Below are positions 1 to 64,000 of a stretch of DNA of 64,000 bases, in pieces. The position numbers were made by a program, and so were the translations under genes. Position 1 is the stretch's first letter, and each line of letters opens with the position of its first letter. The DNA lies in NCBI GenBank assembly GCA_977017645.1, contig OZ360225.1, positions 138,260,001 to 138,324,000 of the forward strand, read 5' to 3'. The notes beneath the pieces were generated by a model. The model was not told the DNA's origin. It searched no databases and saw only the letters and a list, made by a program, of their open reading frames with translations. Source of the stretch: Torpedo marmorata (taxonomy: Eukaryota).

Positions 1-270
1 CTTTAGCTCTCCGTCCTCATGCTGGGCCTACGTTAGCTCTCCGTCTTTCTGCTGGGTCTGTGTTAGCTCTCAGTCTCCCTGCTGGGCCAGTGTTAGCTCT
101 CCGTCTCCCTGCTGGGCCTGTGTTAGCTCTCTGTCTCCCTGCTGGGCCTGTGTTAGCTCTCCGTCTCCCTGCTGGGCCAGTGTTAGCTCTCCGTCTCCCT
201 GCTGGGCCTGTGTTAGCTCTCCGTCTCCCTGCTCGCCCTGCGTTAGCTCTCAGTCTCCCCTCGGGCTCCT
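1..270. repeat. 30-bp tandem repeat (~9 copies)
   Basis: Unit gctgggcctgtgttagctctccgtctccct. Confidence 0.9.
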
Positions 271-1012
271 GTTAGGCCCAGCAGGTGTCGACTTTATTAG
301 TTTACGGAGACCAACAGCGTCACACCATCACTGTGACTCAGTTACAGCACATACAAATAAATTTTGAAAAGCTTGGGGCTCTGATTCCAGAAGGTTTGCA
401 AGGCCATTAATTAATTTTCAATTTTTTGCTCTCAGCCAAGGTCGCTTGATGCAGAATTTGATGATGTAACCTGTGCCGGCAGTAGGGACTTGGTCCTCGT
501 TCCTGACCATGCAAATCAGAGAGGGTGTAAGGTCAAAGTGCAGGAGGGTGTGGGAGTGGGGAGTGTGCAAGAGGAGTGTGTACGCAGGGTTACGAGAGGA
601 GGAAAGTGCATTAGTGTAAAATGGGGTAGGGTAGAAATATGTAAGTGAGTGGGGAAGGGGAGATAGTGGGGTGGGGATTAGGTGGAAGTGGGGAAGGGGC
701 AGTGGGAGTAGGTGAGGAGGAGATTGGGGATGGAGTAGGGGTGGTGATGGGAGTGGGGATAAGGATGGAGGTGGGAAAGTGGTGGAGATAGGGAGTTATA
801 GGTGGGAAGGGGATAAGGGGGTGGAGAGATGAGGGTGGAAGTGGGGAGGTGAGGGAATGAGTTGAGTGGGGAGGGGTAGTGGTGGGAATGATGGTCGGGT
901 TGGGGAATGGTGGAGGTGGGTGGGGAGGGGATGAGTTTCCTGGTAGGGATGGGGTAGTGATGAAGGTGGGGAAAGGATGGAGGAGGGGTGGATATGGAGT
1001 GGTGTTAGGTAT

Positions 1013-1706
1013 GAGAATTCAAGATTCAAGATTATTTTATTGTCATGTAATAATACAGAGAATGTAATATTACACGAAATTCCACCATAAAGCAGACAAA
1101 GATTCGCCATCAGCAGAAATTGCCCAGCATTCCTTACAGTCAGAGAAAGAGAAGCAAAAGAGATTCCCCCCAGAGTCACTGCAACCACATAGCCTTCAGT
1201 CCAAACCATCGGCATCCTGAACTCCAGATCCAAACCTCTGACATGATCAGGAAGCCCTCTCACATCTCAGTTCTGATACCTGGTATCCCTTCAGTCAGAC
1301 TCGAGCCAGTCTCCAGCAGTCCACAGCCTGGTGTGAGTCCCTTGACTGCAGTCACCAGCAGCCCACAACCTGCGTGGGTTCCTCGCCTCGGGTCACCGAC
1401 AACTCATCGCCTGGGTGTTCTTCAGCCTCAGAGGCCCTCACTGGTCCGTCGTCGTGGTCACTGTCTCGTAGGGTCATCTCTTCTGCTTCTCCTTCTCAAA
1501 CTGGGGGTGGTCTCCCTGTTTTCTGGTGCCCTACGCTAGTCCTCTGCTTCCCTAGAGTTTGTAACCCCTCGTGGCTGCTGCCGTACATAGGCGCCACCAT
1601 CTTGGGCCCAGATCCCGTGGTCGCAGGATTTTAAAATAAAACCGCTGTCTGCTCCATTAACAGGCCATTTAAAGCCTTTACAGCAGCTCCAGCAGCACCG
1701 CCATTT
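1013..1706 (-). mobile_element. Non-autonomous non-LTR element (LINE-like 5' end plus Rex-type 3' tail)
   Basis: Minus strand begins AAATGGCGG with a further AAGATGGTGGCG (YY1-like) and ends catgacaataaa...(cttgaat)n. No RT coding recognised. Confidence 0.55.
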
Positions 1707-1713
1707 ATTTGTG

Positions 1714-2140
1714 GGTGGGGAGGGGATGTGTCGGGGTGGGGAGGGGATGTGTCGGGGTGGGGAGGGGATGTGTTGGGATGGGGAGGGGATGTGTCGGGGT
1801 GGGGAGGGGATGTGTCGGGTTGGGGAGGGGATGTGTCGGGGTGGGGAGGGGATGTGTCGGGGTGGGGAGGGGATGTGTCGGGGTGGGGAGGGGATGTGTC
1901 GGGGTGGGGAGGGGATGTGTCGGGGTGGGGAGGGGATGTGTTGGGTTGGGGAGGGGATGTTTCGGGGTGGGGAGGTGAGGTGGGGTGGGTGGGGAGGTGG
2001 GGTGGGTGGGGAGGTGGGGTGGGTGGGGAGGGGATGTGTCGGGGTGGGGAAGGGATGTGTCGGGGTGGGGAGGGGATGTGTTGGGTTGGGGAGGGGATGT
2101 TTCGGGGTGGGGAGGGGATGTGTCGGGGTGGGGAGGGGTA
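1714..2140. repeat. G-rich 21-bp minisatellite
   Basis: Unit ggggaggggatgtgtcggggt; source of the spurious GGDVSGW ORFs. Confidence 0.9.
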
Positions 2141-2789
2141 ATGATGAGGGTGAGGGTGGAGGTAGGCCTGTTGTGGACGGGGAGAGAGTGGGGTGGGAGG
2201 AGATGGGAAAGGGGTAGCAATGAGCTGCAAGAGTACAGGACTGAGATGGTGTGAATGAAAATCCCTCCTCTCCAGAGACGTTGGCCCGGATCTCGGCGAT
2301 CTTCCCGGGAGAGGCAGCTGATGACCAGGTGTTGTGTGTTGTCTCATTCCTTCACCCTGAGGTCTCCAGGAGTGTGTCCCGCGTGAGACCTGCATCCCAG
2401 CCCAGAGCACCTGCTCCTCCAGCATACAGGTGCTGAGGTCCTGGGGTAAGGAATGTTGACATTCCCACTGGAAATTGTAGAACATCTTGGCAGAGAGACC
2501 ATCTCTCCTCTCAGGCTGCCCAGCCCAGATACCAGAGAAGGGGGATTAGGAGGCTGCAGAAATCAAAAGAGGATTCAGAAGAGCCGGGGAAACCCCGAGG
2601 GGGTGCAGAGAGAGAGACAAAAGGGTTGGGAGGGGCACTGAGCAGCTCAGAGGGGCTACTGCCCATTCCTGGAATATCCAACTACTTTGGGAATAAAGAT
2701 TGGAACAGATAAGTTGGTTCCAAACCTTCCCTGGATCCAAGATGGCCCAGACAGCATCTCCCCGTCTCAGAAACCCCCTGTCCCAGGAA

Positions 2790-3290
2790 CAACCCACCCC
2801 AGTCCCCCCAACATCCTTGACCCCCCCACTCCGACCCCCACACCAACTTCCCCCACCCTGGACCTCCCACATCCCCCCACCCCAGACCCCCCCCACACCC
2901 CAGACCCCCCACTCCGACGCCCCACCCCAGACCCCCCACACTGGGCACCCCCACCCCGGACCCCACACCCTGAAACCCCCCCACACCCCAGACCCCCCAC
3001 ACTGGACCCACCCACATCCCAGACTCCACACCCCAGACCCCCTACCCTGGACCCCCCCACACTCTGGACCCCACACCCCGGATCCCACTCCCCGGACCCC
3101 CCACACCCCAGACCCCCCACACTGGACCCACCACACTCTGGACACTCCCGAGTCTCCACACTCCGTATCTCCCATACCCTGTACCCCCCCACAGTCTGGA
3201 CAACCCATACTGCAGACCCCTACACTCAGGAACCCCAACACTGAACCCACCAGCCCCAGGATGCTGCCCCCACACACTCCTGAGCACCCT
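2790..3290. repeat. C-rich degenerate tandem repeat
   Basis: Recurrent cccagacccccc(c)acac / ctggacccc. Confidence 0.8.
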
Positions 3291-4503
3291 ATCATCTGCC
3301 AATGAGGTGCCTGTGGAGGGGGTCACGGTTGTTGTCCAGGACGGGAACCTCAGCGTAAGGGTGTGAGAGGGCTGTGGTGAGGGGTTTTGAATCTAACATC
3401 AACCCCTCCCGGATCCAGATGCTGACACACAGGGATGCAGTGTTCAATAAACACAACACTGAAGAGCCTTATATCCAGCAAATGACCCCTCTCCCCTCCA
3501 TGAAACTCTGCAAAACATGGAATCATTCCTCGTGGGCTTGGAACACTGAGCCACCTGCAGCAGATGCTGCAAAGCCCTCTCCTGCCTGTTGCACATACAT
3601 CAACACAATTAGATTTCCCACAGATACAATTTACTTTGTGACAGCCCTAATGTATGTAAGTAGCAAAGTTGTGTAGATGTGATTTTATTAGTTTTAAAAT
3701 ACAACCAGTTCTGAATAACTCAGAAGGGACTGGGAAGCTTTTATATATGAGTGGATCTAATTGTTGTGTACAGTTTGCAGTGGGCCACTAATCACATTGC
3801 CCAGCCATTCAAGCCTCATTCAGGCCAACAGCAATTTAATCGAGGAGGTTTGCTCAGGCTGATGAGATTCAGGAGAGCCTGGGTGTGGAAGAGAAATGCA
3901 GCAATGAGGGACAGCAAACTGAAGGCCCTACACGTGCCAACTGCCTAACCCAGGACAAAACATCCCCCCAGTCCCGTAACATTCGACTGTAACATGGGAA
4001 CAGGAGGAGGCTGTTCAACACTCTGCCCTGCGATCTTCACGCCCAATTGAGGTGACAGATGCGGCCTTGAATAAGAATAAATCTGCCCCTCCCACAGTGA
4101 CACTCTGTCAGTATTGCCACACCTACATTGTGTAGCGCCCTCAGTACTGCCCCTCCCACAGTATAGAACCAGACTCTCGTTCGCAACCACTTCTCCCGGA
4201 ACTCACATCCTCTCATTTCCTAGTGTCACTATGAGCAGAACAGGAACATTTATAAATGCAGGAAGAAAATCTGCAACTGGACTGCCAGCCTGCAGTACGT
4301 CCCTTCCCCCCACCTCACCCCCCCCCCTCGCCACCATGTCCCTCCACACACACTGTAGTCCACACTCCCCTGTCCCAGTGAACCCAAGTTTCCACAGGGG
4401 CAGAGCTTCTGATCACTCCTTCTGGGTATTCATGCTCCAAACTGAGGGTCCTGCACATTTTCTCTCCTCTCCCTCTCCCTCTCCCTCTCTCTCCTCTCCC
4501 TCT

Positions 4504-4543
<40 letters not shown>

Positions 4544-4644
4544 TCCCTTTCCCTCCCTCCCTCTGCTTCTCCCTCTGCCTCTTGCAATACCTCCCTCTCT
4601 CTCTCCCTCATCCTCCATTTCTTTCTTTTTGCCCCTTTCATTCT

Positions 4645-4776
4645 NNNNNNNNNNNNNNNNNNNNNNNNNNNNNNNNNNNNNNNNNNNNNNNNNNNNNNNN
4701 NNNNNNNNNNNNNNNNNNNNNNNNNNNNNNNNNNNNNNNNNNNNNNNNNNNNNNNNNNNNNNNNNNNNNNNNNNNN
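4645..4776. other. Assembly gap (132 N) next to a (CT)n tract
   Basis: N run preceded by CT-rich sequence 4460-4644. Confidence 0.99.
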
Positions 4777-4832
4777 TCCATTCAATACATTAAGCACAAG
4801 CACCTCGGTGAGATCTCTCTCGATCTTCTGTC

Positions 4833-5407
4833 CACTGGCGTCACTAGAGGGGTGCGGGGTGTGACACCATCAGAGGGGTTGACACCAAAATAACTGTCTA
4901 TAAAATTTTTGTGCAGTGTTTCAACAGAAATTTACTATTTTTATAAAAAATATCCCTGTAGTTAGTTATAACAAAAACATTTTTCGTAAGCCCAGCTTAC
5001 CTTACAAGGCTAAAACTCTATGCTAATTTACTTTTTGAACCTTCTAATGCGTCAGAGCTGTCATTATTACCCAATTACAATGACGCTTCGAATCACGTGG
5101 TTTCGTCTGCACGCGCTACAAGCACGCGCTGTTGTTTTTGTTGCTGCTGGTGTTTTTATAGTCGCTGCTTTTGTCAAATGTTCTGATATTTTAGCTACAA
5201 TATTGTGGTAATTAGTATTTGTAAATACATTTAGGCTGTACGTATGATATTGTAATATCATACACACGAGTAACATTAGTACAAACATCATTACTAAGGG
5301 TTCTGTATGGTCTGGTACGGGAGGAGGTCCATGGGGGGGGGGGAGGTGGGTGGGGGTGACACCATGAGTTACCGCACTGGGTGACACCAACCCTCGTGAC
5401 ACCACTG
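4833..5407. mobile_element. Non-autonomous hAT DNA transposon (MITE)
   Basis: Perfect 8-bp TSD cttctgtc (4825-4832 and 5408-5415). Imperfect TIRs cactggcgtcac / gtgacaccactg, subterminal tgacacc repeats. Confidence 0.85.
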
Positions 5408-6834
5408 CTTCTGTCCTCTGAGGAAGGGCAGAAGTACTTCCCCTCTCCTTGTTGTTGCCCCCGCCAAGCCCATGTATCATTCAGGGCCAACATCAGGGTT
5501 GCCCAGCACAACAGCTGCTGGGGGATGGTTTCGGCTGAAGTGAAGGACCTCTCTCAGCCAACGAGTGAGGCTCTGGGGGATCTGACAGGTGCAGGGGGTA
5601 ATCCCCTTCAACCTGTCTCCCGCCCCCCTCTGTGGGACCAGTTATGAGGATCAGGCTCCTTTCTCAGTGGCTCTTCTAGGTCGGCTGAACATTTCAGGAC
5701 ATCACAAGCTGTGGGTGGGGCTCATGGTGAAGGGGGTGGCTGACAGTCCCTGTGAGAGACACCTCACACTCTGTGCCAGCATCTGCACAGCTCACACCAT
5801 GGAGACTGTTGGCAGATTGATGTAGTGGGTGACATCTCAGTCCAAAACACATGTAAAAGGTTAATGAAGGTCAGCAGGGTCATCCATCACTGGAACTCAT
5901 CCACCACTTATACTCATGTCAAATAAAAAGAAGTCAATTAGCTTACTTTGCAGCATATTTTTACCACATTCTGCCTGGTGCTAATGTGCCAGAAAGTCCA
6001 TTATACCTTCACAAAGGCCAGAGACAGGACCTTGCCCAAAAGCAGTTCTCGAACTGATAATTTCATGATGTGAGCTCCCCCACATTCAGCACTCTCACAG
6101 CCTTCTAAATAAAGCTTCAGACACATGTCATCCCAGAGGCAGTGCCGATCCATTTTAATGTTCATGTTTCTGACTTTCATCAACAGCACTGTCAGATCAA
6201 ACACTTCCTCAGCTCTATCTATGATGCTCTGCCTCAGAAACACTCGCCAATTTGTCCCCTGACCACACCCTGGACCCAGACTCCCCTACCCAACACATCC
6301 CTGCTCCTCCGTAACACTGGAGCCAGCACCCGGCTCAACCACTCACCGACTCTAGTTGTGGTTCACCTCAAACTGCCTGCCCTGCCTCTGCTGCCTCCAG
6401 CTCACCTCCATCAGTTACCGTGTGCCATCACTAATTCTCTCAGCTGGCCCTGTCCTTTCCTCTGCTCCACCTTCCACCCAACCAGTCCTGGTCCCAGACT
6501 GCCTCAGAACTTCTACCTTCCCCCAGTTGTTCTCCCTCCCCTTGTTGAGGTCAGCCAGGCAGCCAGACCCATCCAATCCTCCCATACCTCTTTTCCCACT
6601 GAACCTCTGACCACCAGAGACCCCTGCCCACAGCCCACATCATCTGTCTCTGTTCCTGCATCTCCCCTCAGTAACTTCTCTCTCTTCCAAATCCAAAGCC
6701 AACCTTTCAACCAATTTCTTCAACGGCCTCAGTGGCTGGAGCTTGCTCTCTCTGGAAAAGAATGGCCACTCTTATGATTCTGGTCTCACGTGGCACATCT
6801 CATTGCTGCAGATTAAAGCAGCTTTATGTAAACT

Positions 6835-7050
6835 CAATCTTCTGGAGGAACTCAGCGGGTCGAGCAGCATTAATGGGACAAAAAGAACAGCTGATGTTTC
6901 AACCTGAAACGTGTTATCACGACAAAGATAAGGAATTTTGGTTTGAAACGTCGACAATTCTTTTTCTCCCACTGATGCTGCTCGACCCGCTGAGTTCCTC
7001 CAGCAGATTGTGCCTGGCTTAAGATTCCTGCATCTGCATTCTCTTGGGTG
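6835..7050. mobile_element. Inverted pair of Penelope-type terminal-repeat fragments
   Basis: ctggaggaactcagcgggtcgagcagcat ... atgctgctcgacccgctgagttcctccag, then the aagattcctgcatctgca end motif. Confidence 0.7.
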
Positions 7051-8844
7051 TCCAAAGCAGCTTTATGTCTTGAGTGGCCAGAATAAACTATGTTTTCTCA
7101 TTTATTTTTCCTGCTGGCAGACTGGAGTGCTGCTATTGGGAGACTCCTGTCACAGGGCAGGTAGAGAACAGCAGGCTCCTACAACTGCAGTGTTCACTTC
7201 CACAGAAGATCCCAGTGTTATGTTTCTGTCACAGGTAGCTATGGCCCCAGTGGTTGAGTCCTGAGCTCTGGGACTCTCCCTGTAAATACCTACACCTCTC
7301 TCTCCTCCTTTAACAAAATCCCTATCACCTACCTCCTTCCCGAAGCTTCTGATCTTTTCTCCTAATACATCTCTTCTTGTGGCTTGCCATTGTCTCTGGT
7401 TGTGCACTGCACTGTTAAAGGAGCTCAGAAAATGCGACCAGTTTCTTAGATTTAACTTGAAATGGTTTTTTTTTAATTATGGAGTTTGGAGTTTTCACTC
7501 AGGAGGTCTTTTTGCGAGATTAGAGTGACTGCGGTTGGACAGTATTGGATATGAGAACTCTACGTCCACGTGTGTTTCTCTTCCCATTGGCACAGATTTT
7601 TACAAGAGCTCAGACTGGGTGCCCCGCGGGAGCTAGAGGAGAGGACCTGGACTGTCAGGAGCTCCTGGGCAAATGGCAGTAATCATTTAAAGCATTCTCT
7701 GACCAATGCGTAAGACACAAACAGGTCAATGACAACCATGGCCTCTCCCACCACTGCCTCTGAGAGGATGTATTCACACTGACCTACACAGATCCCCCCA
7801 CCAATGCCTGCCTGTCCTTCTCCCCGACCACGCGCAGTTAATGATTTTGTAGGCCGCACCCTGCCTCTTGTTAATGATTTAAGGGTCAGTGGTGAGACTT
7901 GACCCTGAAACAAATTAAAACATCACAGGCACTAGAGTTAGTCGGAGGCTATATTTCTCTTCCATCAACAAAACACTCCCCTCTGGCCTCTCTTATCTGC
8001 TGGCTCCTTCTCTGTTCCCCAGTGTGCTCCCACTCACAGAGGGCTCTTCATGTAAGCTATCTATGAGGCTGTGGCAGAGACCCTGTCCCCTCTCCCAGCA
8101 ACACCCACCCCCATCCTTCGCCTAATCAGTTGCCAATTTCTGGCTGTAAGTGGGAGCCTGTCAGACTGTCCAGACACCAGAGTAATTAACAAAACCACAG
8201 CCACACAAACACTGGGAAGTGGGAGGGAGAGAGCAGAGTGTCAGCGCCACAGGACTCTGCTCAATGTTTGGGATAAGTTCAGCAGACTACCAATGGAGAT
8301 AACAGAACTCACTGCATTAACACATCACCACACTCTGCCGTTATTTTCCATTGAGAGACTTCATGATTTAACGGAGTGATCTCACTGCTGGATCAGCTGT
8401 GTTACAGATCCCTTATTCTGCCAGCATGGCAAGGCTACATTTTACAGCAATTAGAACTTAAGGAACTTCTTGTAACTGCTGAGATGTACAGAAAGCAAAT
8501 ATAGTCATCGAGTCATACAGCACAGACCCTTCGGCCCAACTGATCCATGCTGACCGAGTTGGCATTCTGGGCCTGAACCATTTGTCTACATTTGCTCCAT
8601 ATCTTTCTAAGCTCTTCCTATCCCTAAATCTATCCAGATGTCTTTTGAATCTTATTGTGCCCGCTTCTACAGCTTCCTCTGACAGTTCGTTCCAGATACA
8701 GTCCACCCTCTGAGGGCCCTCCCAAATCTCTCCCCTCTCACCTAGAATGCCCTCTGTGCTAGAATCATCTACCCTGGCAAAAAGACTGTGAGTATTCATG
8801 GTATCCCCGGCCCACACGATTTTGTAAACCTCCACACGATCACA

Positions 8845-9470
8845 GGTGCTCGGCAAAGCAGACGAGGTCATTTGGTCCAACTGGACCAATTGCATTTTCT
8901 ACATTGGTGAGGCTGAAGGCAGATTGAGAGACTTGCTTCATAGAGCACCTGCGCTCTGTCTGTGGGTCCAAGCTAAAACTTCCATTCGCCAACTATTTGA
9001 ATTCCCCACGTCATTCCTACACAAATATGACTCTCCTCGGATTTACCCTTTGCTAGGGTGAGGCTAAACATAAATTTGAGGAACAACTTATCATATTTCT
9101 CCTTGTCAGGCTTAAACCCAACATTAAATTTTCTAACTTTAGGTAATATCCCCACTACCATCCAGTTCCACTCTTTTCTTTACCTGCTTCTGTCCTATTT
9201 TTCTCTTTAACCTCCCCCCTCCCCTACCCCACGGTGGTCTCTCCCTCTACCTGTCCATCTCTCCCATCTTCTGTCCAGTATCACCTCAGCCCCTTCCCAA
9301 CTCCTCCCCCTCTTCCCCCTTTTCATATTTGATATCTCTCTTTCCCACTTTAGTCTTGATAAAGGGTCCTGACTGGAAAAGTTGGCTGAGCATTTATCTG
9401 CGTGGATGCTGCCTATTCCATTGAGCCCTCCAACTTCTCTTTGTTTACTCAAGATTCCAGCATCAGCAGT
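8845..9470 (+). mobile_element. Degraded Penelope-like element (GIY-YIG remnant plus terminal repeat)
   Basis: FYIGEAEGRL matches the YIGETxRRL endonuclease motif; pyrimidine-rich spacer; degenerate ttgataaagggtcctgac..gaaa end. Confidence 0.65.
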
Positions 9471-10060
9471 TGGGAAGTAGAATCATAGGTAAGAGAGCCA
9501 GTAGGTAGTGGAAATAGTTCACAATTCTCAACAAAGATATTTTCCAATCAATGCATAACAACTCAAGGAGAAGGATGATTTGCCAGTGACAGCTCAGAGT
9601 TAAACTTCTGAGCTAAGTGGAAAGAAAAAGCATCTTTCCAAGAAAAAGAGGATGATCTCAAGTGGAAATAAAAAAACATACAATTCTGGGATGATTTGAG
9701 GTTATCCAGAAAATTGGAAATTATTTTATTAACTTGCACAACATAATAAAGGGAAGAACATAGATCTTGAGATTAGATGCGTGAGGAGAAATTTCTTCTC
9801 CCACAATGCCATGAACATTTGGAATTCTTTCCCCTCGGGTGCTGTGGATACGGAGTCATTCAATGTGTCCCAGTCAGAGGCTGATAGCACTTCAGGAGTT
9901 GTGTGTCACTGGCAAACTCAGCGTGCAATACCAACCCCCACATGCCCTTGAGAATGTGAGGGGTGAGTTGCCTTCTCAAACCACTGTGAGCCTTCTGGTG
10001 AAGGTGTTACCACAGCGCTGTCGGGGAGTTTGAGGATTTAGACCCAGCCATGAAGGACCA

Positions 10061-10524
10061 TTAGACCATAAGACATAAGAGCAGAAAGAGGCTATTCAGC
10101 CCATCGAGTCAGCCCTGCCATTTAATCATGAGCTGATCCAGTTTCCCACTCAGCCACACTGCCCAGCCTTCTCCCCATAACCTTTGATGCCCTGGCTAAA
10201 CAAGAACTTATCAATCTCTGCCTTAAATACACCCAATGACCTGGCCTCCACAACCGCCTGTGGTAACAAATTCCACAGATTAACCACCCTCTGGCTGGTG
10301 AAATTCCTAGCATCTCTGTTCTAAGCGGACACCCTTCAATCCTGAAGTTGTGCCCTCTTGTCTTAGACTCTCCCTCCATGGGAAACAACCTTTCCAGATC
10401 TACTCTGTCCATGCCTTTCAACATTTGAAATGTTTCATTGAGATCCCCCTTCATTCTCCAAAATTCCAACGAATACAGGCCAAGAGCTGTCAAACGCTCC
10501 TCGTATGATAACCCTTTCACTCCT
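10061..10524 (-). mobile_element. CR1-type LINE 3' fragment
   Basis: GLSYEERLTALGLYSLEFWRMKGDLNETF...TRGH, the CR1 ORF2 C-terminus. Possible TSD ggacca (10055, 10525). Confidence 0.8.
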
Positions 10525-11419
10525 GGACCAGTGAAATGCTTCCAACTCAGCATGGTGAGCAACTTGGAGGGGAAGCTTGCATGGTGTTATCATGTGCTTA
10601 CTGGCCTTGAGAGGCTGAGGTTTGAGGAATTAGACAAGTAACTGTAGATGGTTATAACTGCAGCCACTGTGCACCAGCGGTGGGGGGAGGAGTGTTTAGG
10701 GTCAATAATGATGTGCTAATCAAACATAATTCCTTGTCCTCAGTGCCACTGAGCTTCCCAAGCATTGTTGTCCCTGTACTCATCCAGGAAAGTACTAATC
10801 TATCACACTCCTGACTTGCTCTTCTTCTAGTCACGATATTTATATGGCCAGTCCAGTTGAGTTTTGATCAATGGTGATCAGCAGGATTTAAATGGTAGCA
10901 ATGATGATTGCATGTTGTTTGTGTTGGTTTAGCACACACACTGTCCTGTATTGTGGCTTCAATAATTGGCACCTCATAATTTGTCGGTATCCCCGGTCAG
11001 TGTTCATCCCAGATGCCCTTCTGCACTCCTTCTTGAACCAGGGTTGATCCCTGGCTTGACAGTGATGGTCGACACAGGGATGTCCTCAGGTTACAGATGG
11101 TCTACACAGTGCCTCTTCAATGATCAGGTTTGGGCTGATAGATCCGATGCGAGTCAATCTTATCCTTGGGAGGATTCCTTTCTCTTCTTCCAAATTACAC
11201 CACAGGATCTTTTGCACTCCCAATTGATCTGTTGGAACCTGGATTTAACAACAGCTCCTCTACCCATACAACTCTCCCTCAGCACAGATATTTAGCACCA
11301 GACTCTGAAATGAACTGAAGAATGTCAGAAACAGCCCCTCAATCCTGCTGCTCCAGTCATCAAGACCATGGCTGATCTACCTCAGTGCAATTTTCCTCCC
11401 CTATTACCATATAAATAAC

Positions 11420-12420
11420 TTGAACAGGGAATTTGGAGGGCCAAAATGGATCTTCAAATGTCCTTGGCAAGTAAGATTAAGAAAAAACCCAACACATTTT
11501 ATGCATACATTAAAAACAAGATGGTAGCTAGGGAGAAGGTAGGACCACTCAAGGACAAAGCAGGGAATTTATGCCTGAAGCTGGAGGTACAAAATTAGTA
11601 CTTTGCATTGGTATTCACCAAGGAGAAAGACATAGCTGGCAATGACATAAGTGTGGGGTAAGCACAGATGACAAGAGAGTAGTCAATGTTGTTCTTTGTT
11701 AAGAAAGGTGGTGGGGATAATCCAACAAATCATAGGTCACTGAACCTTACATCAGTGGTAGGGAAGCTATCAGAAAGGATTCTTGGGGATGGGACTTACA
11801 CACATGTGGAAAAGCATTGGTTTATTAGGGATAGTCAGTGTGACTGTGTGTTGGGGAAGTCATGTCATGAACTTGATTTTTTGAGGAGACGACAAAAATG
11901 ATTAATGGGACTAAAGCAACAGATGTTGTCTGCTTGGACTTTAGTGAGGGGTTTGACAAGGAGCCTCATGGTTGACTGATCCAGAAGATGGAGAAAGGGT
12001 CCAGAAGAGGTTGTCTGGATTAGAGAGAAACTTCCCATAAAGAAAGGTTAGACAAACTTGGGTTGTTTTCTCTGGAGCATTGGAGGCTGAGGGGAGACCT
12101 GATAGTTTATAAAATATGGGAGGCAGAGCTATGGTAGATGGTCAGCAGAATATTTTTCTCAGGCTGGAAGTATGGCCATAGGTTTAAGGTGAGAGGGGAA
12201 AGTTAAAAGGAGACTTACTAGGCGTTTTTTTTTACACAGAGCGGTGAGTTCCTGGGGAGGTAGTGGAAACACTTAAAGGCATTTAGACAGAGACATGAAC
12301 AGGTAGGGAATGGAGGGATACAGACCGTGTACAGGCAGAAGGGATTAGTTAGGTTGGCATTATGGTCAGCACAGACATTGTGGGCTGAAGGGTCTGTTCC
12401 TGTGCTACGTTCTATGCGTT
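11420..12420 (+). mobile_element. Degraded, internally deleted CR1 LINE
   Basis: LFFVKKGGGDNPTNHRSLNLTSVVGKL RT remnant; CR1 tail gggctgaagggtctgttcctgtgct. Confidence 0.75.
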
Positions 12421-14521
12421 GATTCCCTTGGTATCCACAGATTTATTGATTTCTATGTTAAAATAATGAGTGACAGAGCCTCCAGATTCTCTGGGGGAGA
12501 GAATTCCAAAGATTCATCATCTCTACGTGAATAAATTTATCCTCATCCTGGTCCTAACTGGTTTTACCTTGATCTGAGACAGTGATCCCTGGTACTCAAC
12601 TCAGCTAGGGAAAACATAATTTCTGCATGTACCTTCTCCCGCCTCTCATCCTTCTCAACAGTCTATTCGCAGGACATGGCCTCCGTCCCTGGAACAATCT
12701 GATGAGCAAGACACTGCCGTCTCACCCAGGTCACTTGGAACTGCAGTAAGGCATCTCCAATGTACGGAAAGCCCGGTCACCAAAGCCATCACGCCGTTTG
12801 CCCTCCTAATTGTTTAATGTTGAATTTCGGTGACTTGTGTACAAGGTCCCTTTAACCTCAACACTCTCCGATTTCTCGTCACTTCAAACAGAAGGTTTGA
12901 TTTTTTTTTTGACACCAAATGCCTCACGTTCCCATCCCCTGCTCCAGCCACACAGCCCTCACCCGCCCGGGTCCTCCCTGCCACTACCCACTCCCCCCAC
13001 CCACACACTGCTCACACACACAGCCAGGGATCGTTGCCAAATTCTCGGCACTTGGCGTTAACTGGAATTAAACATCGTGGAGTTAATATTGATGTCAACA
13101 GGACCAAAAGTCACGGAGAGGAGGGTCCAAGCCAGAGCCACTGTGGGCGGGTGGGTCAACAACTGTTGACCAAGGGGCGGTGAGACGGCTCTGTAAGATG
13201 TGAGGGCGACGCCCTGAGATCCACGGCCGGTCCCAGAGGAAGGTTCCCGGCGGTCTCTCCACTCTTATCGGCTTTGGCCGCTCTATCAGCGAGCCAAGTG
13301 TGGAAAATGTGTCGTGGCCACTCGGAGCCGTAGATAGGCGGGCTCCAGGCTGCTGAAAAAAAATCTTCCCGGGGCTTATCAGCTCCTTCAGAGGCTCCAG
13401 GGTGCGCAGGAAGCGGCCTGTGTCTGGGCCGGGCACTTGATAAGGAGGCATTACTGGGAGACTGTTGTGGGTCACCGTGCCTGTGGAATGCAATCCGCCA
13501 GCCGAGCTCGGCACCAACTCGACACGACTTCCCCGCGGATCCCTCATTCAGCCCGGCTTTACCCGCGCTAAACACAAACTGGCGGAAGTCAACGGGTCAA
13601 GCAGCATCTGCGGCGTCCTGTGTTGTCTCCAGTCCACCCGCATTAATTAACTCAGCGCGCTGCCCGCTGGCCTTGATGGTCCGGTTGTGCGGTCCGCAGG
13701 ACTGACTTCCCCTAACCCTTCGACAACAACCTTTCCACCCTGAACTCCCACCCCCAATTTTGCGACCAGCGACATCCTGGGGCTTCCTCGGAGCAGGGAG
13801 ATCAGGCTGGAGTCTTCTCCCCAAGAAACAGATATTCCTGTCCCTTTCCCAGGGAATGGTCTATCCCATCAGATCCCAGAGAATCAACTACTCGGTTCCA
13901 GGGTATAGACCATGCGATTTCATCACCAGGGAATGGTCTATGTCACACTTTCTCATCATAAACCATCCCTTCCCAAGGAATGGGCCATCCTATCCCATCT
14001 CAAGGGAATGGTATATCCACACTATTCCAAGGAATGGACCATTCCGTCCCACTCCTGATAAAATAGGACACCCCCACCATCCCATTTTCAGGGAAATGAT
14101 CAGCACTGGACATTTCTGGGGAATGGACCATGCTTCCCTCTCCTCGGGCAGGAGATCACGTGGTACCATTACCGAGACATATTTCACACCATCACATTCC
14201 CAAGGAAGCAACGAACACCACCCCTATTCCATGGGAAATTAGGCCTTTCACATTCCAGAGGGGAAGAAAATCAATTCAACCCATTCCCAAGGGAACCTTT
14301 ACCATGGTCCAAATCCCAGTGGAACAATCCTATTCTCAGATCATTCTCATTTTAGGTCAGTAGATTAAATACATCGCCAAATGCAGCACAGCAGGATCCC
14401 ACAAGCAAACAGAGAAATGGTCGGTTTTGCTAGTGTGAATAAACGTTCACCTCTCGCACTCATTGGCCCCGCCCGCGGACAGTTCCCAACAGCGAGCGTC
14501 ACCCGCTGAGCCCCAACACTC

Positions 14522-14712
14522 TCTGCTGGAGGAACTCAGCGGGTCGAGCGGCATCAGTGGGAGAAGTAGAATTGGATGGATTGAATGTGGATGAAGGGCT
14601 CCGCCCCGAAACGTCGACCATTCTTTTTCTCCCACTGGCGCTGTTCGACCCGCTGAGTTCCTCCAGCAGGTTGTGTTTAGCTTCAGATACCAGCATCTGC
14701 AGTCTCCTGTGT
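14522..14712. mobile_element. Inverted pair of Penelope-type terminal-repeat fragments
   Basis: ~50-nt complementary arms around a gatgaaggg..cccgaaacgtc motif. Confidence 0.7.
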
Positions 14713-15719
14713 GGGGACCCAGCTACCGGGTGTTACAGTGTCCATGAATTCATCTCCATGGAGTGCAGAAATCATTGCGGGACTACGCGCGGGCAAGGGT
14801 CAGGATGGTTCTGACAGCCAGCTGCACATTTAGCAGACTGCCAATGAGCTGTTGACTGTTTATATTTTAATGTTTTTACACTACACAGTTCCATCAACAG
14901 GCACATTCCCCAAAACACGCCGACACCCAGAGGAAGGTGATTAATTTCAGTCAAAAAAAGTTACAAGATGATAAAGGTGAACAACAGTGACACTTACACA
15001 AGTTTATACAAGCAAGTCGCCGAGGTTAACTTCTGCGGTATAAAGAATCAAAGGACGGTGTCACTGAGGGAGGAATAACAGGGCCCCCTCAAACCCGTCT
15101 GTCCGGTGTTTAACACAAACAGCTGATAAAAGCATTAGTCGAATTCTGAGCCTGTTATCTCAGCGCGCTGCTAATTTCATCGTCAGTGAGTCCAGGGAAC
15201 AGGAGGTAACGATGACTGTCTTTGGAGTTGAGACAGCGATTAAGGTCGGAGAAATGTTAAACTCGGTGATAGAGATAGCGCACTCACTGCCCAAACAGCT
15301 CTTTGCACCTCGTCCGCCGCGACAGTAGCTTCTGAGCTCTGGAGATAGCATCGCCAACACTTCACCTGTCACCTTGATTCCTTCGCTGGGGATTAACGGC
15401 AGGCACAGCACGGCGGCTGAGAATAAACAGCCCGTGTTTCTCCCCACTTGTCTTGGTTGTCATACAGACCCCAAGTACAAGAGGCGCCCATGGCTGGGCG
15501 CCTGCTGCTAACCGGGCGGCGGGAGAGCCCAGACTCTGTCACCGCATCAGTGATCCGGTGAATGGCTTAAAACCGCTCTGTGGAGGAGTATATGAATCGT
15601 TTCACACCACGAGAAGTATTGCTTGCAGTGGGAGTCACATTAGGTTGCATTTCCAGCATGTGGTCGGCCATTGGGCCCCTCTGCTCCCTGCACCCACCCT
15701 CCCCTATTGCCCTCTCTCC

Positions 15720-16392
15720 TTGGTTGCATCACTGACTGGTTTGCTAATTCGTGTGCCCAGCAACTCTCCTTCGTCCCCTTGGCGCCTACCCATGTTACCG
15801 CAGGAGATGCTCCATTTGCGCCCACTCCTCCCTCACCTCCATTCGGGGCCCCATACAGTCCTTCCAAGTGAAGCAACACTTCACTTGTGAATCTGCAGGA
15901 GTCATTACCGCATGATCCGGTGCTCGCTTTGTGGTCTCCTCTACATCAGAGAGACTGGGCGCAGACTGGGAGATTGCTTCATTGAGCACCTCGGCTCTGT
16001 CCACCACAATAGTGTGGATCTTCCAGTGGCCACCCATTTCAATTCCCTGGACCATTCCCTTGCTGACATGTCTTTCCATGGTCTCATGCACTGCCAGACT
16101 GAGATCATCTGCAAATTGGAGGAACAGCACCTCATCTTCTGTCTGGACAACCAGATGACATTAATATCGACTTCTCCGGTTTCCGAAACATCTCCCCCCC
16201 TCCCTACTTCTTCCCCTTCTCCTTTCCTCTAGTTCACTTCCCTTTTCCCTCTGTCTCCTTTCACAGAACCAAAATCAATTCTCACCTTTCTTTTTATCAT
16301 ATCTAATTAACACCTTTAGTCTGATGGCCTAGACTTCTCCCCCTCCCAGTCTTTAATTCAGACACCTGCCTGCTTTTTGCTTATATCTTGAA
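15720..16392 (+). mobile_element. Penelope-like element, GIY-YIG region and first part of terminal repeat (resumes 18794-18932)
   Basis: FQVKQHFTCES...IRCSLCGLLYIRETGRRLGDCFIEHL...VATHFN. The terminal repeat is interrupted at cttgaa|. Confidence 0.8.
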
Positions 16393-18793
16393 TCAGAATC
16401 AGAATCAAAATTTATTGTCATGAACGTGTCAGGAAATTTGTTGTTTTGCGGCAGCATCACAGTGCAAACATTTATATAAACCACATTACAAAATAAATGA
16501 AAATAGTGCAAGAAAAAGAAAAGACAAAGTAAAGTAGTGTCTATGATTCATTGTTCATTCAGAAATCTGTCCTTGTGCCACTGAGTGCTCATCTTCTGGC
16601 TCCTGTACCTTTTTCCCGATGGTAGCAGAGTGAAGAGGGCATTGCCTGGGTGGTGGGGGTCTTTGAGGATAGAGGCTGCTTTTTTAAGACACCGCCTCAT
16701 GTAGATGTCCTCGATGGAGTGAAGTCTGGTGCCTGTGATGTCACAGGCTGAGTTAACAACCCTCTGGAGTTTTTTCTTGTCCTGAGTGTAGGCACCTCCA
16801 TACCAGGCAGTGATACAACCAGCCAGAATGCTCTCCTGCACAGGTTTTTGAGAGTCTTCGGTGACATACCGAATTTTCTCAAACTCCTCACAAAGAATAG
16901 CCACTGGCGAGTCTTCTTCATGACTGCATCGACATGGAGAATCCAGGACAGTTCCTCAGAGATGTTGAAACTCAGGAATTTGAAGTTCTTGACCCTCTCC
17001 ACTGCTGACCCCTCGATGACGACTGATTCGTGTTCTCCTGACTTCCTCCTGAAGTCCACAATCATCTCCTTGGTTTTACTAATGTTGAGTGCAAGGTTGA
17101 TAGCGTGACACCACTCAACTAGCTGATCTATCTCCCTCCTATATGCTTCCTCATTGCCGTCTGTGATTCTGCCGACAATTGTGATGTCATCGGCAAATTT
17201 GTAGATAGCATTTGAATTGTGCCTGGCCACACAGTCATGGGTGTATAATGAGTAGAGCAGTGGACTAAGCACGCATCCTTGAGGTGCGCCTGTGTTGATA
17301 ATCAGTGAGGAGGAGACGTTGTTTCCAATTCGTACTGACTGTGGTCTTCCGATGAGAAAGTCAAGGATCCAGTTGCAGAGGGGGGTGCAGAGGCCCAAGG
17401 TTTGGAGCTTGTTGACCAGCACTGAGGGAATAATGGTATTGAAGGCTGAGCTGTAGTCGATGAAGAGCAGCCGTATGTATGAGTTTCTGTTGTCTAGGTG
17501 ATCCAGAGCAGAGTGGAGAGCCAGTGATATTGCATCTGCTGTGGAGCGATTGTGACAGTAGGCAAATTGCAGGGGATCCAGTCCTTTACTTGGGTATGTG
17601 TTAATTCTGTCCATGACCAACCTCTCAAAGCATTTCATCACAGTAGATGTGAGTGCTACTGGCGATAGTCATTGAGGCAACTCACTCTGCTCTTCTTGGG
17701 CACTGGGGTGATTGATGCCTTTTTGAAGCAGGTGGGAACCTCTGACTGCAGCAGTGAGAGATTGAAAATGTTCATGAACATTACGGCTAGTTGGTTGGCA
17801 CAGATTTTCAGTCCCTTGCCAGGTGCACCGTCAGGGCCTGACACCTTGTGAGGGTTCACCCTCTTGAAAGATGTTCTGAAGTCGGCCTCAGAGACAGATA
17901 TCACAGGGTTCTCAGCCCTTGCAGGGATTCTCAGGCACTGTTGAGTTCTCCTTCTCAAAGTGGGCATAGAAGGTGTTCAGCTCATCGGGTACTGAAGCAT
18001 CACAGCCATTTATGGTGTTCGACCTTGCTTTTTAGGATGTAATGGCCTGCAATCCCTGCCATAGCTGGCAAGTATCTGTCTCTGTCTATAGCTTCCTCCG
18101 GAATTGCTACTTTGTTGCTGAGATAGCCTTCCGCAGGTCGTACCTGGACCTCTTGTAGAGATCTGGATCACTGGCCTTAAACGTCCTTGATCTCACCCTC
18201 AGCAGGTTGCGAATCTTCTGATTCAACCAAGGCTTCTGGTTGGGGAACTCCCGGTATGTGCGCGTGGGCACACACTCGTCCACGCAGGATTTTATGAAGT
18301 CCGTGAGATATGTTGCATATTCATTCAGGTCTAAGGATAAGTCCTTGAATATGGTCCAGTCCACTGATTCAAAGGAATCCTGCAGGTGCTCCTCCACTTC
18401 CCTCGACCATACTTTCACGTCTTCACCACTGGTGCTGTGGTCCTCAGTCTCTGCTTGTACGCTAGGAGTAGAAATACAGCCAGGTGATCAGACTTGCCGA
18501 AGTGCAGTTGTGGGATGGCTTGGTAGGTGTTCTTCATGGTGGTGTAGCAGTGGTCAAGTGTGTTGGCTCCTCTGGTTTCACAGGTGACGTGCTGGTGGTA
18601 GTTGGTTAGAGACTTCTTCAGGTTGGCCTGATTGAAGTTCCCCACAATGATCAAGAAGGCATCAGAGTGTGCTATCTCGTGGCTGCTGATCACAGTGCTC
18701 AGTCCCTCCAGTGCTAGTCTGGTGTTAGCCTGAGGTGGAATGTACACTGCGACCAGGATGATGGCGGTGAACTCCCTCGGCAAATAGAATGGA
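16391..18793 (-). mobile_element. Rex1/Babar-clade LINE, 5'-truncated, disrupted ORF2 (APE end plus RT)
   Basis: [40 protein letters not shown]; APE TLDHCY..SDH; tail aataaa..(ttctga)n. Several frameshifts. Confidence 0.9.
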
Positions 18794-18932
18794 GAAGGGC
18801 TCAGGCCCGAAACATCGGTAATACAGTATATCTTTACCTCCTAGGGACGCTGCGAGACCGGCTGAGTTCCTCCAGCATTTCTATGTGTTTTTACTACAAT
18901 CACAGTGTCTGCAGACTTTCGTGTTTCACTCC

Positions 18933-19270
18933 AGAAAAAGTAACAAACCTGGCCAAGTCTCTCATTGGCACCGACATCCCATCCACTGAAGACATCTATG
19001 TTAGATGCTGCCTCAAGAAAGCAGCCAACATCATAAAGGACCCCCATCACCTTGGTCACAACCTCTTCTAACTGCCAGCTTCAGGCAGATGGTACAGAAA
19101 CCTGAAGTCTGGCACCTCCAGGTTCAAGAACAGTTTTTATCCAACAGCTATCAGGTTCTTGATCCTCCCCATACTACCCTAAACATAAAGTGTCAGGACC
19201 ACCAAAGGACCTGTCCACTTGACTGAAATGCCACATTTTTCTTGCACTAACTGTAACTGTGAATATTTAT
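18933..19270 (+). mobile_element. Rex-type LINE 3' fragment
   Basis: DIPSTEDIYVRCCLKKAANIIKDPHHLGH, homologous to the C-terminus of the 16391-18793 element. Confidence 0.75.
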
Positions 19271-19271
19271 T

Positions 19272-21053
19272 TGCTTTGGGGAGGGAATCCAAAATTGGAT
19301 TAAACTGCTCTACATGGACATCCATAGCACAGTCCAAATCAATGGGTGGGAAACAGATAGCTTCCCCATCAAATCTGGAGTTAAGCAAGGTTGCCCACTC
19401 TCTCCCATCTTATTCATGTGCTGCATAGAGCCCTTTGCCTAATCCATCAGGAAGGATGAGGGCATAAGAGGAGTGACATTGCCACGCAGTGGAGGCACTC
19501 AGGTCAAAGCCTCCCTGTACATGGACGACTTCACCATCTTCTGTTCAGTCACATGATCGGTTCACAGACTGATCAGCATCTGCAGCCTGTTTGAGTTTGT
19601 TTGGGCGCCGGGGTTAACCAGAAGAAGAGCGAGGCAATGCTCTTCAGTAACTGGCCTGACCACTCCACCATCCCCTTCACAGTCAGATCTGACTCCCTGA
19701 AGGTGCTGGGGATCGGGTTTGGAGGGGCTGAGGTGTGCAACAAGAATTGGTCAGAGGTCCACCAGAAATTGAGTCTGTGGGCGCGGCGCTCCCTCTCAGC
19801 AACAGGGAAGAACCTGGTCATCAGGTGCGAGGTGCTCTCGCTACTGCTGTACGTGGCTCAGGTGTGGCCCATCCCCACACCTCCGCCCTGGTGGTCACCA
19901 AAGCAGTCTTCTGGTTTACAATGTGATCCAAGATGGAAAGGGTCCGAAGGGTCACCATGTACAAGTCACCAGACAACAGAGGCAAGGTTGTACCCAATGT
20001 GACCCTCATCCTGATATAACCACCTTCATGTGTGGCTGTATCAGGCTGTGTGTAGAACCAAAGTACAAGGGCACCGTGCCGCTATGTGCTGAGGTTCTAC
20101 CTGTTCCAGGTGTTGCAAAGGATGGGCCTGGCCCCGTTGCCGCACAATGTTCCAGTCAGCTGGAATTTGCCACACCACCTAACCTCGTGGAAATGTTTTT
20201 CCAGGCAAACACTTTGACCACAAGACCAGCAGGTTGTGGTCTGCATGGAACGTCCTGCAGACACTGAAAGACGAGGACTCAATGGACACAGTGGGGTGGT
20301 TCCCTGAGTAGACCATCCAGGTCATCTGGCGGAATGTCTCATCACCAGTGCTCACAAACAAGCACCAGGATTTGGCCTGGCCGGCGGTGAGAGGAGCCCT
20401 CCCAGTCAGATCCTTCCTGTACAACAGGAACATCACCCACAATGTGCATGTTGTCCCCGAGATGACTGCGGTGGAGAGGAGTTGCCCACCTCTTTGCAGA
20501 ATGCAGATTTGCAAAGTGTGTGTGGAGAAGGATGCAAGGGTCCTTGTCACAGTTCATCCCCAGCAGCAACGTGACAGAGGACTCTCTGATTTACGGGCTA
20601 TTCCCGGGACGCACACAGAGACAGACATCCAGAAGTGCTGGAAAATCATCAACTCAGTGAAAGACACACTTTGGTCTGCCCGAAACCTGTTGGTCTTTCA
20701 GCACTCAAAGATGTCGGTGAGAGAATGCTGCCGACTGGCACATTCCAGGCTGTAGGAGTACATGCTGAGGGACGCACTGAAGCTTGGCACAGCCAACGCG
20801 AGGGCGCTGGGGGAAGGACCACAGTCCAGAGTCCTTCTGTCACCAGGTCTAAGACTGAGGGAAAGCCCCTCAAACAACAGAAGGGGGAGTCATGACAAGA
20901 TGCTACAGTGGTGGCAATGGTGTAAGTAGAAAATGAATGTAACAATGTACAGTGATGGAAATGTATGGATACGACACTAAGGGTGCGAAGAGACTTCGGA
21001 TGGTTTTCTTTTTGTAAATAATTTATTGTGAATAAAGTCGATTTTGGAAAAAA
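19272..21053 (+). mobile_element. Tx1/L1-clade LINE remnant
   Basis: QGCPLSPILF, LYMDD, LSLWARRSLSATGKNLV, LTNKHQDLAW..ALPVRS. Ends aataaa...aaaaa; many stops and frameshifts. Confidence 0.8.
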
Positions 21054-22604
21054 GTTACAGAACACAGAACAGTACAGGCCTTTCAGCCCCCAATATTGTG
21101 CTGACCTATGGAAACCTACTCCAGAACAATCTAATTTTCCCTACCTTGCACCCATAATCTATTTTTCTTACATCCATGTGCCTGTCTAAGAATCTTTTGA
21201 AATCCCTATTATACCAGCCCCCACCACTCCTTTATCTCTCCTTTTATCTTGGCATATTGTGGCAATATAATTTATACCATTATTGTTGTTTTTTTAAAAA
21301 TTTGAATAATAAACTTCATTCACAATAAAAATGTCTGCCAAGCAAAACAGTCTTTTCACATTCTTAGTGTCATATTCCTATGTACATTTTGTTACTGTAC
21401 ATTGAAGTGGTAACCACTTATTTTACTACATAGTACCGTTGCCACTAATGTAGCCCCCTGGGGTTACTCCCCCCTCAGTTGTTTAGTTAGTATATTTTAT
21501 GTACCTGTGTGGCTGCTGCAAGTAAGAATTTTGGTGCATCTGTACATTGTATATGACAATGAACTTGCATTACTCATTTCACTTTGTCCCGAGGACAAGT
21601 TCCATTCTCTTGTCCCCTGTGGGCAAAGGTATCTCCTGGCTCTTATCTCAGGATGTTGGATTATCCTGGATCACTGGTGTCCTTTAGGGAGGAAAGCGCC
21701 ATCCCCACCTGCCCTGCCCTAGATATGACTCCAGGCCCACCCCAGCGGCCGTCTGCGGCGGGGCTGGGGTAGTGATGGGCAGGAGGAGATCTCACTGCCA
21801 GCGGTGGTATTTGCCGTCCAGTCTCCCATGTGGTTGCAGTCACCGCTGCAGTCCCAGATCCCGGTTTGACTGACACCTGGGAGGAGCAGAGAGTTCCCTG
21901 GGCGAGCTGAAGGAGACCCACCACCCCTCCTTTATTGCTTGGTGTGCCCCATAATCTTCCAACAGGTTCCTCCTCCAAAGGAACTCATCCGGCACAGAAA
22001 CAGGCCCTTCGGCCCACTGTGTCAATGCTGACCATCGAACACCCACCAATTCCATTCCCATTTACCAGCCCCGGGTCAGCAGCCATCCTGGTCCTGCTGA
22101 TTCAGGTGCTCACTCAGATACTTTTTAATTGTCTTGAGCATCAGCACTTTTTTCAGTGGTGGTTCCAGACCCCTCTGTGCTGTGGGGTTGGTGGGTGGGG
22201 CATCTTCAGATCCCCTGAAATCTGTGCCTTCTGCTATAGAAAAGTTTCTTACCCTCTACCCTATCCATGCTACTTTAACTTCGTACACCCCTTTCAGATC
22301 CATCTCAGCGGCTGAGATGGATCTGAAAGGGGTGTACAAAAGCCTCCTTCATTCCAGGGGAAAACAACTCCATCCTCTCCAGTCCTTCATAACGCTGTAC
22401 AAGGTACCACTGAACCATTGGTGGTTAATGCTCTTTGCCCCTATTTGGACCCAGACTGTGGTGGGATCTGGATCCCAATGATCCTGCTGAAACACAAACT
22501 GAGCATCAAGGAGCAGGTTACTATCAATGATAGCCTCCATCATTTTGCTGATATTTGGGAGTGCACTGATTCGGCGGTGATTAGCACTGTTGGATAAATG
22601 TGAC

Positions 22605-23110
22605 AGTTCAGAATATGGGAAACATTTTAGAACATAGAACACCACAGCACTGGAACTAGCCCTTCAGTTCACAATGTCTGCACATATCATGACACCAATT
22701 TAAACTGCAAGTTTTCTTGCGCATGATCCATATCCCTCTACTCCCTGCATGTTCATCTGTCTGTCTGAATCTTTTAAACATAACTATCATATCTGCTTCC
22801 ACCGCCTCCCCTGGCAACATGTTCCAGGCACCTACCACTCTATGTAAAAAAAATGCCTTGTCAATCTCCTTTAAATTTCCCCTTCTCACCTTAAACCTAC
22901 TGTATGTTTTTAGTATTTAACATTTCCACCCCAGAAGAAACATTCTGACTGTCTCCCCTCTCTTTGCCTCTCATAATTTTATAAACTTCTGTCAGGTCTC
23001 CTCCTAGTTTATGACACTCCAGAGAAAAGAAAAACGCGTGTCCAACCTTTTCTTACAGCTAATACTGTCTAATCCAGGCAATGTCCCGGTGAACCTCTTC
23101 TACACCTTTA
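22605..23110 (-). mobile_element. CR1 3' fragment
   Basis: FFLHRVVGAWNMLPGEAVEA motif; (agaacat) tail. Confidence 0.7.
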
Positions 23111-23264
23111 ATAAAAGGTCAAAACCCTGTGCAGAACCAGTTACTGCATTGGTCAGGCAAATAAACAGTGGTGGTTTTGCACTGGATGTCATTCAGAAAA
23201 ACTCACCAGATTTTCTGTTTTAATTGTGGCCAATATACTCTCAGGTGACAGATTATGTGTACAT

Positions 23265-23295
<31 letters not shown>

Positions 23296-23567
23296 TTGGA
23301 GGGAGGGATAGAGTGAGAGAGAAGATGAGAGAGAGGAAGAGGGAGAAAAAGAGAAAGATAAAGGGAAAAGGTGAGGGGGCCTAGGGAGGGAGGGAGGCAG
23401 AGAGAGTGCATGAGAGAGACAAAGAGAGAGAGAGAGACTGAATGAGAGAGAGAGAAAGAAAGTGACAGAGAAGAGAGAGAGAGAGAGAGAAAGGAGAGTG
23501 AGGGGTGATGGGGAGGTGGTAGAGAAGTGCACAACAGAGAGAGAGAGAGAGAGAGAGAGAGAAGAAG
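23265..23567. repeat. (GA)n / polypurine tract
   Basis: Direct reading. Confidence 0.9.
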
Positions 23568-26500
23568 GAACAAAACAAGTTAGTGTGAGGTCTGTTAAGT
23601 CTCAGATGTTTCACTGCCTGTGTATTGTGATAGAAAGCTGGTAACCTGCCTCTAAACATATGGCTTTGTTAACAGGCTGTGCTGTCAGAGTCTGTATTTC
23701 CCTAGTTGTCGCAGGCTTCACTATTAACTCACTTTCAGAAATCAATGTCACCCAGGAGCCACTGCTTTCTCTGCAGATCACCACGCTGCTTTGTCTTGTC
23801 AGAGTATTGATCTTTTGTGACAACGGGAACCAAGCTATGAAACCGGATGGAGGGAGCATCAGCAGCAGATCAAACTATGGTGCACAGGTGGATGGGAAGG
23901 GAATGTGGTGATGATGGTGTTCCCACTTTTACTGTGTAGTTTATTTTCAGGAGAGGAGGGATATAACATCATCACAGAGGGGAAGTCTCACACTCCAGTG
24001 ATTGTGAGCAGGAGTTCCTGGGTCAATGGCACAGAGGACAAATTGACCTGAGGGCAGGAGATTCTGTACTTCTTGTCCTGGGATTGTAACTATGTTAATT
24101 CTCCACCTTACAAAAAGGAACGAAGACCAGCATCTTCTTACCATGACAATCATCGTCTTTCTTTGCTTCTCTGCATTATTGGCGACCAAATGGCTCTTCA
24201 CATTCACTCAACCTCTTGGAAGAACTTGGGCCAACAAATGAAATTGCAGAATCTCAGTGATCCATTGCAGCTGCTGGAAAGCTTATAGATCAATTAAAGC
24301 ACTTCACGGAAGCATCAATTAAAAAAATAAAACGGCACCAAGCTACATTATAGATATGAAGATCAAAGACGGACAAGTAGAGAGGGTTTTAACGTGTTTT
24401 GAAGAAGGGGGGTGGACAGTGAAGTAAGTGCTAGAGGTAACAAAGGCATGAGGAGTGTGGGGTTCAGGCAGCGAGCTGCCACAAGGATCTAGCAGGAGGC
24501 CTTAATGGAACAGCCGCTCCCTCTCCCTAAATGCAATGTTAACCATTCAAGTAAAAAAAATCTCCAGCTACAGGAATAACCTTATAAGGCAAGAAGTGCA
24601 AAGGCATCCAGAAATCTTTTGGCAGATGGATAGAAATCTGATCTTTTTGGGTCCTTCCAAGGGATCTTACTTTAAATATCAATGCAATAAATTGTAATGT
24701 ACTGCCTGGATATATTCTGGTCAGCGAGAGTTAGATCGTCCTTCCGCATTCTGATCTCACAGGCATGTGGATATCATTGCTTAGAAAAAGACAGTCTCTG
24801 TGTAATTTTGAGCACCCGATTACAGATAGGGCATGAAATCCATGGAATAAAGGCACTGTCATCAGAATGATAGCTACAAGGAAAACATTAGCGACTGGAA
24901 TGTTCCCATTGGAACAGAGGAAATTCAGTCTGAAAAGGAGTTTCAATGGAGTGAATGGGGGAAGTCTATTTCCTTGCTGGTGACAGAGACCCTAACGTAC
25001 TTGGAAAGTGCTGAAAAATGAAAGAAGAAATGGACTTTGACAAGAAATTGCTGTCAGATTCACCCTTTACAGAAACAACGATAAATATCTGAGGACTAGA
25101 GAGAGAATGCAGCATAGAGAATATAATTAGCAAATGAATGTCACCACAGATAGTGTGAGGTAGCATATTTTGATAAGAATATATATAATCTGAAAAGTCA
25201 CCCCTAGCTCGGGTGAGGGGGAAGAGGGATTAGTGAGTATAGATGCACAGATCACTGATGGAAAGGGTTAACAAGAGAAACAAAATCCAAAGGCTTATTT
25301 CTAAGGAGAATTGAAAAAGAGAATAATTATGTGAAACTTGGTTCGAGCAGAACCAGGTACTGTGTACAGTTTTGGTTGGTAGATTATGTGAGGAAGATCT
25401 GCAAGGATGATACCAAAATTGCAAGATTACATCCATCAAGAAAGATCGAACATGCTGCGGTGCTTTTCCTTAAAGGCTGATAGCTTCTTAAAATTAGCTG
25501 CTAAGCTGCCTGCTTGCACATTCCAGCTTTCAGCTCTCTATTCTCACAGAAACATAAGGTCATGCAGCATGGAAACAGGCCATTTGGCCCAACATGTCCA
25601 CTTGGATACTTGCTCCATACCCCTCTATCCTCAAGCAAAGGGTGAACAAAATGAGAGCAAAACTTGTGGCCTCAAAATGACAGCCATCAAGAGATGTGAA
25701 ACAAAATGAAACCTTCTACCAGACTGCTCCTCAGCCACAGAGAGCCCGTCTGCTCCGACACCTTTATTCTCTGGGGATGTTTTGCTTAGTTTATTTCGGT
25801 TACCCCGGTGTTCACTTAAGAGAGAGCTCTTTATAAACTGAAGCTTTCAATCAGAATTTGAACTTCGGAAACTCTGCAATGAAATATTTATTGAGATTTT
25901 AGTTGTTATAAATGTATTCATGAACTTTCACAGTTTCAAACGAAAGAGTTAGAAAAACACACAATCTCAGGAGAAAGACTTCATCTAAGAAGAGAAGCAG
26001 TTAAAAGCTGGCAAAGCAGGCTGTGGAGATTGGCCAGTCTGTGATTCCGTTGTAGATTATCCGGCAGTCGTCTGGAGCCTCGACACTGAGCGTCACATTT
26101 GGCCTTGTAATCATTTTTAAAGGAACAGGGATGGATACAAACCTCTGGCACTTGATTGGCTTGAAGGGGTTGGTAACTGACATCATGAGATGTGTAATAG
26201 AACTCTATGGTTCTTCAGACACAGCCCTCTGGGTCCAGACTCCCTGCTTTCCACAGAACTCCATCCGTTCCTATATGGGAGCCCCACCCAAGCAGCCAAG
26301 CTGCCTGCTCACAGATTCGAGCTTTCATCTCTCTTTGATCGACTATCCTCGTAGAAACATTGGGTCATGCAGCATGGAAACAGGCCATTCGACCCAACAT
26401 GTCCACACTGGCCAGTGGGTGCCCCTCCGTATTAAGCCTATTGCCCAGCACTTGGCCCCTTCCTCTCTACGCCAAGGTGATTCAAGTGGCCATCTGGATG

Positions 26501-26885
26501 TTTGTTAAATGCCGTCAGTGATCCAGCTTCGATCACTCTCTCAGGCTTCATTGCTTCATCACACTTTGGATGATGAAGATCCTCATATCACCTCTAAATT
26601 TCCTCCTTCTAATTCTTCTAGTTTTATTTACCTCTGACATGGTGTCCTCTCCTTATCTCCTCTAATTGAGGGAGACCTGATCCAGCTACTCTTCACAACT
26701 AAACAGTTCCATCACAGGTAACGTCCTGGTGAATCTCCTCTGCATCCTCTCCAGCACTATCATCTCCTTCCTATACCTTGGTGACAGGCTGACCAAGGTC
26801 TTATAAAGTTGGAGCATAAACTCCCTACTTCTGTAATGCAATGCCCTGATTAACGAAGGCTGCTAGTATCCCATGTTCTTTCTTA

Positions 26886-28036
26886 ACTGGCTCTCCACTC
26901 AACTCTGGATCACCTAGACAACAGCAACACATACATCCGGCTACTGTTCATTGACTACAGCTCAGCCTTCAACACCACCATTCCCTCAGTGCTGGTCAAC
27001 AAGCTCCAAAACGTCTGCACCCCCCTCTGCAACTGGATCCTTGACTTCCTCATCGGAAGATCACAGTCAGCATGAATTGGAAACAACATCTCTTCCTCAC
27101 TGACGATCAACACAGGCGCACCTCAAGGATGCGTGCTTAGCCCACTGCTCTACTCACTCTACATCCATGACAGTGTGGCTAGGCACAATTCAAATGCCGT
27201 CTACAAATTTGCCGAAGATACCACAATCTTTGGCAGAATTACAGACGGCAATGAGGAAGCATACAGGAGGGAGATAGATCAGCTAGTTGATTGGTGTCAC
27301 AACAACAACCTTGCTCTCAACATTAGTAAAACCAAGGAGCTGATTGTGGACTTCAGGAAGAAATCAGGAGAAAATGAACCAGTACTCATCAAAGGGTCAG
27401 CAGTGGAGAGGGTCAAGAACTGCAAATTCCTGGGTTTCAACATCTCTGAGGATCTGTCCTGGGGCCTCCATGTCGATGCAATCATGAAGAAGGCTTGCCA
27501 GTGGCTATACTTCATGAGGAGATTGAGGAGATTCGGTATGTCGCCAAAGACTTGAAAATTTCTACAGGTGTACCGTGGAGAGCAATCTGACTGGTTGCAT
27601 CACTGTCTGGTATGGAGGTGCCAACGCACAGGACAGGGAAAAAACTCCAGAGAGTTGTTAACTTGGTCAGCGACATCACGGGCACCAGACTTCACTCCAT
27701 CAAGGACATATTCAAGAGGTGGTGTCTTAAGAAAGCAGCCTCTATCTTCAAGGGCCCCCACCACCCAGGCCATGCCCCCTTCACACCGCTACCATTAGGA
27801 AGGAGGTACAGGAGCCTGAAGATGAACACCAGGTGGCACAAGGACAGCTTCTTCCCCTCCGCCATCAGATTTCTGCATGGACAACGAACCACAGACACTA
27901 CCTCACTTTCTCCTATTTTCTTGCACTATTTCTTTATTTTTGAAACATAATTTATAGCAATATTTGCACTGTAATGCTGCTGCAAAACAACAAATTTCAT
28001 GACATGTTCATGACAATAAATTCTGATTCTGATTCT
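26886..28036 (+). mobile_element. Rex1/Babar LINE, 5'-truncated, nested in an older minus-strand CR1 (~26350-28990)
   Basis: Same family as 16391-18793 ([15 protein letters not shown]); tail aataaattctgattctgattct; taact at both junctions. Confidence 0.85.
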
Positions 28037-29764
28037 AACTACATTGACATATTCAACAATCTATGGAGTCTGAGGCCTTCTGCCCCTCAATGATCCCTAA
28101 AGCCTGACTATTCATGGTATATGTCCTATCCTTATTAGTGCTCCCAAAATGCATCACCTCATATTTATCTAAATTAATCTCTGCCTGCCATATAGAAGCC
28201 CATGTCACCAACACAGTGATACGTCACTGCACCCTCCACATTATCAACAACTCTGTCAATCTTCATGTCATCTGGCCTTGCCTCCCACATCGATATCGAA
28301 GTCATTCATCTATATTACAAAGAGCAAGGGTTCTAGCACTGATCCTTGTGGATGTCACAGACATCTCTGTCTCCTATTGCCGAGTTGATTTTTGATCCTG
28401 TTTGTCAATTTACCTTGGATCCAATGGGCCATAACCTTTCAAATTAGTCACAGAAATATCCATGTAAATCACATCTACTATCCTGTCCTTGTTGATACAC
28501 TGTGTTACCTCTTGAAAAGATTCAATCAAATTGGATGGGCAGGATCTTCCCTTGACAAAGCCATTCTGGCTGTCTCTGATTAGTCCATCTCTTTCTAAGT
28601 GAATATTAATCCTCTTCCCTCAGAACTTTTTCCAGTATCTTCTCTACCACTAATGTTAGACTCACAGGTCTATAGTTACCAGGCTTTTCCCAGCTGCCTT
28701 TCTTGAAAAACAGGGACCATGTTTGCGGTTCTCCATTCAGCTGGTATCTTCCTTGTCACCAGTAATTACTTCCCTTGCCTCCCATAGGAGCTGGCGATAA
28801 ATACCACCCAGTTCTAGTGATTTATCCATCTTTAAGCCTGCTGAGTATCTCTTCTATATTTTGGGAGACCTGCATTGGACATTCACCAACCCTTTCATTG
28901 TTTCTCAAACTGGAAAGTCTGTCTCCTTTGTAAAATATGATGAAAGATATTGATTTAGCACCTCACCTATACTTTCTGGCTCCTGTTGTTCCTCATGGGC
29001 CCTACTACAGAGAAGCAGGACCTTTGGCCTGCTGAAATCTGTGTTGACCATCAACCACCCATTTTGCCAACCCTACATGAATCACATTTCATTCTCCCCA
29101 TGTTTCCTCCAACTCCCACCCTCCGCCCCCCCCCCCCACCTCCCCCCAGCCACCACAAGATTCTACTCCTCACCTACACATAACAGACAATAAGCAGTGG
29201 CCAATTAACCCACTGACTCTCCAGATCAATAGACAACACGTGAAATTGGATGAAAGTGGAATATTTCCTGCTGTTGATGAACATTTTCAACTTGCTTTCA
29301 TTGAGTGTTCCCATTCTTCAACAACAGGAGGCAAGTGTTTGTTTTCTGAAGTTAACTTTGCAGTTGTCCTGGGTGTGAAGTTTTAGACCGTGAAAATCGA
29401 AAAAAGTGTCAGACAACCACTTGAAAGCAGCCTGACAACTACGACCAGTATCACACCCCCCCCCCATTCCCCCTCCCCCCCGCATGGACCAGGCCACACA
29501 TTTGACATCAGTGTGAAGCTGAAACACTTAACAAACTATACAAACCCTGCTCCATTAACCAGAGTACAGGCTACTGTGGGAGAGCACTGGTCTCTACACA
29601 GCACTTGCAATGCCCAGTGAAGCACTTCCACTTTAAATGCTATACACATTCTGACCCCAGACTGATAGTGCAGGCAGTGCCTAGCTGAAGGTTTTGTGGT
29701 GTTCACAAAATAAGAAGCAGACTTCACATCTTTAGTACAGAAACAAAAGAAGACAATCCAGAGG

Positions 29765-30282
29765 ACGCTTACAAGAATGATTCCAAGGATGAGAGGTTTA
29801 ACATAAGCAAAACGCTTGATGGCTCTGGGCCTGTACTTGCTGGAGTTTAGAAGGATGGGGGGGGGGGGTGGGGGGGGGGAGGGGTGTGGGGGGGGGGGGG
29901 TGAGGAAATCTTATGGAAAAATACCGAACATTAAAAGGGGTGCATGGAGTTTATGAGGAGAAGATATTTCCAGTAGTGGAAGCATTAAGGACCAGAGGGT
30001 ACAGCCACAGAATATAAGGACATACCTTAAAGGACAGAGATGAGGAGAAATTTCTTCAGGTGGTGAATCTGTGGAATTCATTGCCACAGACAACAGCCTC
30101 CATATCTTGGGTGGATTTAAAGTGGAAGTTGATAGTTTCTTGATTAGTCAGGGCATCAAAGGTTATGGGGAGAAGGTAGGAAAATGGGATTGAAAGGAAG
30201 TAAACATCAGCCATGATTTGAATGGCAGAGCACACTAGATGGGCCAAATGGCCTATCTCTGGTCTTGTTTCTTATGGTCTTA
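29765..30282 (+). mobile_element. CR1 3' fragment with expanded poly-G
   Basis: CR1 C-terminal and tail sequence (cagccatgatttgaatgg..gatgggccaaatggcc). Confidence 0.7.
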
Positions 30283-31158
30283 TAGCTGCAGATGAGATGA
30301 GAGTTTATTGTCATATACTGTACATAAGTACAATGTACAGATGCAATGAAATTCTTACTTGCTGCAGCCACACAGGTACATTAAATACACCAATCAGAAG
30401 AGTATACATTAAATTATCACAATATGCCAAGACAGAAAATGATAATAAATATAAAGGATAGATAAATAATATTCACAGTTGCAGTTCATGCAAGAAAAAA
30501 AGTGCCATTTCAATAGTGCAGACATCTATCACTTGGTGGTCCCAGAGTAGCTTACGGTCGAGGTTAGGATAGTGCGGTCTAAAAGCTGTTGCACAGATGA
30601 GAAGTTGTTAGAACTCATTCTCAATATCTTTCTCGATAGAGGGTCACGACCTGAAATGTTGACTGGCCAATTCTCTCCATGGAATCCACCTCTTTCCCTT
30701 TGAAACATCATCCAAGTCACATGGTGTCTTCTTAATCTTTACACCACCATTCATCATCTTCTATGTCTCCATCTGAAATTAGTTGTTAGTTATGTGCCCA
30801 TTCTACAAAGTTATTATTTTAGATGAATGAGAGGTGATCTCATTGACACATATAAATACTGACAGGACAAGACAGGTTAGATGCAGGAAGAATATTACCA
30901 ATGTTGGGGAAGCCCAGAACAAGGAGTCACAGTCTAACGATAAGGGGTAGTCCATTTAGGACTGAGATGAGGAGAAACATCTTCACTCGGAGAGTTGTGA
31001 ACTTGTGGAACTTCCAGACGTAAAGTGAACCCATACAAGCAGCAGGTCCAGATATCATACCTGGTCGGGTGCTGAAGGTCTGTGGCCCAGCTGACGGAGG
31101 TAGTAATGGACATCTACAACATCTCACTGTAACAGATGTAGGTTGTAGCGTAGGATCC

Positions 31159-31711
31159 TTTTTTTTTTTTTTGAATATTTTATTTGTATTTTTTAAAGCG
31201 AAACATATTATCAATAACAAAAAAATACATAATCAAATATAATATTCGTCTGTTGACTATTATACTAAAAAACAACAACAAAATTACAAACAAAGAAAAA
31301 CCCACCCACCCAATTCCCCCCTAAAAGAAAAAAAAAAGAGAGGAATAGAATAAGAAAAGGTTGAAATAGAAAAGGAAAGAAGACGTTGGAGGTTCGTCGC
31401 CCACCCCGCAGGCTTAAATTACTTGGCATACCCTGATTTTTGAAGAGGAAACGGACATAGGTCCTGGAGGTGAGGGGGGGCCTGGTTATAGATTTACAGC
31501 CATGTGTTGTAAATATGGAGTCCAAATCTTTAAAAATATATCATATCTATTTCTTTTTTTTTCTTTTTTTCTTTTTTTATTTTATTTAAATTTTTAAATC
31601 ACAAAATACATAGAATAAAATGCATATATTTGAAAATACATGTGATATACATTTTCTCCCCCCCTTCCCACCCTCCCCTCCCTAACCCCTACATCCCCAC
31701 TACTCTTTAAA

Positions 31712-31750
<39 letters not shown>

Positions 31751-32494
31751 TATAGTAAAAGAGAAAAAGTAAAAAGAAAGATAGAAAAATAGAGTGAGGA
31801 GAAAACAAGCTACAAACTAATTCTACCATAGAGGTTATTTTCGCCAGTGGATCCGATATCCAGAGAATTTAAATTGTTAAACCCATAATTCTCATATATG
31901 GGCCCCAAATTTTCAAGAAAAAATGATATTTATTATGCAAATTATAGGTAATTTTTTCTAATGGTATACATGAACGTAATTCTGCATGCCATCTTTCTAA
32001 ATTTAAATCTACATCTGACTTCCAAGTAATAGCTATACACTTTTTCGAAACTGCTAAAACTATACGTAAAAATTCTACCTGATACATATTTAATCTATTT
32101 CTAATACTAAATTTTCTAATATCTCCAAATAAAAATAACATAGGATCCATCGTAAACACAACATTAAAAATTCTCTCTAAAAAATTCTTAACTTTCAACC
32201 AAAAGTCTTGAATTTTTGAACATAACCATGTACAGTGAACAAAAGAGCCCATTTCACTCTTACATCTAAAACACATGTCTGATAATGCTGGATTAAATTT
32301 CTTTAATTTTTTAGGTGTTAAATATAATTGATGAAAGAAATATCATATCTATTTCTAAGATTATAGGTAACCTTCTCAAGGGGAACACAACTGTACATTT
32401 CCTCATTCCATCTTGTCATACCTAGATGGGAATCAGACTTCCATGTGACTGCTATACATTTCCTGCCCACCGTCAATGCGATCTCCACAAATTT
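31159..32494 (-). mobile_element. L1-clade 3' fragment containing a second, younger L1 insertion (31555-32339)
   Basis: Two T-rich tails on + (31159, 31555). Inner ORF CFRCKSEMGSFVHCTWLC (CCHC). 17-bp TSD atatcatatctatttct at 31538 and 32340. Confidence 0.85.
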
Positions 32495-33365
32495 GTAGCA
32501 TAGGTTTCAAGGCAGCCACCATCATCCTGGTGCCCAAGAAAGCGACAGTAACCAGGCTAAATGACCAGGCCAGTGGTACTGACATCTATGATCATGAAGT
32601 ATTTGAGCAGCTGGTGATGGAATGTATCAAAGCACCTTCCAGTGACATTGGACCTGTTCCAGTTTGCCTACCATCTAAACCGGTCCACAGATGATGTAAT
32701 GGCCGTGACCCTCCACTCCATCATGACCCACCTAGAGAACGATGGCTGTTGTTCATTAACTTTAGCTCGGCATTTAACACACTCATACTTTAGAGGCTGG
32801 TGGATAAACTGTCCTCGCTGGGACTTAACACCCCTCTCTGCAACTTGATTCTGGACCTCTTGATGGAAAGACCACAGACTGTCTAGGTTGGCAGCAAATC
32901 CTCAAGCCCCATCACGCTGAGCACTGGCGCACCTCAGGGCTGTGTGCTCAGCCCAACACTGTTCATGCTGCTGACTCACAACAGCACTGCCAGATTCAGT
33001 TCTAACAGAATAATCAAATTTGCATTGATACAGCAGTAGTTCACCTCATCAGCAAGAGTCGCATTATAGAGAGGAGCATAAAAGGCTTGTAAAATGGTGT
33101 GAGAACAACAACCTGAGTCTCAACGTGGACAAGACAAAGGAGATGATTGTGGACTTCAGGAGGGAGAAGGCCAACCATTCTCCACTGCATATCAACGGTT
33201 CCGTCATGGAGAGAGTGGAGAGCAGAAAGTTCCTTGGTGTGCATATAGGAACGACCTATCCTGGACTCACAACACCTCCTTATTAGTCGGGAAGGCACAG
33301 CAATGCCTACACTCCCTAAGGAGGCTGAGGAGGGCAAGGTATCAGCCCCCATCTTGACAACCTTT

Positions 33366-34288
33366 TACAGGAGTAAAACACGAAAGTCTGCAAACACCAT
33401 GATTGAAGTAAAAACACAATGCTGGAGAAACTCAGCAGGTGAGACCGTGTACTTTATATAGCAAAGGTAAAGATACATAACCAATGTTTCAGGCTTGAGC
33501 CCTTCATAAAGGTATGAGCACAATGTAGGCAGGCACCCCAACAAAATTGTGGAGAGGAGGGGCAGGAGGAAGATCACAGGCCCACAGGCAGGAGGTAAAA
33601 TGTGAATAAGGGAGGGAGGGCGTAACAGCAAACAGGGGGAGGGGGGGTGGCTCTGTGAATGGAGAGGGAAGGGGGTAGAGAGCTGGAGGAGAAGGGAGAG
33701 TGAGTTAGCAGAAACCGGAGAAGTCAATGTTAATGCCATCTGGTTGGAGAGTGCCCAGATGGAATATTAGGTGTTGCTCCTCCAATTTAAGGGTAGCCTT
33801 GGTTTGACAGTACATGAGGCCATGGACCAATATGTCAGCATGGGAGTGGGGCAAAGAATTAAAACAATTGGCCACTGGGAGATCCCTGTCATTGATGTGG
33901 ACAGAGTGAAGGCGTTCAGCGAAGCGATCTCCCAGCCTGCGTCAGCCTATCCAATGTAGAGAAGGCCACAAAGGGAGCACCGGATGCAGTAGATGACTCC
34001 TGCAAATTCACAAGTGAAGTGTTGCTTCACTTGGAAGGGCTGTTTGGGGCCCCGAATGGTAGTGAGGGAGGAGGTGTGGGCGCAAGTGTGGCACGTCCTG
34101 TGGTCACAGGGGAAGGTGCCAAGGGGGCGACTGGTGGGAAGGGATGAGTGGACAAGGGAGTCATGGAGTGAGCCTGTGGGCCTGTGCTCCTCCCCCTGCC
34201 CCTCCACTCCACCATTTTGTTCCGGTGCCTGCCTACATTTTGCTCATATCTTGATGAAGGGTTAAAGCCCGAAATGTTGGTTATGTAC
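33366..34288 (-). mobile_element. Penelope-like element with inverted 5' terminal-repeat piece
   Basis: TFPCDHRTCHTC...FQVKQHFTCEFAGVIYCIRCSLCGLLYIG (GIY-YIG). Minus-strand terminal repeat 33370-33700, plus-strand copy 34170-34288. Confidence 0.85.
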
Positions 34289-37200
34289 AGAATCAGGACT
34301 GCCAGGCTGGGGAATAGTTTCTTCCTGCAGGTTGTGAGACTGATGAACAGTATCCTGTAACCGTGTAAATCATCCCAAATATTTAGATTTTTTTTATTAT
34401 TTATGTGATCAAAATGTACGGTGTATTGTGTGTTTTTGTGCTTGCACCATGGTCTGAAGAGATGCTGTTTTGTCGGGTTGTATTTGTACAATCAGATGAT
34501 AATAAACTTGAACTTTATTGAAGCCAGTTCATTTGATATATTCAAAAAGGAGTCAGATATGGCCATTGTGGCTAAGGGGTCAAGGGGTATGGTGAGAAAG
34601 CAAAAATTATGTCATGTGATCAGCCATGATCGTACTGAATGGTGGTGTAGGCTGGAAGGGCTGAATGGCCTTTGATCCTACTTTCTGTGCTTCTATGTCT
34701 CTTTGCATTATCACACAACGCAGGACATGTGGAGGAATGGCCGTTTCCCACAGCTTAGTGCGAACATGTCCCTGTCTTGCAGTCATGGTGTCAGTTTGCC
34801 TGGGTGTGGTGATGAGGGGGTGATGCTTTACCAGAGGTTTAGAAACTTGTCCTTTTTAAAAACCCAAGGCTGTTCTTCTCACTGTGAACAAGGGTGACAA
34901 CTGCCAGCTTACTGATCACACCTACTACCTCCATCTTCAGGTCATTAGTGTAGAATACAGTGAGGGTCGGAATATGTATCTCTGTGCTACACCAATGATC
35001 ATAAACACAACGTCCACCATGACTAGGCGGATCTAGAATCACGTTTGCGATTTGGCCCTGGATCCCACTGGCTATCACCTTGTGGAACCTTGTCAAAGGC
35101 CCGTCTGAAGTCCAAGTGGACAACATAAACCACACTGCCGCCAAAACACATTTAGTCACTCCCTGAAAAGATCCACCAACTTGGTCAGGCAGGCACCGTG
35201 CGGAGCATCCCTGATCCACCCAGTGTCCACACCCCGGGCACACGTTAACCCTCTCCCTCAGAGTGCTTTCCGCCACTTTGCGATCACTTATCTCGTTGCC
35301 CTTTATGAGCCCTTACTTTGCTCAAACTAACTGCTGCGTTTCCTACCAAGAACTTCCAAGGGCACATCGCTGCCCGAGGACGTGAACGGCGCTACAAAAA
35401 CGATTGTCGAAAAGTAAAATAAATCCTGCAGCTGCTGGAAACCTGATGCAGAGGAGAATGTTAGAAACGTTCGGCAGGTGAGAGGCAGCGATGGTGGGGA
35501 AGGTGTGATAAAGGATCAAGTCATGGTGTGATCGATCAGTGGATCGGCGCGAGGGGCCGAATGGCCTCCTGCTGCTACCTGTTCTGTACTCTTGTCCGCC
35601 GCCACATCTGTGGATAATTCCTTCCGGGACCGCTGCCTCGTGCGCTCCACAGAGTGTTTGAGAGGATTAAACTGCACCCAACGTTCTGGCGAAATGTTAC
35701 AATCCTCATCAGTGAAATTAACCCAGCGCCCGTCCGCTGCCTGGCAAACCACATTAGTGCTGTCAGCGCGCCAACAACCTGCAAAGCCCGTTCATTTCAC
35801 TTGGACCTTGTGCGTGTCTCAAGCTCTTAGGCAATTAGCGAGCGGGCTGACATCAAACACAGAGCCCAGCATGGGGCCGGACTAATTAGTCCTATCAGCT
35901 GAGAGTTCCCGGAAATGTCGGCAGGAGCTGTCGGTACATCAGCGTTCAGTTCACCCTCTGAACAAATTCTCGGCTCTAAACATCATCAGAAGTTCCCTGC
36001 AGATTCTGGCCTTGCGCAGCGAGCTGTTGGTGCTGAGCGGTTCATGAGCGGTTCATGAGGGAAGGGCGACAATTCAATCCCGTCCTCCCCGTTTCCCTGA
36101 CCAAGGGACTGGGGTCTGAACTCAGACTGGCCTCAGTGCGCTCCTTCGACCCGCACTCGGGACCCAACGCCCGGAGAGCCGGGTCTCCACGTGGACCGGA
36201 CTTGTTGCCAAGTTCACGGCCATCTGAAGCAACTCCGAGCCGTGAGCGGCGGCTAATTTGTCCTCGCACGTGGTCCTCAAATCTGTGGATTCAGGCAATG
36301 ATGTTCAGAAAATTGGGGTGACTGAGCACAGAGACATCCCACTGAGCTCTACCACTCTTACAATCAGCAAATCCTTCCCGGAAACCTTCACATTTTAAAC
36401 TCTTCCCTGCTTTTTCCTTTGTCACAAGAAATTCGGCCACCGGTCCTGCTCTGCGTCTGAACAACATGGTAGCTGGCTTCCACGTTGCCATCACGTTCCT
36501 GCTCTAACCCTCAACTCACTCAATATCCCAAACTCGGTACATTTGGACGTCGGCCTCCCGGCAGGAGCAGCCAAGACCCCTCGTGTCTCTTGGATGCAGA
36601 ATTCCTCCTCAGAGGGAGAAAAACCTCTCACCCCAGTCCAGATTGATGGCCGCAGCCACCCCGTCCAGTCCCCTCGGGATTTCCTCCCAATGGACCGTGT
36701 AAAGAGCAGAATTAGCCATTCGGCCCATCGAATTTGTTCCGCCATTCAAATTATGGATGATGTATTTTTCCTCAACCCCATTCTCCTGCCTTCCAATAAG
36801 CTAGGAAGAGACTTTCCTCCATTTCTCCCCCTCTCATGCTCGCCTTTCTTTTCCGTTTTCTGCTCTGATTTTAGTCGCCTCGCTTCCTCTCCGGATGTGA
36901 AGGCGATGGCCCCACTAATCTCTGGTCTGTCTCCGCTCTCCCGGAGCAGCTAGCTAAGTGTGCAAAAGACCGACCGACGAGCGGAGGGAGGAGGCAAGAA
37001 TTTGACGAACTCGGAGCCACGTTTGAGTGCTTTGGGTATTTACAACCCTTGCTTCACGTTACGTCGTAACAAGTCATAGATTCGGTCCCTGTCCGACCGC
37101 ACTCTGAGCTTCCATGGACAGGTTCGCCCGGGGAGCTCAGAGCCTATCCATGGAAGGCCCTGAACATCCCCGGAAGTCAGCGAACACTGGGCCGTGTGCC

Positions 37201-37811
37201 CTGACAGGACCCAGATTGGGGCCTGTTCCCTACCCCAAAGAGAGGTGGTGGGGACTCGGGTTTGACACCAGGTTGCTTGGCGCTCGAGTCAGCGAGATGG
37301 GCTTCACTGCATTGTGCTTTCACTTGTCCAATCTCACGCGAGATAGAAAGCTTTGCATGTCTGTAGCCACGGGACTTCGCAACATGTCACAACGTATGTC
37401 TGAAGTGCGATCTGAACGTGGGAGTGCACAGCAAGCTCCCACAAAACGTCGGACAGTGACCGAAAACACGAGTCACGTTGGCCTCCTCTGGGTAGGACAC
37501 GGATTGTAACTTCGGTTATGGGTTCAGAGGCAACTTAATATTCCCGACAATGGGAAACCTCATTAAAAAGTGGATAGTGCAACACGACCTTCCACTCAGG
37601 GACAGAAAATTGAATCAAATGGAAGAGATACTGCCGCGGGTGGGGTGGAAGGAGGCAATTATGGTGGCGTTGAAAAATCATTCGGTAGGAACATGAACAG
37701 ACAGGGAATGAAGGATATGACCATGTTCAGGTAGATGGGATTGGTTTAAACTGGCACACTAACAACACAGACAGAGAGGCCATTCAGATCACCGTGTCTG
37801 GGCCTGATTTA

Positions 37812-38040
37812 TTTTTTACAACGCGGTAGAATCTGATTCCGGCCCATTGAAACCCGTGCCGCCCAATTACATCCACTTAATCTACACCCCGTAATCTACA
37901 ACTCCGTCCGTTTTTGGAGGGTGGGAGGAACCCGGAGCACGCAGGGAAAACCCACGCATGTCACGGGTGGAACGTCCTTACAGATGGCGCGGAATTCAAA
38001 CTCAGGTGGCTGGCGCTGTAATGGCGCGACGCTAACCGTT
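37812..38040 (-). mobile_element. tRNA-derived V-SINE
   Basis: Reverse complement contains the V-domain tgcgtgggttttccctgcgtgctccgggttcctcccac. Confidence 0.7.
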
Positions 38041-38609
38041 CTTTGAACCAGCTCTTTGATTAGTCCCATTTCTCTGTAGGCCTGGAACTCTTCTGGTCAA
38101 GTACCTGTCCGCGGTGTGAGCTGTGTTTCCCTGAGGTTCCTGACTGTCCTTGTTCATTAAAGTAGGTCAGTGCAGTATTCTGAGCGCCAATAACCGGCCT
38201 GTCATACCTTACAACAGTGCTAGGATTCGGGGTGTTGGACCTGCGGCAGACAGCGAGACTTTAAAACAATGCACAAAATGGTGCTGTTCTTTGTACCGAT
38301 TAGACGAACTACAGGTATATGAGAGAGGGAAACAATTGTAAAGTATTGAAAACCCGTCGGATTATTTTCTGGAAACCGCTCCAACAATCTTTAAAATGAC
38401 CATTCACTCGGAAATCCTACGAGTGTCGCCTCTGGTCCATTAGAGCAAAACTCTGTTTACAATGCTCGCTGCAGAAAAAGTGATATGCCGCACCTTTCAT
38501 ACCCTCAGCTTGTCCCAGCGTGGTTCACAGCCAATGAAATCCTTCCAAGGTACAGGCATTTTTGCCATGTTGGGAACAGTTAATGCACAGTAAGCTCACA
38601 CGAGCAATA

Positions 38610-39395
38610 GTTCAAGTTCAAGTTCTTTTTCTGGCAAAATACCGAGAAGGGTTCTCCTGCGGATAGGCTGATAAGTTATCTCTAACATTCATACAGCCGC
38701 GTAAGAGCATAATTTACAGCGTATGGAGTTACCATGAAAAGAAAGACCAATTAACACCAAGCAAAGGTAGCACTATTGTGGGTTTATTCAAGAGCCTGGT
38801 AGCTGCAGGGGAAAACCCGTCTTTAAAGCCTGTTGCTGCGTGCTTTCACACTCTGAAGCCTTCTCCCTGATGGGAGGGGTGAATAAGAGAGTGTGTCCCA
38901 GGTATGACGGGTCTTCAGTATGTTGGTTGCCCTTCTTCGGCAGCGGGAGATGTACATGGAGTCCATGGAGCGGATGGAAGTTTGCGTTGTGTTCTGAGTG
39001 CATTCACTACTTTCTTCCGATCTTGATCAGAGCAACTCCATACCACACTGCAATGCATCCAGTAAGTATGTTTTAAATGGCGCACCTGTAGAAGTTGTAG
39101 AGGGACAAGGGGCGTCATGTCGAACTTCCTCAGTCTTCAAAGAAATTAGAGGCGTTGGAGCGTTTTCCTGATTGTCGCGTCAACGTGTTTGTTCCAGGTC
39201 AGGTCATTGGAGATAATTATTCTTAAGAAGGAAGCCATCTAACTCTTTCGACCTCAAAGCTATTAATGGGTGTGGACTCGGCCCCCTCTGCTGAACTCGA
39301 CGATCTTTCGTCTTCCTGACGTTGAGGGAGGGGTTGTTATCGTGACACCATGTCACTAGATTTTCTATCTCCTTCCTGTATTCCCTCTCGTCGTT
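38610..39395 (-). mobile_element. Old Rex-type LINE 3' fragment
   Basis: (ttcaag)n tail at 38611; EDPSYLGHTLLF remnant. Confidence 0.65.
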
Positions 39396-39871
39396 ATTTG
39401 ATTATAGTATGTAATAGTTATCGTGATATTAACTGGACCGTCGGTTTTAATGACGTGTAGTTGAAGGAGATTTTTGGCTCAGGATATTGGGGAGAATTGT
39501 CTTGGGAGTGGACAAAGTCTTTGTTTAATATTTCACCCAAAGGAGAGGCCACAACAGAGAACATATAACATATAAATCTACAGCACAGTACAGTGCCAAC
39601 CAACAGTACAGCACTCTTCCGGTTCTACCTCTGCCAATCACACGACAACGTGTCAGCCAGCCTGGCTTTTTGAGCTCACATACCAGGAGAGGGATTTGCA
39701 CCTGACTCAAATCTCAAGTATAACCTTTGCCTATCTATCCCAGTCTTTCAAATTTCAATTGTCCCCACCCCAAGTGTTCACGGTCTTTTGGGGAGGGAGT
39801 TACAGAACTTCATTGTTGAGCTCACCCTTGAACTTGCGTGTCCTTGTTTGAGCTTTCAACAAGCCAAGTTA

Positions 39872-40228
39872 AACAAGAAAATTTGCAGATGCCGGGGTCG
39901 AGTGCAATACCCAACTGTGCTGGAGAAACTCAGTAGATCCCGCAACGTCCGTAGGAAGTGAAGGGTAACCAACGTTTCGGGCCGAGCCCTTCGTCAGTAA
40001 TTCTCTTTTACCCTCGCCCCTATTACCCCTGACCTATTAGCCTGTGCTTCCCCCTTTCCCCTCCCTCCCTCCTTTCCTCTCCTCTTCTCCCTCCCCAACA
40101 TTTTATTCTGGCGTCTATCCGTTTTTCCACATTCCCGACGAAGGGCCCAGGACCGAAACGGTGGTTATTCTTTACTTCCGATGGATGCTGCGTGATCTCT
40201 GAGTTTCTCCAGCACGTTTGGTTTTTGC
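39872..40228. mobile_element. Inverted pair of Penelope terminal repeats with hammerhead-like motifs
   Basis: Minus copy 39872-39997 and plus copy 39998-40228 share gctgagtttctccagcac-like and gacgaagggc..ccgaaacg sequence. Confidence 0.8.
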
Positions 40229-42289
40229 CCGGGCCAGTCCAGACGTCAGTTACATTGCTGGTCTGAAATTGCAAATAACGCAGAGAGTGAGGGACTAGTC
40301 CTTCTGCGAAGGACATATGTCAAGCACATGTGCTGCTCACCAGTCCTATTTTCTGTGCTGTTATAATTTCGTAAAATTCAACCTCATCACTATTCAATGC
40401 TGTGAACTCAAAACAACGAAAAATAAATACCGGTTTTGCAAACTCTCCTTGCAAGTTAACGTTTTAACGCCTGTGATCGTTCTGCCGCATCAGACCAACA
40501 TGACGGAGGCAGTGGAGAAGTTGGGCAGATTCAGGTGGGCTCATGGGGTTGTGTGGGAGTGCTCACCAAGGTCACTAAGCCAGCCACCTAACCGTGCAGA
40601 GACCGTATGGCGTGCAGGGGCACTGGAGCACCACCGCCGGTAGTACCCCCACCCTACCCACGTGGCGAACCCTCGTGATATGGAAATGATCGCCGATCGT
40701 TCACCACAAGGACGGCAGCGGCGGTCGGAGGCCGCAGCCAGTTTAGGTAGACAACTTGGTCGGCCTGAACGAGTTGGACCGAAGGGCCTGTATCCGTGCT
40801 GGCCCATGAGGGGCGGGCAAAAAAAACTGGGCCAGATGGGGTTTGAAGTACCTCGATGTTACATCAACACTGCATTTAACTGGGGGTCAGGTCCCCAGCT
40901 CACAAAAAGCAGGGCTAACCGAGCTCGGAGCAGACAATGCGGGGTCTTTAAAGAGAAAAAAAAGGAAGCAGCTAACCCAATCTGAGTTCTCGATTCGCCA
41001 TAATTCGATAAAGTCTGGCTTTGAAAGGTGAGCGGGCGTCGCGATGATAATGCAGCCATTTCATTAGCAGGACCCGAATTAAATCAAGGTCTTGTCCGCT
41101 GATTTATTGAGACACGGGGAAAGGCATTAGCGCACAAACTGCACTCAGGGTATCACTCATCCTCTCTTAAATATGTTTTCACTGACTACCACTCAGTAGT
41201 TTGGAGAGATTGCACCAACCGCGCCCGCATCGTTCCAATTACAGTCATAAGGAGCAGCCACCGTGCACACATGCAAAGCAGAGAGACGCGTTGAAAGTTC
41301 TACATTATTAATTTACATCGAAATTAACCTCCCCAGCCGCCAAATAATCTAAGGACAAGTTAATACAAGGGTTGAAATACACGGCTTGGAATGATTAGCG
41401 CAGAACCGCGAGCAGAGGCTGATTTGTGGATTAAGATGACGGAATTGGTTTAAAATAAACATTAAAGCGGAGACAAAGAGCGGCCTGGCGGCGCCCACTC
41501 CTCTGTGACTCAACCTCACAGCTCTCCACTTGATTCCAAGGGCTGAAGCCCTCTTGGCCGTCACCGGTACTATCCAATAAATCTCGCCGTGTTACAAAGT
41601 CTGGCACCCGATGAGTGTCCGGGGAAAATCCCGTGACGGCAGATGAGCGGCAAGGCCTTAATGAAGAGGTCGACTCGGCAGGTCAGGCAGCATCCAAGGA
41701 GAGAAATGGGCACTCAACATTTCGGGTCGGGGGCCTCATCTTCTTTCCAGCATCTGCAATTTCGTATGTTTGTCCAAATTCTGTAATTTACTGGGTAGAA
41801 CCCGTTTCTTCACTCGGTTACAGATGACGCTCACCGGCCAACCGGGTTAAACCTGACTGGTAGAAGAACCACTGTTGCAGCCGAGTGAAGCTGAACTCTC
41901 CATAGCCATCCCCAGCATCCCATTGCTTCTGATCTGCCCACGGATTTCCGGGGTCGGAAATCTGCACCTGAATTCCCCAGTCCCAGCTCTAGAGTGGGGA
42001 CGGGGAAATGCAGATGTTGGGGTGGCTCCAGGGCAAATTATTCCCCTTAGACCTGAATCAATAACCCTATTTGTCTCTTCACATATGTTGACTGACCAGC
42101 TAAATGTTTCTAGCATTTATACTCCTTCAATGTTTGTCTTTTAACAACCACCACTCAACAAATAGCCCCAAAACAGTTCACCCAGCCAACACTATACCCA
42201 GTCCAAAATACTGCCCAGACGAATACCAAGACCAGCCCAACAACACCTGACGAAGACCATACTCAGCTCAACACTATGCTCAGTCCAAC

Positions 42290-45160
42290 AACACACCCTG
42301 CCCTACTCTACACCCAGCGCTAATCCACACCCAGCCCTACTCTACACCCAGCACTACTCTACACCAGCCCTACTTTAAACCCAGCTATACTCAACACCCA
42401 GCCCCACTCCACACCCAGCGCAACTCTACACCTGTCCTACTCTACACCCAGCCCAACTGCACAACACGCAGCCCAACTCTACACCCAGCCCAACCACACT
42501 TCACCTAACCCAACCACACAACACCCAGCACTACTCTACACCCAGCCCTACTCTACACCCAGCCCAACTCTACACCCTGCCCTACTCAACACCCTGCCCT
42601 ACTCAACACCTAGCCCTACTCTACGCCCAGCACTACTCTACACCCAGCGCTACTCTACACCCAGCCCAACTCTACACCCTGCACTAGTCTACACCCAGCC
42701 CTTCTCTACATCCAGCCCCACTCTACACCCTGCCCTACTCTACACCCAGCACTACTCTACACCCAGCGCTACTCTACACCCAGCCCCACTCGACACCCTG
42801 CCCTACTCAACACCCTGCCCTACTCTACACCCACTGCTACTCGACACCCTGCCCTCCTCTACATCCACCACTACTCTACACCCAGCCCTACTCTACATCC
42901 AGCCCTACTCGACACCTTGCCATACTCTACACCCAGCACAACTCCACACCAGCCCTACTCTACACCCTGCCCTAGTCGACACCCTACCCTAGTCTACACC
43001 CAGCGCTACTCTACACCAGCCCTACTCTACACCCAGCCCTACTCTACACCCAGCACTACTCTACACCAGCCCTACTTTAAACCCAGCTATACTCAACACC
43101 CAGCCCCACTCCACACCCAGCACAACTCTACACCTGTCTACACCCAGCCCAACTGCACAACACGCAGCCCAACTCTACACCCAGCCCAACCACACTTCAC
43201 CTAACCCAACCACACAACACCCAGCACTACTCTACACCCAGCCCTACTCTACACCCAGCCCAACTCTACACCCTGCCCAACTCAACACCCTGCCCTACTC
43301 AACACCCAGCCCCACTCTACACCCAGCCCCACTCTACGCCCAGCCCAACTCTACACTCGCCCGACTCTACACCCAGCCCCACTCTACATCTTGTCTTACT
43401 CTATACTCAGCCATACACTACACCCAGCCCTACTCGACATCCAGCCCTCCACTACACCCAGCCCTACTCTACTTGCAGCCCCATTCTACACTCGCCCTAC
43501 TCTACACCCAGCCCCATTCTACACCTTGCCTTACTCTACACCCAGGCATACGCTACACCCAGCCATAAACTACACCCAGCCCCACGCTACACCTAGCCCT
43601 ACTCTACACGAAGCCCCTCTCTACACCCGGCCCCACTCTACACCCAGCCCTACTCTACACCCAGCCCCACTCTACATCCAGCCCTACTCAACACCCTGCC
43701 CTACTCAACACCCAGCCTCACTCTACACCCAGCCCCACTCTACGCCCAGCCCAACTCTACACTCGCCCGACTCTACACCCAGTCCCACTCTACATCTTGC
43801 CTTACTCTATACCCAGCCATACACTACACCCTGCCCTACTCTACACCCAGCCCTACTCTACACCCAGCCCTACTCTACACCCTGCCCTACTCTACACCCA
43901 GCCCTACTCGACATCCAGCCCTCCACTACACCCAGCCCTACTCTACTTTCAGTCCCACTCTACACTCGCCCTACTCTACACCCAGCCCCATTCTACACCT
44001 TGCCTTACTCTACACCCAGGCATACGCTACACCCAGCCATAAACTACACCCAGCCCCACGCTACACCCAGCCCTACTCTACACGCAGCCCCACTCTACAC
44101 CCAGCCCCACTCTACATCCAGCCCCACTCTACACCCAGCCCCACTCTACACCCAGCCCCACTCTACACCCAGCCCTACTCTACATCCAGCCCTACTCTGC
44201 ACCCAGCCCTACTCTACACCCAGCCCCACTCTACACCCAGCCCTACTCTACACCCAGCCCTACTCTACACCCAGCCCTACTCTACACCCAGCCCCACTCT
44301 ACACCCAGCCCTACTCTACACCCAGCCCCACTCTACACCCAGCCCTACTCTACACCCAGCCCCACTCTACACCCAGCCCTACTCTACACCCAGCCCTACT
44401 CTACACCCAGCCCTACTCTACACCCAGCCCTACTCTACACCCAGCCCTACTCTACACCCAGCCCTACTCTACACCCAGCCCCACTCTACACCCAGCCCTA
44501 CTCTACACCCAGCCCCACTCTACACCCAGCCCCTCTCTACACCCAGCCCTACTCTACACCCAGCCCCACTCTACACCCAGCCCCACTCTACACCCAGCCC
44601 CACTCTACATCCAGCCCTACTCTACACCCAGCCCTACTCTACACCCAGCCCTACTCTACACCCAGCCCCACTCTACATCCAGCCCTACTCTACACCCAGC
44701 CCTACTCTAAACCCAGCCCTACTCTACACCCAGCCCTACTCTACACCCAGTCCTACTCTACACCCAGCCCCACTCTACACCCAGCCCCACTCTACACCCA
44801 GCCCTACTCTACATCCAGCCCTACTCTACACCCAGCCCCACTCTACATCCAGCCCTACTCTACACCCAGCCCCACTCTACATCCAGCCCTACTCTACACC
44901 CAGCCCCACTCTACATCCAGCCCTACTCTACACCCTGCCCTATTCTACACCCAGCCCTACTCTACACCCAGCCCTACTCTACACCCAGCCCTACTCTACA
45001 CCCAGCCCTACTCTACATCCAGCCCCACTCTACATCCAGCCCCACTCTACATCCAGCCCCACTCTACATCCAGCCCTACTCTACACCCAGCCCTACTCTA
45101 CATCCAGCCCTACTCTACACCCTGCCCTACTCTACACCCAGCCCTACTCTACACCCAGCC
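42290..45160. repeat. 17-bp minisatellite, ~2.9 kb
   Basis: Unit ccagccctactctacac; degenerate at left, homogeneous at right. Confidence 0.95.
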
Positions 45161-48100
45161 CAACCACACTTCACCCAACCCAACTCACTGCCCCCACTGT
45201 CCAATTAACACTATCCTTAATCAACAATCATCCAACAACAACTTCCCTCCCACCGAGCTGACAACACAGCACACCCATTCCAAACAATGGAGCACAGAGA
45301 GAGTCAATATACGAGCACTGCAGTGGCCTATAAGGTGAGTGAGAAAATGTCAACTCGGACACATTTCGATAATGCTATTTATTTACACGGAGCTTACCAG
45401 CGTTGTCCCCCTCTCCCCTTTCATTGTCAACAGGTATTTTCTTTTTGTACCAATGCTCATGTGGAGCTCCTCTGGCTCTTTCATCGGAGACCGGGAATTT
45501 CAGCCAGCGGCTTGAAGCTAACCGGGAAATGTATCCTTGTTTCCGCCTCACTCTCTGTCCACAGGCGTAGAGACGGAAAGAGACCAGCTCTGGTGAACAA
45601 GACATATGCAGATGTTAGGGTCCAGTAGATACAAGCCGACATTTCTGGGGTCATGGAAAAACCCTGGAATTTGCGGAGTGTTTCCAACATTTTCTGTGTT
45701 TCATTTATTAACGTAATTTATTCAATGTAAGTTAAAATTACCGATTGCGGTAGTTTTCGTTAAATTCCGTTTCCTTCCGCGCCGGAAGCGGCGAGTTAAG
45801 GTTCAGTGGGCCGCGAGTGATGTTAAACGAACGCAGAACAGTTATTAGCATTTCTTTACTTTATCAAATAAGTTTATAAGAAGACGGATCGATTGCGGTG
45901 TCTGTGTCAGGCTGACGGCCGCTCTGTCAGGGGACGAGAAGGCCTCGATGTGCGAATAACTCTCAGCCCGGAGTTACACTCACTGCCAAAGCTTTTAGCA
46001 CATTATCCGATGGCAATTGGAAGATAATCTAATTGTCAAGTGAGCTGATTAAACCTCCTCCACTATATTTACATTTCCAGGGTGCGGGGCGTCTAATGGA
46101 ATTAAAAAAAGCGCTGATTCCAGCTCCATTCAGCGCAAGCTGCATAGGCTTCCACTTCAGATGACATTGAGCATATTCTCCGCTCCTTCCCACTGCATCC
46201 TCTGTATTAGAAGCTGTTCCGATAAACAAAAATAAACGAATGCCCCGCGCCAAAAAGAAAACCCAAAAGCCGTCGCCGGCTTAGACCCGCCGCCCCTCTC
46301 TCCCACCGTCGACCCTGCGGTTCACGTAAATACCTCCTGCATTCGGGAAGAAATCTTTCGTTCGGTGAGTCCAGTGTTGACAAAAAAAAGGCTCAAGCAA
46401 TATGCTAATAATTTGACAATACTCCTTAAAATAAAACAGATATTCGCCGATTTATAGTGGACGGAGTCTTGTGTATATTCCACCGGCTCTCTCTGTTGGT
46501 GTCGACCCGATCTGTCGTTCCTATTTTACACCCAATATCCGCATTAATCCGTGTCATTACTTTTTTCTCTCTCATCTTTAAATTAGATTGTCCCTAACGC
46601 CTGGCGATGCTCTGCTTCACATCTCTCCTTGAAAAGATATAATACGCGGCGTGTGCATCTGTAAACAGCCGTGTTCACATTTATGTTGCATTTAAAATTG
46701 CCCATTCTTGTAAAGCTTTTAATTCCGATGTACTTCTTTTATTTACACTTTTCCACCGCAGACGCAAATAACTCCGATTGTTTCCCCCCTATATTAAAAC
46801 ACGCACTTTATTGGTGAGCCTGGTCTTGTTGCTGTCAACATAAAAATGTGTTTGTTTTAAGGCAAAGCCGAATCGGTTTTTTTAAATTAATGGACCGAAC
46901 GTTCATAGAGTACGGCCAAACATCCAACTCAAACCATTGAGCGAATCGACCCTTCATCAATGTTATACAAAGGGACATAAACATTCTTCGCAATCTGATC
47001 CGACTATGTAATCACGTGAATGTTGACAGTCACCGAGATATTTCACGCCATGAGGGCAAGTGTGACGAGAGAAATATTGCTCAACTGTAAAGACGTTATG
47101 GGGCCAGGTCAAAGTAGAAATAAAATCCAGTGTACAGATGGCGAAAGGAGCTTGTTTATATTCCCGTGTGATCACTCAAATACAAAGGCCGGCTAATACA
47201 AATATAACCGCTGACTCTAAAAAAAATTCAGGCAAAATGAGGCTGGAGACCGCAATATTCGAAGAAAATTTGAACGAGAATCTTCAAAAATCACCCCGGG
47301 TGAATGTCAGCGACTGGAATAAGCGGCGGACGCTGGGAAATGCCGCGTTCTAAAGTCAAAACTCCCGTGAAATGCAGTGATTATCGAAGGAGTTGCCACG
47401 TTCTCCCAGTTATACCTGGAAGAATTGTTTGTTCGTTTTAATTAATTAGCTCGTTGTAATGTTCCACATCAGGTATAAGTGGAATAGGCCAGGGTCTGAG
47501 CTATTATCACTGACAACGGCGTCCCATGAAGCCGATGTTCGGCCTCCCTGTTGTGTTCGGGCTGCGGTTTGAAGGTTGTCCTTGAAACAAAATTAAAACG
47601 AAACTGTTGGATCAGGATGCGCGCGGACAAGCAACGATAAGACCCCGCTTTCCACGAAACTGAGAGAGTTGCAGACACCTGAAACTCGCACCGAATGCAG
47701 AATCGGGAGTGAACCCGTTCAACAAATCAGTTGGTTAATTATTTTGTTTGTGTTAAGTGTATGAGGGGGTGAATCTGCAAAAAGAAGTGTGCGAGAACTG
47801 GGACTTGTTACTAATTAATTTTCCAGGACTGTCTGTAGACTCACGTCGGTCTAGACAACGCTCATTTCCTTATCTAAGGAACAGCGATTGTGGTGAGAAA
47901 GAAAAAAGGAAGAATTTTTTCAACAGAGATCTGCGTCAATTAAGTTCAATTCAGTTGAGCGCTGTTCGGGCCAGCGGTTTGGAAATGTTCAATAAACCTC
48001 CAATTTTAGGGAGCGATTGTGGAGGGGTTTCAGGGAAATAATTCCCGTCTCTCCTAGAGTCGAAACGAATTCTAATTTTAACGTGATCTGTCTGAGGGAA

Positions 48101-48339
48101 ATGTCTGTAAACAAGGCAGCAGGAATGTGAAACACGCAGGGTGCTGGAGATTTCGGACAGATTCTCGGCACCGCGAAACTGATGCTCATTCCTGACGACC
48201 TCCCAAACATTAAATTCAGAACACCTACACCTTGCAGCGTGTAATCTCCACGCTGTTTTTAGATTTGGATCTGGCCGAGATTTGCGCAGTTTGTCTGCAG
48301 GAAGCTGATCGCCAACACTGCTGTTACCCACAGAGGGTT

Positions 48340-48803
48340 AATCCCTGGGAGCAGCAGCCCTGCCGGCGTAACTGGCCCCAACCGCGCCTGCGCATGACCG
48401 GCACTCCCTTGTCCGCAGAGCAAAGCGCATGCGCACCACTCTGAGGTCGGCCGGCGTTGTACAGGCGCAGTAAGTCTGATCCACCTTATCTGGTGGGAAG
48501 CAAGAGGGAGTGACGTCAAAGGTCGCTGATTGGCTCCCCCTGAGTCTGGGGTACGAGGTGCGGGAGGCAACAAATTAATTGACAGAGCGGGAGGCGATTT
48601 ACAGCCAGTCGGGAGGCGCAGGGAAAAGGCAGCGGACAACTGGTCCCGAGGTTAGTACAGCCCCTCCTGGGTCACCCCAGGACCCCAGCCCAGAGAGCGC
48701 CAGACCCTAGGATATCCAAGCCCCGTGCCCCTGGATCCCAGGACCCCGGAGTTCAACCTCCTCGCCTTGGACGTAGCCGGCAGCAGCGGCGCCAGGTCCC
48801 AAC
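48340..48803 (+). promoter_or_regulatory. TBX20 CpG-island proximal promoter / 5' UTR
   Basis: NRF1-type GCGCCTGCGCA (48384) and GCGCATGCGCA (48425), GATA CTTATCT (48485), full CRE TGACGTCA (48511), inverted CCAAT (48529). No obvious TATA, and no upstream ATG between 48600 and 48803. TSS not determinable. Confidence 0.7.
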
Positions 48804-48927
48804 ATGGAATACAGCAATACGAAGCCGCAGCTCTCATCCCGGGCTAATGCCTTCTCCATTGCAGCGCTGATATCATCGGGAAACTCCAAGGACAAGGAGC
48901 TGCAGGAGAACACAATCAAACCCCTCG
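48804..48927 (+). CDS. TBX20: T-box transcription factor TBX20, coding exon 1
   Basis: Strong Kozak (aacATGG). Translates MEYSNTKPQLSSRANAFSIAALISSG...ENTIKPL, the TBX20 N-terminus with eh1-like FSIAAL. Donor G|gtaagt at 48928; 124 nt, phase 1. Confidence 0.97.
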
Positions 48928-49321
48928 GTAAGTCAGGCCCTGCCCTGCTTGAGCCTCGCCGCTCACCTGCCAGAATGGTGCTGGAGCTGGTGAAAGAGTT
49001 GAGTCGTTGCGTGGTGGTGAGATGCGGGGGAAGGGGTGCTCCAGAACCGGACAGTCGCCATGCGATACCTGGCAAACTTAACTTTATTGAAAGGATTGCG
49101 ATGACCCGTGGTTTCTATGAAATGTTCCTGTGAGGCGTTTTGCTCAAAGCGGGTGGGGAGTCATGGCAGCGCGCGTCACGTTGGAGGGTCGCTCTCGGGT
49201 CTGGCCAATTGGAGAATGGTGCGGCGGTGGGTCTATGGAGCGGGGAGACCCGCGCTCAGCGCCTGATCCTATGCACTCACCTTAACAATTGCTTTCACGC
49301 GCCTTTTCTCCCACTGCACAG

Positions 49322-49553
49322 AACAATTTGTGGAGAAGTCTTCTTGTTCTCAACCCCTGGGTGATCTGGGCGGCCTGGAACTGGGAGATTACAGTAGCGG
49401 CGGCTCTCCGGCGTGCACCGAACCCCTCATCCCCACCACCCCCAGCGTCCCCAGCGCCGAAATGGCCAAGATCAGCTGCAACTTGGAAACCAAAGAACTG
49501 TGGGACAAGTTCCATGAGCTGGGCACGGAGATGATCATCACTAAATCCGGCAG
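49322..49553 (+). CDS. TBX20: TBX20 coding exon 2 (start of T-box)
   Basis: Acceptor gcacag|. (E)[13 protein letters not shown]...[10 protein letters not shown]...[24 protein letters not shown]. Donor AG|gtaggc; 232 nt, frame joins exons 1 and 3. Confidence 0.97.
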
Positions 49554-50509
49554 GTAGGCGATGGGGTTTCTTCCGCAGTCGGTTCACCAGCCCTTTAAAC
49601 TGGCGCTCTGTTGAAGTTTGAGGGAACGTTTCGTTCAAAACAAGGTCAAATCGCGGGACTGATTTATTTTAAACATGGGTTTGACTTCAGGGAACATTTT
49701 AAAAATGAGTGGTGAACCTTGATATTTCGTTTAATTCCGCTGCCGCGCTTGTTATTTCGTGGCGCTATGCTGAGCACCGAGAAAACCCCAAAACTAAATT
49801 GCTCCGAGCACAGGACGGCGATAAGCGAGGGACGGGTTTGTTTTGCAGATAGGTTAGTGAGGGGCGGCTGTGTCTGTGAGCAATGAAGCGCTCAATCTCA
49901 TTGTGATCCCGGTCACAACGAAAGCAGTTTGATTCGCACAGTAATCGGGAGAAGGAACAGAAAGTTTAAATCAGGAATTGTGTGGTAACAAATTCCAATT
50001 ATTTTTACGGCGACTATCGCAACTAATCTTTTCAAAATCATTGTGTTAAATGAACTAACAAAAGTAGTGTTGTAATAATTACATGTAATAATTTTGAAAA
50101 TTACAATATTTCGTATCAAGGCCAGCCAATTCTGTTAATGGGATCATTGTTATATGGTTGCCATAATGTCCGATCCGCTGCATCTCGCCCGACTCTCTGA
50201 GGAAGTGTGTTTCCGGGGCTCGGATCGGCTGCGATACCCGGAGGGGCAGGTGTTAGAGGCAGGAGTCGCTTCAAGGGGAAACACAACACGGGCAGATTAG
50301 AGCATGGAGAGAGAAGGGTTTACGTGGTTGTGGTGAAAGCGGAGCGAGATCATTCGTGGCTCCGCATCCTATCCGCTGGAAACCAAACCCGCAATCAGTG
50401 AGGATGCAGACGGCGCTTGCAGTGGGCAGAATGTTGACCTCCAGTCCCCGAAAGGGGATGGACGGGGGAGGGGTGGTGAGAGGGTCTATGGGGGGCGGGG
50501 AACGGGGGT

Positions 50510-51980
50510 CTGGTGAGCGGGTCTGTGGATGGGCGGTGAGCGGGTCTGTGGATGGGCGGTGAGCGGGTCTGTGGATGGGCGGTGAGCGGGTCTGTGGATG
50601 GTGGGTGGACGGGTCTGTGGATGGGCGGTGAGCGGGTCTGTGGATGGTGGGTGGACGGGTCTGTGGATGGGCGGTGAGCGGGTCTGTGGATGGTGGGTGA
50701 GCGGGTCTGTGGATGGGCGGTGAGCGGGTCTGTGGATGGGCGGTGAGCGGATCTGTGGATGGTGGGTGGACGGGTCTGTGGATGGGCGGTGAGCGGGTCT
50801 GTGGATGGGCGGTGAGCGGGTCTGTGGATGGTAGGTGGACGGGTCTGTGGATGGACGGTGAGCGGGTCTGTGGATGGGCGGTGAGCGGGTCTGTGGATGG
50901 GCGGTGAGCGGGTCTGTGGATGGGCGGTGAGCGGGTCTGTGGATGGGCGGTGAGCGGGTCTGTGGATGGTGGGTGAGCGGGTCTGTGGATGGGCGGTGAG
51001 CGGGTCTGTGGATGGGCGGTGAGCGGGTCTGTGGATGGTGGGTGGATGGGTCTGTGGATGGGCGGTGAGCGGGTCTGTGGATGGGCGGTGAGCGGGTCTG
51101 TGGATGGTGGGTGGACGGGTCTGTGGGGGGTGGGTGAGCGGGTCTGTGGGAAGTGGGTCTATGGGGGGACGGGGGGCTGGTGAGCGGGTCTGTGGGGGGG
51201 GGTTGTGAGCGGGTCTGTGGGGGGGGTTGTGAGCGGGTCTGTGGGTGAAGGTAAAGGTTCCATTATTGTCACATAATACTACATTTAGAATGTAACATAC
51301 ATGAAATTCTTTAATTTTTGTCTACCGTAAGGCAGACAGAGGGTCACTACTTTGTCCAACACCCCTCACAGAAACCTACAGCACCTGGTGTTCCTTGGTG
51401 GTCTCCCCTCCAAGTACTGACCAGTCCTGTGCCTGCTTAGTTTCCGAGATCAGACAATCCCAGTCGTATTCAGGCTATTAGGTGCTGGGGTGGTGAACGG
51501 GTCTGTGGGGGTGGATGAGCGGGTCTGGGAAGGTTGGGTGGGCGGGTCTGTGGAGGGGGCGGTGAGCGGGTCTGTGGGGGGCGGTGAGCGGGTCTGTGGG
51601 GGGCGGTGAGCGGGTTTGTGGGGGGTGATGAGCGAGTGTGGGGGTGGGTGGGTGGCGGGTCTGTGGGGGGGGCGGTGAGCGGGTCTGTGGGGGGGCGGTG
51701 AGCGGGTCTGTGGGGGGGTCGGTGAGCGGGTCTGTGGGGGGGGCGGTGAGCGGGTCTGTGGGGGGGGCGGTGAGCGGGTCTGTGGGGGGGGCGGGGGAGC
51801 GGGTCTGTGGGGGGGGCGGGGGAGCGGGTCAGTGGGGGGGCGGGGGAGCGGGTCTGTGGGTGGACGATGAGCGGGTCTGTGGGGGGGGGGCGGGGGAGCG
51901 GGTCTGTGGGGGGGGGCGGTGAGCGGGTCTGTGGGGGGGCAGGTGATCGGGTGTGTGAGGGGTGGCGAGCGGGTCTGTGG
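50510..51980. repeat. G-rich ~23-bp minisatellite in TBX20 intron 2, interrupted by a SINE
   Basis: Unit ggtgagcgggtctgtggatgggc, drifting to ...gtgggggggc. Confidence 0.9.
51247..51482 (-). mobile_element. 5S rRNA-derived SINE (SINE3-type)
   Basis: Reverse complement of 51372-51482 reads ..gtctgatctcggaaactaagcagg..tggtcagtacttggaggggagaccaccaaggaacaccaggtgctgtaggttt (5S-like), followed by a ~125-nt body ending gtgacaataatggaacctttaccttc. Confidence 0.85.
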
Positions 51981-52243
51981 GGAAGGTGGACGGGGGATGG
52001 TGTGCGGGTCCGAGGGACGGGGTTGCGGTGGTGAACCGGTCGGCGGGACAGGAATGCGGACACGTTTATATTTCATTCGGACTTGCTCATGACCCTGCTG
52101 AGAATTACATTCGGACTGAACACTTGCTGTTTCCCCGCCGCCTCCGGCTGCCCCGTTCACGGTTATCGGTTGTACGCGGAGACGCGCTGATCTGTGGGAT
52201 GGCTGGTTTTAAAGGGTTGTTCCCTTCCTGTGGTCTGTTTCAG

Positions 52244-52408
52244 GAGAATGTTTCCAACTATCCGCGTCTCCCTCTCTGGAGTGGATTCCGAGGCCAAGTA
52301 CATCGTGTTGATGGACATCGTGGCGGTAGACAACAAGCGTTATCGCTACGCCTATCATCGCTCTTCCTGGCTGGTAGCGGGCAAAGCTGATCCGCCGCTT
52401 CCTGCAAG
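52244..52408 (+). CDS. TBX20: TBX20 coding exon 3
   Basis: Acceptor tttcag|. [55 protein letters not shown]. Donor AG|gtgcgg; 165 nt. Confidence 0.97.
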
Positions 52409-53073
52409 GTGCGGCCCCTTGAGTGCTCTTTGCTATCGTTGGAGCGGCTCAATGCCCAGAATCACCTTCCCTTAGTCCCTCCCACCCCAGAAAATGTAAA
52501 TCAAATCTCTGCCGAAACTGGAGATGTTCAATAAAAAAAGAATATGCCGGAAACAGAAGGCTCTTCGACCTGAATCATTGACTGGTTCTTTCTCCACAGA
52601 CGCTGCTTGTCCTGCCGAGTGTTTCCAGCATTTTCTGTTTTTATTTCGGGTCTGACAGCTCCCGGAGCCGGTTTGGTGAGTCCAAAACGGGCAGTTGGGA
52701 AAGGTTTCCTTAGGGAAAACCGTGAGAAAATTTCCATGTGTTGGTTTGCTGAGAAGATATCTCCCAGCAACCAAAACTCCGAATTAAAGAGTCATTAACT
52801 TGCTAGTCATAAAATATACTGAACGAGGAGCAACAGCGGGATAAAAAAATATTGAGCGCACCCCCGTTATCCCAGTCACTCTCATCAAGAACTAACCCTA
52901 AGGTATCATACCTCTAACCACCCTAAACTAAATCAGACTAACCAAATTGCCTTAACGTCACTCACTCTGGCCCCAATCGCCCTAACCACAATCATCATCC
53001 CCAATCACACTGGCCTCATTATCGTCCTACCCCCGATCCCAATCTCTTTAAAACTCAATCCAATCAACCTACC

Positions 53074-54918
53074 AATAGACAATAGGTGCAGGAGTAGGCC
53101 ATTCGGCCCTTCGAGCCAGCACCGCCATTCACTGTGATCATGGCTGATCATCCACTATCAGTACCCGTTCTTGCCTTCTCCCCATAACCCTTGACTCCGC
53201 TATCTTTAAGAGCTCTATCTAACTCTTTCTTGAAAACATCCAGAGAATTGTCCTCCACCGCCTTCTGAGGCAGAGCATTCCACAGATCCACAACTCTCTG
53301 GGTGAAAATGTTTTTCCTCAACTCCGTTCTAAATGGCCTACTCCTTATTCTTAAACTGTGGCCTCTGGTTCTGGACTCTCCTAACGTCGGGAACATGTTT
53401 CCTGCCTCTAGTGTGTCCAATCCCTTAATAATCTTATATGTTTCAATCAGATCCCCTCTCATCCTTCTAAATTCCAGTGTATACAAGCCCAATCGCTCCA
53501 ATCTTTCTACATATGACAGTCCCGCCATCCCGGGAATTAACCTCGTGAACCTACGCTGCACTCCCTCAATAGCAAGAATATCTTTCCTCAAACCTGGAGA
53601 CCAAAACTGCACACAATACTCCAGGTGTGGTCTCACCAGGGCCCTGTACAACTGCAGAAGGACCTCCCTGCTCCTATACTCAACTCCCCTTGTTATGAAG
53701 GCCAACATGCCATTAGCTTTCTTCACTGCCTGCTGTACCTGCATGCTTACTTTCATTGACTGATGAACAAGGACACCTAGATCTCGTTGTACTTCCCCTT
53801 TTCCTAACTTGACACCATTCAGATAGTAATCCACCTCCCTGTTCTTGCCACCAAAGTGGATAACCTCACATTTATCCACAAAAAACTGCATCTGCCCACT
53901 CACCCAACCTGTCCAAGTCACCCTGCATTCTCATAACATCCTCCTCACATTTCACACTGCCACCCAGCTTCGTGTCATCTGCAAATCTTCTAATGTTACT
54001 TTTAATCCTTTCATCTAAATTATTAATGTATATTGTAAACAGCTGTGGTCCCAGCACCAAGCCTTGCAGTACCCAACTAGTCACTGCCTGCCATTCTGAA
54101 AGGGACCCATTAATCCCTATTCTTTGTTTCCTGTCTGCCAACCAATTTTCTATCCATGTCAGTATCCTACTCCTAATACCATGTGCTCTAATTTTGCCCA
54201 CTAATCTCCTATGTGGGAGCTTATCAAAGGCTTTCTGAAAGTCCAGGTACACTACATCAACTGGCTCTCCCTTGTCCATTTTCCTCGTTACATCCTCAGA
54301 AAATTCCAATGATTAGTCAAGCATGATTTCCCCTTCCTAAATCCATGCTGACTCGGACCGATCCTGTTACTGCTATCCGAATGTGCTGCTATTTAATCTT
54401 TTATAATTGCCTCCAGCATCTTCCCCACCACTGATGTCAGGCTAACTGGTCTATAATTCCGTTTTCTCTCTCTCCCTCCTTTCTTAAAAAGTGGGATAAC
54501 ATTAGCTACCCTCCAATCCACAGGAACTGATCCTGAATCTGTAGAACATTGGAAAATGATTACCAATGCGTCCACGATTTCTAGAGCCACCTCCTTAAGT
54601 ACACTTGGATGCAGACCATCAGGTCCTGGGGATTTATCAGCCTTTAGTCCCATCAGTCTACCCATAACCATTTTCTGCCTAATGTGAATTTCCTTCAGTT
54701 CCTCCGTTACCCTAGGTCCTCTGTCCACTATTACATCTGGGAGGTTATTTGTGTCTTCCCTAGTGAAGACAGATCCAAAGTACCTGTTCAACTCTTCTGC
54801 CATTTCCTTGTTCCCCATAATAATTTCACCCGTTTCTGTCTTCAAGGGCCCAACTTTGAACTTAACTAACTTTTCCTCTTCACATACCCAAAGAAGCTTT
54901 TACTATCCTCCTTTATAT
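53074..54918 (-). mobile_element. CR1 (HER1-like) LINE, 5'-truncated, antisense in TBX20 intron 3
   Basis: Three ORF pieces: KSPGPDGLHP..NYRPVSLTSVVGK, VYLDFQKAFD..FADDTK, RPHLEYCVQFWSP. (ctattgt) tail; few disablements. Confidence 0.92.
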
Positions 54919-55450
54919 TACCCTGACTGTATTCCCCTCAACCCAGTCTTCAAATCATCTTAATGCGCCCTCACCACAACCCCATCACTCTAACCATAAC
55001 TTGAACCGCTCTGCCCTGCCCGGAATAGCCCCAATCACTGCAACTCCTCTCACCCTGACCCTAACCTTGGATCAGTGTGATTCTTAGGGAACTGTGTCAA
55101 AGCAGAACTCCCAACCGAGGCTCTGAGAATTGACCGAGTTCCCGAATTGCAGTGAAATAAGGCGAAGGTTCGCATTCCACTTGTAAATATTAATACAATC
55201 AAAACTACGGCGGTCGAGAGAGAGAGAGCAGCCCGTCGAGGCTGAATGGGAGTAGTTCAAGTCGCATCTTTTTTAGTCTTTGCAATGCTCCTGAATCCAT
55301 TGATCCCGATTCCAGAATCCGCTGAACTGGTCCTGATGCCTTGGTCGGTCCTTCTGCCACCACTCTCCGTCCCCTCGATCCTACCATTCCCGGCTGCCCC
55401 TGTTCCTGCTTCACCAGGCCTGTTCCCTGACCCTCGTCTCCTGATTTCAG

Positions 55451-55559
55451 GCTGTATGTGCACCCAGACTGTCCGTTCACGGGGGAGCAACTTTCGAAAC
55501 AAATGGTCTCCTTCGAGAAGGTGAAACTCACCAACAACGAGTTGGATCAACACGGCCAC
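55451..55559 (+). CDS. TBX20: TBX20 coding exon 4
   Basis: Acceptor tttcag|. LYVHPDCPFTGEQLSKQMVSFEKVKLTNNELDQHGH. Donor |gtgagt; 109 nt. Confidence 0.97.
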
Positions 55560-55989
55560 GTGAGTTGTCCTACGTTTGTTCAGGGAAATCCCAGGTGCCG
55601 GAGCCGGACAACAATGAACAAATGGTCTCCCTGTCATCTGTTATCCGGCCGGGCGTTGTCCGCGGGCACGGTCCGAGGATCACCGGGCTCTTTGACAACC
55701 CGAGCTCCGGTCAGTGTAGAAGCAGAAATCCACAACCTGCTGCACGGCACCGGTCCCTCAGTTCGCCGCTCGGACACTGTTGCAATCACCAATCTAACCC
55801 CACACACCAGGAGCTCGCCACCATGAGCAGACTCCCCGCAATTTATTCACCCGGTTACACTGGTTAATTCTCACCTAAATTACTCCTCACTGAATCCGCA
55901 CTAGGGGTGGCATCGTGGGCCGGTTGACAGTGTTCGGGTGTCGAATATTCCCCACCACTGCCCCTTTCACCTGACTCCTTCGCCTCACT

Positions 55990-56195
55990 AACTGTGTGCG
56001 GGTGTGTATGTACAGGTGTGCAAAACCAAAGGTGCATCTGTAGATATATATGGACAGGTGTGTGTAGAGATCTATAGATATGTGTATACATCTACGAATG
56101 TGTGTACAGATGCCTATGGATATGTGTGTACAGGTGTGTGTGCAGATAGATGTCTGTGTACCCGCGCGCACGTGTGTGTATGTATGTGTATACGG
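55990..56195. repeat. GT/AT-rich low-complexity tract
   Basis: Direct reading. Confidence 0.7.
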
Positions 56196-56595
56196 GATTA
56201 ACATGTTAAGGATGCTGTTGGATATAATTCGGAAACGTGTGAATTTCCTCCAGTTTATAACTTTTAATTGAACTGCCACTTAAGCAGCAAATGCTAAAGA
56301 TTAACGACGGCGGAAATATCTCTGGTGTTGGAGCAGTCCGCTGCTTAAGGAACTGTTTTCTTGACTGGGCACCTCGGCGTTCCCCTGGCGGGGATTGGGT
56401 GAGATTAGGTTCAGGGGATCTGGGCTAGAAGGAGACCTGCTCTCATCAGCCGGAGATCATCAGCATCACTGGTAATTGCTTCTGGCTTCGTCCCCCCCGT
56501 CCAGTCCCACCCCAGCCTAGGCTCATACTGTTGGGTGCGGCTTGGGGAAGGCTCCAGCCTTGTCAGTGGATAACGGTGATGATATCAATCCACAG

Positions 56596-56754
56596 ATAAT
56601 TCTGAACTCCATGCACAAGTACCAGCCACGGGTCCACATCATCAGGAAGAAAGACCACACCGCATCCCTGGTCAACCTCAAATCGGAGGAGTTCCGCACC
56701 TTCATCTTCCCAGAGACCGTTTTCACTGCAGTGACCGCCTACCAGAACCAACTG
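56596..56754 (+). CDS. TBX20: TBX20 coding exon 5
   Basis: Acceptor ccacag|. [53 protein letters not shown]. Donor |gtgagt; 159 nt. Confidence 0.97.
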
Positions 56755-57779
56755 GTGAGTCGCCGGATACCGGCTCCGATCCGGACTCGCAGCGGGGCTG
56801 ACGCCGATCCGGTCGGGCGTTAACCCGCAAAGAGCCCGGAATCCTTATAAATATAATGAATTAATTCTTTGAAACAAGAGGTCACCGGGACAGAGGTCAC
56901 CGGGACAGAGGTCACCGGGACAGAGGCCACGGCGACAAGGGGTCACCGGCCAGTGGTCACCCGGAAAGAGGTCAGTGATTAATACGGCCTTTTTGGATGT
57001 TACTGGTGGGATCAGAGAGTGTGATTTGTTTCAAGGGCCAGAGGGAAAGGGAGCGCATATTAACCGCGGGTTTGTCACCCGGGGAAAGTCGTGGGGAAAA
57101 TGCAGACTCTGCAAATCTGAAGTCAAAACAGAAAGTGCTGGAAACACTCAGCAGGTCAGGCAGCATCTGTGGAGGAGACACAGAGTCAATGTTTCAGGGA
57201 GACGACTCTTCCCCAGAAATGGTCCTGGTAAGTCGCAATGACCTGTGTATAACCTGGCCTCAAGCGGTTGAACTCCTGGGCGCGCTGGTGCTGTGTCGCG
57301 ATCTCAGCCACCTCCCCACAGACAGGACCTGGGGAAGTGGGAGTAACAAATGAGAAAGGTATATAGAAGGCCGACGGTGGCGCCACGTCGGTCCTTACTA
57401 CGACTCCAGAGAACCGGATTCGATCCGATCTCCCGGGCTGTCTGCGTGGAGACCGCACGATCACCCTGTGATCGCGTGGTGTTACCCTGGCCTCCTCCCA
57501 CCTCCCAAAGACATCCCGGTCGATGGGTTCATTTGCCTCATTAAATTCCACAGGCACATGGAGAATGTGGGTGGGAATGAGGAGACAAGGGTTTACAGGG
57601 GAATTAGTGGGGGATGGTGATCCGGCAGAGACTCGATGGGCCTATTACGTAAATATGAAAAAATCCGCTAAAGAACATCAGTGACTTTCACCGATTCCGC
57701 CAGCCTTATAACTCTCCATCCTGTCACACTCCCGGGACGGTAACCGAAACAGGAACGGTGGGGGGGGTTCGAGAGTTCT

Positions 57780-58002
57780 GAGTGGCACGGTTAGCGTAGC
57801 GGTTAGTGCAACCCGGCTCGAATCCGGACTGTCTGTAAGGAGTTTGTACGACCTCCCTGTGTCTGCGTGGGTTTACTCAGGGTGCTCCCGGTTTCCTCCC
57901 ACCCTTCAAATCGTAGGGGGTTGTAGGTTAATTGGGGTATTTGGGCGGCACGGGCTCGTGGTCCGGAAGGGCCTGTTACCGTGCTGGATGTCTACATTAA
58001 AA
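57780..58002 (+). mobile_element. tRNA-derived V-SINE in intron 5 (an older copy at ~57370-57642)
   Basis: A-box-like ttagcgtagcgg, B-box-like gctcgaatcc, V-domain gtctgcgtgggttt..gggtgctcccggtttcctccc, CR1-type tail gaagggcctgttaccgtgctg. Confidence 0.75.
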
Positions 58003-58188
58003 CAAATATTGACCGTCCCTCTCTCTCCCCACAGCCGCTGCCTGACTTGCAGACTGTTTCCAGCATGTGTTGTTGATTCAGGTTTCCAGCATCTGCAATT
58101 TGTTTGTTTTTTTAATTCATAATGTGTAGATTTGTCTGTGCGCCAAGCGCTTGACAGCGAGGTTTCCCGTTGTGTTTCTGTCCTGCAG

Positions 58189-58265
58189 ATTACTAAACTA
58201 AAAATCGACAGTAACCCTTTCGCCAAAGGTTTCCGGGACTCCTCCCGACTCACGGATATGGAGAG
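58189..58265 (+). CDS. TBX20: TBX20 coding exon 6 (end of T-box); gene continues beyond window
   Basis: Acceptor cctgcag|. ITKLKIDSNPFAKGFRDSSRLTDME(R). Donor AG|gtacgg; 77 nt. Not in the ORF track, read manually. Confidence 0.96.
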
Positions 58266-60329
58266 GTACGGTCTCCCCGAGTAAGGCCCTTTCTTCTTAA
58301 TTCTTTATAGTGTAAATGCCGCGGTTCATAAAATGTTAAACAAAAATTATTTGACAGAAACAAATATAAGTTAATACTTGATAGTCATGTTAATACTTAG
58401 AGCTTGAAAAGTTCTCTACTTCCGTTTTGAAACTTGGCTGAGCTGTCGTCGCGGGAATCATTTCATCAACCGCTCTAATAGCTGGTTATATTGGGAAGGT
58501 GTGGGTGGGTAGACGCTGCTTCCTCGCCCCCACCTCCGCTCATCACTGTGCCGGGAATTATTGTGTGTGATCGCGGGCCGCAGTTAACGCTGCCGCTTGA
58601 ACCAGTCAACTCCCCCGCTGCCTCTGCCGCCTTGATAACCCCGCGCCCCGACGGGAACCCACTCATCCGCCACCTCGTGGCCCGCAGGACCAACAGGAAG
58701 GCGCTTTGCGGAGCACCGCTGTCCCCGCCGGTCACTGCTCAGCAGACACAAATGGATTGTCCGTGATGGAGTTTTGGGCGTCAGGTTCGACGGTTCCTGG
58801 GCCGCCTCTCCGCCATTTCATTGGATTCATATTTCTGAGGTTTCCTCATTTAAACGGTTCACACATTTATGTTTTTTTTTGGTGTCTGGGACTCAAGATT
58901 CTCTGCATCTTTTTTTGGGGGGGGAGGGGGGGGGTGGATTCCTTCGGTTTTCATTGGGCCACAGTGTGTTTCCGATTCGTTGGATAACAGGTGTATGTTT
59001 ATCTTTAAACACAACCCGCCTTGCTCTGAAACAGGCCGAGTGCAGACAATACGTAGCGTTTTCCCCAATCCGTGCCCCTGTGCATTGGGAAGGGAGAAGG
59101 CGCCGGGCCCCCTGTGAAAGGTCTGCGGGCGTGCTGTCTCGCCCCATCCCCTCCCCTCCGCTTCCCCTCTGCCGGCAGTCAGTAGGGACCTCCTTGTACA
59201 CGTGGAATATCTGGGGATAAATGCGGACTCAGTGCGGTTTAGCTTCGGCGCACCTGGTTAGTGGAGCGGTTGTCGCCGTTGTGCGGGAAACGAGCAGGAC
59301 GGTTGCGTGCATGTCGGAGAGTTTTGTGTTTTAGTGGAATTTGGGAGCCGGAGTTAGTCCGGCATCAGACACTGGTGTTCGTGAAGATTCCCAACTGAGC
59401 GCGTTTGTTCAAGAGCGAGGTTTGAGGCAGGAACGGGTTGGGAAACAATAAAATAGCGGAAATCACCAATAGAAAATGGAATGAAAGGGCGAGTACAAAA
59501 GAATGGCGGGGCAAACACGGAAAACTGGACGGAGAGAGTCACAGCGACCAGAGACAATTGGATCCAGAAGTCACTGGGATCCGGGAGTCACTGGAATGTG
59601 GGAGACAATGGGATTCGGGAGACAATGGGACTCGGGAGTCACTGGGATCTGGGATCTGGGAGTTACTGGGATCCTGGAGACAACGAGATCCGGGAGTCAC
59701 TGGGATCCGAAAATCGGTAGGATCGGGAGTCAGTGGGATCCGGGAATCAGTGGGATCGAGTCATTTGATCTGAAACGCGGCGGGAACAGAGATTCAACTT
59801 TCAAAACGGAATTGGATATATACGGAAGCAGAGCAAAGAGGGAACAAACTCAATGTTACTGCTGGATCATTCTGTGCCGTATCATTTCCGTGATTGTATC
59901 CCAGGAATAAAAATGTAAAGTGATACTTTAAACTGTTTGTTCTGACTTTGAAAATTGCCGTTCATCTTAAATCTTTCATTTTTATTATAATCCATTTGCT
60001 GAATGCAAGTGAATTGTAAGGTTGGCGGATGGGAAATGTTGCAGGGAGATTCATAGAAATGGGATGGATTGCAAAAAGATTGAGAAACAGAGGACTGAAT
60101 AATGGTGGCAGACATCGACATCAATCGACATTGGTCAGAAAAGCTGGATTCAGATCACTGGTTGAGTTCAATTCCCTAAACAAAGAGTGACTCACTAATT
60201 TAAACTGCTCCCAGTCAGCTGGCAGGAAGTGACATTCACTGAAGATCATTCAGCACAGCCCAGGAATCTACCCGTCACCTGAGGCAATTCACATCATTAA
60301 AGGGGTCGGGGTCAGGCTGGCGCTAGATC

Positions 60330-63300
60330 CCAAGTGAAGGATTTTCTGGAATGACTTCGAGATGGCTTTCTCGAGCAGCTTGTGGTTGAGCCCAGGAAAG
60401 GGAAAAGGCAGTTCTAGATTTGGAACTGGATTTGATTCGGGATCTTAACGTAAAAGAATCATTGGGTGGTAGTGATCACAATGTACAGTTTCAGGGGGAG
60501 CAGCTAAAACTGTCGGTATTACAGTTGAGTGATGGTACTACGGAGGTGTGAGGGAGGCGGTAATACAGTTGAGTGATGGTACTACGGAGGTATGAGGGAG
60601 GCGGTATTACAGTTGAGTGATGGTACTACGGATGTGTGAGGGAGGCGGTATTACAGTTGAGTGATGGTACTACGGAGGTATGAGGGAGGTGGTAATACAG
60701 TTGAGTGATGGTACTACGGAGGTATGAGGGAGGCGGTAATACAGTTGAGTGATGGTACTACGGAGGTGTGAGGGAGGAGGTATTACAGTTGAGTGATGGT
60801 ACTACGGAGGTATGAGGGAGGCGGTAATACAGTTGAGTGATGGTACTACGGAGGTATGAGGGAGGCGGTATTACAGTTGAGTGATGGTACTACGGAGGTG
60901 TGAGGGAGGCGGTATTACAGTTGAGTGATAGTACTACGGAGGTATGAGGGAGGCGGTAATACAGTTGAGTGATGGTACTACGGAGGTGTGAGGGAGGAGG
61001 TATTACAGTTGAGTGATGGTACTACGGAGGTATGAGGGAGGAGGTATTACAGTTGAGTGATGGTACTACGGAGGTGTGAGGGAGGCGGTATTACAGTTGA
61101 GTGATGGTACTACGGAGGTATGAGGGAGATGGTATTACAGTTGAGTGATGGTACTACGGAGGTATGAGGGAGGCGGTATTACAGTTGAGTGATGGTACTA
61201 CGGAGGTATGAGGGAGGAGGTATTACAGTTGAGTGATGGTACTACGGAGGTATGAGGGAGGAGGTATTACAGTTGAGTGATGGTACTACGGATGTGTGAG
61301 GGAGGCGGTAATACAGTTGAGTGATAGTACTACGGAGGTGTGAGGGAGGCGGTATTACAGTTGAGTGATGGTACTAAGGAGGTATGAGGGAGGCGGTATT
61401 ACAGTTGAGTGATGGTACTACGGAGGTATGAGGGAGGAGGTATTACAGTTGAGTGATGGTACTACGGAGGTGTGAGGGAGGCGGTAATACAGTTGAGTGA
61501 TAGTACTACGGAGGTGTGAGGGAGGCGGTATTACAGTTGAGTGATGGTACTACAGAGGTATGAGGGAGGCGGTATTACAGTTGAGTGATGGTACTACGGA
61601 GGTATGAGGGAGGAGGTATTACAGTTGAGTGATGGTACTACGGAGGTATGAGGGAGGAGGTATTACAGTTGAGTGATGGTACTACGGAGGTGTGAGGGAG
61701 GCGGTAATACAGTTGAGTGATGGTACTAAGGAGGTATGAGGGAGGCGGTATTACAGTTGAGTGATGGTACTACGGAGGTATGAGGGAGGCGGTAATACAG
61801 TTGAGTGATGGTACTACGGAGGTATGAGGGAGGCGGTAATACAGTTGAATGATGGTACTAAGGAGGTATGAGGGAGGCGGTAATACAGTTGAGTGATGGT
61901 ACTACGGAGGTATGAGGGAGGTGGTAATACAGTTGAGTGATGGTACTACGGAGGTATGAGGGAGGCGGTAATACAGTTGAGTGATGGTACTACGGAGGTA
62001 TGAGGGAGGCGGTAATACAGTTGAGTGATGGTACTACGGAGGTATGAGGGAGGCGGTAATACAGTTGAGTGATGGTACTACGGAGGTATGAGGGAGGCGG
62101 TAATACAGTTGAGTGATGGTACTACGGAGGTGTGAGGGAGGAACTGGCCAAAGTTGATTGGAAGGGGGCCCCAGCATGGAAGACGGAAGAGCAGCAAGGT
62201 CAGGAGTTTCTGGGAATAATTCAAACACGCAGGATTGTTTCATCCCGATGAAGAGACGCATTCCAAAGGGAGGGTGAGGCAACCCTCAGAGCATAAAAGC
62301 AAAAGACAGGGCACACATTTTTTCAAAAATTTGCGGGAAGCCAGCTTTTAAAATCCAACAGATGGTGCTTTGGAAAGTGAAGAGGCTGATGGTGGGTAAG
62401 TCATCTGGACCAGATGGACCACATCCAAGAGTTCAGAAAGAGGTAGCTGGAGAGTTTGCCATTGCATTAAGAGTGATCTTTCAGGGATCACTAGAGTCGG
62501 GAATGGTTCCAGAGGACTGGAAAGTTGCAATTTTCATAGCTGTTGTATTTTTCCTTTCAACCCCATTCTACTGCCTTCTTCCCATAATCTTCGACGCTCT
62601 TACTAATTAAAAAAAAATCAATCTCTAAATCTACCCATTGACCTGGCCTCCATGGCAACGAATGCCAGATTCTCCACCCTCTGGCTGAAGAAACGTCTCA
62701 TCTCTGTTCTAAAGGGACGCCCTTTTATTTTGAGGCTGCGCCCTCTGGTCCTACACTCGCCCCCTACTGAAAACATCTTCTCCATGTCCACTTTATCCAG
62801 CCTCTTCAATATTCGATAGGTTTCAATGAGACTCCCCCCACCCTTGCCCTTCATTTTCTTAAGCTCCAGCGAATATAGGCCCACAGCCATCAAACCCTCC
62901 TCATTTGTTCACCCTCTCATCCCTGGGATCATTCTCGTAAACATCTCTGAACTATCTAGAATGTCATCACATCCTTCCTTAGATATGAGGCCCAAAACTG
63001 CTTGTGTAATATTCCAAATGTGGTCTGACCAATGCGTTGTAATGCGTCAGCATTACATCCTTGCCTTTATATTCTAGTCCTCTCGAAGTGAATGCTAACA
63101 TTGCATTTGCTTTCCTTATTACGGACTCAACCTGCAAGATAACCTACACCAGGACTCCTAAGTCCCTTGGTATCTCTGCTTTCTGAATTCTTTCCCCATT
63201 TAGAAAATAGTCCACTTCTTTATTTCTTCTACGAAAGTGCATGGATATACACTTCTCCACCCTTCATTCCAGCCGCCACTTTTTTGCCCATTTTCTAAAC

Positions 63301-63918
63301 CTGCAGACTCCCTGCTTTCTCAACACTACCCGCCCTTTCATCTATCTTTGTAACATCCGCAATCTGGGCACAAAGCCATCAATTTCGTAATCTAAATCAT
63401 TTAAATGCAGCGTGAAAAGTAGCGGACCCAACACCGACCAACTATAGAATACCATTAGCCACCGGCAATCAACCAGAAAAGGCATCCTTTATTCCCAGTC
63501 TTTCCCTTCTGCCAGTCAGCCAATTTTCTATCCACGCAAGCACCTTTCCTGCAATACCATGGGCTCCTATTTTGTTTAGCAGCCTCATGTGCGGCACCTT
63601 GTCAAATGCCTTCTGAAACTCCAAGTAAACAACATCCATTGACTACTCGTTACCTCTTCAAGGAACTCCAACAGATTTGTCATGCAAGATCTCCCCGAGA
63701 TCATGCTGACCTCGGCCTATTTTACCTTGTGCTTTCAAGTTTCCCAAAACCTCATCTTTCATGATGGACTATAGAATCCTGCCAACCACTGAAATTAGGA
63801 TAACCGGCCTATAATTTCCTGTCTTTTACCTCTTTCCCTTCTTAAAGACATTTGAATGATGGAGCAGACTCGATGGGCTGAATGGCCTAGTTCTTCCCCT
63901 AAATTTTATGGTCGTATG
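60330..63918 (+). mobile_element. Degraded CR1 LINE hosting the 44-bp array and an internal inversion
   Basis: + strand DGFLEQLV..SDHN and KSSGPDGPHPRV..PEDWKVA; minus-strand RT-to-3' segment ~62531-63851; + strand tail 63851-63918. Confidence 0.8.
60515..62141. repeat. 44-bp minisatellite, 37 copies, in intron 6
   Basis: Unit ggta(t/a)tacagttgagtgatggtactacggaggt(a/g)tgagggagg(c/a); first and last unit starts are exactly 36x44 apart. Confidence 0.95.
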
Positions 63919-64000
63919 TACATGGCGATGTGTAAAAATTGCTTGTGATTTATTGAGCAGTACAGCAGACACAAGGGGCCGAATGGCCTAAACGTGCTTT

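Follow-up and report, generated by a model that had tools for sequence, protein, structure and literature searches.

The segment at about 39866-40228 of the analysed window, a stretch of 64,000 nucleotides from the genome of Torpedo marmorata, is very probably made up of two truncated 3' ends of a Neptune-type Penelope-like element (PLE) joined head to head. Both ends bear a minimal hammerhead motif, and the one whose core is intact, located in the shorter arm, is likely an inactive fossil. The sequence-only reading had interpreted such repeats of the window as Penelope termini bearing minimal type I hammerheads. This interpretation is supported by the present analysis, and the underlying observation of a hammerhead motif is confirmed as real and correctly read.

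The minus strand of positions 39997-39966 reads CUGACGA-A-GGGC(UCG)GCCC-GAAA-CG-UU-GGUUA, which agrees letter by letter with the hammerhead core described before. The positions C3, U4, G5, A6, N7, G8 and A9, G12, A13, A14 and A15.1 as well as U16.1 and H17 are all present in the left arm, as are the claimed 4-bp stem II, the extra A after A9 and the palindromic ACGU in place of stem III. Likewise, stem II contains the G10.1-C11.1 pair and positions 15.2-16.2 are palindromic; the loop of stem II (stem at 39989-39979(-)) comprises 3 nt versus 4 nt in the family. The 5' strand of stem I is absent, as had been noted, and closure at the 2.1-1.1 pair fails with an A opposite G1.1, a configuration on which hammerhead candidates were rejected by Perreault et al. 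(PMC3088659). The type I descriptor search proposed earlier, applied to the window in a relaxed form with a paired stem II, yielded three matches, two of which, at 39997(-) and 34251(+), belong to the family, whereas the third, at 6701(-), was not placed in it by nhmmer. No hammerhead was present among the 11 Rfam matches with E<=5 in the window. The miRNA matches of Rfam at 14523 were discarded, as they merely reflect the fold-back at that position. The coordinates of the relevant features are compiled in Table 1.

Table 1. Features of the PLE termini and of the neighbouring gene in the 64,000-nucleotide window.
Feature	Position	Strand	Basis or remark
Minimal type I hammerhead motif	39966..39997	-	Sequence reading, descriptor, fold analysis
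Parts of left-arm motif: core; extra A; stem II	39997-39991; 39990; 39989-39979	-	
Parts of left-arm motif: GAAA; then CG palindrome; U16.1-U17	39978-39975;; 39972-39971	-	
Predicted cut site of left-arm motif	Between 39971 and 39970	-	
Left arm: 5'-truncated PLE terminus, starts ~4 nt before hammerhead core, bears long end (tail)	39866..40001	-	nhmmer 40001-39905
Right arm: pyrimidine-rich PLE 3' UTR remnant, defective hammerhead and short end	40002..40228	+	Alignment to subfamily copies
Defective hammerhead, right arm	40136..40168	+	U4C, stem II mismatch, U16.1 to G
Second inverted PLE unit, U3 lineage	33416..34287	.	GIY-YIG remnant 34183-33711(-)
PLE terminus split within core by RT-bearing insertion	16360..18935	+	GIY-YIG remnant upstream at 15781-16145
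Fold-back PLE stump, older lineage	14506..14686	.	Partial hammerhead 14588-14620(+)
Terminus of oldest lineage, U3-A8 core	9346..9439	+	GIY-YIG remnant 8937-9140
T-box gene, TBX20-like (context)	48804..58239	+	Likely first coding exon from ~48804; T-box exons 49477, 52242, 55440, 56578, 58186

The unit consists of a short arm that starts just before the core and carries a long tail, and a longer arm with a short end. Its right boundary was retained from the earlier reading (39872..40228), whereas the left one had to be extended to about 39866, where the tail ends. Positions 39904-40001 and 40131-40228 are inverted copies of each other with 81% identity over 99 nt. The left arm runs 63 nt beyond the anchor and falls into the long-end class; the right arm is of the short-end class and aligns from 40001-40041 onward to 15 of 70 sampled subfamily copies with 70-79% identity, 7 of these 15 being linked to an open reading frame (ORF). 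The unit itself contains no ORF remnant, and a head-to-tail repeat of hammerheads was not detected at 39600-40500, the arrangement being that of an inverted pair. A search of the scanned boundaries for a target-site duplication was negative, so that it is the layout only that points to a single insertion event for both arms; in PLEs such duplications frequently cannot be recognized.

A profile built from 84 distinct copies was used with nhmmer and detected 16 termini in the window and none in the reversed window; family termini are more numerous in the window than expected by chance. All of the related motifs listed previously (34245, 33476-33516, 40131, 14588, 9351 and 16381/18794) exist, and each of them is defective, as had been stated. 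The copy at 34245(+) has the stem I CAUAUC/GGUUAUG and a UUGAUGA core with a palindrome decayed to AUGU, that at 33516(-) has lost G5, that at 40131(+) shows U4C, one stem II mismatch and the loss of U16.1, and the 5' core of the copy at 14588(+) is cut away. The copy at 9351(+) displays a U3-A8 core and a predicted stem I of 7 bp and has lost the palindrome, and the 16381/18794 copy is interrupted by an RT-bearing insertion. Three copies in the window besides the 39866-40228 unit adjoin endonuclease remnants. Additionally, two related RT-bearing LINE-like fragments with 85% identity are located at 16395-17525 and 26886-28036, one of which interrupts a PLE hammerhead.

The termini at 39866-40228 originate from a PLE, since 17 of the 70 subfamily termini follow the GIY-YIG end of a same-strand PLE ORF and full elements in the genome of T. 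marmorata bear the motif at both ends in partial tandem. The Penelope origin put forward earlier is thereby borne out; one of the 17 endonuclease ends (L184) is probably tied to a neighbouring young copy instead. In one relative (L009), a PLE-type RT fragment is located directly upstream of the terminus. This 150-aa fragment matched no Pfam family; its use as a query resulted in 85,486 first-look candidates in the genome, 150 of which were scored. In 15 of the 16 fetched stretches with long frames, the ORF is followed directly, in the same orientation, by a family terminus. The element L092 is complete and comprises a truncated copy, followed by an ORF of 1237 aa with the motif again past the stop codon, and the distance from the core to the first ATG downstream is about 180 nt. 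The ORF revealed Pfam matches to RT (E 6e-6) and GIY-YIG (E 5e-4), both below the cut-offs, and contains a CX4CXXC linker. According to the available part of PMC8557442, a CX2-5CxxC linker between RT and EN marks the Neptune clade, and by its linker and domain order alone the present element would be of Neptune type. Those ORFs that are intact come from a younger lineage, sister to the subfamily at 39866-40228, and an intact autonomous element of that exact subfamily was not found.

The young Neptune-type family (L091-L106, L207-L236) is characterized by near-identical long ORFs, a fixed U3-G8 hammerhead core and 76,583 exact genome matches to a 33-nt tail motif, and it was probably active recently. 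Its main ORF contains a repetitive Pro/Ala-rich insert of variable length and is overlapped on the same strand by a second open frame of 410-750 codons in L091-L106 (e.g. L092:2610-4268). Large head-to-head pairs with near-full PLE ORFs were observed in L098 and L105. Moreover, the arms of young fold-back stumps (L218/L219, L221/L222, L228 and L232/L233) join at or near the hammerhead, in one case via the short palindrome that surrounds GAAACG, a pattern suggestive of microhomology-mediated template switching.

To describe the family genome-wide, 40 stretches of 10 kb at round coordinates of large contigs were searched, resulting in 40 termini per 400 kb (reversed controls 0), which extrapolates to about 600,000 decayed termini in the 6.2-Gb genome. 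Clustering of 359 distinct termini yielded nine groups, and all group majority sequences retain UGANRA, the extra A, the 4-bp stem II, GAAA, U16.1 and H17. Position 3 is occupied by U in six groups and by C in three, the oldest group leans to U3-A8 (3 of 5 parsed copies), and the 3-8 pair occurs as C-G, U-G and U-A. When core, stem II and palindrome were counted as exact motifs, with stem I left out, 84,304 copies with U3-G8 were obtained versus 1,489 with C3-G8; reversed patterns gave none. The U3-G8 core would be slower than the canonical one, and Lunse et al. 2017 may already treat U3 cores. Within the literature outside subscription journals, neither a report specific to PLE hammerheads of sharks and rays or to U3-G8 activity nor a published rate for the U3-G8 core was found. 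The oldest lineage (window 9346-9439; L091:2358-2401; L252:1322-1365) tends to an AGUC/GACU-type stem I and a GGGU/ACCY-type stem II, representing compensatory variants within one genome.

The pairing of the stems was examined in 55 in-register copies selected from the 359 termini by a filter that required the core letters and favoured stem II pairing. Among these selected copies, 87.7% of the cells pair and the 2.1-1.1 pair forms in 46. Two-sided changes at 2.2-1.2, 2.3-1.3 and the closing pair of stem II were found in 15 cells of the filter-biased set versus 6.3 after shuffling (0 of 500 shuffles), whereas the number of pairs with a two-sided change stayed at the level of the shuffled data in the same set (3 versus 3.2; 395 of 500). 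The two-sided changes derive from one or two old lineages. Since the copies were preselected on core letters and stem II pairing, these data carry modest weight as support for a ribozyme fold.

The copy with the intact core belongs to the minority C3 lineage, where even a complete stem I pairs poorly. Between stem I and the core, C3 copies have one base fewer than U3 copies; only 1-2 contiguous stem I pairs form when the strand is GGUUA, and 4 of 5 pairs form in a variant with GACUG. The subfamily ending in GGUUACC accounts for 1,329 exact matches, including 277 with CUGAYGA, 25 with CCGAYGA and 3 with CCAAYGA. These counts favour CUGA, so that C3-U4 represents the true lineage state and CpG decay (CCG to CUG) is ruled out as the origin of the intact core. 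CCGA was over-represented in right-arm relatives (17 of 21 parsed), which was attributed to a bias from the query.

The subfamily sample comprised 70 of 1,749 copies, chosen by the pattern downstream of the cut site and all from one contig. The ends are distributed bimodally, with 36 short, 32 long and 2 intermediate ones, and the 39866-40228 unit contains one of each class. An inverted partner was present upstream in 24 and downstream in 5 of the 70 copies. The 5' ends lie within 2 nt of the cut site in 3 of the 70 old and 0 of 30 young copies, and 0-12 nt before the core in 16 of the 70 old and 4 of the 30 young copies. The excess of starts before the core has a rough binomial p of about 0.004 (47 short old copies), a value that end-mapping on diverged copies and upstream lineage differences could inflate. 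The idea that the ribozyme cuts the template was rejected, as no accumulation of 5' ends is seen at the cut site.

Among the 35 of the 70 copies that span the motif, including two mis-registered by indels, the catalytic bases show CpG decay: G8 was retained in 20 and G12 in 19 copies, both being part of a CpG and ranking with the least conserved positions. From U4 onward, the remaining catalytic bases were retained in 29-34 copies and three loop-II bases in 30-31, and judged by these counts the subfamily appears to decay like neutral DNA. The core is intact in 4 of the 35 copies, and core, palindrome and stem II together in one. The survival of an intact core among the 16 local termini needs no selection.

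The left-arm motif is probably not active in cleavage, since closure of its stem I is not possible and, in any read-through RNA, the two arms are predicted to pair with each other. The best local fold predicted for the motif pairs the core with the palindrome (-13.1 kcal/mol), and on both strands positions 39872-40228 are predicted to form one long hairpin (about -134 kcal/mol; z -5.4 and -7.5); an RNA initiated at the junction would not be caught in this hairpin. The right arm cannot act as dimer partner, as it is located on the opposite strand and defective. The completeness of core, stem II and palindrome, equalled by only one of the 35 relatives, counts against the fossil reading. In the proposed origin, one insertion event would have given rise to both arms, with reverse transcription initiating at two sites a short distance downstream of the motif and so generating the long and short ends, and the RNA template would not have been cut by the ribozyme. 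The motif of the parent element may be a weak ribozyme, dependent on a dimer and/or the protein of the element, and would not define the template.

The neighbouring T-box gene, which we take to be TBX20-like from its N-terminal and T-box sequence, has TBX5 as its best PDB match, and its T-box exons span 49477 to 58239 on the plus strand. The hammerhead unit is located about 8.6 kb upstream of its start codon, with the intact core on the opposite strand. The earlier notion that copies are scattered around this regulator needs refinement: all copies named there lie upstream of the start codon (~48804) and neither surround nor enter the gene, and nothing ties them to it. Three old degenerate PLE termini without an intact core are present in its introns (52556-52634, 57132-57219 and 58004-58070). 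An intron also contains a tandem repeat at 50456-52025 with a degenerate 5S rRNA-like match (51373-51489(-), 35.3 bits, below the gathering score of 38). Two long minisatellite arrays are located at 42261-45186, between the hammerhead unit and the start codon, and at 60514-62142.

One alternative is that the copy functions, or has been domesticated, as a ribozyme and cleaves an antisense or upstream transcript close to the TBX20-like gene with a partner motif in trans. In its favour, core, stem II and ACGU palindrome are complete, the start codon is about 8.6 kb away and the exact motifs (about 1,489 C3 and 84,304 U3) could serve as partners. Such activity is barely conceivable in view of the missing 2.1-1.1 pair, the predicted arm-to-arm hairpin, the slow decay that leaves intact cores in 4 of 35 relatives and the dense occurrence of termini everywhere (40 per 400 kb); with such a density throughout the genome, the proximity to a gene is expected. 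It is very unlikely that the unit is a non-autonomous fold-back element or retrozyme spreading as such. Inverted partners are indeed common (24 of 70), 16 of 70 copies begin 0-12 nt before the core, and the available part of bioRxiv 2026.07.22.740005 reports PLE-derived retrozymes in vertebrates, one chondrichthyan included, but the unit is not part of a tandem array, junctions vary between copies, many copies grade into ORF-bearing fragments and a target-site duplication was not found.

An incidental likeness to hammerheads, with the motif being a conserved protein-binding or promoter element instead of a ribozyme fold, is extremely unlikely. The prevalence of U3 over C3 in most lineages, the weak stem I in several of them and the shuffle-level number of pairs with two-sided change (3 versus 3.2) would fit this explanation. 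All lineage majorities, however, retain the hammerhead positions named above. Both partners have changed at 2.2-1.2, at 2.3-1.3 and at the pair that closes stem II, and C-G, U-G and U-A are all found at 3-8. Furthermore, a near-identical layout is printed for a coral Neptune element (PMC4209133, available part), and the motif of an Anolis PLE cleaves on addition of protein (PMC11167929, available part). A more open, though still unlikely, proposal is that a weak hammerhead is maintained on purpose in the PLE family, where it would serve as a folded switch gated by protein, or as a binding site, and not as a template cutter. In the young amplified lineages a closed stem I would then go together with a U3-G8 wobble core (about 84,000 exact copies), the lineage at 39866-40228 being one base shorter with a canonical C3-G8 core and a disrupted stem I, and these natural one-base variants would provide a direct test of the purpose of PLE hammerheads.

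According to the available parts of PMC8557442 and PMC11167929, this purpose is still an open question. The 39866-40228 unit itself is of little importance, being one among an extrapolated 600,000 or so decayed termini. The family matters modestly, being apparently recent and very large, with a fixed wobble core and C3-G8 and U3-A8 sister lineages. Its intact ORFs suit protein-assisted assays, and the family-level wobble core is the sole part meriting experiment.

Comparison with known systems relates to the available parts of the cited reports. In the Neptune-clade EN+ PLEs of Craig et al. 2021 (PMC8557442), RT, a CX2-5CxxC linker, a C-terminal GIY-YIG domain and a partial tandem pLTR are found as in the present family, as are an inverted 5'-truncated copy and a tail at one end only, whereas the 39866-40228 unit itself lacks an ORF. 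The Anolis Poseidon element PAc of Frangieh et al. 2024 (PMC11167929) likewise carries a hammerhead, with a C3-G8 core, in its pLTR, and two RT start sites define its tail. Uncut RNA is its main template and cleavage needs protein, which matches the mechanism proposed here for the parent element; its ORF begins inside stem II, unlike that of L092. Non-LTR retrozymes share the type I hammerhead, the relationship to PLEs and a very high copy number, with 126,247 motifs in axolotl, but form head-to-tail arrays of 150-450 bp instead of an inverted pair (PMC7229834; bioRxiv 2026.07.22.740005).

The closest counterpart is provided by the minimal hammerheads in pLTRs of metazoan PLEs published by Cervera and De la Pena 2014 (PMC4209133), for which cleavage as dimers has been described (PMC4209133; review PMC6765202). 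The assignment to the minimal type I class made by the sequence-only reading fits their consensus: CUGANGA, an extra base after A9, G10.1-C11.1, no stem III, palindromic 15.2-16.2 positions and a short stem I are shared, as is the occurrence mostly as single copies on truncated PLEs with opposite-strand pairs 100-700 bp apart. The Acropora digitifera Neptune row of that report equals the present motif in core and GGGC stem II, and U3-G8 and U3-A8 are printed for Saccoglossus(1) and Schistosoma, respectively. In contrast, U3-G8 dominates here (84,304 versus 1,489 C3-G8), the counts are far above the 4,000-9,000 reported for coelacanth and Xenopus, and the left-arm copy is devoid of stem I. Cartilaginous fish are absent from the table and alignment in the available part of PMC4209133. 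The 39866-40228 unit is a new instance of this published class.
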